DNA from: Torpedo marmorata | Lineage: Eukaryota | Direction: 5' to 3' | NCBI GenBank assembly: GCA_977017645.1 | Contig: OZ360222.1 | Location: forward strand, 123,504,001-123,568,000 | DNA length: 64,000 nt | In this document: positions 1 through 64,000 of the stretch, in pieces | Position numbering within the stretch: the first letter of the stretch is position 1 | How the letters are laid out: each line of letters opens with the position of its first letter | Position numbers and translations under genes: made by a program | The notes under the pieces: generated by a model | What the model saw: the letters and a program-made list of their open reading frames with translations, nothing else | Databases searched by the model: none | What the model was told of the DNA's origin: nothing

Positions 1-3000
1 TGGTTACAGCAATAACTCTGTTGCCTGCAGGGAAATCCCATCTGTTCCATTTCTTTCATTAATGTTTGTTGTACATACACAGTATCGAGGAACATAGTAA
101 CAGGAAGAGGCCATTCAGCTGCTCAGTCCTGCTTCACCATGGATTCACCATTGGTGAGCTAATGAATAGAAGAGCACGGTCAAAAAGTTAGGATCAAATA
201 AAAATGGTGTGCACAGCCTGGGGGAGATTAAATGGCCCCTCTTGGCTTCTTGGCGTGACTGCTGACCTCTGTTTTCCCCCACTCCTCTGTTCGCCAATAG
301 CATTCCCCAACCCTTCTGCCAGAATGTACCTTTGTTCTGCTGCCATGATTGGAAGGCAGCAGAGTGCTCAGCCGACCAAGGAGGTACAATTGGCTGCGGC
401 AGATTGATTGAATAATTAAGGTAAGGTCCGAAGGCTAATTCTGGGCAGCGTTCTGTGGAGCCCAGAGCATCCAGTTCGTGCCCCAAACAGAATAGACTGA
501 TATATCTGGCAGTTTCTATCCCTAGTACAACCCTTTATCCAAAGGGTGTGTTTGCTATTGTTTCTTTGAGTTAAGTGCTTGTTGTTGAGCACATCATTAC
601 CCAGTTCTCTGGAGCAGCTATTAATAGAAGTGCAGGAGCAGTACAAATCTTTAAGTTCCAATTTTTTTTAAAGCAATGCAGAACACAGCTAAGTTGTGTG
701 CACATTAGGAATCAATCTCTCTCTGAGACTATATATGGTCGTATGGACTATGGAAAAAAAATAAGATCAGAGAATCTTATATCTGAGGTTATAGTAGATG
801 AAAATTTGGTGTACAGTTTTATATTGAGGGATTAAAGGCATCTGATATGCAGAATGCTGGACCACAAATTTGAATATACTGTACTTCAAATGAGTTCCTG
901 AATTTTCTGCTTCTGCTCACAGTTCATCCTTTATGGTATTCTAGTTTATAATTTAGATATTTAGACTCTCATTCAGTGAGCATCTGTGCATCTGTAAAAT
1001 TGCATTTTCCAGAAAATTTTCCACAAAAGCCTTTTAGAGAGATTTTACTAGTGTGAAATATAGCACTGAGCTGCTGGAATGATGCTGAGTACCAAGACTG
1101 AACGCTAAAATGGAAGTGGAAGCCTTCAGATTAGTATCACTCTCTGATAATCTACTAAACAATGGTTAACTGCATCCCGGAGAATACAGGGCCAGGAGCT
1201 GCAAAATGATTGTTAATTTCACCCACAAATAGTGTTTATACCAGAGCACAATTGATCTTAGCAGCATATCTTTCATAACCATAATAAAGGAAGGCGGTTC
1301 AACCCCACTCTAACTCCTCTCTCTTGATAAGACCAGGCAAACTCCCAGGTCAGCACCTTGGACAAGACTAGGCCATTCTGTTCTCTGTGTCACATTTTCT
1401 ATTCATTTAGATCACAGCTAATCTGTTTTACCTTAAAATTAGAGCTAGGTTTTCAGAATTGATGTCAGGGAGTGCTTCTTCATACAAAGGATTGATGGAA
1501 TCCTGAACTCTGTCCTCCCAAAATGTCGTGACAGAGAGGTGCAGTCAGGTGCTTGAGTTAGTTATTTTCTCCGCACAGAATTTACAGGATGGAAAGCAGA
1601 CCACTCATCCCAACTAGGCCATGCTGGCTTTTATATTCCTTTTCAGAATTCTCCCACTCTAATGGCATCTTCCCTTTATTTCCTCCTCCCTCACGAATGT
1701 ATTAAGTCTCCTGTTAAACACATAGATGCTTTCTGCTCCCTGAGGCAATGGGCTCCTCATTCTCCTACTCTATGTGTACAGATATACCTCTCAAATTCTT
1801 AATGTAATCATCTAGCAGCAATCTTATACTGAAGCTCCCTTATTTTGGACTCGTATAAAACAATTTTGTGGTATCTTCTCTGACATCTTTTCAACAATAT
1901 CTTATCAAGATTTATTTTCTGCTCTCTTAGTCCTGTCTTATTCTTTGGAAAGAACCTTCGCACACTCAATCTTTCCTGACTAGCCTCTACAATTCTGGTA
2001 ACATTATTATTTCCAAGAAATTCACCCCAAGTCAGCAACTCAAAACGTACAGTATCGCAGTGTCAGCATGTTACACTTTGCCTCCACTTCCTGAGTGCTC
2101 CCGACCTGGGATGAATTTCTTGACAACTTCAACTGCTCTGCATTTTCCTTGGTGTTTCAACATAATCTTTATAATATGGAAACCAAGACAGTGCACAGTA
2201 CTCCAACATTTCTTTTGGCAGAATTACTACCATATTCTACAGGAGGGCTCTGTGAGAAACTTATAAGTGGAGATGATATACCGACTTTAATCACTGTCTG
2301 GATATTTTGGGAATTGATTTCATCCATCCATTTCTTTTACTGTTTCTCATTCCATGCTGATCCTTATTATATACAGCCTTCCTGCCCAACTATTCTGCGA
2401 CAACACTTTCACCCTAAGATTTGCTGCAATTCAAAAACACAACTCACCATCACTTTCACGGGCGTAGTTAGGCATTGGCAATAAAAGATAGCCTTACTAA
2501 TAACTCCCAAATTCTGCAATAGAATAAGAAGTGTTTGCTATTTCCGAACAAGACCTTGGTAGAAATTTCCATTTATGAACATAACAGGGCATCTTTTAAC
2601 AAAAAGCAATTGGGGTCTAAATTATTTAAACATAGTCTTCTACTCTCAAAATAATTATTACAAAAGAAGTACCGTATTTTAGTTTAACAAGAACGAAACC
2701 AGTGGTTTGGAATTGCTGGAGAATCATTATTTGCATATCTTTATGCAGTGCTCAGTTGTTAGTTTCAGCAGTATGTTGGTATTTAGTTGTGGAAAATATC
2801 TTCAGGTTTCTTTTTAGCAACAGATTATTGATAAGCTTTTAATTAAATTCAGAGAATTTTAAAGAAGTTATTGAAATGAAAATGCTTGGTTGTGTCTTTT
2901 TTGAGGGAAAAATATGTGTTCTAATGGTGTTATCAACCCACCAAGGTATTTCGTAGTGTTCCTCTGGAACATTATCAAACAAAATATGAGTCACATATTG

Positions 3001-4372
3001 GAAGTGATGAGCAGAGAAGTAAGTTTTAATGACTGAAAGAGGGACAAAGGGATTGAGGGAATGCATTGTACCAAATAGGGCCTTGGCCGTTGAATGGAGG
3101 ATTGCCAATGGTGGTATGATTATACTCCAAGTTCTGTCACCCAAAGAGATTGCCAGGCACAAAAGGGGAAGAGATTCAAGGATGCCCAAAATGTCCGTAA
3201 AAAACATTGCAACATTCCAGGTACATTTGGGATGTTATTGAAGAACCTTGAGTCCATGCATCAAGAGTACCCAGAAGTCTAGTGTAGGTGACAGAATGAG
3301 TGCATCATCTCTTCAACTAACCAAACACACCCTGGCCCTTTTGTGGAATCGTCAGCGGTTCCCACATTGACCTCAGCAATCACCTCAGAACCTTCAAAAC
3401 CAGAGTGGAAGCTAATAATAATCCTCGACTGCCTGATTTGGGAGTCCCAAAGTGGATGAATATTGATACTTTGCAAAGTTATAGACTGAAGATGGGATGA
3501 ATCCATGGAAAGGTTTGAAAACCAGGACAAGAGTTTTAAAAGTGGACCATTGTTTAATCAGAAAGCAATATAGTAAGCATCAGAGTGATGGCTAAACAGG
3601 ACTGGATGTGTGTTAGGACGCAGTGAATTCTGACTTTGTCAGCAAGGTGCTGATGAGAATGGTTTGGAGACTGTGGGCAAAGATTGACAGATGATTTCCT
3701 CCTCTTTCCCCCCCTCCCCCATCAATGAATGTTGTCAAATTATAACTGTTGTAACAGAATTGCTTAATTACCTGGAAATTACCTCCTTCTCTGTGATAGG
3801 TTTTGAATGACTTGTTTGTTGCCAATCATTCTGTTTATTACCTAATTGAATATCAGTAGCAAATGCACCCAAAGATAAATGAAAATGCAAGTACTTATTG
3901 ACCTTGACTTGCTTTCACAAGTTGTTGGAGTTGATGGCTTTATTGCTGTTCAGTAGATAACAGTTGAAATGCTGCCTACCCCAGGGAAAAAAGCGTTAAT
4001 TCCCAGGGAGAATAAAACTGCTTGTTTGCGCTAGGAACTGGTCCTGTGCTGAAGCGCTAATGTCAACATCCACCTGAGTTGTGGGAAAGATCAGACACAG
4101 GCCAATGGCACTGTCTTACAACTTTATTTTCAAAGATATTGATGCCAAAATAAAACCTTGCAACCTTTAAGCTCTGACAGCTTGAAATTTTACACAATCT
4201 ACCAATGTACAAGAATGAGTATGGTAAGATTTAAAGCAAAAATATTTAACCATTTACAATGCATGCTAGAAATATAGAAAGGGACTTGGGAAGGCGTTCA
4301 ACTCCCTTGGGCTTGTTAAATATAATAACCCTCAAGCCTCTCACACACCATGATTAATATGGGCTTGATTTT

Positions 4373-4525
4373 GACATTTAAGAAAAATTTGGATAGCAAT
4401 TGGATGGGAGGGGTATAGAGGGCTATGGGCCAGGCGCAGGTCAATGGAACTAGGCAGAATAATAGTTCGGCACGGACTAGATGGGCCAAATGGCCTGTTT
4501 CTGTGTTGTTGTGTTCTATGGTTCT
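4373..4525 (+). mobile_element. CR1-type LINE 3' end fragment
   Basis: Typical CR1 3' UTR, ...ggactagatgggccaaatggcctgtttctgtgttg...ttctatggttct. The same tail is seen on the HE1-like SINEs. Confidence 0.75.
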
Positions 4526-4647
4526 TTGTGAAAGTGATTCAGTCTCTTGAGCAGTTTCACTATGGACCTATTTTTACTGGAAATCTACTCAAATTAAGGA
4601 TTGAAATTTTCATTTCAGCCCCTGCCTAATAATATCTTTGGGGAGGG

Positions 4648-4905
4648 AAGTCAAGTCAAGTCACCTTTATTTGTCGTTCATTACGATATACACAGTAAGA
4701 CGAGATAGCTTTTCTCCAGGACCATGGGCAGATGTACATAAATATCATAATACAATTTAAAAAAAACTATAACATGCTAATACACATACATATCTAGGAA
4801 TTGAGGAGCCTGATGGCTTGGGGGAAAAAACTGTTGCACAATCTGGACGTACGAGCCCGAGTGCTTCGGTACCTCCTTCCAGATGGCAAAAGGGAAAAAA
4901 GTTTA
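4648..4905 (-). mobile_element. Rex1/Babar-type LINE 3' end fragment
   Basis: (AAGTC)n tail followed by tttattt. The minus strand carries an LPSGRRYR-type C-terminal motif like the other Rex1 copies. Confidence 0.7.
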
Positions 4906-5749
4906 CAGATTTTTATTTGTAATACTTGGAGCACAGTGCAGTTTAAGTTCCTGTTTAAACTGTGAAAGGAAATTTCGGCAAGCTTATTAAAGCTTGAATG
5001 TTTTTATCTGAATTTCCCACAGGCAGTTTCAAAGCTTCAGAGAGCTGATGTGTTGGAAGTGAGTATGGGTCTATTTTGGGATTATGCAGAAGTGATGACT
5101 TTCTTCATAAGTATTTTATTTAGTCTCTTTTGTGTTTGATAAAATTAACAAAATGTAGATTGGTACAAAAAGTTAATGAAACGTTGTTAGGATTCTATAT
5201 TTCTGGTGGCTCTTCTTATAAAAGATTGCTTGGCATTGTTTGAAGAAGAGGAGGGATGTTCTCCAAAAGAAGAGTGGAGAAATGAGAAAATCTGGTACCA
5301 GAGTAATGACCTTTGTCGTGTTTTCCAATAGCAGCATTAGTCATGACTGTCTCCCATGATCCCAAGTCTGTGAAAACTGTTGGAGCACACATCAGATCCT
5401 AAATTCCTCCTCCACCCACCACCCCCCTCCCCCCCCCACCCCACCACCACCCCCGAGTTCACGGTATTATGTTGTGCTTGGTGCACTCTTACACACAACC
5501 AGAACTTGTAGAAAATTTCAAGATGATCACACATTGACTCAAGGGAGGATCCTAAGATAGTGCAAGTGTCCAAATCCAATGACACCCCAAGCTTTTTCTC
5601 TTTCAACTCTCCACTCCCCACACAGTACAAAGCTGCTGAACAAGGTCTGGGATGTGGCAGGAAAACATCAAGGCTATTCAGGTTTCCAAGTTCACTGAGA
5701 TATTCACCACAAGAGGCTGACTTTCCATTCCAGCACACTTAGCACACTT

Positions 5750-5863
5750 AGGTAGGTAGAGATAAGCCTATCATCAGATCAGCCATGATCTTATGAATGG
5801 CGGAACAGGCTCGATGGGCCGGATGGCCTACTCCTGCTCCTATTTCTTATGTTCTTATGTTCT
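5750..5863 (+). mobile_element. CR1 LINE 3' end fragment
   Basis: agatcagccatgatcttatgaatggcggaacaggctcgatgggccggatggcctactcctgctcctatttcttatgttcttatgttct, matching the 3' end of the CR1 at 17500-17597. Confidence 0.8.
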
Positions 5864-5881
5864 AGAGGTTGGGAAATCTAG

Positions 5882-6225
5882 GCTTGCATATTCTGTTGTC
5901 TGTCTTGCATCAAAATAAGAGAATATATCAAGATATCCAAAAGTATTTTATAGCCCATGAAATACTTTGGCAGTGCAGCATAGCAAACTCACAAATGAAA
6001 AAGTGATAGTGTCCATATAATCTCATTAAATGATATGAAATGAGGAATTCAGATTAGCCAGGGTATTATAGAGAGCACCTGTCAGTTTAACACCTCTTTG
6101 GAAAGACAGCAACTGTGATTGTGTGGCACTCACTCAATACTGTACTGGAGAGGCACTTGATTTTTGTACGGAAATTGTTTGTGTGGGACTTGAATCCACA
6201 GTCTCCTGACTCAGAGACAAGATTC
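5882..6225 (-). mobile_element. Degenerate SacSINE1/DeuSINE-like SINE
   Basis: tRNA-like head (tgggacttgaatccacagtctcctgactcagag on +) and an L2-like tail. Similar to the copies at 14755-15160 and 46105-46800. Confidence 0.6.
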
Positions 6226-7698
6226 ACAGTGTATAAACCAACACTGGTCTTATTTTGAATTGTGAGCGTATATCTTATTTTTGGTGTTGGCAGAGAGCAC
6301 CCAAACTCATCTTTCTGCTTGTCAAGATGGAGCATGTTTCGAGATGAAGCAGTGAGTGACGATTGAATGGGAACTAGTCAACAGCCATGAAGACACATGA
6401 GGGTGTTGAGAGACACCATCTGATACATGTTAGCTACATTTCCAGCCAGGATCTGATAGCACGTGAAGTTTCTGTGTCTCTAACTGATTGGGGTAGCAAT
6501 GTTAGCTAGGCAGGCTAAGAGAAGTGAAGTTGACGGTGGCAAAATGATGGATGTAATGGAGAATTTAACTCCTCAGTCACAATCTCTGTATTTTTTACAT
6601 CTAATCCTATTGGGTTTGTTTTTAATGTTTGATTAGGAGATTAGGTGGATATCCTTCAATGAAATGAATTGTATCTATTTGATCTTCATTCAATTGCTCA
6701 GTATTATCATTTGTTGCTTTCAAATCCTATATGGGAGCAAACTAATCACAGCCGAGGCTTTTTGAACAAAAAATATAGACCTGCTGCAGATCTCCTCTCT
6801 TTGTTTGATTTTTTGGATGAAATTATTCATCAGGATGCTTACCAGCCACTTTAGATTTTATGAAATCCTTCAATGGATGAAAGAATATCACTGTGGATAA
6901 TTTCTGCTTCTTTTGAAAGTTGTTTAGTGGCAGAGTTCAATTGCTCATTTTTTTCTCTTTTTAGTGGCAGAGTAATGATTGAAATTGTATTTGAAGAAAG
7001 GCTCCTCGTCACTACTTGCATTATCAAGATGCAGAATATCAGACTGAACTGTATTGTGCTTAATGCGACAACGTGTGCTAATTTTAGCTCGAAAAGAGGA
7101 TGAAGATAAACTGACTACTGCTAGGTTCCATATGCCATACCAGAGATAATACTGTATTGTGGAACACCCTGTGAATTTACTGCTATTACAGTTTTGGGGA
7201 TATAAGGTTAGAGTATTCATAATGCAGAAAGCCTGTTGGAAATGTACAAAATATATCTTGCTGCCTTTGTTCAGTTTGTGCACATTCAACGAACAGTGGA
7301 AACTGTATGGCCATTACCAATGCTGTATAATTATAAGCTTATCAAACAGCTTTTAGTACAAGTTTAATTCAGAGTTTGGCTCGAAAATTATCTGATTCGT
7401 TTACATTGGTTTTAAATCCACCACATTCAGATTGTAAAATGCTTCTTAATGAAATTCCAATAAATTCCTGATTAGATTAAGAAGAACAGTTCCATATTTG
7501 GGGAAATGTAGTTCTACAGTTGCAGCTAAAGAGTGTTTGAGCTTTTTATTTGTAACTGAGACCACTTCACAGGGCAGGGAGTGTTTGCTCTTGTTAAGCT
7601 GAGAAAAACTCCCAGTGTGGACACTGCAGATAGAGTGAGCCTTGTTGTAGGATTTAGAGGGTGGGTGAAAGCATTGTGTTCACAACTGCCAAAGAGCT

Positions 7699-7715
7699 TG
7701 ACCTCTGGCTGACCC
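7699..7715 (-). promoter_or_regulatory. DR5 retinoic acid response element (candidate)
   Basis: TGACCT-CTGGC-TGACCC on + reads GGGTCA-GCCAG-AGGTCA on -, a perfect RGKTCA(n5)RGKTCA, and lies in a repeat-free block. Confidence 0.6.
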
Positions 7716-9904
7716 TGGCCAAACAAAGGCAGAGCTGAAGAGGCTTCTTTTGACATGGATACCCATTGAGGGTTTTTTTTAAAAGCAGAGAGATAATCTG
7801 ACCCTCGCAGTTTTCCAGGGAGTGAGGTTCAAAATGCCTGACACAAGAAATTCCCAAGTTTGTCATGGAGGAGTTAAATTGTCGTAAGGTGAGCGATATC
7901 AAATGCGGGCAGAGAGAGGTGGTGCTGATGTAATGTGTGTGAGATGGTGGCTTGTGCATTTTAGTACGTTTTTGTTACCAAACTGCGTTGCCCTGATGAA
8001 CAAATGCACATATTTTAACAGGTAACTTGATCTTTGCAGTGGCTCATAAAGTTGAAAAATAGGCAGGGCTCCATTGATGGAAATAGCCGATAAGTGCTGA
8101 ATAAATGGGGTCTGGCATTAAGCAATGTCAAATCTTTGTTTTGCTATCACTGCTCTTTGTCTCCAAGGGCTCTTTTTCACGGGAACAAATAGATTGAAGT
8201 AAATAAAAGCAAAACAACAGCAGTGGCCCATATCATTGCAGCACACATGCTCACAAGTCAACTTCTGCAGGAAACTGGGAAATGCATGGTGTGAACCTTT
8301 TCCACTGCATCATTATCTTTCTCGCTCATTGTTTGCTGCTGAGAGTCCCAGATGCAATTTCCCCAAGTAAAAGCTTCCTGTTGCCTCCCTTTATAACATT
8401 GTGTGCATTTTCATCAAGATACTTAAGTTCATTGGATAAACAGAGGAAAGATGATGCAACATCTTAAATGAATACACGTGCACAATAACAATGCCCACAG
8501 ACACAGGCCTGTGGAGTGGTGGAAATTCCAAGCATGTCAGTGGGTTCTATAATTCTCGTGATAGATTAAAATAACCATCCACAAATACCATTGCAGCTTT
8601 AGAGCATAACAACTCGAAGCAGGATTGGACCATAAAACCTCCTGAGTTCCCTCCACCTTCTGATGGGAGCTCGGCTGAAAAACATAAGAAATGAAGCAAC
8701 AGCAAGCATTATGACCCTTAATGAGGCAAAATGGAGCTAAGACACTTGGCAGGACAACATTTGAACCAAACGAGGAGATATTACAACAGATGAGCAAAAG
8801 CTTGTTGCCCTCCTTAAAAAAAATATGGCATCGGGGTGTGGTGACATTTTGCTAGCTGCTTCTGGCATTTCTTCTCCTTGCATTCATTATAACTGTTCTT
8901 TATTATCGCACCACTTGCTGTACTTAAGTATGGGTTGACTTGCCTGGATAGCACGTAGAACAAAGCCTTTCACTGTATCTTGGTACTTGTGATAATAAGC
9001 AATTCAATTCCATTTGTTAGGAGTACCATTAGGAAAGAGGGTGAGGAAAGTTTGGAAGGAGAATTTCCTAACTTCGGGCCCTTGCAGCTGAAGACATGGT
9101 CGGCAAAGAAGGAACAATTGAAATTAGGGAGACGCACGGGGCTCGATGTCCTGGTTGAGGAGATGTGCAGATGGAGAGGCGCAGGCTTAGCAGGGGTTTT
9201 GAATAAAATGAGGAGGATTTTAAAATCAAGATGGTAGCAACCTAACAGTTAATATGGGTCAATGAGAGATGGTAGTTCAAGTTATTCTGATTAAAGCACA
9301 ATTGAATTGTTGACAGAATCGTGAATGAAGAATAGAAAGAAACGGTACACAAGAGCACTCGTCAGATTTATTCCATGTTACAAACTTCACTCATCTGCAA
9401 TAAATTACACCTTTTTTCCCCCAGAACAAAGCGCAAACATAATTCAACCATATTTGTTGGCACAAATAGATGAGGCTTTATGCTGATAACCATACCTAAG
9501 GTACTATGGCATGTCTGGCCACTGCTCAGGAGCTAGAATTGCAAAGAAGCAGCCTTGTGCCCCAAGGCTGAGACATCAGTTTCTGTTTACTGATGAGTGT
9601 TTTCCTCACCGTGAGAAAGCCTCTCGTGAGCTACGTTAAGAGTTAACTCCTCGTGATGCAATGAGAAAGTAAGTTATGAAAAATATTGCCCCCTCCCCAC
9701 CAAAAATAATTTTCCATTCAGATGTCTTCTTCAGAAGAGGACTCAAATGTTGACTTATTTTCAGGAAAAAATGTATGTTTAATTGATTGTAGGATTTGAG
9801 TGAGTTTTATATCTAATAAGTGATGCCTGATTATCAGAATAAAATTAATACTTTACTGCGTAATTATCCTCTGATTTCTTTTTAACAGGTAACTTGTATA
9901 TTAA

Positions 9905-10130
9905 AAGTTAAACAAGGGAGTCTGCTGATACTGTGGTTGAATGCAATACACAAATGTGCTGGAGAAACTTAGCAGATCATGCAGCATCCATAGGAAGTTA
10001 CAGGGAACCAATGTTTCAGGCCTAGGCCATTCGTCAGGTATGACGGGCTCAGGCCCATAACATTGGTTACCCTTTACTTCCTATGGATGATGCATGACCT
10101 GCTGAGTTTCTCCAGCACAATTGTGTATTG
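9905..10130. mobile_element. Penelope-derived fold-back (inverted pLTR) element with hammerhead motif
   Basis: Arms tgctggagaaacttagcag... and ...ctgctgagtttctccagca match the 3' terminus of the Penelope copies. Flanked by aacttgtatattaa (9891-9904) and aacttgtacattaa (10131-10144). Confidence 0.8.
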
Positions 10131-11239
10131 AACTTGTACATTAACAAGCCACGTAATGCCATATTTATTCATAAGTTGTCATATTTACAGGTAAGTTAGT
10201 ATATTTTACACCCATGTTACAGTTCTCCCAGTTAGATACTGTAGCCTGGAACTTACATAGCACCATTCTTCTCTTTCCAGTGCCAGGTGAATGAAAATAT
10301 GAGGTGAAATGAGACTATGATCATTTCCGATAATTTTGTTGATGACAGTTCTTTTCTTCTCACGAATTCTGCTCAACACATTGAGTTCCTCTGCAGATTG
10401 TTATTTGCTACAGATTCCAGCATCTGCAGTCTCTCATGTCTCTCTGATTATTTAGTGTCAGCTTGGAAATTTGTCCAGACATTTCCTGGAGTGAATCACG
10501 CTTGCGTGTTTGACGCAATTTCTGCTTAGATGTGTATTAAATTACATCATTTACTGTGCAGGGCTCCAAACAAAATGCTCTTTGCCAAGTTGCTGCAGCT
10601 TCCCCACTACCCACTGATTAATTGCCCTTATGAATTTCTAAACACTTTTTGGCAATGAAAACTGCACACGTGAGATTTAATGTTTTGTGTATTTTAATAA
10701 AACTCCACAATAGAATGTTTCACTTTCCAATAAAAGCAGCCTTCATCAAATTGACCCACACAATTCAACAAAATGAGAGGTATTTGTGACCAGCTTGATG
10801 AAACATTCATCTGCAGGAACAGATAAGTAGAATGGGCTTATATTCAGTGTTCAATTTCCAATAATCTTACTATGTAATCCAATCTCAGAAATTTTCATTG
10901 ATTTTCAGGTAGCTTCACTTGATGTAGCTTTCGAAAAATATGCATGTTGATATGTTATTTAGAAATATTGACCTGGATTTTGCAGTCAGTGGTGGCAGCA
11001 GTGTTCAGTGCTGATCTTATTTTCACTCTTTCCGACCTCTGTTCTTGGCACAGCAGAACAGTGACGCCATCAGTCAGACCAAACAGCCAATCAGATTGAA
11101 GAATTTTCACCAATAGCATGCCAGGAAAAAAAACACAATTTCAAACATTGTTCAAGTAAAAATTGAAATGTACGCATGAAATTATCATGGAAACAAAAAT
11201 ATCAAGCATTTTAAAAGTAAAAGTAACAATGATTTAATA

Positions 11240-11614
11240 CAGTGGTTTTCAAACTGCCCCCCTAAACTCACATTCCACCTTAAGCAATCCCTATGCCATA
11301 AGTGCTCTGTGATTAGTAAGGGATTGCTTAAGGTGGTATGTGAGTGGAAAGAAAAAGTTTGAAAACCACTGTTTTAATCGTACATAATTGAATCGTTATG
11401 TGCACGGTTTCATAACTCCAAAGGAAATGGGCCAATGACAATTTTTCTCAAGCAAAATATTTCAGTAACAATTGGGTCTGGAGCAGTGGTTCTCGACCTT
11501 CGCTTTCCACTCACAAACCACCTTAAGTAATCCTTTATTAATCACAGAGCACTTATGGCATAGGGATTGCTTAAGGTGGAATGTGAGTTTAGGGGGGCAG
11601 TTTGAAAACCACTG
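11240..11614. mobile_element. Non-autonomous hAT (Charlie-like) MITE with composite structure
   Basis: TIRs CAGTGGTTTTCAAAC and GTTTGAAAACCACTG. 8-bp TSD ATTTAATA at 11232-11239 and 11615-11622. Inverted arms of about 131 bp. Confidence 0.92.
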
Positions 11615-14527
11615 ATTTAATATGACAAAAAATAAAGAGTTACAAACAACACATTTAAAATTAGATTTTGAGGCCAGAGAGGTTGTTAAGCAGTAATTGA
11701 GTGTTAAAGATTCTTAGCTTGCACTACAATGTGTAACAATTTTTAGAGCTTTTTGCAACAAAATTGGGTTGTACATACCTAAAGTTCTCATCAGTTCACT
11801 GATTCTGCTGATTATGCGACAAAAAAAGCACCCTGTGGAGGACAGAGAATCGCTGACATGCATTTGCTGGATTTCCACCTACTCCAGATGTTTCATGGTG
11901 TGACGATGACAAACTTTGACAGATAGACATCATTACAACTCCAAATCTAGGCCAATCATTTATCTCATTTTAATCATTCCAGGGTCCTTTGTAAGTCCTT
12001 CCCTTTGCCAGTTCCAAATCCCTCCTGACATAACTGTGGCAAATATAGATCACTGCACTTAATATTGCAACATTACATTCTCTACCTTAAAGAATTGGTG
12101 GAAAGATTCTGGAGATTCGGGATTGGAGCTTCTTCCAGTGACTTGGGAGTTCTTTTCTGAGTTGCATGCATGGAGCCATTAAATGAGACAATATAAATCA
12201 CAGAATAAGAAAATAAAATAAAAATTTCTGGCTGTGTGCAGGAAACATTCAGACTCCTCCACCTCCACTCCCCCTGTTCAAGTGAACATAATGAAATGAT
12301 GAGAACTCATAGCGCTAGGCTAAATCTTTGCACTGTACTCTATCATCATTTCTGTTTGAGTTTAGCAAACGACAATTTTGTTATCGGAATAAGCTGTACA
12401 CAACAAGCTCACTTATCTCCAGCATGTGTTGTTCAGTTAAATAGCATCTAAGAAATTGTTCATCCACTATGTCAATAGTTAATAAAAAGAGCTCATTTTA
12501 GTGAATTGCAGTCAAGTTTACACAATGAATAGAGGAATATTTGGAAGCATGTTTAAAGGCCTGGAATGCAGTCACCAGCTTCTCCGAACAGCACACTGAT
12601 GTGCCCTTGCTTTACTTCTCCCTGCCTCTCGTTCACTTGTGAGACTGTAAAAAAACAGAAGACTTTATAACCCATACTACAACTATGATCAGAGTTATAC
12701 ATTAATACAATAAATCAAAATGGTTTGCACTCTAAATGACACTGACCAAAGAAGGCCATATTAGTAGTTGGAAGTACAGGAGCTGCAATCAGTGATGTGG
12801 GCCAGTTAGTGGTGTGTGATTTTTAACGGCAGAAGCAGGGGGGATGGACAGGAGATCTGCTGGATTTAAAACTCAATGTGGGGGCGGGGGGGGGGGGGGT
12901 GGGGAAATATGAAGTGCTACCAATCTATAAAGGTATTGATTTTAGTCATTGTTGGTACTGTGAATTGATGGTTCTGGGTTCACCCTTTCCCCCTTGGGAC
13001 TGATGTCTGTTTATTTTGAGAGGATGCCCTTATTCAAAGAAGAGTCTTCTGTGAAGGACTGAACACTTGCTGTAGGTGACTGCCTAATTGGAATGACCAC
13101 AAGGGCAGGTTTCATTGTAGTTTACCGGCTGATATTGAGCTTTTGAATATGGTGTTAGCTTTGTTAGATTGGATAATTACTCTCTTGAAAAGGGTAAATG
13201 CTACAGGACTTTAACCACTTGTGAATTCAATAAGATTGCTTTTGTACTACAGCAGCAGCATAGAGATTTTTTTTGTAAATAGCATAATAAATTCAGTGAC
13301 CCTTTTGAATATTATCGTCACAATTTTTGAATGAAAGTTTGTCAAGTTTGTACGAGATTATTTAAAGGATGAAATGAATGAAGGAATATTTCATGTTTCT
13401 ATCTGTTTATCTAATTCCATTCAATGGCCTATAGATAAGGAGTTTTACTCGTTTAATGGAAGGCTTAAAATGATGCAATGTTTATTTTTGAAAGCTGGAT
13501 AGAAAATCAGGATGTGCTTTGAGAGGTTAAAGAATCCATAATCTCTTTTTAATCTACATAATTTCAAAACTATAGTTCCAAATGTCCAACAGAAAATTGC
13601 TACCAAAGCAGTAATTGGAAACAGGCAATGTGAAAGGTTGTCTGGCATATTCATTTCAAAATTTGAAAACACTTTGAACCCTGATGATTCAGCTAAAAAT
13701 AACTAATGTTATGCTGTTTGCCTGGAGATTTGTTTAACTGAGCCATCTCTAAAACTCAAATAAATGTCTAGCTAGATATGTTTTTCCATATGTCACAAGT
13801 TCCCTATAAATTTGTTCCTTTCTTTATTTGGCTGGGTGAATTTTATCTCCCAAAACAAAATGTCTTCCCTATACCCTTCCCCTTTCCCTCTCCTCCAATA
13901 CTCATTTCCTTCCATTCTTCTGAAGCATTTGACTCCATACGGCTACTCAATGACTACCTTGCTTAAGTGGCCAATGGCAGGCAGTCTAGGGAAGCAGTTT
14001 GGTTGATCAAAAATATTCTGTTAACCTATGTGCATTTCTTTCCCCATACATCGACAGTTGCTGATAAAAATGGATAATGGAGCAAACGGTTGGTGTCTTC
14101 TTTGATGTTCATTCATGCTAATGGCCAGCAAAGATGGATGAGTAGTAATCAGCCGAGTGAGCTCAGGTTGACATCTCATAATGTTGTGGTGTTGAAGTTA
14201 ATAATGGTGCTTTTATTCCGGCACTAACTGAGATCAGCAAAAAGAGAATGGGTCCGAGATTGAATCAGAGTTTCTGCTGATTAATACAGCTGTGAAAGGA
14301 GACTTTTCTTCTTTTGTTTCAAAATTAAATCTTTTCCTAAATAAAATGTCTGACACCACAATGAGAGAAGTGAACAATTTAATGATTGGCAGAGGACATG
14401 TGCCAATTTTTAATTTTGGTGAGAAACATGCTCATAGCTGTTGCAAGACCTTGTTTCTTTTTTCTTTGGTAATTTGCATTTTGGATGAGGTGCTAAATCA
14501 AGAGGCCACCTGCTTTTTAAAAATGTA

Positions 14528-14745
14528 TTTACAACACGGTAGAAGCCGATTCTGGCCATTGAAACACATGCCACCCAATTACACCCAACTGACCTACAAC
14601 CCCCTGCATTTTTGGAGGGTGGGAGGAAACCAGAACACCCGGGGATAACCCATGCAGGTCACGGAGAGAACGTACAAATTCCATACAGGTAGCGCCGGAT
14701 TCAAACCGAGGCCGCTGCCGCTGTAATAGCATCGCACGCCGTACT
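14528..14745 (-). mobile_element. HE1-like tRNA-derived SINE
   Basis: Reverse complement of the SINE at 22274 and 24603 (gtacgttctcyccgtg, ggtttcctcccacc core). Confidence 0.85.
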
Positions 14746-14754
14746 GCCCAGTGA

Positions 14755-15160
14755 AGGCAATAGATCCATGGTGATATTTCATAGAAGTGCAAAGGATTTC
14801 CTCACTGTCTCCTGGCTGGTATTAGTCCCTCAGCTGGCATTATCACAACAGGTTATTGCCTCAGGCCCGAAATGTCAGAAATATATCTTTACCTCCTGTG
14901 GATGCTGCGAAACTGGCTGAGTTCTTCCACCATCTTTGTGTTTTTACTACAATCACAGCGTCTGCAGACTTTCATGTTTTACTCTATCTTGTCATTATCA
15001 CCTGAGTGTGGATAGGAGCCTCCTTTGTGCAAATTGGTTCTGACACAACAGCAGTAACTGTGCTTCAAACATGCTTCTTTATCTCTAAAGCATTTAAAGG
15101 CACCCTTAAAAAGGATGTGAAAAGAACTAGTATATACGTAAATGCAAGTCCGTCCTTTCA
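14755..15160 (+). mobile_element. SacSINE1/DeuSINE-like SINE interrupted by a Penelope pLTR fragment
   Basis: Deu-like core (gatccatgg...gtcattatcac...tgtgcaaattgg) and tail ...aaatgcaagtc. Split by the insert at about 14860-14983. Confidence 0.6.
14860..14983 (+). mobile_element. Penelope terminal-repeat fragment
   Basis: tcaggcccgaaatgtc...tctgcagactttcatgttttact, near-identical to 22105-22236. Confidence 0.75.
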
Positions 15161-15599
15161 TAAATTAAGTAATACAGCAGTTTTTTTTTGTTTTGCAGCT
15201 TAGATGAAATGAACGTCTGAGTCATTATACTAAGCACTAGTTAGTATAATGCTGGTTTTGTAGCGACAACAACCATCTCCATTGACTTCAACAAGCACTC
15301 TCCTAAAGAGCACTGGGATCTTTTACTGGGTTTAAGGCATTACATGAATGCAAGTTGCTCTTGGTGTGAACTGTGGTACTATGTAAAACTAGCATTACAA
15401 CTGATCCTGCCAGTCAGCTATTCATTTTCAGATGCTAAATTAACAATGTTCTTCATACCCAGCTACAGATGTCAGATAGTTAACTTTAATGAGACTTACC
15501 TGTGCATAGACTTGGAGATGAATCGAAGCTTCATGACATGCAGCCCAACAGTGGAAGACTTTCAAAGATATTTTTCACAGTGCTCAACAAAAGTATATT

Positions 15600-17597
15600 C
15601 CAGTTAAGAGTAAGGACACTAAGGGTGGGGAGAGCCATCCTTGGCTAACTCAGGAAATAAATGAAGGCATCAAACTAAAGCTCATGCGCACAAAATTGCC
15701 AAGAGCAGTCGGAAAATGGAAGATTGGAAAAACTTTAAAAAGCAACAAAGAAGCACTAAGCAAGTGATAAAGAAAGGGAAGATACATCGTGAAAGTAAAG
15801 TAGCACAAAATATTAAAACAGATAGTAAAAGTTTTTACAATTATATGAAGTGGAAAAGGGTGGGTAAAGTGAACACAGGTCCCTTGAGAAGGGGGAATTA
15901 ATATTGGGTAATGCAGAAATAGCCAAGGATTTGAGGGACTATTTTGTGTTGATCTTCATGGTAGAGAACCCGTCTAACAAGCCAAAGAGAGATGTTATGG
16001 ATGCAATTGGGAACTAAGGACCTCGATACAATCGCTTTCACTGAAGAGGTAGTGCTGAGCAAACTAGTGGGACTAAAGGTAGATAAGTCCCCTGGTCCTG
16101 ATGGAATGCATCCCAGGGTACTGAAAGAAATGGCAGAAGTTACAGTAGAGGCATTTGTGGTAATTTACCAAAATTCTCTGGACTCTGGTCAGGTCCTGGT
16201 GGTTTGGAAGACAGCAAATATCACGCCACTATAAAAAGGATGTCGGCAAATGGCAAGTAACTATTGGCCAGTTAGCGTAACATCTGTAGTCAGGAAAATG
16301 GTTGAAGCTATCAGTAATGAAGAAATAGCAAGACATCTGGATAGAAATTGTCCATCGGACAGATGCAGCATGGATTCAGGAAGAGCAGGTAATTTGATAA
16401 ATTTACTGGAGTAATTTGAGGATATAGCAAGCGCAGTGGATAGAGGGGAACAGGTGGATGTTATCTACTTGGATTTCCAGAAAGCATTCGAAAGGTGCCG
16501 CATAAAAGACATCTATAAGATAAGGATGCATTGAGCTGGGGTAGTGTATTAGCCTGGATAGAGGATTAGTTAACAAATAGAAGGCAGAGATTTGGGATAA
16601 ATTGGTGTTTCTCTTGTTGACTATCAGTGGTGAGCAGAGTGCCACAGAGGTCGGTGCTGGGCCCTCAACTGTTCATGAATTGGAAGAGGGGACTGAGCGC
16701 ATCTAAGTTTACTGATGACACAAAATTAAATGGAAAAGCAAAGTGTGCAGAGGATGCAGAGAGTCTGCAAAGAGATAGTGATAGGTTAAGTGAATGGGCA
16801 AGAGTCTGATGGATGAAGCACAATGTTGGCAAATGCAAGGCCATTCACTTTGAAAGGAAAAATTGAAGATCAGATTGTTATTTCAATGGTGAAAGAATAC
16901 AACTTGTGGTTATGCAGAGAGACTTGGGAGTGCTTGTGCATAAATCACAAAAGGTTGGTTTGCAGGTGCAACAGACTATCAAGAAAGCAAATGGAATGCT
17001 GGCATTCAATGCTAGAGGGATTGAATTTAAGATCAGGGAGGTTCTGCTTGCAACTACACAGAGTGTTCGTGAGTCTGCCCCTGAAGTTCAGTTCTGGTCT
17101 CCTTATTTGAGTAGAGATATATTGGCTTTCGAGGCGGTGAAGAAAAAGTTCACTAGAATGATTCTGGAGATGAGGAGGTTAGTATACGAGGAGAGATTGA
17201 GTTGCCTGGAATTTAGAATGAGAGGGGATCTTATAGAATCATATAAAATTATGAAATGGATAGATAAGATAGAGACAGGAAAGTTGATTCTGCTGGTCAG
17301 TGAGATGAGAACAAGGGGACATAGCCTCAAGATACTGGTGAGTAAATTTAAGGCAGAGATGAGGAGGAAATGTTTTTTCCCCAGAGAGTAGTGAATCAAT
17401 GGAATTCTCTGCCCAAGGAAGCAGTGGAAGCTGCCTCATTAAATATATTTAAGATACAATTAGATAGATTTTGCATAATAGAGGATTTAACGGTAATGGG
17501 GAAAAGGCAGATAGGTGGAGCTGAGTCCACTGTCACATCCGCTATATTATTGAATGGCAGAGCAAGCTCGATGGGTCAGATGGCCAAACCTGTCCCT
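15600..17597 (+). mobile_element. 5'-truncated CR1 LINE, decayed ORF2 (RT) and 3' UTR
   Basis: ORF fragments KSPGPDGMHPRVLKE, VPQRSVLGPQLF, KFTDDTKL, RDLGVLV, RGDLIESYKIM and QRVVNQWNSLP, with many frameshifts, followed by a CR1 tail. Confidence 0.92.
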
Positions 17598-17854
17598 ATT
17601 TTGTATGTTCTTATGTAACATCCAGAATAGAAATGTAATCTCTTAAAATACCAGACCACGAGGATGAGATGTCTAGTTTTTTGTCACTCATTCAAACCCC
17701 CATGCAACTCAACAGAAAAAGCAGAGGGAGTCTCTGCAACCTTAAATACCAACAGAAGTTTTCAACCCAAAAAAATACAATGTAAAAAAAAGTTTGCAAT
17801 TTTTTAGATGTGTCGACGGATCAGAAAATTCCTTTCGTAAGGCTTTCCTTTGCA

Positions 17855-19590
17855 AACAGTAATGCACAAAGATCTTCACTAAAGGAACCCTTCCATATCA
17901 TGGGGATGAACTCCCAGATGAACTCAATGCCTTCTACGCCTGACTTGACCACAAGAACGAGAAAGAACCACCATTGCACACCCCCATGTCCCCTAATGAT
18001 CCTCTCCTGTCTGTATCCGAGGATGATGTGCGAGCTGCATTCAGGAGAGTGAACCCGAGGAAAGCATCCAGTCCGGACAGAGTACCCTACAGAGTATTTA
18101 AAACCTATGCTGACCAACTTATCAATGTATTTACGGATATCTTCAACATCTCACTCCAGCAGGGTGTGGTACCCACCTGTTTCAAACAGGCATCAAACGT
18201 ACTGGTGCCCAAGAAGAGTGTGGTAACCTACCTAAATGACTACCGACCAGTGGCACTCACATCAACAGTGTTTTGAAAGGCTGGTGTTGAAGCATATCAG
18301 CTCCTGTCTGAGCAGTGACATGGATCCGTTCCAATTCACCGATCGTAGCAACAGGTCTACGGCGGATGTCATCTCACTGGCTCTACACAAAGCCCTGGAA
18401 AACATGAAAAGCAAAGATGCATACATCAGGATGCTCTTTATTAACTACAGTTCGGCATTTAACACCATCATCCCCTCAAAATTGATCAGCAAACTCCAAG
18501 ACCTGGGACTCAACACCCCACTGTGTAATTGGATCCTTGATTTCCTCACCTCCAGACCACAATCAGTGACGATTGGTAAGAACATCTCCTCCACAATCTC
18601 CAACTGTACCGGAGCACCACAAGGCTGTGTTCTTAGCCCCCGCTCTACTCGCTATACAGCTATGACCGTGTGGCTCGGTATGACAACAACACTATCTACA
18701 AATTTGCTGACGATACCATAGTAGTGGGTTGTATAAAAAGGGGCGATGAGTCAGCATACAGGATGATGATTGAAAACTTGGCTGAATGGTGCACCAACAA
18801 CAACCTCGCACTCAATGTCACCAAAACCAAGGAGCTGATTGTTGACTTCAGGAAGGGAAAACCAGAGGTGGAGAGGGTGACTAAATTTAAGTTCTTGGGA
18901 GTCACTATCTCGGAGGATCTTTCCTGGACCGAACACACTAATGGCATTGTGAAGAAAGCACGTCAGCCTCCTCTACTTCCTCAGGAGTTTGTGGAGGTTT
19001 GGCATGACATCGGAAACCGTGGCAAATTTCTACAGCTGTGTGGTGTAAAGTGTGCTGACCATCTGCATCATGGTCTGGTATTGGGACACCAATACCCCTG
19101 AGTGTAAATCACTGCAAAAGGTAGTGGACACAGCCCAGGACATCACAGGGAAAACCCTCCCCACCATCGAAAACATCCACAGGGAACGCTGCCGTTGGAG
19201 AGCAGCAGCAATCATCAAGGATCCATATCACCCAGCACATGCTCTGTTCTCGCTGCTACCATCAGGAAAGAGGTATAGGTGTCACAAGACTCGCACCACC
19301 AGGTTTAGGAACAACTGCTACCCCTCCACCATCAGACTCCTCAACAACAAACTCAATCAAGGACTCATTTAAGGACTCTTACTTTTGCACTTTATTGATT
19401 TTTTTTGTTCTCTCCATATTCCACAGTCATTTTGTTTACATTTCTTTATTTGTTTACATGTGTACGTTGCGTACAGTTTTTTTTTGCAATACCAATAAGT
19501 GGTAATTCTGCCTTACCCGCAGGAAAAAGAATCTCAGGGTTGTATGTGATGTCATGTATGAACTCTGATAATAAATCTGAAATCTGAAAT
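17855..19590 (+). mobile_element. Rex1/Babar LINE, 5'-truncated and frameshifted
   Basis: [35 protein letters not shown] and LLPSGKRYR motifs, with an (AAATCTG)n tail. Confidence 0.92.
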
Positions 19591-20389
19591 GAAATTTCAT
19601 CTCAGAATACAAGTCAGGGAAAATTACAACCTCTTAACACTATCAAAATGTATTGGCACATGAACAAAACAGAAGTCAAGAGTTCCACTGTGTGTTTAAT
19701 GAAAGGAAACAATTGTTGGTGTGCCGGTAGATATTCCCATATACAGTGAGTGTCTGTTACGCAAAGCATGACAAGATATTTAAAGCATTGAAGTAAGTCA
19801 TACAGCCCCACCCACCCATGCCAGTGTTTAATGTAGCACACAATCCTCTACATGGCCTTCTTCATGTACGTCCATCCAAATCTCTAGCCTTCTATTCATT
19901 TTCCCCTTTCTCTTTTCCTTCCAAATTGAGTCACAGATGTTGCAACCCACCACAGTGTGTTGCCTATTAAAGCCACTTTAATTTGCAACATGGCTGTATG
20001 GATGATTAAAGAAAAGTGAATTTGGATACTACTTGGCATCAATCAGCTAAAATGACAGGAAGGTGAGAAGGAATTTGTGTTTTTGGGAAACATTCACTGA
20101 TCACTACCCTGATGACCCACTCTAACCATTAGTTGCTAGCCACCTTTGCCATCCTGCAAATGAAAGTCTGACCTTCTACCACACATACACCACTGCTGGT
20201 GCAAGAGCCTCCATGAAAACAGTTACTTCGCTGATCCCATCAAGATCCAATTCTCATACCCTTGATGTGCCAATCCAGTTCTCAATGGCCTGATCCTCCA
20301 AATCTATGCCACGATACTAGGTCTTCTTTGGGCCTCATACCCAACAACCTCTCCGCTCAACCTTACTGCAAAGGCTTATAAGAGCACAA

Positions 20390-21690
20390 AGGAGCAGCAT
20401 GTTCCGCATTGTACAAAATACATGAAGCGGAATGTGGAATGGACTTGCTGTAATGAACAGAATGTGCAAGGTGTTTCTGATAGAGCATGGAATGTGCATA
20501 ACAATTTCTGGAGTCCACTGCATGTGCAAGATTTCTTCTGTAATGTACAGATTATAGAAGGTATTTTATTTTGTGTACAGAATATACACAACACTGCAAG
20601 TTCCCAGAATGAGTTAGAAAGTGGAATGGAGATTGAATTTTCTGTAGTGCACAAATATGGCTTTGGCATGTTTTGTAATAGCAGAGTATATCTGCAGTAA
20701 CACATTTTGTGCAAGTTGTATACTGTGCGAAGTATTTTCTGTTGTGTCCAGAATGTGCAAGGCATTTTCTATGGAATATAGATTGTGCCAGATGTTTTCT
20801 ATTGTGTACAACAGAAACTTTTCTAGAGGGCACAAAATGTGCAAGATGTGTTCCATGGTACAAAGAATCTGCAATTTGCTTTTGACTGCCTTTTCTGGAG
20901 TGTATAGATTTTGCAAGATATAATGTTGTGGTTGTTTCCTGGTGCATAAAAAAAAAGTTTTGTGTGTTTTCAGTAGTGCATAGAATGTGCAAGGGATTTT
21001 CTCTACTGAACAAAATGTTCAAGTTGTTTTCTGTAGTGCACATTGGAGCAGGTAGTTTCTGTCATATGTAAAGAATTTTCTGTAGTGCACAGAATATGTA
21101 ATGCATTTCCTTTACTGTGCAGTCTATGTAATATATCTTCTATAGTATCCAGAATGTACAAGGAGTTCTTTTCCGGTTTTATGCGATATAGAGGATAGAG
21201 GAGGCTTTTTTTTGGTAATAAAAAGAAGTGGACAACATTTCCTGTGGAACACAGAATGTGCAAAGTGTTATTTACAAACTCTGCAGTGTGCAAGATATTC
21301 TCTGTTCGGCACAGACGTGCCAAGTATTTTCAGTAGTATTTAGCTGTGCAAGGCATTATTTGTTGTGCACACTTGTGCAGGGCATTTTCTGTAGTGCAAG
21401 GTGTTTTCTTTGGTGCACAAAATGCAAGCTGTTTTCTGCAGTTTCATGACCTGCAAGATGATGCCTGTAGTTTATCTGTGGCTCTGTTTTATAGTACACA
21501 TGATGCATAAAGTGGTTTCTGTTGTGTGCAAAATGGACAAGTAGTTTTCTGTGTGCAGAATGTGCAAGGTATGTTCAGTGGTGTACATACTGTCCAAGGC
21601 ATATTTTACAGTGCACTGAATGTGAAAGTTAATTTCAGAAAGTGGACGTGTTTTCTATGGTGCACAGAATGTGCACAGTGTTTTCTTTGG
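20390..21690. repeat. Degenerate minisatellite, unit about 30-31 bp (consensus near TTTTCTGTAGTGCACAGAATGTGCAAGGTGT)
   Basis: cagaatgtgcaag and ttttctgtagtgca recur at about 31-bp spacing over about 1.3 kb. Confidence 0.85.
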
Positions 21691-22092
21691 TTGACAATGG
21701 CTTTGGCCTCATGCCACAGAGGATAGCAGTGGTGGGCCCTTGAATAAGTGATTTATTAGTCCACTGCACATCTCCAAATTAACCGATTGACAGCACTGTA
21801 CTACTTTTAGGCAAAGAGTTTTTATTCTGTATCTTTCAAGATCCTTGAATTTCAAATTTCGTATCTGGTACAATGACAGATATATCTACCTACCTGGTTT
21901 CTGTACTCAGCCCCTTGCCCACTTTCTGGAGCTGATTGTATTTATGGTTTAAATTTCTATTTAAGAACAGATAAACATTGACAGTGCAGAGCCTAACTAC
22001 CCCTCTTCTCAACACAATCCTATCCCCACCATTCTTAACATTGAGTAGAGATGTTCTGTGGCAATGTTGCATTGTTAATTGCTGCTTTACAG

Positions 22093-22237
22093 ACAGAAAA
22101 AACTTGAAGGGCTCAGGCCCGAAACGTCAGTAATATATCTTTACCTCCTATGGACGCTGCGAGACTGGCTGAGTTCCTCCAGCATTTATATTTTTTTACT
22201 ACAATCACTGCGTCTGCAGACTTTCGTGTTTCACTTC
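22093..22237 (+). mobile_element. Penelope terminal-repeat insertion with damaged hammerhead motif
   Basis: ttgaagggctcaggcccgaaacgtc...ctttcgtgtttcact, flanked by the direct repeat gctttacag (22084-22092 and 22238-22246). Confidence 0.8.
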
Positions 22238-22273
22238 GCTTTACAGTCGGAGACCAAATATTGTCCACATTCT

Positions 22274-22524
22274 GGGCGGCACAGGGTGGTATAGTTAGTG
22301 TAGCGGTTAGCGCAACGCTATTATAATGCCCGCGACCCGGGTCCGAATCTGACGCTGTCTGAAAGGAGTTTGTACGTTCTCCCTGTGTCTGCGTGAGTTT
22401 CCTCCGGGTGCTCTGGTTTCCTCCTACCCTTCAAAAACGTAAGGGGATTGTCGGTTAATTGGTGTTTATGGAGGGCACGGGCTCATGGACCAGAAGGGCC
22501 TGTTACTGGGCTGTATGTCTAAAT
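22274..22524 (+). mobile_element. HE1-like tRNA-derived SINE
   Basis: A-box-like tagtgtagcgg, B-box-like gggtccgaatc, central core and a CR1-like tail (gggcctgttactgggctgtatgtct). Confidence 0.88.
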
Positions 22525-23829
22525 TCCAATGGGCTGAGAAAGGAATTGAGGTAGGATGTAACTTCTTCTCCCACTCTCTTCCCACACCCCCCGCACCCCT
22601 CCCCCCCCCCCCAATTCTCTTCCACCCATCAATGGATTAATTTGTCTTTGGCTGGAAGCAATATGCAGGTGAGACAATAGGTTGCTTGTTGTCGTCATCT
22701 CCTTACATTTGGTTCCATTGAACACAAAGGGAGTGAAATCCAACCAATGCAAACTCAGTACGAGCAGTGCCCCCTTAATTTCCAGCCATTCACCACAACT
22801 GATTATGCCAACTTGTTAGAGGAAATTTCAGTCTTCAATCCAGAAGCTTCAGGCCCCAAATTGGAGCAAGAGAACAGAGGATCAAAGCCACGTGGCAGTT
22901 CCTGCCTCGAAGATGATTGCCTTGAAATTCACCTTAGCTATAATGTCCTCAAACACTATATAACTGAAAAAGTGAGTGCATTGCACTATATCTCTAAAAA
23001 TTAATTCCATTGGCTGTAATGTAATGGAATTTGAAGGTAAGAAAGCACTGATACAACTGTTTAACATGCTTGGCACTACTGACTGGGGATGAATTTCTAA
23101 GCAATTATTGCTTATGATAGAACTATTTACTAAAAGGAAATTGCCTCACTTTATATTGCACACAAGATTCCCAAATTGCTATGCTAAAGGCACATACCTA
23201 GAGAACAGTGTTTAAACTCCATCTAGTTTTACTACCAATGCACTTTTAACCATCTCAACGTGTCCCAGATATATTAAACCTTTGTCTGAAATGATTATAA
23301 ATGATTTATAAAACAAAGTAGGAATTTTAACAATGAGGGCATGCTTTAATATACACCATTACATTTCTTCCCTTGTCCTATCCATCACATCCATTAACAT
23401 AAAAGAAAATCTACCCTGCTGCTCCTAGTCTCACAACGACTTTAGTCCATTGTGGGCTTGGAGTACTGCATTACAGCAGAAATGACCACAATGAGCACAG
23501 TGACCCTTCCAACCTTTTGTGAATTAAAGTAGCAATTGTGATTATAGAGCTCCAGTTTGAAAATTGATAGCAGTCTATCACCTGTAACAGGTGTGTGACT
23601 TTAGTGATCGATAGTAGACCCTCAGATATGTATTTTGAGGCCATGACTGCCTTGTTGATGCTAGGAAGTGCAAACTAAAAGCATCTCATGAGCAGATTAA
23701 ACAAAGAAATACTTGGTGATATGAGAGAACCCAAAATTTGTTGCAAGGATTGATTTTAACATAGGTTGCTTTTCTTCCAGCAAAAGTCAGTCTGAGTGTT
23801 GTGTAAAATCTCATGGAGCGATACTGAGA

Positions 23830-24080
23830 GCAACTTGTCTTTATTTAGTACTTTTAATGGAGCAAAAATGTCCCAAGGAGTATTACCAAAGAAAGTTTAA
23901 TGCTGAGTCACATTTGGAGAGGAGACAACCAAAATCTTGGTTGGATGTTTGTTTTCAGATGCGTCATAAAGGAAGAGAGAGAGGGACATAGGTGGAGAGG
24001 GTTAGGGAAAGAATATCAGAGCTATGAGCCTTGGCAGCTGAAGTGATGGCTGCCAATAGCAGAGCAATTTTAAATCTGGG
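23830..24080 (-). mobile_element. Old L2-type LINE 3' end remnant
   Basis: Shares sequence with 48485-48770 and 55425-55760 (caacttg...ttta...gagagg..taggga.agaat..cagagc). Confidence 0.55.
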
Positions 24081-24602
24081 TAAAGCAACATATTTCTAAA
24101 AGGTCAGTGCAGTCAGTAAAGGTTTATATCACTTTTCCAGATTTTCCAGGAGATGTAAGTTTTAAAATTTTAACATTGGGGAAAAAAGTCACATTCAGCT
24201 CTCACATGGGACAGCATAGTGCAAAAGGTCCAGTAATTTAAAAATAAGGATTGTTTTTTAGTGGGGTTGTTTGGCAGGCTGAGGCATGAACTTTGTGTTA
24301 ATGTTACTTTTTGTCCGCCAGTAAATCATAGCAGGTTAGGTTGAATACATGTGGGACACATTGAACCGCTTGAGCAGTACATTGCTAGTAAAATTTGTAG
24401 CAGTTTAAACCCTCCTCTCTAGTATGTGCGTTCGGTGCATTGCCAAGTGTGTGTGAAACTGGAATCTTACACACAGTTCCAAGACATGGGATTGTTTATT
24501 TGAAATCATCTGTCTGCAAAAGTGGCTTATTATAAATGAGCAGTATGAGCTTGAAGGCTGGGAATGGCAACAAAAAAATTGTTTCTGCAATCTTTACTAA
24601 CT

Positions 24603-24842
24603 AACACGGTTAGCGTAGCGGATGGCGAACGCTGTTACAGTGCCAGCGATCGATACCGGGGTTCGAATCCCACGCTGTCTGTAAGGAGTTTGTAAGTTCT
24701 CCCCATGTCTACGTGGGTTTTCACTGGGGGCTCCGGTTTCTTCCCACTGTTCAAAACGTACCGGGGTTGTAGGTCAATTGGGAGTAATTTGGCGGCACGG
24801 GCTCGTGGGCCGAAAGGGCCTGTTACCGTGCTGTATGTCTAC
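24603..24842 (+). mobile_element. HE1-like tRNA-derived SINE
   Basis: tagcgtagcgg A box, ggttcgaatccc B box and the conserved core and tail. Confidence 0.9.
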
Positions 24843-26325
24843 ATTTTTAAAAAATGGACATTAGGCAATGATGGATATGGCCTGACATCTTCCCCATACC
24901 CAGATTCACCATGCAGATGGGATTGCTTACACTTTCTATCCAGCTTTGCCCCTGCCCAAATTTTGTATCATTGTCTAATGAGAATGGATTGTGCTCTCCA
25001 GCAGACCCTACCTTTGAGAGTTAGGAGTAGAATCAGAGGACAAGGGAACCATTGAACAGAATGAGACAATTGGGATCCTTGTACCCAGGCCAGTTCCTTT
25101 GAATCAAGTTAGGACCAGTCCCCCTGCTCTTGACCTATAATCCTGCAAGCTTCCTGAAGTAGACAATACAATCCCCCGCTGTTTCCTCTGGACTATTTTT
25201 ACATTAGAGTGCACCCATTCCCAGCCAAATTGAATGGGGGTGATATACAGTAAGTGAGTGGAGTTGGTGTGTAACTCGCTTCCACATGTTAGACTTTGCT
25301 GGAGAAGTCACCCTGCTTTATCAGGAGACTTTGCTGCAATTTTGGTCAGGACTTATGTTTTCTGTGTTCCTTTTATTTTGGACCTGGAAACTGTATGTAT
25401 GGATGTTTGACAAGGTATGCTCTTACATTAGATGCTGTTGACTGTTGTAATAGAGGTCTGCTTGGGTATATAATTAAAGGCTGACCCAACCTGACCATGG
25501 TCAACCTGAGTCAGAGATAATGAAAGGAATATGGAAGTAAAGGCTTGCAATGCTGTATACACATTGGTGTTTAATCAAGAATAGAGGTCACATGTGGAGT
25601 CACTTACTGACCAGGATAAAGTACTGAGTTGGAGCAGTATGGCCCACCCTGACCAGAACCCAAATCTTTAATCACAACATTGATCCAAACTGGACCACCC
25701 CCATGGACTTCCTTCAAGCTTGGGTCAGGTAGTTGAACTTCACGAGCTGGAATAGTTTGAAAATAGACTCTGTGGACTGCTTGCTGTGGTGTGCTGTTCA
25801 AATATTCTATTTGGTGAGCAAATAGACCTGGCTTGCTGTAAAGCAGACTGTTTACTGTGAATCCTGCCAAAAGCAGCTTCTGGCCTTTGATACATTGGCT
25901 GATTAGTGGTTTCAGTTGGCATGCTATATGTTTAGACGCTTGTGTATATATCTGAGATTTTTTTTTGGAGTTTTTATTGAACCTATATTCACAACTAGTG
26001 CACTCACCACACCCAAAATATACATAAAAAAACAGTAAAATTATTGCAAATACCAATTTGCTGTTACATTGATAGTTACTCAAACAATGTGAAGGAGCAG
26101 TTATTGCCAGTAGATTGTATTGACAGATTTTTGGACAGTCTCCTAGCAGAATGGAAGTTTATCTTCCTTGCCAGGAGTGATGCAATTAACCATTTGCTTG
26201 TGTAAAAATCCACACACCAAAAAAAATCTTTGTAATTTATTAGGAACGAAATTGAAAATACATCCTAAGGAAATTTGGGCAATTGTCGCAATCAAACTAT
26301 GAATGTTTTCTTAAATTTTAAATTA

Positions 26326-26490
26326 AAGACATACAGACCATTTCGGCCCACGAGTCCGTGCCGCCCAATTTACACCCAATTATCCTGCACCCCCGGTACG
26401 TTTCGAACAGTGGGAGGAAACCGGAGCCCCTGGGGAAAACCCATACAGACACGGGGAGAACGTACAAACTCCTTACAGACAGCGCGGGAC
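26326..26490 (-). mobile_element. HE1-like SINE, head truncated
   Basis: Reverse complement of the body and tail of the 24603 SINE. Confidence 0.85.
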
Positions 26491-26565
26491 TTTGGTTATG
26501 CTGGAACACAACAGTAAAAGACAAACACCTTTAAAAGTAGTCTTCAAAGGTGATGTAGTGTTGGC

Positions 26566-26989
26566 TAGGGTTGGCGCCATGGGGGGGCATTCGTGGGCAT
26601 TGCCCCCCCCAAGCGAGGTGCTGTGCCCCCCATCACTTGCCATTAGATGCGCCTCCGCCACTAGCGTGCATCAAGCATCACTAGCGTCTAGCTTGATGCA
26701 CGCTAGTGACTCTCCACCCGCCTCCGTCACTAGCGTGCGTCAAGCGTCACTCTCGACGCAATAAAAGCAGCGCTTTCGGCTGCTACCATCGGAGGGGACG
26801 GAGGAGGTGGTTTACGTCCATTTCGATGGTAGGCCACCCCCCCCTCCCCCCCCCCGGTTTACGTCCGTTCACCAGGTAGTCCACCAGCATCCCCCCACCC
26901 CCTGCTGAGCGAGTGTACGACTGCCAGACTGTGCCCCCCCCCGGTTACCCTAATGCCCCCCTCTAACACTCGTTCTGGCGCCGACCCTA
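26566..26989. mobile_element. Non-autonomous hAT MITE, GC/CpG-rich
   Basis: TIRs TAGGGTTGGCGCCA and TGGCGCCGACCCTA. 8-bp TSD GTGTTGGC at 26558-26565 and 26990-26997. Confidence 0.9.
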
Positions 26990-27608
26990 GTGTTGGCCAA
27001 AATGAGCCATGAGGTAGAGAGGGAAACCATCGTACACATTCCTTGTTGTGTGGTCATCATTTGGCTGTTCTTTCTCCTAAAGCACATGACAGGAGCTTTA
27101 CAGAATCGCTGTCTTCCATTCCAAGTGGCATAACTAAAAGCCTCTGTTGGATTGAGATTCGACTTATTCCCAATAATAAAGCAGATTGTTATATAGTTTT
27201 TTTTTCCAACAGGATTTATTCAGCAAACAATTTTATTTTCCCATTATTGTTTGCTGCAATTTATTAACAAGTCTTATTCATTGCTATTTTAAGTTGTCAA
27301 AGACAACAATTGGGAAAAGTTCAGAACTGAAGATAGTAGATAGTTTTAGATGTGTTCATGTAAGTAACTGTTAGAGAATGAGTGCTGACCATCATTTTGT
27401 TTACTGGGTAAAATAGTGAAGCATACATTAAAAAGATAACTACTATTTTGATATTTCTTGTAACCAAATTTGGTAAGAGTGACCAAAAAATCTTAAAGAG
27501 AATTTAAAAAATAAATCGCAGATCTATATTTTGAATGGGCAGTTTTCTTATTAATAAGCCCGACCAATTAAAAAAATTAAGGGAGGCTAAACTATAAAGA
27601 GACAAAAT

Positions 27609-27609
<1 letters not shown>

Positions 27610-27668
<59 letters not shown>
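27610..27668. repeat. (CA)n microsatellite
   Basis: Uninterrupted CA run of about 29 units. Confidence 0.99.
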
Positions 27669-27670
<2 letters not shown>

Positions 27671-28129
27671 AAAAATACAGTAGCACAACCCACTTGCAGC
27701 CACGAAAGAACAGGCAACTAAAATATTTTTATAGTGTGGCTAGATTTTTGAGAGGAGGGACTGGTGCCTTGACCTGTGTGAACGGTAACCCCTGCAGACA
27801 TAACCATTCTGACCCATTGAATGGTCTGAATACGATAAATGCTGCTTTATCTTTTCTTGAAAGGAACTAGAGAGTGCGGCCTAAATGCCTGGGCATGCTT
27901 AAATGAACAACTGTTCAGCGTTTGAGCTGAGAGGGTGTTTGAAATCTGAGCACTGCAACAGGCTAAGAGCTGCCACAGGTCACCTGCTGCCCTCCATGGG
28001 GATAGGCCTAGACCTTACAAGAAATTGCCCATGGACGAATTGTCGTACAAATTCCTTTCTCTACTGGCTGGCCTCTTTCACCAGACCATGGCCTATAAAA
28101 TTCTGTAAAAACAATTCTAAAAAAAATTC

Positions 28130-29200
28130 AAAGGGCAAGCGGCTGTGATGAAAGGTTTGACAGTTTTGACTTACAGTTCATGCTAGAGAATTGAATAGCA
28201 GGGCTGTGGCTCTGCAATGTTTGCTACAGATCTTATGCCGTTCAGAAATGATGCCTGTTTGTTGTGCCTTTTTTTTCATTGCTTGCAGCTGTAAAACTGT
28301 AATACATTGGCTTCACTGATTTTAAAGTGTATTTTGACTAAATTGTAATAAGCGCAAAGACACTTTGCACCTTCAATTGCAATGTGCTGTACATGTGGAA
28401 TCAGGTATTAGCAATTAAAGTGGCATTTCAAACAATCATATCAAAAGAGATTACCCTAAATTCCTCTGATAATGTCATGCAATGCCTAGAGAGATTGTAT
28501 GGGAAGTTGCAGACCATTTCATGGATCAAAGTAATCAGAACTAAAACAGTGGGAATGCTCACATGATGGGTGAGTCAGTGCATGAGTGTGGAGCAACTAC
28601 ATAAACTGTGTACAGACTGTACCTTCCCCCCTTCTCTCTCCCCCCTCCATCTCTCCTCGTTCCCCCTCCCTCCAAAATAGCCAGAGGCAATCTCAAAGTG
28701 CCTCTGGCCCCTTAACTCACTGGCCTGCTGGTTAATTGCCACACGGAGACCATGACACACGGGCAGATGGTATGACATTTTCAGTTCCTGTCACTCGCGA
28801 AAGCCACAACACAGCTCACACTAGTTGCGAAGAAGCTGTCAGAAAGTGTTAGCTGTTGGCAAAAGTTGCCCTATGGCATTTCCTCATGGCATCAGCAAAA
28901 ATGAGCATAAATCACCCAGCGGAGCCTGCTGCTGTACTAATGAGGCTGTAAGCTTGTTTATGGACTCGCATCATTTTTATGATTATTTCCACCTTTTCAG
29001 TTTTCCCTTCATAATTTGCCCTTCATTTGAAGCCAGAAGTCAAATGTAGAAATGAAGTTACTGCTGACATTTTTTGCAAATGTGGCCCATAGCTGCTACC
29101 ATATGGCTCTCTTCAGATAAACTCATTGGAGCTTAGAAAGAGAGAGAGAGAGAAATTAGCCGCAGACCTCACAGAGGTGATTGATGGTATCAAATTACAG
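28130..29200. promoter_or_regulatory. Candidate conserved non-coding enhancer block
   Basis: No recognisable repeats. Contains TGACAG/CTGTCA (28158, 28788, 28836) and TGATTGATGG (29178). Conservation is inferred, not tested. Confidence 0.45.
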
Positions 29201-31124
29201 GGAAAATGGAAATGCCAATAAAACTGATGCTTTTGAATTTTCTCCAAGGTTTCAATGCACAGAGGTCAGTTTGCAGGAAAAGTTAACAAAAACTAGGTTA
29301 AAAAAAGTGCTTAAAAAGGAAAGGTGTAAGGAAAAGAAAATGGTTGTAATACACAGTAATCTCCATTGGTATCCTTTTAAGGGCATCCAATTTCTGTCAT
29401 CTTCAACAACATTAGAGGGGCTTTTTAGGCATCTTGGAACATGCACCCAATTTTGCAGTGGATTGAAGGCATTTGCTTCTAATGAGAAATCTTAACTTAG
29501 ATTGCAAGACAGCAGTATAATTTCCCATTTCAGATGAAAGCAAAGCATCTCTATTTGACTAAAATACAGTAGGAAGAACAAACTGAATAAAAATCGAGGC
29601 TGTGTTTTTTTGGACTCGTGCTAATGATGTAACAGAAACCAGTTATTTGGGGTAAGCTGCACTCTGCAGATTGATTGAGGGGAACAGTCCTCACTTAAAA
29701 GCTTTCTCCATTGTATCTACATAAGTCTTTACTTAAAATTTCTGTTTCTACTGTGGGTGCTTTAGCTACATGAGAAAAACAGGAAAGGTACTGGTGAGTG
29801 TTTTATATGGAATGCAGAAAGCCTTTACTTCCCCTAATGGTGTGTATAATTCAGGTGCCCTGAAGGCATGCTTTCAGGAATTCTTTTGCCTGGGGTAATG
29901 GGAAGCAAAGGCTGTTTTAAAGCCTTGATTATTCTATTGATGCACAAAGCTGGAAAAAGTCATAGCTGGATTATATTAGATATTTCCATAAATTATCAAT
30001 GAATTCTTCTCTAGTGAGGCAGTGGGGCATTACTGGTAAATGAATCTGAAGGATTTTTGGCATAAATGGAAAGTTATATGTGAAGAGGAGGGTTGATGCA
30101 GAAACATCAAGATGGGGGAGGGTTTGTCATTAGGTTCAATGCTGTTCAGAATTTTAATCAATACTATATACAGTATATATCCATGAGTTACTTCTAAGTG
30201 TGTAATAATCCTGTGCTCACAGTATTTACACTCAAATTTAAGCAGATGTTGATCTACTCATGTTTTTTAATAAATAATAATACAATAGAATAAATTGATC
30301 TGCCTTGCAACAAAAAAAAACAGCATCCACTTCAAACGAAAAATGGTACGACAGAAAATACTGCACGCATTATATCTTATTAATGAAGCTGTGAATGCAT
30401 TTAATTTTGACATTTCCTTCTAAAAAATATAGCCCCAGCTATAATATTTCAGGACTTTGGATACTTAATTTGCAATTCATTTGCATGTTGTTTTTCCCAC
30501 ATATTGAATGGCTGTCGGGGAAAGGGAAAGAGCACTGCTAGAGAAATGAAACATGGTTCACGTTGCACCCTGTGTTGGCCTCAACTAATTTCAGGTCAGG
30601 AACAAAGTAGGTCACATTCATTGTAGCTTCCACTGCAATACAGAGGAACTTAACCTTTGCCTCAGAACGGCACCCCCTACTGCACCACAACAGAATTTTC
30701 ACTTCCCCTGCCATCTGGCCTGATCCCAGATTTGACAATTTATTGTCAGTTCATAGTGCAATGATGGCCAATCTCATGCTGTGAACTTGTATCCACAGAC
30801 TGTAAGCCTGGGACCGGCCAAACTGAATTTGAATACCGCTCTTAACAGTTTCGGGAGCACAGTCACCTCTCATTCCATTTGACCCAGAATTGAAAACTTA
30901 GTCCTGCAGATTCATCCAGTTATTTAGCATTAAATAATGTGTTAAAAGATTTTGATTTGTCTTCCATTAAACCTAATACTCAGGTAAATACATTGATGGG
31001 GGCCTAAAAATCAACCCTTGTCTCTCCTGATCTCACTTTCTCTGTGAAGATAAAAGGCCATTGCTGAGTAATATTTTGAAATTGCAATTACTTCTCATCC
31101 TTCTGGTTATACCTTAAAAATTTT

Positions 31125-31350
31125 AATTGACAAGCCGATTACGGCCCATGAAACCTATGCCGTCCAATTACACCCAATTAACTTGCCAATTCCATACATT
31201 TTGGAGGGTGGGAGGAAACCGGAACACCTGGGTAAAACTCACGCAGGTCATGGGGAGAACGTACAAACTCCTTACAGACAGTGCCGAATTCAAACCTGGG
31301 CCACTGGCACTGTAATAGTATTGCACGAACCGCTGCACTAACTGTGGTGC
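31125..31350 (-). mobile_element. HE1-like tRNA-derived SINE
   Basis: gggtgggaggaaaccgg...ggagaacgtacaaactccttacagacag, the reverse complement of the SINE core. Confidence 0.87.
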
Positions 31351-32191
31351 TCTTTTACCACTGGACCACTATGGAGTTAAAATTATTCTCTCTTTGGTTG
31401 TACTTGAATGTGCATGGTAAGCAGCTTTAAGCCAAGCTGCTACTAGAAATCCAGGTGAAAATAGTAATGGTCCCATTTCTACCAATTTGGCACAAACAGT
31501 GAAGCCATTTGTAAACTGTATTATTTGCCCAGCGTAAGGACAGACAGATGGTTTGTGTCTTTAACAGTAATGTTACTTTTTGTTTGGAAAGCCAGGAAGC
31601 CAGCATTGTAGTCATTAGGAGAGGCTGTGCAAGTACAAGACGGGTTGAATGGCGACCCCATTGTCCCCCATCCAGCTGGTTGCCCGCCCAGTTTTATGTT
31701 GCAGACGTAAATTCATTTGTGCTAAAATAAGGTCGGGACACAGATGGCATATGTTGGGCTCAGTGCCATGTTGCCTCATTTCTATTAAAACAACGAGGAA
31801 AAATAAAGAGTCTGTTTCCCTAAGGAGGGAAGCGGAGATGGAAGTAGCCAGTGTAATATTCCCCCTCCCATCCGCCACAACACACCGGAGAAAGATTCAA
31901 GGTGATTGATAACAATTATATTCAGAGCACCGACTGAGCAGTTTGATTTTCGAAGCACTGGTATGAGTCAACTGCTGCCCTACGTGACCTTGTAATCAAG
32001 GTTGCACTTGTGTCCGACTGCTGAAAAAAGACGAACAATTCATTTTCAGGTATCTTTCCTTTGTGATCCAAGGTTTAAATTATCCATGCCTGATGCACCT
32101 GGCAAACACTGACCCATTTTTAAAAAGTTCCCTCATGTTGTGCAACATAGAAGCAATACAAAAACCTCAATGACCAAAAAGATTGCCTTAA

Positions 32192-32374
<183 letters not shown>

Positions 32375-33675
32375 TGAAATTGGTACACCTTGAGTGGCAA
32401 GGGCGCGGAGGTTGGGGGGAGGGGGTTTCTGGAGTGGTATTTCCAAGGGGTAGGTTTTTCTTGTGCTTTTGTGTAAAGGCCACCTGGTTGGTCCATGTAG
32501 ATACCAAACTGCGTGCGGGGGATTGCACACCATACAAATCTTCACCCCCAGTTGCTCCCCACCTGTCCAATTGCCTCCATTAGTTTAATTGTTTTTTTTC
32601 TGTGGTGATTCATTCCATTAAAGCTCAGAAGGGAGAACTATATGGGTTTGCAAGGCCACAGGAGACCCTTGTTCAAGACAAGATGGTTTATGAAAAGCAA
32701 TCCTTTAGCAAGCACTTAAATTGTACATTGGCCTTCTACAGTTTGGGCTCCAGGTTGTTTTAAAATTCAACATTGCGAGATTGCAGCAGCTCAAGCAAAT
32801 ATCATTGGGAAGGAGCAATGTCCAAAGTAAGAATATCTCCTGATTTATCACCTTGCAAGCAGCTGAGTAACATTGAAGTGGAAAATATGGTAAGCTAAAA
32901 TCTTGCATGAAGGATAAACAATCCTAAGTTGACAGGAATTTTGAAATCAGGTCCAACGCCATGTAAGGAAAGAGGAACAGGGTTAATGTTTTTGGTTGGT
33001 GATCTTTTCTTTTGAATGGTGGTTAAAAAAACTGGCCATTTACAGACTATTTCTTGCCTTCTCCCATTTCATAAAGTGCAATGGCTCCAAGGAAACCAGG
33101 CATCTTGTTCAGTGCCCACATGGCTGTTATTTAACTGTGAGCCTGGTCAACAAAATATTTGGTAGCTTTAACACCTGTTGCACTTATATTTCAGTGGAGG
33201 ACATTGTGTGGGCAGAAAGAAGTATTGATTTTGGGCCATCTTTGTTCCTAATTCGTATAGGGGAACTGAACTCAGGAAACTAATACAAATTGATCAAACT
33301 GATCATATTTGCTGAAATTACAAATCATTGATACAGAAGGAGGCCATTCGACCCACTGAAATGATGCTAGCTCTTTGATGCGAATAAATCTTGACAGTGC
33401 ATCGGAAGGAGGTATTGAAACTCCAAAGCTAGACAAATTTTGCAAATGGACAGAAAAAGACAGAGGAAAATTAATATTAATACATGTAAGTTACAAGCCA
33501 TGGAAAGGATAAGTGGATATTTGGACTTGAATGGTGTTGACTTAGCTGAGCATGAATTAGGCTTGGATGACTTGGTAGTATTGATATACAACAGTGGAGT
33601 AATGAAATTCAAAGCTCTCAGAATGCCACAATCAGTGGAATATGTCTATCATCAAGGAATGACTGATGGAGAACA

Positions 33676-34676
33676 AATCAGAATCAGAATTTATTGTCAT
33701 GAACAAGTCATGAAATTCGGTGTTTTTGCGGCAGCATCATAGTGCAAACATTCATATTATAACCATCTTATGACATTACTATAAAAAAATATATATAAAT
33801 AATAGTGCATGAAAAGTAAGGCAGTGTCTTTGGTTCATTGATTATTCAGGAATCTGATGGCAGCGAGGAAGAAGCTGTCCTTGTGCTGTTGAGTGCTCGT
33901 CTTTAGGTTCTTGTACCTTTTTCCCGATGGTAGCAGAGTGAAGAGGGCATGGCCTGGGTGGTGGGGGTCTTTGAGGATAGAGGCTGCTTTTTTAAGACAC
34001 CACCTCATGTAGATGTCCTCGATAGAGTGAAGTCTGGTGCCTGTGATATCACAGGCCGAGTTAACAACCCTCTGGAGTTTATTCTTGTCCTGAGAGTTGC
34101 CGCCTCCATACCAGGCAGTGATGCAACCAGCCAGAATGCTCTCCACGGTACACCTGTATAAGTTTACGAGAGTCTTCGGTGACATACCGAATCTCCTCAG
34201 ACACGTCACAAAGTATAGCCGCTAGCGAGCTTTCTTTGTAATTGCATCAACGTGGAGACTCCAGGACAGATCCTCGGAGATGTTGACACCCAGGAATTTG
34301 GTTCTTGGCCCTCTCCACTTCTGAGCCTTCGATGAGGACTGGGTCGTGTTCCCCTGACTTCCTCCTGAAGTCCACAATCATCTCCTTGGTTTTGCTGATG
34401 TTGAGTGCAAGGTTGTTTTCGTTACACCATTCAACGAGCTGATCTATCTCCCTCCTTTATGCTTCCTCATTGCCGTTTGTGATTCTGCCGACAACTGTGG
34501 TGTCATCAGCAAACTTGTAGATGGCATTGGAATTGTGCCTGGCCACACAGTCATGGGTGTATAACGAGTAGAGCAGTGGGCTAAGCACGCATCCTTGGGG
34601 TGCACCTGTGTTGATAATCAGTGAGGAGTAGACGTTGTTTCCAATTCGTACTGACTGTGGTCTTCCGATGAGAAAG
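33676..34676 (-). mobile_element. Rex1/Babar LINE, 5'-truncated
   Basis: (AATCAG)n tail on +. ORF 33835-34209 (ESILAGCITAWYG...LLPSGKRY). Near-identical to the + copy at 37542-41194. Confidence 0.92.
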
Positions 34677-37541
34677 ATGAATGAATTGATAACACACTTA
34701 GAGGTCTTGGATATCAGGAATAGCTGACATGGATCGCAAGCTCACGAGTGGCATGGAAAGATAATTCAAGCATATTATTTTGAAATAGATTGAGTGAAAA
34801 GGATAAATAGAGGCAAGATTAAATAAATGGAAAGTAAATGTGAGCCAGAAAGCTTGGCGCACAAACTGTGATCGCCACGTGGAGAGAGTGTTGAAATGAC
34901 TGAAAATATCAGAAACACATAAGGGCCAATTGAATGCTTCTTCCTCTTCTCATGACCAACCATCACAACTGTTGTTCCTGACATTAGTGGTACAATGGTA
35001 GTAACCTAGGGCTGATTCTGGTTTGGCCCTAACTGGATACTGCAACATTCAAATTAGTGTATTTGTGTGAATGAATGTCCTTCCTTATCTGAACTGACCA
35101 TATGATAGTGAGCAGGCTGATTCTAAGCTTTCCAATTTAAGGTCAGCAACACCTCCCTGACCACCTTGACAATACACATCTGTGATCCACATTACCTAGT
35201 CAGTCACTATGGCAGCTCTAATGTAACTTCCTGATGCAGTTTAGATCCAAAATGCCAACTAAACGTTTGCCTCCACAGATGCTGCCTTACATAATGAATT
35301 CCTCCAACAATTTGCTTTTTACCATGCCCTCTTGTTAAACAACACTTTGATGCATTACAAAAAAATCAGGCTGAACCTATCGTAAATAGTTTCTATGGCA
35401 TCTTGTTAATAAATAGAGCTGTAGAGAAGGCAATTAACTACATTCTTTGAATCACCACTGAATATAACTTTATGATTAACATATTAGTTCAGAATTTCTT
35501 GAAGAAAAATATGCTTAAAGGCTACTTTATCTTCTCAGTCTTACTGACAATTATCTTCTGCCCAAAGAATTTGTTCTTCCCACTTGCATTACATTTCCAC
35601 ACCACTTACCTCCTGTACATGATGAAAATACGATCTAAAATCCGCAGATGCTAATTTTAGAACAAATAATCAAACAATTATTTTGAGGGTAACTGATAGC
35701 TTGGTTAAATACAAAGTTTAGAAAAATATTTTGAGTTAAATTATTAAGAAGACCAGAATAACTTCGCTTTGAAAAACAAATTCCTCTGCAGAATATTTTC
35801 ATTGGATACCTTGCCAGGCTCTGACAACAATTTAAACTCACTGTGACTTTCCGGCTTGTCACAGCTTTCTTTTATTAAGTATAGAGGAAAACAACACTCA
35901 GACTTTCCTCATAAGCCTTGGATACAGTAAAAAAAAATGGCATTCAAACTCTTGTAGTTTAAAAATAAAAAACATGTGTGAATTATGCAATAAAGCAAAA
36001 TGAAATATATTATTCTAATTAATAAAACGTTTGTATCACTGTACCTCACATCGATATCTGTTTTTTTTTGTATTTTGTAAGCATGTGGCATAGGTCTCAA
36101 TATCATTAGTGATGTGGCACATGATGCCGCATTGGTGGTGGTGCTGTTGGGCTTCATCATGTTGGACTCGAGGTGCTGGATTTCTCATGAGACTTGTAGG
36201 TGCTGAGGTGTCATGTTTGTGTACTTCTATGTATACGGTGACACACCACCTCCTTCCAAGGAGGTGGTGGGTCACCCTATACATAGAATTGGCTCTGGCA
36301 ATTGATTTTGGATGTGTTTAAACCCACATCTTGGCAGGCTGACACTTGGACACTATCAGCTCACCACACTGTCACAGCCTTATTACTGCTGGCAGTAAAT
36401 CCTCAAAGAACACTGAGCACTCCGACAAATAGTTTCGTGACTGAGCTACATCTCCTAGATGGAGAAAGTATAAAAAGTGGATAAAATACAAGGCCAGTCT
36501 GAAAAGTATTTTGGTTTACAACCGGGTAGAAGATAACAGGAAAGCCGAATGGAACTGTCCAAAACAGGATGTCCAGCATACAAACAGGTCATTCAGCTAG
36601 CTTGGTTCACGGGTGGGCCGTTTTGAGAGCAGATTGCTCCCATTCATCTAAGATGAAATATCTGGCAAATAAAAATATCAGAAACAATTTTCTAGTTATG
36701 ACACTAAAATCAAAGTGTTATCAGATAACTTGTAATTAATTAGAAATTAGTATCAATGTAAAGTACCGGTAAGTAAGCAACAAAATCAAAACAAAAGATG
36801 TTGGAAAATTGTCATCAGTGATAAATGCAGATTATTGCATTGATGGCTTATTGTAGTCACTCGTTGTTACCTCAATGGAATGGAATAATAGGAGGGGGTG
36901 GGGGGCATCAATTCAAGAGTAACCATTTAGCATCAGCACCCAAAGAAGATTTTTTATCTTGTTTTGTTGCATTATATTAGTTGTAATTGACTAGAAAGGA
37001 ATATTTTTACAGCATGTGGTTCTCCACCCTGTTGATGTGGGGGTCCTCATCTGTTATAGCAGGTATCCGTTATTGGAAAAATCCTGCACTCTGTGGGGTA
37101 ATTTTCTGGGTATTGATGCCTCTCTGTGAAAGATGCAATAGTTCATGCAAAATAATTCAGCTGGGAGTGGTGATAATTTCTGTTTTCTCTCAAATTTAAA
37201 GAAAAACACCTTTCCCTCTGTCACTGTGCCAAGACATTTAAAGTTATTCATTCGTGCTCTTTCAAATTAACTTTCATCTTTGTGCATTTCTGGCATATTT
37301 GTATGAAGTGACCTCTATGGTGGTTCAAAATAGTTTTTAGTTTACAATAGTAGAATGCTTTTCTCCTTCCTCCAGAAACTCTTATTCTGATTTACTCTGA
37401 GTCAGCTCTGTACCCGAGCATGTCCACAGCGCAGAGCTTGGATGAGATACCTGACTCTGCTCTCTCAGCCTGCTTTAGAGCGGGTGAACTCCCATGCTTT
37501 GACATGTCTAATCCAATGAAAACAAAAGCTTGGGTGTGTTG

Positions 37542-40500
37542 GCGCAAGGCGTCAGGCCCTGATGGCGTACCTGGCAGGGTACTGAAAATCTGCACCAACC
37601 AACTAGCCGGAGTGTTCACGGACATTTTCAACCTCTCATTGTGGCAGTCAGAGGTTCCCACCTGCTTCAAAAGGGCATCAATCACCCAAGAAGATTAGTG
37701 TGAGCTGCCTCAACGACTACCGCCCAGTAGCACTAACCTCTACTGTGATGAAATGCTTTGAGAGGCTGGTCATGGCCAGAGTTAACATGTACCTAAGATC
37801 TGGACCCACTGCAATTCGCCTATCGTCCCAATCGCTCCACAGAAGTTGCAATATCGTTGGCTCTCCACTCAGCTCTGGATAACCTCGAAAACAGCAATTC
37901 ATACATACGGCTGCTCTTCATCGACTACAGCTTGGCCTTCAATACCATTATTCCCTCAGTGCTGGTCAAGAAGCTACAAACTCTAGGCCTCTGTACCCCC
38001 CTCTGCTCCTGGATCCTTGAATTTCTCATTGGAAGACCACAGTCAGTACGAATTGGAAACAACGTCTCCTCCTCACTGATTATCAACACAGGCGCACCCC
38101 AAGGATGCATGCTTAGCCCACTGCTTTACTCGTTATACACCCATGACTGTGTGGCCAGGCACAATTCCAATGCCATCTACAAGTTTGTCGATGACACCAC
38201 AGTTGTCGGCAGAATCACAAACGGTAATGAGGAAGCGTACAGGAGGGAGATCTATCCTGGAGCCTCCACGTTGATGCAATCACAAAGAAGGCTCGCCAGT
38301 GGCTATACTTTGTGAGGTGTCTGAGGAGATTCGGTATGTCACCGAAGACTCTCGTAAACTTATACAGGTGTACCATGGAGAGCATTCTGGCTGGTTGCAT
38401 CACTGTCTGGTATGGAGGCGCCAACTCTCAGGACAAGAATAAACTCCAGCAATATAGCTAGATTAATAAGTTTAATTAATTTATATAAAAAGAAACAGGA
38501 CTTACCATTGGTTGTAACGCTGGATGCAGTAAGGCTTTTGACAAATTAGAATGGAATTTTTTATTTAAGGTGTTAGAAAAATTTGGTTTTGGGAATACTT
38601 TTATAAATTGGATTAAAACTATATATAGAGAACCTACAGCTAAAGTAATTACAAATGGACAAATATCGCCAACATTTCCTTTAACGCGTTCTACGAGGAA
38701 GGGATGTCCCCTGTCACCAGCCCTATTTGTTTTGGCAATAGAACCTTTGGCTGAATTGATTAGAAAAGATCCTAACATAGTAGGGATTAAAGTAGGTATG
38801 GAAGAACATAAGATTAGTCTGTTTGCAGATGATGTATTAATATATATGACGAAATCTACTACATCACTTCAACAACTAGCTATTATATTAAAAGAATATG
38901 GTGAAATATCTGGTTATAAAATTAATTCAGATAAAAGTGAGATAATGGCTTTATCTCAAGGTGATTATACTAGATGTAGAGAGGTCACGGAATTTAAGTG
39001 GGCAAAAGAAGGAATCAAATATTTGGGAGTTAAAGTGGATACAAAATTAGAAAATTTGTATAAATTAAATTATGTACCTTTATTTATGAAAATAAAGAAA
39101 GACTTGGAAAATTGGAAAGATTTGCCTATAAGTTTAATGGGAAGAGTAAATTGTATTAAGATGAATATTTTTCCAAGAATTCAATATCTTTTTCAATCAA
39201 TTCCTTTCGGAATTCCAAAATTTTTTTTTAAAGATTTAAAGTTTATTATTAGGAAATTTTTATGGAAAGGGAAGTTAGCAAGAGTAAGTATGGATAAATT
39301 AACATGGAATTATGAGATGGGAGGATTGCAACTTCCTAATTTTCAATATTATTATAAAGCAGCTCAATTAAAATTTGTTAATGAATTTTTTGATTTAGCT
39401 AAATCTTCTGCTTGGATTAATATAGAATTAAATAATATAGGAGAAAATTATAAAGAGGATATTATTTATAAGTGTAAACTCTAAATTATTATCAGTAAAA
39501 AAGAAAAATTCACCGATTATTAAACATTTGTTGGAAATATGGACACAAGTAGATAAAGAAATAGGTGGAAAAGGGTTAATTTCTTTAAATATGCCATTAT
39601 ATCAAAATCCACTTTTACCATTTACTATTAATAATCAGTTATTGAAATTATGGTTTCAAAAAGGAATTAAGAATTTTAAGGATTGTTTTGAGGCTGGAAG
39701 ATTTGTTACGTTTCAAAGATTGAAGGACAAATTTAATGTATTAGATAATACATGGTTACCTTATTATCAAGTTAAAGCTTTTTTGATTGAGAAATTAGGG
39801 GATGATTTGATTGCACCAAGACAAAATGAGTTAGAATTATTAATAACTAAAGCAAATGTCAATAAGTTTATTTCTCAAATGTATAAATTATTTCAGAGAA
39901 AAATGCCTAAAGTAGGATTACATAAATCAAGATTAAAATGGGAATTAGATTTAAATGTTAATATAGCTGAAAATCATTGGAAAGATTTATGTAAATTAAG
40001 TATGACTAAAGTTATTAATGTTAGATATAGATTAGTACAATATAATTTTTTCCATCAATTATATTTAACACCAAAAAAATTAAAGAAATTTAATCCGACA
40101 TTATCAGATTTGTGTTTTAGATGTAAGAGTGAAGTAGGTTCTTTTGTTCACTCTACATGGTTATGTCCAAAAATTCAAGATTTTTGATTGAAAGTTAAGA
40201 ATTTTTTAGATAGAGTTTTCAATGTTATGTTTCCAATGGATCCTATGTTATTTTTATTCGGAGATATTATAAACTTTAGTATTAGGAATAGATTGAATAT
40301 GTATCAGGTAGAATTTTTACGAATTGCTTTAGCCGTTTCAAAAAAATGCATTGCTATTACTTGGAAAACAGATTTAGATTTAAGTTTAGAAAGGTGGCAT
40401 GCAGAACTTCGTTCATGTATACCATTAAAAAAGATTACTTATAATTTACGCAATAAGTATCATTCTTTTTTGAAAATTTGGAGCCCATATATGAGAGTTA

Positions 40501-41194
40501 TGAGTTTAACAATTTGAAAATCTCTAGATATCAGGTCTACTGGCGAGTTTAACCTCCATGATAGAATTAGTTTGTAGATGGTTCTCCCCTCACTATTATT
40601 CTATCTTTTTCTTCTTTCTTTTTTACTATACTTTATATTTTTTTTTATTAGAATAGTGGGGATGGGGGGGTTTGGGAAGGGAGGGTGGGTACGGGGGGAG
40701 AAAATATATATCACATGTATTTTGAAAGCTATACATTTTAATCTATGTATTTTGTGATTTAAAAATTTAAATAAAATAATATAAAGAATAAACTCCAGAG
40801 GGTTGTTAACTCGGCCTGTGATATCACAGGCACCAGACTTCACTCCATTGAGGACATCTACATGAGGTGGTGTCTTAAAAAAGCAGCCTCTATCCTCAAA
40901 GACCCCCACCACCCAGGCCATGCCCTCTTCACTCTGCTACCATCGGGAAAAAGGTACAGGAGCCTAAAGATGAGCACTCAACGGCACAAGAACAGCTTCT
41001 TCCCCGCTGCCATCAGATTCCTGAATAATCAATAAACCAAAGACACTGCCTTACTTTTCATGCACTATTATTTATATATTTTTTTATAGTAATGTCGTAA
41101 GATGGTTATAATATGAATGTTTGCACTATGATGCTGCCGCAAAACACCGCATTTCATGACTTGTTCATGACAATAAATTCTGATTCTGATTCTG
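37542..41194 (+). mobile_element. Rex1/Babar LINE split by an L1 insertion
   Basis: [33 protein letters not shown] and KFVDDT in 37542-38449. The sequence resumes at 40784 and ends in (TTCTGA)n. Confidence 0.92.
38450..40783 (+). mobile_element. 5'-truncated L1-clade LINE (ORF2 RT, C-terminal Cys-rich region, 3' UTR)
   Basis: TRKGCPLSPALF, SLFADD, IKYLGV, GGLQLPN and CFRC...H..WLC motifs. G-rich 3' UTR, AATAAA and an A-rich end. 15-bp TSD AAGAATAAACTCCAG (38435-38449 and 40784-40798). Confidence 0.93.
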
Positions 41195-42252
41195 ATGGAG
41201 AGCAAGTAGTTGATTCACTACCTGCCTGTATAACTCGGATCTCACCCATGGAAACATTTGTGGGAGCCACCATATTGAGCAACACTGCTTCTTTTCTTAA
41301 CTACAATGAATTTGTTCATTTAAACAATTTGGTAGACAAGAAAAGAAATAACTTTCATTTAAACTGTTTTTTTCACAACTCCAGGATGTCCTAAAATGCT
41401 GTACCACCAAATCTATCTATTTGTGCATAGTGAGTGCTGTGATGTGGTTGAATACTGAGGCCAGTTGATGCACCAGAGGGTCCAACAAACATCAATGGGC
41501 CATTAACTGGAAAATTAGGAGAGTAGTGTTTGAGGCTCATGCTGAATCTTGGTTTTGGAGGAATGTAGGGAAACCTGTGCACATGATCTCTCATCTGAAT
41601 GCTGGATTCTGAGACTGGGAGCTCGAAAAGAGGAAATATTCCATCTGCCAAAATGATCGTGTCTCAACCTGTCCTGTTAAAAAAAAAAATAGTTCAAAGG
41701 TAATAAGATGTGAATTGTAATGAGAGCCTAGAGGTTCGTGCTTGTAACTCTCCTCAACGAAGTTATATTCTTAAAAGGCAGTGGTAGGTTTTGAAGTAGT
41801 AATGCCCCAATTTAACTGATTGTACAGAAAACAGGAATGCTCCCATTCATTGATGTAACTGTGATTACATCATGCGAATGGAGAGATGGCCAATTCTACA
41901 GTGTCTATGCCATTTAGCTATTGACTATAGAATGCGTTGAACAACAAACCTGTGCAAAAGCCTTCGACACGTCACAAAAGAAAATAAAGTCCTGTTAATT
42001 TGACATTGAAAAAAATCTGATTCTATCTAAAATAGTGTTAAGGGAGGTAGAATAAGGAAGGGATGGCTTAGTATTTGTGTTGTTGGCAACCAGTTCAGCT
42101 TTTCACTCTCCCTGGCCCCACTGTAACCCCTCCTGTTCTACCTTTCCCTGCTTCTTTAAGATGCCTCTTTGATCAAAATTTTGTTCTCATATAATCTAAT
42201 ATTTCTTTCCGTGGCTTTGATAACTCTTCTGTGAAGGATCATGGATTATTTT

Positions 42253-43122
42253 TCAAAGTTCAAATTTATTGTCCAAGTACATACATGACATCACATACAA
42301 TTACATACAACCCTGAGATTCTTTTTCCTGTGGACTAGGCAGAATTTCTACTTATTGGTAACTGTAAATTTTACACAAGAAGAAGGATATGCATACAAAA
42401 GAGAGAAATGTAAAAGAACTATGAAATACAAAAAAATAAGCATTCAGAGTCTTTAAGTCTGTTGTTTAGGAATCTGATGGTGGAGGGGTAGCAACTGTTC
42501 CTGAACCTGGTGGTATGAGCCTTCCGGCACCTATACCTCTTTCCTGGTGGCAGCAGTGAGAACAGAGCTTGTGCTGGGTGGTGTGGATCCTTGATGATTG
42601 CTGCTGCTCTCCGACGGCAGCATTCCATGCAGATTTTCTTGATGGTGGGGAGAGTTTTGCCTGTGATGTTCTGGGCTTTTGCGGGGCTTTCTGCTCAGAA
42701 GTATTAGTGCCCTCATATCAGGCTGTGATGCAGCCGATCAGCACACTATCCACTACACATCTGTAGAAGTTTGCCAAGATTTCCAATGTCATACTGAACC
42801 TCTGCAAACTCCTGAGGAAGCAGAGGCACTGACGTGCTTTCTTCACGATGACATTAGTATGTTGGGTCCAGGAAAGGTCCTCCGAGGTAGTGACTCCCAG
42901 AAATTTAAATTTGTTCACCCTCTGCACCTCTGATCCCCCAATGATCACTGGACAGTACACCTTTGGTTTCCCCTTCCTAAAGTTCACAATCAGCGCCTTG
43001 GTTTTAGTGACATTGAGTGAGCAGTTATTGTTAGTACACCATTCAGCCAAGTTTTCAATCTCCCTCCTGTATGCTGACTCTTTGCCCCTTTTATGCAGCC
43101 CACTACTGTGGTATCGTCAGCC
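42253..43122 (-). mobile_element. Rex1/Babar LINE, 5'-truncated, same subfamily as 17855-19590
   Basis: AEWCTNNN, FKFLGVT and LLPPGKRYR motifs. The 3' UTR matches 19490-19570. Confidence 0.9.
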
Positions 43123-44929
43123 ATGGTACATTCCAAGTTAAAGGATATACTGTAGATATTGTAACTTCAACTGCTGGAGTATACTTCCCCCTTGAGACCA
43201 TTCCTTAAGAGTCATGATGCCTTATTCTGATATCCCCATGTTTTCCACACTCTCAAAAAAACTCACTAGTGGCCATGGTGACCGGGGCAGGAGACTCTAG
43301 GTTGGAGCTGTTAAGGTTGATGTAGTAATCAGAAGGCCAAAGAGCTGTCTGCTGCCAGTGTTCTGGCATTGAATTAAATTATGTATTTGCCAAATGGGAT
43401 GTGAGTTTTGACCCAAACCTTGCAACAAAGTAATCATTTGGGTGTGGTTCAAATGTATAGAGGGCAGAAAATCGAAACAATGTTGAACCAAGGTTATTGT
43501 TCCAGTGTCGGCGTACTATCAGAAAACGGCTAAGGAAAGCACGACTTTAAAGCACCCTGTATTCAAACTTGTTGAATTTCCATGCTTGACTGAGAGAGTG
43601 AGATAAGATTACTTCGGCATCAGAAAAGAAAAATTACTTGATCAAAAGGGAGTACACCAATGTAGGATTCATGATGTCATTGTTTTGGACATTATTATTT
43701 TTGTCCCTTTAAGGCTAAGAAACTAAAAGCTGTTGTAACTCCCAGAGTAATGTTTCTGCGTTAACTTTGAAATGCTTCCAGCTATTGATATAAATGAGGC
43801 TTTGAGTATTAATGAATACAGGCTCGGATATTTACTGCCACTGCTGCCAACACCCATCTTCCATAGTCTCTCAGAGCCAAGGGCGACCTGCTTCCACTTC
43901 AGCTCCATGGAGTGGAAGATACTTTGTGTCAGTGTCGGATGGTCGATGCACATCAACTAACACATGGTTTTGCAAGAAACATCAGCAATAAATCTTTGTC
44001 TGTAGACTTTCGTGTTTCACTCTGCCAGAGCGAGGTCTTGGTCCAATGGCAAGGAGGCCAAAGACAAGCAAGCGGAGACCAGGCTCTGATGCTTACACAC
44101 TCTGCCTTGGCCCCTACTGACCGTGATCCCTTCTGTGCTTTCATTCCCCCCTTCCCTCAGTCTCCCTCTCTCTGTGCCCCCTCCCCCAACTATCACCGCA
44201 AGTATCGTCCCTTGTTCACTCCCCTCCCCTCCTGGTCATTCCCTCAGGCCCTTCTGTCTTTTTTCTCTCATTTCCCCTGCTGTTTCCTGTCCCAGGTTCC
44301 TCCCACTTCCCAGTTGCACCCTTCACTGCCACTTGCTCTAACCAAGGCCGGCCACACACTTTTGCCAGCCCACTGCCCCACCCCTTTCACCCAATAACCG
44401 CGCTGCTCAAAGCTTGCAGCCTTAACCCCCAACCACTCTGCCCCAACCCCTCCCTTCAAAAAGCCTCCTTCTGCAGCTGACACACCACCTAAGTGCAGGA
44501 CAGATTCGCAGATACAGAGTATTGTGTCCACAGTTTCACATTCAGATCTACAGCTCAATGAAATTATGGCAAGCATGTCACTCTTGTTTAATTGCAATGT
44601 AATAAAAAATTCCAGAGGTTTGAGATGTGGCCCGTTTTAGCAAGTTCAATCCTCTACTGATTGATATCCCACGAAAACCGTTCCAAATTTTAATATATTA
44701 AATCAGAACAAAAGGAGAGCTGTATATGTCAATGTATTGTCTGCAGTGATTACCCATCTAGAGGACAGGGCATTTAAAGTAGCAAGTTCTGTTACCTAGT
44801 AATGACTTACTGACCTGATGCTTAAAAAAAAGTGTTTGGTTTGCTACAGTATTTGAAGGAACGAGTTCAATTCACTACTGTTAGATACATTTGTGAACAT
44901 TTTAAGAATTATTTCAATTTTAATGTATT

Positions 44930-45380
44930 TTTTTGTAAATGGATGGATTCACTGAGGTTGGAGTTGCCTGAATGGGATAGATCACATCCATGATGGCACT
45001 GATTTGAACACAGAAATAAAGTCGCACTGCACTAATATAGTGTCTTGGTGAGACTGCATCTGAAGTATTTTGCACAGGTTTGGCCTTCTTACCTACAAAG
45101 GGATGTACTTGCCTCAGAGGGAGTCCGGAGGACTGACTTCTCTGGAATTTACAAGAATGAGAGGCTATCTTATCAAAACATTCAAGATGGGATGGTGAAC
45201 CTTTGGGACTCTCTACTTCGTAGGGCTGATGAGGATCAGTTATTGTGTTCATTCAAAACATAGAACAATAGTTTGAAGGAAAAATGGTGCTTAGGTAGAA
45301 GATCACACACTGTGTTAATAAATGATAAAGTAGTTTCAAAGGCCCAGATTGCCTACTTGTGTCTTAATTTATGTATCTTG
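44930..45380 (+). mobile_element. Old CR1 LINE remnant
   Basis: LVRLHLKYFAQVWPSYLQRDVLASEGVRR resembles the CR1 LVRPHLEYCVQFWSP motif, followed by a decayed tail. Confidence 0.65.
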
Positions 45381-45424
45381 TGAAAGGACACTTACAGTAT
45401 CAAAGCTTGGATAAAATGTTAAAC

Positions 45425-46090
45425 ACAAACGTGCTGGAGAAACTGAGGTCACACAACATCCAATAGGAAGCAACGTTTCAAGCCTGGGCCCTTCGTAAGA
45501 TTTGTCAGGTCACGATGAAGGGCCCAGGTCCAGTGGCGTCACGAGGTTTGGTGTCACCCAGTGCGGTAACTCATGGTGTCACCCCCCCCCCCCCATGGAC
45601 CAAGTGTACGAGTGTACCGAGCGTAGAAGAAACAGGTGTGTGTTCCTTGTATGTCCGGGTTGGCGGCCGCGGCGCTGAGCGGGTGGGGGGGGGGGGGTGG
45701 GGCTCTGCCCGGAGCACATTAGAAGGTTCAAAAAGTAAATTAGCATAGTTTTAGCCTTGTAGGTATATTGATACATGTATGATGGGCTTACGAAAATTTT
45801 TTTTTGTTGTTATAACTAACTACAGGGATATTTTTATAAAAAATAATAAATTTCTGCTGAAACACTGCACAAAAATTTTATAGACAGTCATTTTGATTTC
45901 ACCCCCTCTGATGGTCACTAGGGGGATGCGGTCTGCATCCCCCGCACCCCCCTTGTGACGCCAGTGCCCAGGTCTGAAATATTGTTTACCCTTTGCTTCC
46001 TAATGGATGCTGTGTGATCTGCTAAAGTTTCTCCAGCACGTTTATGTATTGCACTTACCCCAGCATTGGCAGACTTTGTTGTTTAACTCC
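45425..46090. mobile_element. Penelope-derived fold-back element interrupted by a hAT MITE
   Basis: Arms gtgctggagaaact... and ...agtttctccagcac. Imperfect flanking direct repeat taaaatgttaaac / tgaaatattaaac. Confidence 0.75.
45531..45966. mobile_element. Non-autonomous hAT MITE
   Basis: TIRs CAGTGGCGTCAC and GTGACGCCAGTG (one mismatch). 8-bp TSD CCCAGGTC at 45523-45530 and 45967-45974. Confidence 0.9.
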
Positions 46091-46104
46091 TGAAATATTA
46101 AACT

Positions 46105-46800
46105 ACCTCCTGGCTGCCCTCTCAGGTGGAAATAAAAGATCTAGTAGCGCCCTATGTAAATTGTAACATTGTGGGAGACTGTGTCAGGCTGACTTTTCTG
46201 ACCCACTTTGTTTGTGATTCAGAGGATCACAAGCATTCCCAATACTGGGATCTCTGTCTCACCCTGGGATCTCTGTCCTTATCTCACCCTGTCCTGAGGT
46301 TTGTGGCCTCTGTCTCACCCAGTGCTGGGATCTCTGGCCTCTGTCTCACCCAGTCCTGGGGTTAGTGGCCTCTGTCTCACCCAGTCCTGGTGTTTCTTGC
46401 CTGCTTCTTGCCCACTCCGTGGTCTCTGGTCTCCCTCTGAACTGACTTCTGCACATGACTGCAACCTATAAAATGTAAATGTTACTTTCTGCTTCTTTTT
46501 TAACCTGTCTCATTGCAATTTAGCTGAAATTAGCTGAAGGTCCTGCAGTTTTGTTTGGGTTTAGTTACGAATTATGAAGAAGTGGGGAAGTTATTCCCAA
46601 TGCTTTGGGTAAAATTATCTCTTAATGAGGATCACATACAGAGAATGGTACATGATGATCACATTTAACTGTGGGAGCTTGCTGTGTGCAAATTGCCTGC
46701 CTTGTTTCTGACATCACAGCAGTGAATACACTTTAGAAATACTGCTTTGGCTGGAGGATGCTTTAAGATTGTGAAAAGCACAATAAGCATCCAAGTCTTT
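46105..46800 (+). mobile_element. SacSINE1/DeuSINE-like SINE interrupted by a repeat-containing insert
   Basis: ctgccctctcaggtgga..taaaagat, then tgtgggagcttgctgtgtgcaaattg...caagtcttt. Confidence 0.65.
46245..46415. repeat. Short minisatellite, unit about 31 bp (GGCCTCTGTCTCACCCAGTCCTGGG...)
   Basis: About five imperfect copies of ctctgtctcacccagt. Confidence 0.85.
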
Positions 46801-48484
46801 CCCATCATGTTAGGCTGCTTGGCAAGTGTGAAATAACATGTGACAACTTCATCCTATTTAGCAGATGTGTTAAAAATGGGAAAAGCTCTGAAATTCAACA
46901 CTGTGGCAAAATTGACTTCTGGTAGATTGCGAAATAAGCACTCAGGGCCAGTGATTGAGTCCGATCGTTGAAATGAAATAAAGACAATTTTTTTGTGAAA
47001 TATTTTGGTCAAGCTTTCTGGAGGGAAAATTAAACCTTCAGGTTTTTTTAATGCTATTGTTTCAGTTTGCACCATACCTGTTCTACATTCTCCATTTCAT
47101 GCACTGAAAGCTAATGAAAGTAAATAAGCTGGAAATTATAACCCTGGCACAAGTTCTGGCTGTCGGTCTTCTCCTTTGAGGTATTCTGCAGCAACTAAAG
47201 ACCTGTTTGCCTCTTGCAGGTGTAAATTTGTGACAGTAACCACCTCTTTGTCTTAATAACAACTCCTAATGTGTGAAACCCATTGCACTAATATTTATTG
47301 GGTGAACTGAAAGTAAATGTTCGAGATGTGAGTCACCCTACGTGGTGTTGCTGGCGTTTGCAACAGTGGGATTGCCATGAAGTATATTTTGATCAGACGT
47401 TGTTTTCTGAGACTGATCCTCCCTCCTCCCTTTCCCTGGAACTGTTTGCTGCTTTCATGTTGGATTTATTAAGGAAAAATAGAGCTGCCCAAATTTCCAG
47501 TCTGAGCATGTTTTAGCACAGCTCCCCAATGGAAAGGCAATTTGTGAAATTATGTGATGGAGTAATTAGACAAAGCCAGGGCTTTTTGATTGCTGCCATG
47601 CGTGCACATTGTAGGCATCTTAACTGCTGCAGCAGTGCATGAACAGGCTGCTTAGAGTGTCCTGGTTGATTTGTAAATAAGACTACAAGATAACCATAGA
47701 TGAAAACATTCAAAGGTCTACCTCATGAATTAGTCACAGTAAAGCCTTTGAGATCTGTAAAATGCACATGTAAAGTCTGAACTGAGAAAGCCGCATGCCT
47801 CTTATAATATAATTAGGGTCTAATTTACCATCCTTTTGCACACATGTAATAATGTCTAGATATTTATTTTCTCCTTAAGCACATTACATGTACCTCTGTG
47901 AAACAGTTATTGAACAGAAACAGGTGTGCAGACATCACTAATTCATTTCTTCGCTGTAAACACAGAGCAGTTTAAAATAAATATTTACCAAAAAGACACT
48001 GCACAAAAAAAATGTGAATGCCAGTAAATTACATGTTAATGGACAGATGCCCTTTACCGACTGATGGATTTTGTGATGGTTAAGTAAATTAAAGTAAATG
48101 TAAGAAAAATCAATAGCCATGCAGAGGCCTGGTTGAGTCTGAGAGTACGGACAGAATGACAGATGTTCTGCATGTGACCCAGCTGAGAAATATGGCTTGT
48201 TGTATTCGGCACACATTGAACTGCTTTTTCCTTTGCAGATTTTTTTTTCGTTGAACACTGCTAACCCATTATAATTATCAAAATACCCTTCTTGAAGCAC
48301 TGAATTCTGATTGCTTGCTTATGCTTTTCAGGTCAAAACAAATACACTTGAATTGCAACTTAGAAAAAATGTGTTGCATCAGTTTAGTGATTTGTTTTGT
48401 GACTAGTTTACAATTTCTTTCTTCCATCCATATTGAAAACTAAAGAATGATCTACACAACTTACCAGTACTTTGAAAAACAACC

Positions 48485-48770
48485 ACATCTTGCATTCATA
48501 TAGCAACTTTAATGGAGCAAAATCATGAGGGGCTCTTTTTAGAGGCACTGCCAAGCAAAAGTTGACACTGAGCTACAGCATGGACGGGTGGATTTAAAAA
48601 GGATCCTCAAGGAGGATAAAGGGGAGGAGACAAATGGATGGAGAAGTTAAGGGAGAAAACTGTAGAGCTATGGGCACCAGGCATTTGAAGAAATACCTGT
48701 CAGTGGCTGAGTAACAGAATTCAGCAATTATACATTGAACAGCAACGGAGGAGTGCAAAGAATTTTCAAG
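48485..48770 (-). mobile_element. Old L2-type LINE 3' end remnant
   Basis: Similar to 23830-24080. Confidence 0.5.
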
Positions 48771-49544
48771 GTTGATAACCTACTAAGACTGAAAATGTGA
48801 GAATGCTGGAAACACTCAGCTGGTCAGGCAGTGTCTGTGCAAAGGCAAGCAGTTAATGATTCAGATCTGAGACCCCTCACCAGAGCTGCTGAACAGTCTG
48901 TCAACGTGACAAAGGGTCTCAAATTGGAAGTATTGAGTACAGTTGCAGCCTGACTTGCTGACATCTGTGAATGTTCGGCCTGGATGACTGTGGGGATAGG
49001 GAGAGGTTAATCCCAGCACTCATCTGAAAACAAGAGAAATAACTTTAAAACTGAGTGACGCAGCGGCAGGAGTGAACGGGTGACCTGGGATAAAGGCAGC
49101 AGAATTTTGAATACATTCAAGCTTCTGTTGGATTGAATGAGGGAAGCCAACAAGGAGAGCATTGGAATAACGATGAAAGGTGTGAATGAGGCTTTCAGCC
49201 CCAAGGAGATGAGGGGGTAAGGGGGTCATGTGATGTTACAGAGCTGGAAATAATGATGCTCTTAGTAATTACATGAACGTGAGTGCAGTAAAAGTCTGCT
49301 CAGGCTTAAAGTTACAACCTAACCCAACCACAGCCAATCCCAATGCAACCCAAGCCTGAGGAACCAACCTGACTCAAGCTGTATCAGGGGCGTATTGGCA
49401 AAATTGGAAAGAAAATTTGACTGTGATGCACACACATTGCTATTGATGAAGAAGGGAGGACACATCTGCATTACTAAGCAAATTATCCATTCCTAGGTAA
49501 AGTATTGAGCCGGCTGACCCAACCCAAATATTTTCTTAGAACAA

Positions 49545-49790
49545 GCGGCAAGGTTAGTGTCGCGGTTAGCACAATACTAATATTACACCAGCGACCTGGG
49601 TTCGAATCTGGCGCTGTTTCTGAGTTTGTACTTTCTCCCTGTGTCTGCGTGGGTTTCCTCTGGGTGCTCCAGTTGCCTCCCACATTCCAAAGACGTACGG
49701 GGTTAGGAGGTTAATTAGTCACGTGGGAGTATTTGGGCAGCACGGACTTGTGGGCCGGAAGAACCCGTTACTGTGCTGCATCTCTATATG
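49545..49790 (+). mobile_element. HE1-like tRNA-derived SINE
   Basis: gggttcgaatc B box, core and tail. Followed by a short Penelope pLTR scrap at about 49800-49840. Confidence 0.87.
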
Positions 49791-50200
49791 TAAAGTATAC
49801 TATTTGACCTGCTGAGTTTCTCCAGTATTGTCTTTTTACTCTAAATGCATCTGACCTGTTCCAAACCCAAAGTAGTTGAGTCTCATCAAACTGGAATGGA
49901 GAAGCCACGCTCCATAGTGTAGTGTCATTCAGTGAATAGGAATAGAAAGTCTGGTTGGGGAACACCTCTATCATAAACACACAGAATGCCTTGGATATCT
50001 AATAACTTAATATGCACTATGCTGTTGCTCAGTCATGTTCTTATTGCAGGGAAGCAGGCGTGAGATGCTACATGGCCTCTTCCTTTTCCTGTGGTCTTTT
50101 ATTTTGGACTGGGGAAAGCCAACTATACACACCACATGTGATTGGGATTCAAACAACTTCTGAGTCTGGCATTCCCCTGTCAAACATCTGGTTTAACATT

Positions 50201-50401
50201 GAGATACAAGAGACTGCAGATGGTATAATCTGAAGCTGAAAAACCAATCTGCTGGAGGAATTCGAATGGTTGAGCAGCATCTATGGAGAAAAAGAGATGG
50301 TCAAGATGGTCGAGACCTTGCTTTGGAAATGACAACTATCCCTTTGCTTCTGAAGATGCTGCTTGACTTGCCGAGTTCCTCCAGCAGTTTGTTTTTTTGG
50401 C
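50201..50401. mobile_element. Older Penelope-derived fold-back element
   Basis: Arms ctgctggaggaattcg...gcagcatc and gatgctgc...cgagttcctccagcag. Perfect 14-bp direct repeat TCTGGTTTAACATT at 50187-50200 and 50402-50415. Confidence 0.75.
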
Positions 50402-50989
50402 TCTGGTTTAACATTTGTGACTCCATGAGAGGAAGACTATTGGAGTTACCATTCGTATTCTCCGGCACTGTTTTGTGGCAGTCTTAAGTGTAAATTTGTA
50501 AACAACTGTCATGTTGATTTGCTTTATGAAACAAGCTGTGAAGACAATAATGAAAGCTTCTTTCCAAATCCTCATTTTACCTGGTAAATTGGTACGATGT
50601 AAATTGACAGAGAATGCCCAGATAGTAAATAATAACATTGGACAATGAAAATTTTGCTTCCTGAACACTTTTGGGTGTATTTTATGGATTGTGGACTGCT
50701 GATCACGAAAATCACCTTAAAATTTTCCTATCACGTACTGCTTTTTGGATATAACCTATTTTTGTGATTTCCTGTCATATTTTACATCTACTAGTATATT
50801 GCCCACAAAGCATACAAAACCATGAAGTGCAACATGTCATTGAAAATTAATTTTCTGTGTTCACAATTGGACTTCTTCCCTGCTGATCTTGGTGCAGTCA
50901 GTAATGAACATGGTAAATGGTTTCACCAGGACATTGCGATCATGGAAAAGCGGAATCAGGGCAACTGGAATCTATCAATGCTGGCCGAC

Positions 50990-52417
50990 ATGGGTCCCAG
51001 CTACGCCTGCCTGTTTGTGGGCTTTGTGGATCAATTCATGCTGCAAGCCTACACAGGCAAGACCCCTCATCTCTTCCTCCGTTATATCGACGACTACATC
51101 GGGGCTGCCTCATGCACCCGCGATGAGCTTGTCAACTTCATCCACTTCGCATCCAACTTCCACCACGATCTCAAACTCACCTGGTCCATCTCCGTTAACA
51201 CTCTCTCCTTCCTGGATCTCTCTGTCTCCATCTCGGGAGACAAGCTTTCCACTGACATTTACTACAAACCCTCCAACTCCCACAACTATCTGGACTACAC
51301 TTCCTCACACCCTGTCCCCTGCAAGGATTCCATCCCCTTCTTTCAATTTCTCCGTCTCCGCCGCACCTGTTCCCAAGATGAGGTCTTCCAGTCCAGATCT
51401 TCTGAAATGTCTGCCTTTTTCCACAAACGTTGCTTCCCCTCCACCACCATCAACTCAGCCCTCACCCGCATCTCCTCCATTTCCCGCTCATCTGCCCTGG
51501 CCCCCTCTGCCCCCAGATGCAACAAACATAGAATCCCCCTCATCCTCACCTACCACCCCACCAGCCTCCGCATCCAACACATTATCCGCCGGAATTTACG
51601 GCACTTACTACAGGATCCCACCATCAGACACATTTTTCCTTCTCCTCCCCTCTCGGCCTTCTGCAGGGACCACTCCCTCCGCGATTCCCTCGTGCACTCA
51701 TCCCTCCCCACCCATCGCACCCCCGGCACCTTCCCCTGTGCCCGCAGGAGGTGCAACACCTGCGCCCACACCTCCCCCCTCACCACGGTCCGGGGCCCCA
51801 AAAAGGCCTTTCAAGTGAAGCTACACTTCACTTGTACATCCAGAGAACTTATTTACTGCATCCGGTGCTCCCTTTGTGGCTTTCTCTACATCGCAGAGAT
51901 TGGTCGTAGATTGGGAGATTCCGTCCGCAACAACAGTGACCTCCCAGTAGCCAGCCATTTCAATTCCGAGTCACACTCCCACACTCACATGTCTGTCCAT
52001 GGCCTTATGTACTATCCCACCCAGACTACCCGCAAATTGGAGGAACGACATCTCATTTTCCATCTGGGCACTCTCCAGCCAGATGGCATTAACATTGACT
52101 TATCTGCTTTCCACTAAACCTGCTTGTCTTTTCCTTCCCCTCCCCCCTCACCTGTCCTTCCTGTTTTTTTCCACCCGCCCAGCCATCCCTCCTCCCCCTC
52201 TTTGCTGCTGTCCCCTCCCTCCTTTCTCCACCTATCATTTCCTGCCTTTGCCAACCCCCCTCTTTCCCCCCCTTACTCTTTTGTTCGGACGCCTGCCGGC
52301 ATTTTCTCATACTTTGATGAAGGGCTCAAGCCCGAAACGTCGGTTATGTATTTCTACCTTTGCTACATAAAAGACACTGTTTGACCTGCTGAGTTTCTCC
52401 AGCATTTGTGTTTTTTA
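50990..52417 (+). mobile_element. Penelope-like element (Neptune type), 5'-truncated: RT, Cys linker, GIY-YIG endonuclease, pLTR
   Basis: MGPSYACLF, RYIDD, FLDL, CARRRCNTC and LIYCIRCSLCGFLYI motifs. TSD ctggccgac (50981-50989) and ctggctgac (52418-52426). Confidence 0.93.
52307..52348 (+). ncRNA. Minimal type I hammerhead ribozyme motif in the Penelope terminal repeat
   Basis: TTGATGA-A-GGGC(TCAA)GCCC-GAAAC-GTC. Variant C3 position, 4-bp stem II and palindromic ACGT stem III. Predicted cleavage after 52341. Confidence 0.7.
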
Positions 52418-53337
52418 CTGGCTGACTGTTGTTGGGCACTGACATGAGAGGCATTAGATGCTGAGTGCAAATGAAAATCAGCGGCAAGACACTTGTAGGT
52501 CAGTTGAACTAACGCAATATGCCAGCATCATTATGTGATTAAACATGCTAAATTTAATAAAAGTTAATTTAATGTTTCTCCAACTTCCTACGTGATACAG
52601 CAAATCTGAAATTATCTTTGTGTTCAGGTTGAAGTTGTCTATCACAATCCCCAATTTTTTTCAGGAAGCAACCCCTTTGAAAAATTTAACAAGCTGTTGG
52701 AGAACTTATTATTTTCTTAATCCTACATCACCAATTAAGTTCAAAAAATAAGAACGTTGTATTTTAGACAACAAACAGGATGGATTATCTGTTGGAATAT
52801 ATTCAATAGAAATTCTGAATCTTGAACTACTCTTAGATATTTTGGGAAATTCAGGAAGCACAACTTTATATTTGGAGTTTCCTTTCCAAGAGGCTTTAGC
52901 TATAGTTAACAGTTCTCAGTTTAGGCATATTTTTAACTGCCAAGTGCATGTTTTAGCTCATTCCTAAAATAATTCCTGTTCAGCTCCTGTTCTCACTGTG
53001 ACTTGTAGTATATAGTGTGTGACTCGTCAGAGGAGAAGAACTTTAGAGAGCAGCAAAAGGTCCTTAAGCTCACCTGAATCATTCTTTTGTGATAGATCCT
53101 AACCCCACCTCCCCACCCTCTCACAAGTTCCTCATTCCTTTGCTCTTGGCCAGTTAATGTAATTGCCAATATGGTCTATTTATACTTTCTCCTTAAATAG
53201 ATTCCATCTGCTACAATGTTTCATCCTGATAATATTTTGATCAGCTGAATTATGAAATCCCTTTAACTTTTGAGTGTTCTCATCTCTTAGTTTTTCACCA
53301 TTGTGAACCACTGTTTGAATGGTACCAGTCCATAAGA

Positions 53338-53585
53338 CCAATTTTATTATCATCTGACTCTACATATACAACCCAACGAAACAACACTTCTCCGGACCAC
53401 AGTGCACATACATACACAAACAATACACAGTAATCACATATATGCATAAAGATAGAATTTAAAATAAATATATGAATAATTTGGGACAATTTACTTGGTT
53501 ACAGGATACTTTTCATCAATTTCAAAGACTGCAGGAAGAAACTATTTCCCAGCCTGGCAGTCCTGATTTTGATACTCCTGTAACT
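53338..53585 (-). mobile_element. Rex1-like LINE 3' end remnant
   Basis: The minus strand encodes YRSIKIRTARLGNSFF, followed by a 3' UTR ending aataaaattgg. Confidence 0.6.
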
Positions 53586-53614
53586 GTACGGAACCTGATG
53601 CACCTGTACCTGTA

Positions 53615-54200
53615 AGACATAGAAGTAGAATGAGGCCATTTGGCCCATTGAGTCTGCTCTGTCATTCAAATCATAGCTGATGTATTTTTCCTCCATAGCC
53701 TTTAACACCCAAGAACCTATCAACCTCTGCTTTAAATAAACCCAATGACTTGGCCCCCACAGCCATCCATGGCAACAAATTTCAGAGATTCACAACACTC
53801 TGGCTGAAGAAATTTCTCCTCATCTCTGTTCTAAAGGGATGTCTTTTTATTCTGGAGTGTGTGCCCTCTGGTCCTAGACTCACCCACTACAAGAAAAAGA
53901 ATGGGTGTCAATATCCACTTTACAAATCTCATTATGGACATGTACACAGACTCTTCAACAATTATAGAGAATAACCATGAGAGGACCATGTCCACTCTAT
54001 CCACACCTTTCAATATTCAGTAGGCTTCAATGATACCACCCCCCCCTCCCCCCATCCTTCTAAACTCCAGCAAGGTGCTCCTCATACGTTAACTCTCTCT
54101 CCGCAGGATCATTCTTGTAAACCTCCACTGGACCCTCTCCAATGTCCGCACATCCTTCCTTAAATATGGTGTCGAAAACTGCTCACAATTCTCCAAATAT
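53615..54200 (-). mobile_element. CR1 LINE 3' portion
   Basis: MKGVDRVD and VGESRTRGHTL motifs. CR1 tail (taagacatagaagtagaatgaggccatttggccc on +). Confidence 0.82.
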
Positions 54201-54929
54201 TAGTCACGCCTTCATTAAGGCTGAAAACTTTTGCATTGCTCAAGAAAATCAAATCTAACTGTCTTTACCATTCCTTATAATTTAAATTTAAATTTAGAAC
54301 TCAGAAATGCCTGATCTTAACTTCTAAATTTTCTCACGCTGAAGTAAACAGAGAAAGATTTCCTCCTGGGCAAATCTACAATTTCACCTTTAATTCTAAT
54401 CTAAAAGCATCTTACTTTTACAACTGCACATGTTATCCCAGCTGATTTCTGGCTAAAGTCTTGAATAGCAACTGTATCATTTATTTTGTGGTTGAACTTT
54501 CTGTTCATTTAACTCAGCCCCTTATTTGCCCTTTCAGCTACAACCAAGCAATGATAAGTCACCTGTAAAGTAGCAGCAACAGAATTCTACCACGGGATTT
54601 TGCAGCTCAGAATCATGCCATCCTGCACATGAACCTTCTTCATACCTCACGTTGCCCTATCAACATATAATAACTTTGGAACTAGGCAAAATCATAAATA
54701 TTCATGGTCCAATCTTTGTAGTTCTGAGCTTTCCTCTCTCAACAAAGCAATTTGTATCCCTTTTATTTGTCTAAAGAGAATTGATTTGGTTTCTGCAATT
54801 AACCACCCAAAACCAATTTAATTAAGAGCCATAAAGTGTGTTCAGAGTGCTGGTAGGTGTTTGTGTTGCAGACATTAACTCTAATGTCATTGGAGCATCA
54901 AGACCAATCATTCTCCCAATTGAGTTAAA

Positions 54930-55055
54930 CAGGAAAGTCTGCACACACTGTAGTGCAATACACAAAAAAGCTGGAGAAACTCAACAAGTCACACAGCATC
55001 TATAGGAAGCTAAGAGCAACTGATGTTTCAGGCCTGAGCCCTTTGTCAAGGTATT
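54930..55055 (-). mobile_element. Penelope terminal-repeat fragment with decayed hammerhead motif
   Basis: The minus strand reads cttgacaaagggctcaggcctgaaacatc...gagtttctccagc. Confidence 0.7.
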
Positions 55056-55424
55056 GACTTCCAATTGCACCTGTTAGTTTTTCATGCTGTGCAAAAAGGC
55101 CAAGGGACATTTTATTCTTTTAATATTGAGGGAAGGACAGTACAAAGCAAATTTCAATATGCATTGCATCTAATGGTGAGTCCAGAAGAAAAATTTGGAC
55201 ATGCACATGTTAAAATTTTATACCCATTAAAACTAATGAATGGAAAATCATGAGAGGAACAGGTATGAATTTCCATATCCTAAAAAGTGCAACTTATGCC
55301 AGGAGCTTCAGTGTTAAAGGTTTAGCTCTGAATATTTTAATAGTTTAACGTGCAGCAACAAACAACTGGTTTATAAAAAGTTGTATGAGAAATGGCAATA
55401 TCCTGTACATAATCCAAAGCAGGA

Positions 55425-55760
55425 AAAGGAAAATCTGGCATTTATAAAGCACCTTTATTTTGCTAATATCCACAGGTGTTTCAGAAGAGCATCTTCAAAA
55501 CGTTGGTCCTGGAGCCAAATGAGGAGAAATTAGTCCAGAAAGACAAATGGACAGAGAGGTTTTAAGGAGGAAAGAGAGGTTGAGACAAGAAGCTTTAGGA
55601 AGGGAATTCCAAAAATGTTGGTAAATGAAGTCACAGGTACCAAAGACCAGAATTACAGGAGCAGATGTATCTCTGAGGATCTTACAGTTATAGGAGGGTA
55701 CAGAGAAAGGGAGGGACAAAGTCATAAAAGGATTTGAAAAATGAGGAAATCTTTAAAATA
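55425..55760 (-). mobile_element. Old L2-type LINE 3' end remnant
   Basis: Similar to 23830-24080 and 48485-48770. Confidence 0.5.
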
Positions 55761-56434
55761 GGGACATCAGTAGAGAATTGTTTTTAATCCAGTTAATGGC
55801 TTTTATTGAGATTAAAAATAATTACACTGTACAAAACCTCATGAAATATTTTTTCTCCCATTAATTTGGTGTTTCCAAAATACATGCCAACTGAAGTTAA
55901 CAGGTGCCCAGCTGGAACAGTTCTCTTCTACAGGTGCTGCTCTGATCTGTTCCCATTCAAAATGGGCCACTCAGTGCTTTATGACTGATACTTTTCCCCA
56001 TTTTCTCGACCAGGTATGAGCTTTGCACAGTGCATCCCATTTATGGCATCATTGCGTCCGAGCACTCACTGCAACAGAGACTGTAGCTCCAGCATCATGA
56101 CCCTCAGTCTGAATTATTGCTCTGTCAATCACATACACTTCCAATGGCATTTCTGCCACTTAGAAGCCAGTTTGTTGCCCGCAATTTTCTCCATGAATTA
56201 TTAATAATTAGAGTTTGAATTCTAATGAAGACATTAATTTTTCTGAACAAGTGCTGTTTCCACTTAAATCCACCTACTTGCCGGTTCAATCTCCTGGGCC
56301 TGGTATATTTACTGGATGTCTGCTGTTTACTCGGTCAGTGTCACATGTTCCTCAAGCCTTTCTATTTAGGGGCAGGCACTGCACCAGAATATTTTGGTGG
56401 ACACTGGTTGAAGTTTTTTTTAACTTTAAATTTT

Positions 56435-56645
56435 ACCAATACAGCATGGTAGAAGGCCCTTCCATGAAACCAGTGCTGTCTAATTGCACCCAATGAACCT
56501 ACCAAGCCTGTATGTTTCTAGAGGGTGGGAGGAAACTGAAGCACCCTGCCAAAACCCATACAGGCCACAGGAGAATGTACAAACTCCTAAAAGACAGCAC
56601 TGGATTTGAACACTGTAATAGCGTTGTGCTGACCGTGTCGCCCAT
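56435..56645 (-). mobile_element. HE1-like SINE
   Basis: gggtgggaggaaact...ggagaatgtacaaactcct core in reverse orientation. Confidence 0.8.
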
Positions 56646-56744
56646 GTCAAATACTTAATGTGAGTGGTTACTCTTTATGCAGGAGCCTGGGCAATGAGGG
56701 TCAGTTTGGATATCAGTAAGAACCAACCAAACCAACTAACTGCC

Positions 56745-58830
56745 GTAAAACACGAAAATCTGTAGACACCGTGGTTGAAGTGAAAAACACAAATGCTGGA
56801 GAAACTCAGCAGGTCAAACAGTGTCTTTTATGTAGCAAAGGTAGAAATACATAACCGACGTTTCGGGCTTGAGCCCTTCATCAAAGTATGAGAAAATGCC
56901 GGCAGGCGTCCGAACAAAAGAGTGAGGGGGGGAAGGGGGGGTTTGGCAAAGGCAGGAGATGATAGGTGGAGAAAGGAGGGAGGGTACAGCAGTAAAGAAG
57001 GGGGAGGATGGATGGCTGGGTGGGTGGAAAAAAACAGGAAGGACAGGTGAGGGGGGAGGGGAAGGAAATGACAAGCAGGTTTAGTGGAAAGCAGAAATGT
57101 CAATGTTAATGCCATCTGGCTGGAGAGTGCCCAGACGGAAAATGAGATGTTGTTCCTCCAATTTGCGGGTAGTCTGGGTGGGATAGTACATAAGGCCATG
57201 GACAGACATGTGAGTGTGGGAGTGTGACTTGGAATTGAAATGGCTGGCTACTGGGATGTCGCTGTTGTTGCGGACGGAGATGAGGTGCTCAGCAAAGCGA
57301 TCTCCCAATCTACGACCGGTCTCTCCGATGTAGAGAAAGCCACAAAGGGAGCACCGGATGCAGTAAATAAGTTCTCTAGATGTACAAGTGAAGTGTAGTT
57401 TCACTTGAAAGGCCTATTTGGGGCCCCAGACCGTGGAGAGGGGGGAGGTGTGGGCGCAGGTGTTGCACCTCCTGCGGGCACAGGGGAAGGTGCCGGGGGT
57501 GTGATGGGTGGGGAGGGATGAGTGCACGAGTGAATCGCGGAGGGAGCGGTCCCTGCGGAAGGCCGAGAGGGGAGGAGAAGGAAAAATATGTCTGGTGGTG
57601 GGATCCTGTAGTAAGTGCCGTAAATTCCGGCGGATAATATGTTGGATGCGGAGGCTGGTGGGGTGGTAGGTGAGGATGAGGGGGTTTCTATGTTTGTTGC
57701 ATCTGGGGGCAGAGGGGGCCAGGACAGATGAGCGGGAAATGGAGGAGATGCGGGTGAGGGCTGAGTTGATGGTGGTGGAGGGGAAGCCACGTTTGTGGAA
57801 GGAGGCAGACATTTCAGAAGATCTGGACTGGAAGACCTCATCTTGGGAACAGATGCGGCGGAGACGGAGAAATTGAGAGAAGGGGATGGAATCCTTGCAG
57901 GGGACAGGGTGTGAGGAAGTGTAGTCCAGATAGTTGTGGGAGTTGGAGGGTTTGTAGTAAATGTCAGTGGAAAGCTTGTCTCCTGAGATGGAGATAGAGA
58001 GATCCAGGAAGGGGAGAATGTTATCGGAGATGGACCAGGTGAGTTTGAGATCGGGGTGGAAGTTGGATGCGAAGTGGATGAAGTTGACAAGCTCATCGCA
58101 GGTGCATGAGGCAGCCCTGATGTAGTCGTCGATATAACGGAGGAAGAGATGAGGGGTCTTGCCTGTGTAGGCTTGCAGCATGGATTGTTCCACAAAGCCC
58201 AGAAACAGGCAGGCGTAGCTGGGACCCATGCGGGTACCCATGGCTACTCCTTTGAATTGGAGGAAGTGGGATGAGTTAAAGGAGAAGTTATTGAGAGTGA
58301 GAACAAGTTCTGCCAGGCGGAGGAGGGTGGTGGTAGAGGGTGACTGGTCGGGTCTTTGGTCCAGGAAGAAGTGAAGTGCTTTCAGACCTTCTGTGTGGGG
58401 GATAAAGGGATTGGACATCCATGGTGAAGATGATGCAGTCCGGTACAGGGAATTTGAAGTCATTGAGGAGATGGAGGGCATTTGAGGTGTCGCGGATGTA
58501 GGTGGGGAGGGATTAGACCAGGGGAGAAAATATGGAGTCAAGGTAAGATTAAACTAGTTCAGTGGGACAGGAGCAGGCAGAAACAATGGATCTGCCCGGA
58601 TGGTTGGGTTTGTGTATCTTGGGTAGAAGGTAGAAACGGGCAGTGCTGGGGTGGGAGAGAATAAGGTTGGTGGCCGTGGAGGGGAGGTGACCGCACGTGA
58701 TGAGGTCGGAGATGGTGTTGGAGACAGTGGCTTGATGTGCAGTGGTGGGGTCCTGTGGGAGGGATCGGTAGGAGGAGGTGTCTGAGAGCTGTCGACTGGC
58801 CTCGGCAAGGTAGAGATCAGTACGCCAAAC
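56745..58830 (-). mobile_element. Penelope-like element (Neptune type), longer copy
   Basis: ORFs 57414-58541 and 57081-57404 contain GVAMGTRMGPSYACLF, RYIDD and YIGETGRRLGDRFAEH. One nonsense codon separates the two ORFs. Highly similar to 50990-52417. Confidence 0.94.
56850..56894 (-). ncRNA. Minimal type I hammerhead ribozyme motif in the Penelope terminal repeat
   Basis: Exact reverse complement of the 52307-52348 motif. Confidence 0.7.
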
Positions 58831-59547
58831 CCTACTGTCACCATGAACTCAATCTGCCTCTATTTCCTGCACACCCTCCCCCCATCTTTTGTTGCCAATT
58901 TTCCAGAATTGCCTGAGCATCTGAGGGCTAAAGATGATCTTAACCTTAAGATGGACTTTAAAGCAAGAGTGAGAGAAGAAAGTCATCTGACACTCAGATA
59001 TAATCATGTTTTATTTAAGATATTTTACAAATTGTAAAACGATTGATAAATGAGATGAAGGGATGTTGAGAGGTCAGGAACTGAGATTTTCAAATAAGAG
59101 GCAAACATTATTCAATGGGACAATTAATCCATGATGATGAACATGAGGGTTGACAATGAGTCGAGAGCATATGTGTTAGATGAGTGGAGATGGGTGCTCA
59201 TGTCCAGAAACCTCAAGGCATACATCGAATTAGAATAGTAGCCCCACCTAAATCCCTGTTGAGACAACCAACAGTGGCCCTCTTAATTACATGCAGATAG
59301 GAAGGATGTGTGGTTTATCCAGCCATTCAATTAGCAGTTTATTGCAAGGAATACCAAGAGAGACTATAATAGAACTGTTGGGGCTGTAGTGAAGGATTTA
59401 AGTCACCGTTGAGCTCTTCTCCCTTTCTTCTCAGCTCTTAAATTATGCCGAGGTACAAGAAATATGTCCCTGCCTCTCTTTGTTCTTCTATCACACATTC
59501 CGCCTTCCCTTGCAGTTAGGTGACTGCCCCAGTCTCTCCCTCCTCTA

Positions 59548-59735
59548 AGTGGCATAGTTAGTGGAGCAGTTAGTGCAAGGCTATTACACCACCAGTGACC
59601 CGGCTTTGAATCTGGTGCTGTCTGTAAGGAGTTTGTATGTTCTCTCCGTGTCTGCATGGGATTCGAAGGTTAATTGATAACATGGGTGTATTTGGGCAGC
59701 CAAAGGACCTGTTACCGTGCTGTATGTCTAAATTA
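59548..59735 (+). mobile_element. HE1-like SINE with internal deletion
   Basis: gctgtctgtaaggagtttgtatgttctctccgtgtctgc core and cctgttaccgtgctgtatgtcta tail. A second, older SINE follows at about 59755-59990. Confidence 0.8.
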
Positions 59736-60882
59736 AAATTATATTAAAAATTAAGCAGAATGGTGCAGCTCGCAGAGCTACTGCCTCAGTATCAGTCTAT
59801 GCTATCCTCTGCTGCTGTCTATGTGAGGTTTGCACATTCTCCCATGGCTTTCCCCTCAGTTCTTCGCTTTCCTTGGACATCCAGAAGCCGTATGGATTGA
59901 TACATTAATTGGCCACTGTAAATTGCTGGCAGTGTGGAGGCGAAAGGGGTGAGTTGATGGAAATGTAAAAATGCGATTACTGTAAACAGGAGCTTGATGG
60001 TTGATGAATAGCTCCTTGTCTTTCACCTTGAGAACGTATCAGGGTGGTGGGGATCCTACTGTCATCACCTGATGACCCTTTGTTTCAGGAAACCGAGCAA
60101 TGTGACAGAGTTTACATGGGTTGGGTTCTGGCCTGCTGCAAGCCCCATTAAGAACAAGAAGACCCAGGTATGAGAGCCATCAGATCCTGAGGATGCATTG
60201 GAATCGTGTGTGGGGGTTTGATGGAGATTTCAGCAGCGGATGAGTTGAGGCAGTAGAAAATGCTCCTGTCAGAGTAGTAATCTGAGAAATGGGCGTAAAT
60301 GCAGCCAGAAGTTCACTCGAGCTTTAGTAACACAGCAAGGTTGCGAACAGGTGAAGTACAGGATTCTGGGGTTAAGTTGTCTGTCTGTCAACAGGGGAAA
60401 TGGATTTTAAAACAGTGTATTCACTGATGGGATGTGGACACCACTGGCAATGCTGGCAGTTATTATCCATCCAGATTTAACTCTGAACTGAGGAGGCAGT
60501 TAACGGTCAACTACATTTGATCCAGGATGCCATGTTTGTGTGTAGTAATGAAGCACAGGCTGTCTGGTGGTCCAACAGTGAGTGGAAGGGGGTGAAATAA
60601 AAAGTTGTTATTTGTCATTATATGTCTGCCACTGTTCATTTGTGCACAAAACAAGCAAATTCAGTTCTGAAAGTGATTGCCTATTTCATTAATTTTCATA
60701 TTTTTGAGAGTTTTTGAATGACTGGATCATATTTAATGAAGGTGTATAAGTCAAAAATAACTTGGAGTACTCTGCACTATCAGGAAGTCCAGGAGAATTT
60801 TTTTTTTCTCCCTTTCCTTAAAATTGATCAATTTGACATTTTTTGTTGGTCATTGGACCTGATAATTCCTGTATATGACTCA

Positions 60883-61731
60883 TGTTACAAACTCAAACCA
60901 GCAACAACAGAAGACGCAATGCAAAAGGGGTAAAAATGAAATTTATATTTATTAAAGACAATTAAACATATAATTTCTTAACAATTAACCCCACTATAAA
61001 CGTCTATAAACACTATTCTTATCTAAAGAGTGTGTGTGTGTGTTAAGCCCAGACCATTACAGTCTGTGCCCAACACTCATGTAAAAATGGAAAACCCTTC
61101 CCCAAAACCCAAGGTCAGTCATAAAAAGAAGTCAGTCCCAAAAATACAGTCCACAAAATTTCACTCTCCATGTTCAGGGTCCAAATTCAGCTCTGTGTGC
61201 TGGCACGAAGGACTTATTAATGGAGAGAGAGACAATGACTGTTTAAGCGTACGAATTCTTGGCCTGCTTTTCTTCTCTGATGACTTTCCCTTTTGGTAGA
61301 TACACGAGGATTGCGATTCCAAATCAGTTTTGGATTGAGGCGTGTACTTGGATCTCACAGCCTGTCTCGCTGATCTCACGCCTGTTCTCCACGAAAGTTG
61401 ATTTAAATCAGGATTTTGCTGATACAGGAGGCCATGTGCTATTCTCCCAGCCTTTTCCCCTGGGATGCACAAGCCTGGATTTTGCTGTGTTCTCCAGCCT
61501 TTGCAACTTCAAACAACTGAATCTGAATGCTTTTTGCAGAGGTTTGCACCTGCTTTTGCAAAAGTGCAACAAAGTATCTTTCCACTGCCTGTCTCTCTCT
61601 GTCTCTCTCTCTGTCTGGGCCGTCCTGGGCAAGTTAACTCTTTCAGTACCAGGTCCCAATGTGGACTCCAAAAGACTTCATCCTTCCTGCTGACCGTCCG
61701 CAGTCCAAATGTTCAGTCATGGTCCATAACA
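60883..61731 (-). mobile_element. Solo LTR (849 bp)
   Basis: TGTTA...TAACA termini, 4-bp TSD CTCA on both sides, AATAAA on the minus strand (60948-60953). Confidence 0.9.
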
Positions 61732-62351
61732 CTCAAAATTAAACTTTATTGGATTAAATTCTTGTGAATGTTTTGCCACGTTAAGTGAGGCAGATGCCTG
61801 TACGTTGTTGTTTTTCAAATATTTGTATGTTGAAGGTGAAGTTCATGAGGGTATCTTAAAACTGAGCAGTTAGAATTTCCTACAGGCTCTTTTCTTGTAG
61901 TGGGGATACCTTTTCCCTTTCAGAAGTGTACCAGATGATTTCAGCCATTGAGTCTCATGATGAAAGTTCTTTAACTCCTATTAATCCAGACAGGATCCAC
62001 ATGACTTCAGTGGCAACTTGCCATTGCAGGAACTGTCTCCACTAATCAATCTTATGATTCATGCCTTGTATTTGTTTCATTTTTCTCCTTTTTTTCTCTT
62101 TTCTACATGCTGCATTAGCCTTTGGTTTGAGATTGTGAATGTTCTGATAGTTTTCAACATGCCCTTTAACTTGGCTATGCCTCAGAAATGGTAAACAATT
62201 TACTCTGATTGTGAATGCTCATTTTGTGACTTAGTGCTTCAGGATATGAGCTGTGCGTAAAGTGGATGTCAGCAAAACAGGAAAATCAGAAATAACATGA
62301 AAACCATGTCTGCATCTCAGAAGAAAGTTTTAGCCTTTTCCACGTTGATAG

Positions 62352-63212
62352 TGTTACAAATTCAAACCAGCAACGATAGAAGACGCAATGCAAAAGGGGT
62401 AAAATTGAAATTTATATTTATTAAAGACAATTAAACATATAATTTCACAACAATTAACCCCACTATAAACGTCTATATACACTATTCTTATCTAAAGAGT
62501 GTGTGTGTGTGTGTATAAAGCCCAGACCATTACAGTCTGTGCCCAACCCTCATGTAAAAATGGAAAAACCTTCCCCAAAACCCCCAGGTCAGTCATAAAA
62601 ATAAGTCAGTCCCAAAAATACTGTCCACAAAAATTCACTCTCTATGTTCAGGGTCCAAATTCAGCTCTGTGTGCTGGCAAGAAGGACTTCTTAATGAACG
62701 TTGGAGAGAGACAATGACTGTTTAAGCTTACGAATGCTTGGCCTGCTTTTCTTCTCTGATGACTTTCCTTTTTGGTAGATTCACGAGGATTGCGACTTCA
62801 AATCCGTTTTGGATTGAGGCGTGTACTTGGATCTCACAGCCTGTCTCACTGATCTCACGCCTGTTCTTCACAAAAGTTGTTTTAACTCAGGATTTTGCTG
62901 ATACAGGAGGCCATGTGCTATTCTCCCAGCCTTTTCCCCTGGGATGCACAAGCCTGGATTTTGCTGTGTTCTCCAGCCTTTGCAACTCCAAACACAACTG
63001 AACCTCAATGCTTTTTGCAGAGGTTTGCACCTGCTTTTGCAAAAGTGCAACAAAGTATCTCTCCACAGTCTGTCTCTCTCTCTCTCTTTGTGAGTACAAG
63101 TAGTCCTGGGCAAGTTAACTCTTTCAATACCAGGTCCCAGTGTGAACTCCAAAAGACTTCATCCTTCCTGCTGACCGTCCACAATCCAAATGGTCAGTTA
63201 TGGTCCATAACA
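62352..63212 (-). mobile_element. Solo LTR (861 bp), same family as 60883-61731
   Basis: TGTTA...TAACA termini with its own 4-bp TSD ATAG on both sides. Confidence 0.9.
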
Positions 63213-63380
63213 ATAGCCAGACGAGCAATTTTATTGAAATTGAAAGATGATTCCTCACCTACACATATACAGTGGTGACAGGATGTAATGTCTTATTTGA
63301 GCTTGGAGAAAATTAGATATAATATTAAAGATAGAAAGTTCCAATTTTTAAAGATATGGGGCCCATTCATAGAATACTAT

Positions 63381-64000
63381 TGTGGCAGCCTGCCACTGCG
63401 GAGATCGAGCCAGCACATCGCGCGGCACGCGCAGTAGTAAACAGCGGCATAACACACTGTAACGCGACCCTTAGCATAGCGAACCAGCGCGGTTGAAAGC
63501 TGGAGCAGTACAAGACCAGCAGCCCTAAAATGGCGCTGGGGAAGAAGGGTATTCATATGCAAGAATGTTCCCGCCCGCTATTGTTATTCATCCGGCTGAT
63601 GTCAACCAATCAACCAAACGGCGGGAACTCCAACTGTATAAAAGAAGCATTTCCAGCCTCAATAAAGCAGAGAGCTTAACCTTCCACACTGCGTGTGTGT
63701 GTTTCTTCGTAGCAGTTGGCTACAATTGGTGACCCCGACGGTTTAGATGGCATCTAAACCCAGCGATGGATAGCGAAGCAGCGAACAGCGCAGTCGGCCT
63801 CAAGCTCCCGACCTTCTGGACAGTTCGACCCTGCGTGAGGTTCGACCAGGCTGAGGCTCAGTTCCAGATTCGGGGCATCACAGATGAGACCACACGGTAC
63901 TACCATGTGGTCAGCACCCTGGATCCAGAGACTACAGACAGGGTGGCCAACTTCATCCAGAGGCCACCATCGGAAGGCACTTACACTGCCTTCAAAGAGC
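63381..64000 (+). mobile_element. 5' end of a Gypsy/Ty3 LTR retrotransposon: LTR 63381-63724, tRNA-Trp PBS 63727-63740, start of gag
   Basis: TGTGGC...GCTACA LTR containing TATAAAA and AATAAA. PBS TGGTGACCCCGACG matches the known tRNA-Trp PBS. CpG-rich. Confidence 0.9.
63766..64000 (+). CDS. gag: Gypsy gag N-terminus (runs off the window)
   Basis: MDSEAANSAVGLKLPTFWTVRPCVRFDQAEAQFQIRGITDETTRYYHVVSTLD..., a KLPxFW...QxEAQF...TxYYHVV Gag motif. Open to the end of the window. Confidence 0.85.
   Translation, partial: MDSEAANSAVGLKLPTFWTVRPCVRFDQAEAQFQIRGITDETTRYYHVVSTLDPETTDRVANFIQRPPSEGTYTAFKE

What the first reader, a model, noticed from the sequence alone, without database searches (positions are those of the whole stretch)
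9891..10144. Short fold-back retro-insertions built from Penelope terminal repeats, with back-to-back hammerhead motifs and TSDs
Seen: a hairpin of about 225 bp whose two arms are inverted copies of the Penelope 3' terminus. The minus strand reads CTGACGA-ATGGCC-TA-GGCCT-GAAAC, a canonical hammerhead core, and a damaged core lies on the plus arm. A 14-bp TSD flanks it. The same design recurs at 45425-46090 and 50201-50401 with 13-14 bp direct repeats, and more faintly at about 48790-48970. In the TSD-flanked copies one arm is longer. Known: Penelope elements carry minimal hammerheads and often have an inverted 5' pLTR. Inference: these are either extreme truncation products or a non-coding, ribozyme-bearing family mobilised in trans by the Neptune RT, which would be misannotated as MITEs.
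Basis: partly seen in the sequence, partly recalled or inferred. Interest (0 to 1): 0.7.

Follow-up and report, generated by a model that had tools for sequence, protein, structure and literature searches.

The report
Short head-to-head Penelope insertion stumps
These mirror-image hairpins are one-off, shortened insertions of a known jumping gene (a Penelope-like retrotransposon), not a new self-spreading family, and many of their arms stop at one spot just in front of the element's ribozyme, which likely marks the start of the RNA that was copied.

Summary
The hairpin is real. It has a tail-bearing arm (9906-10041), an inverted arm lacking the last ~34 nt (10042-10134), and a 14-bp TSD (13/14). 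It is the 3' end of a Neptune-type Penelope-like element, a layout already in print (inverted pLTR, 30-40-nt tail, TSD; opposite-strand minimal hammerheads). The 'propagating family' reading fails. Among 100 tail-anchored copies, lengths run from 33 to 990 nt, and 45 carry an inverted tail-less arm. The two arm lengths are uncorrelated, 21 of 45 inverted arms are longer than their partner, no junction is shared, and 13 of 13 genome-wide hammerhead-to-hammerhead junctions differ. Only one hammerhead core is present here; it is decayed and lies inside the stem. One unexpected feature: arms end preferentially at 133-138 nt, just 5' of the hammerhead (37 of 145 arm ends). This recurs in a younger family (5 of 80) and in bystander copies. 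Best model (inferred): both nicked target strands prime cDNA at the two internal start sites, and many cDNAs run off the RNA's 5' end. A second peak at the cleavage site did not replicate. The scan found the same design before in other genomes.

The parts
9891..9904 (+). left target-site duplication (14 bp)
   Evidence: 13/14 identical to right copy
9906..10041 (-). 3'-terminal 136 nt of a Neptune-type PLE (long arm), sense on minus strand; 9906-9939 is the unpaired ~34-nt tail
   Evidence: family positions 1-136, 86% identity
10010..10037 (-). decayed minimal type-I hammerhead motif; predicted cleavage between 10010 and 10009
   Evidence: numbering from PMC4209133 and recalled hammerhead convention
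10042..10134 (+). inverted tail-less arm (family positions 127 to 35); last bases overlap the right TSD
10131..10144 (+). right target-site duplication
45411..46103 (+). second head-to-head insertion of the same family, tail on the right, 13-bp TSD (11/13), interrupted by a MITE at 45530-45966
50189..50414 (.). head-to-head insertion of an older related PLE family, exact 13-bp TSD, no intact hammerhead core
48804..48970 (.). faint PLE-terminus remnant; TSD not established
   Evidence: one 28-nt match
54923..55054 (-). solo stump of the same family ending at position 136, with a near-identical direct repeat on both sides
50989..52419 (+). 5'-truncated copy of the younger sister family B (RT end, Cys linker, GIY-YIG), ending at the tail-less position
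56745..58553 (-). longer copy of family B with tail

Best explanation
Each hairpin is an independent, dead-end insertion of the 3' end of a Neptune-type Penelope-like retrotransposon, with one tail-bearing arm and one inverted tail-less arm between target-site duplications, and it likely arises when both nicked target strands prime cDNA synthesis on element RNA. Inferred steps: (1) the GIY-YIG endonuclease makes staggered nicks about 8-18 nt apart; (2) one 3'-OH primes at the tail start site and the other at a second site about 35 nt further in; (3) each cDNA stops independently, often at about 136 nt, probably the 5' end of an RNA that begins just before the hammerhead; (4) the two cDNA ends are joined by end-joining, with microhomology or filler. 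Shown: polarity, asymmetry, TSDs, unique junctions, independent arm lengths, and the pile-up at 133-138.
For: 100 copies chosen only by an exact 30-nt tail motif (first 100 listed of 1006) have first arms of 33-990 nt. 45 of 100 carry an inverted arm whose outer end lies at positions 29-60, 34 of them at 34-41. Arm lengths are uncorrelated (rho -0.10, p 0.51) and within 3 nt of each other in only 7 of 45. The inverted arm is more than 10 nt longer in 21 of 45, so it holds sequence the first arm lacks. TSD score >=8 in 25 of 44 versus 1 of 128 shuffled pairs, lengths 8-18. 13 of 13 genome-wide junctions of the commonest class differ. Ends at 133-138: 23 of 100 first arms and 14 of 45 inverted arms, about 20-fold over background hazard; 10 of 53 copies classed as solo; 5 of 80 at the homologous 143-148 in family B, p 8e-5; 7 of 36 bystander arms, 5 of 34 after dropping one duplicate and one interrupted copy. 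PMC11167929 (main text read): the protein cleaves and extends both strands, two internal RT start sites bracket the tail, and a dimer is predicted.
Against: No RNA-end data: the RNA-start reading of position 136 rests on the pile-up and on a match to a recalled initiator consensus that is easy to meet by chance. No excess of a cap-derived C was seen by eye after position 136. 25 of 100 family-A first arms and most family-B copies run past the site, and upstream pLTRs of body-linked B copies end at scattered positions (about 101, 126, 143, 180, 322, 480), so many templates extend further. The 133-138 window was chosen after seeing family A. Five inverted-arm start values were corrected by hand from BLAST chains. 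The sample is biased to younger copies on two contigs. Copies are about 12% diverged, so ends are good to a few bases only. The in vitro work is on a Poseidon element, not Neptune.
Confidence: 0.72

Rival explanations
1. A non-autonomous fold-back master RNA is mobilised in trans, and later deletions at the hairpin tip diversify the junctions.
For: 37 of 45 inverted elements have both arms at or below 141 nt (counted); a BLAST-chosen set of 26 looks uniform; PLE-derived non-autonomous elements exist (PMC8557442 passages; bioRxiv 10.64898/2026.07.22.740005).
Against: All junctions differ. Often one arm is intact to 134-137 while the other is short, in either direction. Solo stumps with TSDs end at the same site. 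No shared flank among 45. The two arms of one element are no closer to each other than to arms of other copies (0.153 vs 0.153, n=39). No one-strand A-to-G excess overall (63 vs 67). Only 4 of 49 long-enough arms keep the full motif.
Confidence: 0.05
2. The first cDNA folds back and self-primes at a palindrome, or an antisense template self-primes (the proposal in PMC3846280), so the second arm is copied from the first.
For: A few junctions sit at the helix-II palindrome with 8-14 nt of overlap (L060, L094, L109); 7 of 45 are near-symmetric.
Against: 21 of 45 inverted arms are more than 10 nt longer than the first arm, some reaching coding sequence (L129; family B L176, L179). The fixed tail-less outer end is not explained by simple fold-back.
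Confidence: 0.1
3. Twin priming is right, but the stop at 133-138 is a structural or sequence-dependent RT arrest at the 5' edge of hammerhead helix I (for example a hairpin in the nascent cDNA), not an RNA 5' end.
For: The site coincides with the 5' strand of helix I in both families (positions and sequence). The share stopping there differs between families (23 of 100 vs 5 of 80), as sequence-dependent pausing could give.
Against: RT has already displaced the 3' strand of helix I before it reaches this point (reasoning); the edge is sharp, with few ends at 139-147.
Confidence: 0.13

Closest known systems
EN+ PLE insertion unit with inverted pLTR, optional tail and TSD (Adineta vaga Pen2/Pen2a, PMC3846280; overview in PMC8557442; passages read)
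   Same: Head-to-head inverted 5'-truncated copy, 30-40-nt tail on one end only, TSD of about 9-14 bp.
   Different: Here the unit is often reduced to about 230 bp with no ORF, and arm ends cluster at one site; I found no such end census in the passages read.
Minimal hammerheads of metazoan PLEs (Cervera and de la Pena 2014, PMC4209133; parts 1-2 of 4 read)
   Same: Type-I minimal core, unpaired base before helix II, palindromic helix III; the paper already notes dual motifs 100-700 bp apart on opposite strands, in a passage that relates most motifs to truncated PLEs.
   Different: The paper does not describe the TSD/tail anatomy or arm-length distributions in the parts read.
Poseidon PAc of Anolis in vitro (Frangieh et al. 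2024, PMC11167929; parts 1-2 of 4 read)
   Same: Two internal RT start sites bracket the tail; both target strands are cut and extended; a hammerhead lies upstream of the tail.
   Different: Poseidon clade, ORF starts inside the hammerhead; here the Cys-linker (Neptune/Nematis) type, with the recognisable reading frame apparently starting after the tail. The paper does not model inverted insertions in the parts read.
Non-LTR retrozymes (bioRxiv 10.64898/2026.07.22.740005, part 1 of 5 and passages; PMC7229834, listing only)
   Same: Non-coding, pLTR-derived, hammerhead-bearing.
   Different: Retrozymes are head-to-tail tandem arrays with same-strand hammerheads; these are head-to-head, single and unique.
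L1 twin priming (recalled; PMC12016303 and PMC2912911 seen as listings only)
   Same: Second target strand primes cDNA and gives a 5' inversion between TSDs.
   Different: In L1 the two segments are recalled as non-overlapping parts of one RNA; here both arms copy the same region from two fixed start sites.

Membership tests
EN+ PLE, Neptune/Nematis type | RT followed by C-terminal GIY-YIG with two cysteines between the motifs | tested here: met
   Read by eye in translations of family A long copies and family B: YIDD in RT; IYCIxCxxCGxLYI. Pfam gave no hit for the two window ORFs and the PDB search gave none significant.
EN+ PLE, Neptune/Nematis type | CX2-5CxxC linker between RT and EN (PMC8557442) | tested here: met
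   CARRRCNTC in family B. In family A only the region downstream of the linker was reconstructed; it is 76% identical to B at the DNA level.
EN+ PLE, Neptune/Nematis type | Placement in the Neptune clade by RT phylogeny | not tested
   No tree built; Neptune versus Nematis not separated.
EN+ PLE insertion unit | Tandem pLTR in long copies | tested here: met
   L194: 3879-nt unit followed by a 480-nt repeat of its end, with a TSD-like repeat.
EN+ PLE insertion unit | Inverted 5'-truncated copy with one-sided 30-40-nt tail and variable TSD | tested here: met
Minimal type-I hammerhead | CUGANGA, G10.1-C11.1, GAAA, palindromic helix III, UH | tested here: not met
   Met in the family majority and in 4 of 49 copies; in this copy G10.1-C11.1 and the palindrome are lost.
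Minimal type-I hammerhead | Self-cleavage | not testable with these tools
   Needs an in vitro assay.
Non-LTR retrozyme | Head-to-tail tandem units each with a hammerhead | tested here: not met
   No such array in the chains of 100 anchored copies; arrays elsewhere in the genome were not searched.
Non-autonomous propagating family (SINE-like) | Copies share internal structure and junction | tested here: not met
MITE | Symmetric terminal inverted repeats and a short fixed TSD (recalled) | tested here: not met
   Ends are offset by about 35 nt; TSD 8-18 bp.

The most novel reading that the evidence does not exclude
The stumps are a genomic record of PLE integration chemistry: a dimeric PLE protein primes both target strands at once on element RNA, and the arm ends map the RNA's two natural 5' ends, a start just upstream of the hammerhead (position 136) and the hammerhead cut (position 104). 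The second would be in vivo evidence that the minimal hammerhead cleaves templates used for retrotransposition.
Probability: 0.25. Interest if true: 0.6.

Novelty: new member of a known kind. Interest (0 to 1): 0.3.

Why it matters
How PLEs make their inverted repeats and one-sided tail is described as unresolved (PMC8557442, PMC11167929). Thousands of minimal copies with mappable arm ends give a direct prediction: two fixed starts, two independent stops, a preferred stop just before the hammerhead. This can be tested with RNA 5'-end mapping and the existing in vitro system. For annotation, these hairpins should be labelled PLE fragments, not MITEs or a new SINE. The layout itself is not new.

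Tried and rejected
Rfam scan: no hammerhead among 6 weak hits. Pfam and PDB: no match for the PLE ORFs. Hammerhead-cleavage pile-up: 12 of 100 first arms and 6 of 45 inverted arms end at 98-106 (p about 1e-4 pooled, window chosen after seeing the data), but only 1 of 36 bystander arms (p 0.87) and at most 2 of 80 family-B copies fall near the homologous site; the region holds short palindromes and one end is followed by telomeric repeats; kept as inconclusive. Separate master for short copies: a few positions differ between 34 short and 25 long copies at nominal p below 0.05 (40, 45, 76, 120), none diagnostic. Same-source test of the two arms: no difference in distance, a slight excess of shared variants (20/2469 vs 460/104203), not interpreted. 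ADAR scar: 2 of 45 elements at nominal p below 0.05, as chance gives. MITE targeting of the hammerhead: suggested by 2 of 2 copies, rejected with 0 of 30 further copies at that site. Expression: no RNA holder listed; the four runs laid were contigs of uncertain kind and cannot show RNA ends. Spliced-intron boundary at 136: no AG there and no shared upstream sequence among copies ending there.

Full report
Observation. The window is part of contig C11 of a 6.2-Gb genome; a cartilaginous fish is my guess from memory and was not tested. At the finding, the repeat finder gives arms 9944-10028 and 10046-10130 at 85% complementarity, and the minus strand folds at -134 kcal/mol, z = -17. A 14-bp direct repeat with one mismatch flanks the insert. 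Against a family reference, 9906-10041 is positions 1-136 counted from the element's 3' end, and 10042-10134 is positions 127 to 35 inverted. So one arm carries a ~34-nt tail that the other lacks. The sites at 45411-46103 and 50189-50414 have the same design with 13-bp repeats; the one near 48800 is only a faint remnant.

Hammerhead. The minus strand has CUGANGA and GAAA boxes at 10037-10014. In family register this copy has lost the G10.1-C11.1 pair, which PMC4209133 calls highly conserved, and the helix-III palindrome. The plus arm begins past the start of the CUGANGA box, so there is probably no second core, only a junction. Because the arms are on opposite strands, one transcript holds one sense motif, and it is paired inside the long stem. 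Only 4 of 49 arms long enough to hold the motif keep it whole, as neutral decay would give. Rfam does not detect it.

Parent element. Long copies of the family run from the tail through a 3' UTR into a GIY-YIG frame, and one inverted arm reaches the RT (L057). A younger sister family B, present in the window at 50989-52419 and 56745-58553, has RT, a CX4CxxC linker and GIY-YIG; one copy (L194) shows a 3879-nt unit with a tandem 480-nt pLTR. By the features in PMC8557442 (passages read) this is Neptune or Nematis type; no tree was built, and Pfam did not hit these ORFs.

Family or by-product. A BLAST with the hairpin returns look-alike hairpins (4560 candidates, 40 scored), which is a selected sample. 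I therefore took the first 100 of 1006 exact matches to a 30-nt tail motif. First arms run from 33 to 990 nt; 45 have an inverted tail-less arm, 2 an inverted arm with a tail (left out of the pair counts), and 53 were classed as solo. Five inverted-arm starts were set by hand from BLAST chains. The outer end of the inverted arm is nearly fixed (34 of 45 at 34-41). The inner ends are free: rho -0.10, within 3 nt in 7 of 45, inverted arm longer by more than 10 nt in 21 and shorter in 11. Two coordinate pairs recur twice, and their junction sequences differ. A genome-wide pattern for junctions with both arms reaching the hammerhead gave 13 matches, all different, each with its own flanks. No two of 45 elements share a right flank, and there is no strand-biased A-to-G signal. 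TSDs score at least 8 in 25 of 44 versus 1 of 128 shuffled pairs, lengths 8-18. In family B the same layout occurs mostly with long arms; about 16 of 80 have an inverted tail-less arm and 2 of 80 are short hairpins (read). These are independent insertions, not a propagating family.

End pile-up. 23 of 100 first arms and 14 of 45 inverted arms end at 133-138, about twenty times the background hazard. The window was chosen after seeing these data. It holds in solo copies (10 of 53; several are followed within 9 nt by their TSD), at the homologous 143-148 in family B (5 of 80, p 8e-5), and in bystander arms (7 of 36; 5 of 34 after dropping a duplicate of L120 and a copy cut by a younger insertion). 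The site lies just 5' of CUGANGA, on the 5' strand of helix I, and fits a recalled initiator consensus. Many copies pass it: 304 exact matches run through it. A weaker peak at 98-106 borders the predicted cut at 104/105 (18 of 145 ends) but did not replicate (1 of 36).

Mechanism. Shown: both arms read as antisense cDNA from the flank inward, start at two fixed sites, and stop independently. Known: the Anolis Poseidon protein cuts and extends both strands and starts RT at two internal sites that bracket the tail (PMC11167929, main text read). Inferred: both nicked ends prime, one at each site; cDNAs started near the 5' end of an RNA run off at about 136 nt, those on longer templates stop at random; the ends are then joined with microhomology or filler. 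I put this at about 0.72. RT arrest at helix I instead of an RNA end gets 0.13, fold-back self-priming as proposed in PMC3846280 gets 0.10, and a trans-mobilised master gets 0.05.

Relation to what is known. The inverted pLTR, one-sided tail and TSD are described in PMC3846280 and PMC8557442 (passages), PMC2377424 and PMC8969392 (passages). Opposite-strand pairs of minimal hammerheads 100-700 bp apart are noted in PMC4209133 (parts 1-2 of 4). Retrozymes are tandem and same-strand (bioRxiv 10.64898/2026.07.22.740005, part 1 and passages). Five literature searches listed no paper on arm-end pile-ups or twin priming in PLEs; subscription papers, Repbase and supplements were not seen. The scan's own notes hold 116 findings with the same words in at least 20 genomes, and of the 8 shown several reach the same reading. 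I had recorded my reading before opening them; they are unchecked and are not counted as support.

Verdict. A real feature, a known layout, and not a new family. The one useful extra is the preferred stop just before the ribozyme, which makes the PLE integration model testable. Interest 0.3.

Noticed in passing
window 45530-45966: A 437-bp MITE with 12-bp terminal inverted repeats and an 8-bp TSD (hAT-like, recalled) sits in helix II of the PLE hammerhead; a second copy in L165 sits at the same PLE site, but 0 of 30 further copies do (294 exact end matches genome-wide).
   Followed up: yes
L073, after family position 100: The PLE stump is followed directly by (TTAGGG)n repeats at an interstitial site, suggesting telomere-repeat addition during repair.
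   Followed up: no
family B, e.g. window 52324-52330 and L141-L170: The younger family reads U at core position 3 of the hammerhead (UUGAUGA, a U3-G8 wobble) in most of the 30 copies printed, so it spread with a non-canonical core.
   Followed up: no
L149, L185, L211: Family B insertions end in tandem repeats of a 22-35-nt internal segment just before the TSD, suggesting repeated re-priming at the cDNA end.
   Followed up: no
L182, L184, L202: Complex family B insertions that jump between the 3' end and the ORF-start region, one with an inverted piece starting at position 143 and running through the tail into the body.
   Followed up: partly
window 50989-52419 and 56745-58230: Two 95%-identical family B copies face each other 3' end to 3' end 4.3 kb apart, one with and one without the tail; whether they are one rearranged event was not resolved.
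   Followed up: partly
window 38489-40187 and 18236-19505: Fragments of non-LTR RT ORFs (Pfam RVT_1); related pieces at 33724-38449 and 42293-43116 form long inverted pairs.
   Followed up: no
window 11234-11358 / 11496-11620: A 125-nt inverted repeat at 93% with a 137-nt spacer, probably a MITE.
   Followed up: no
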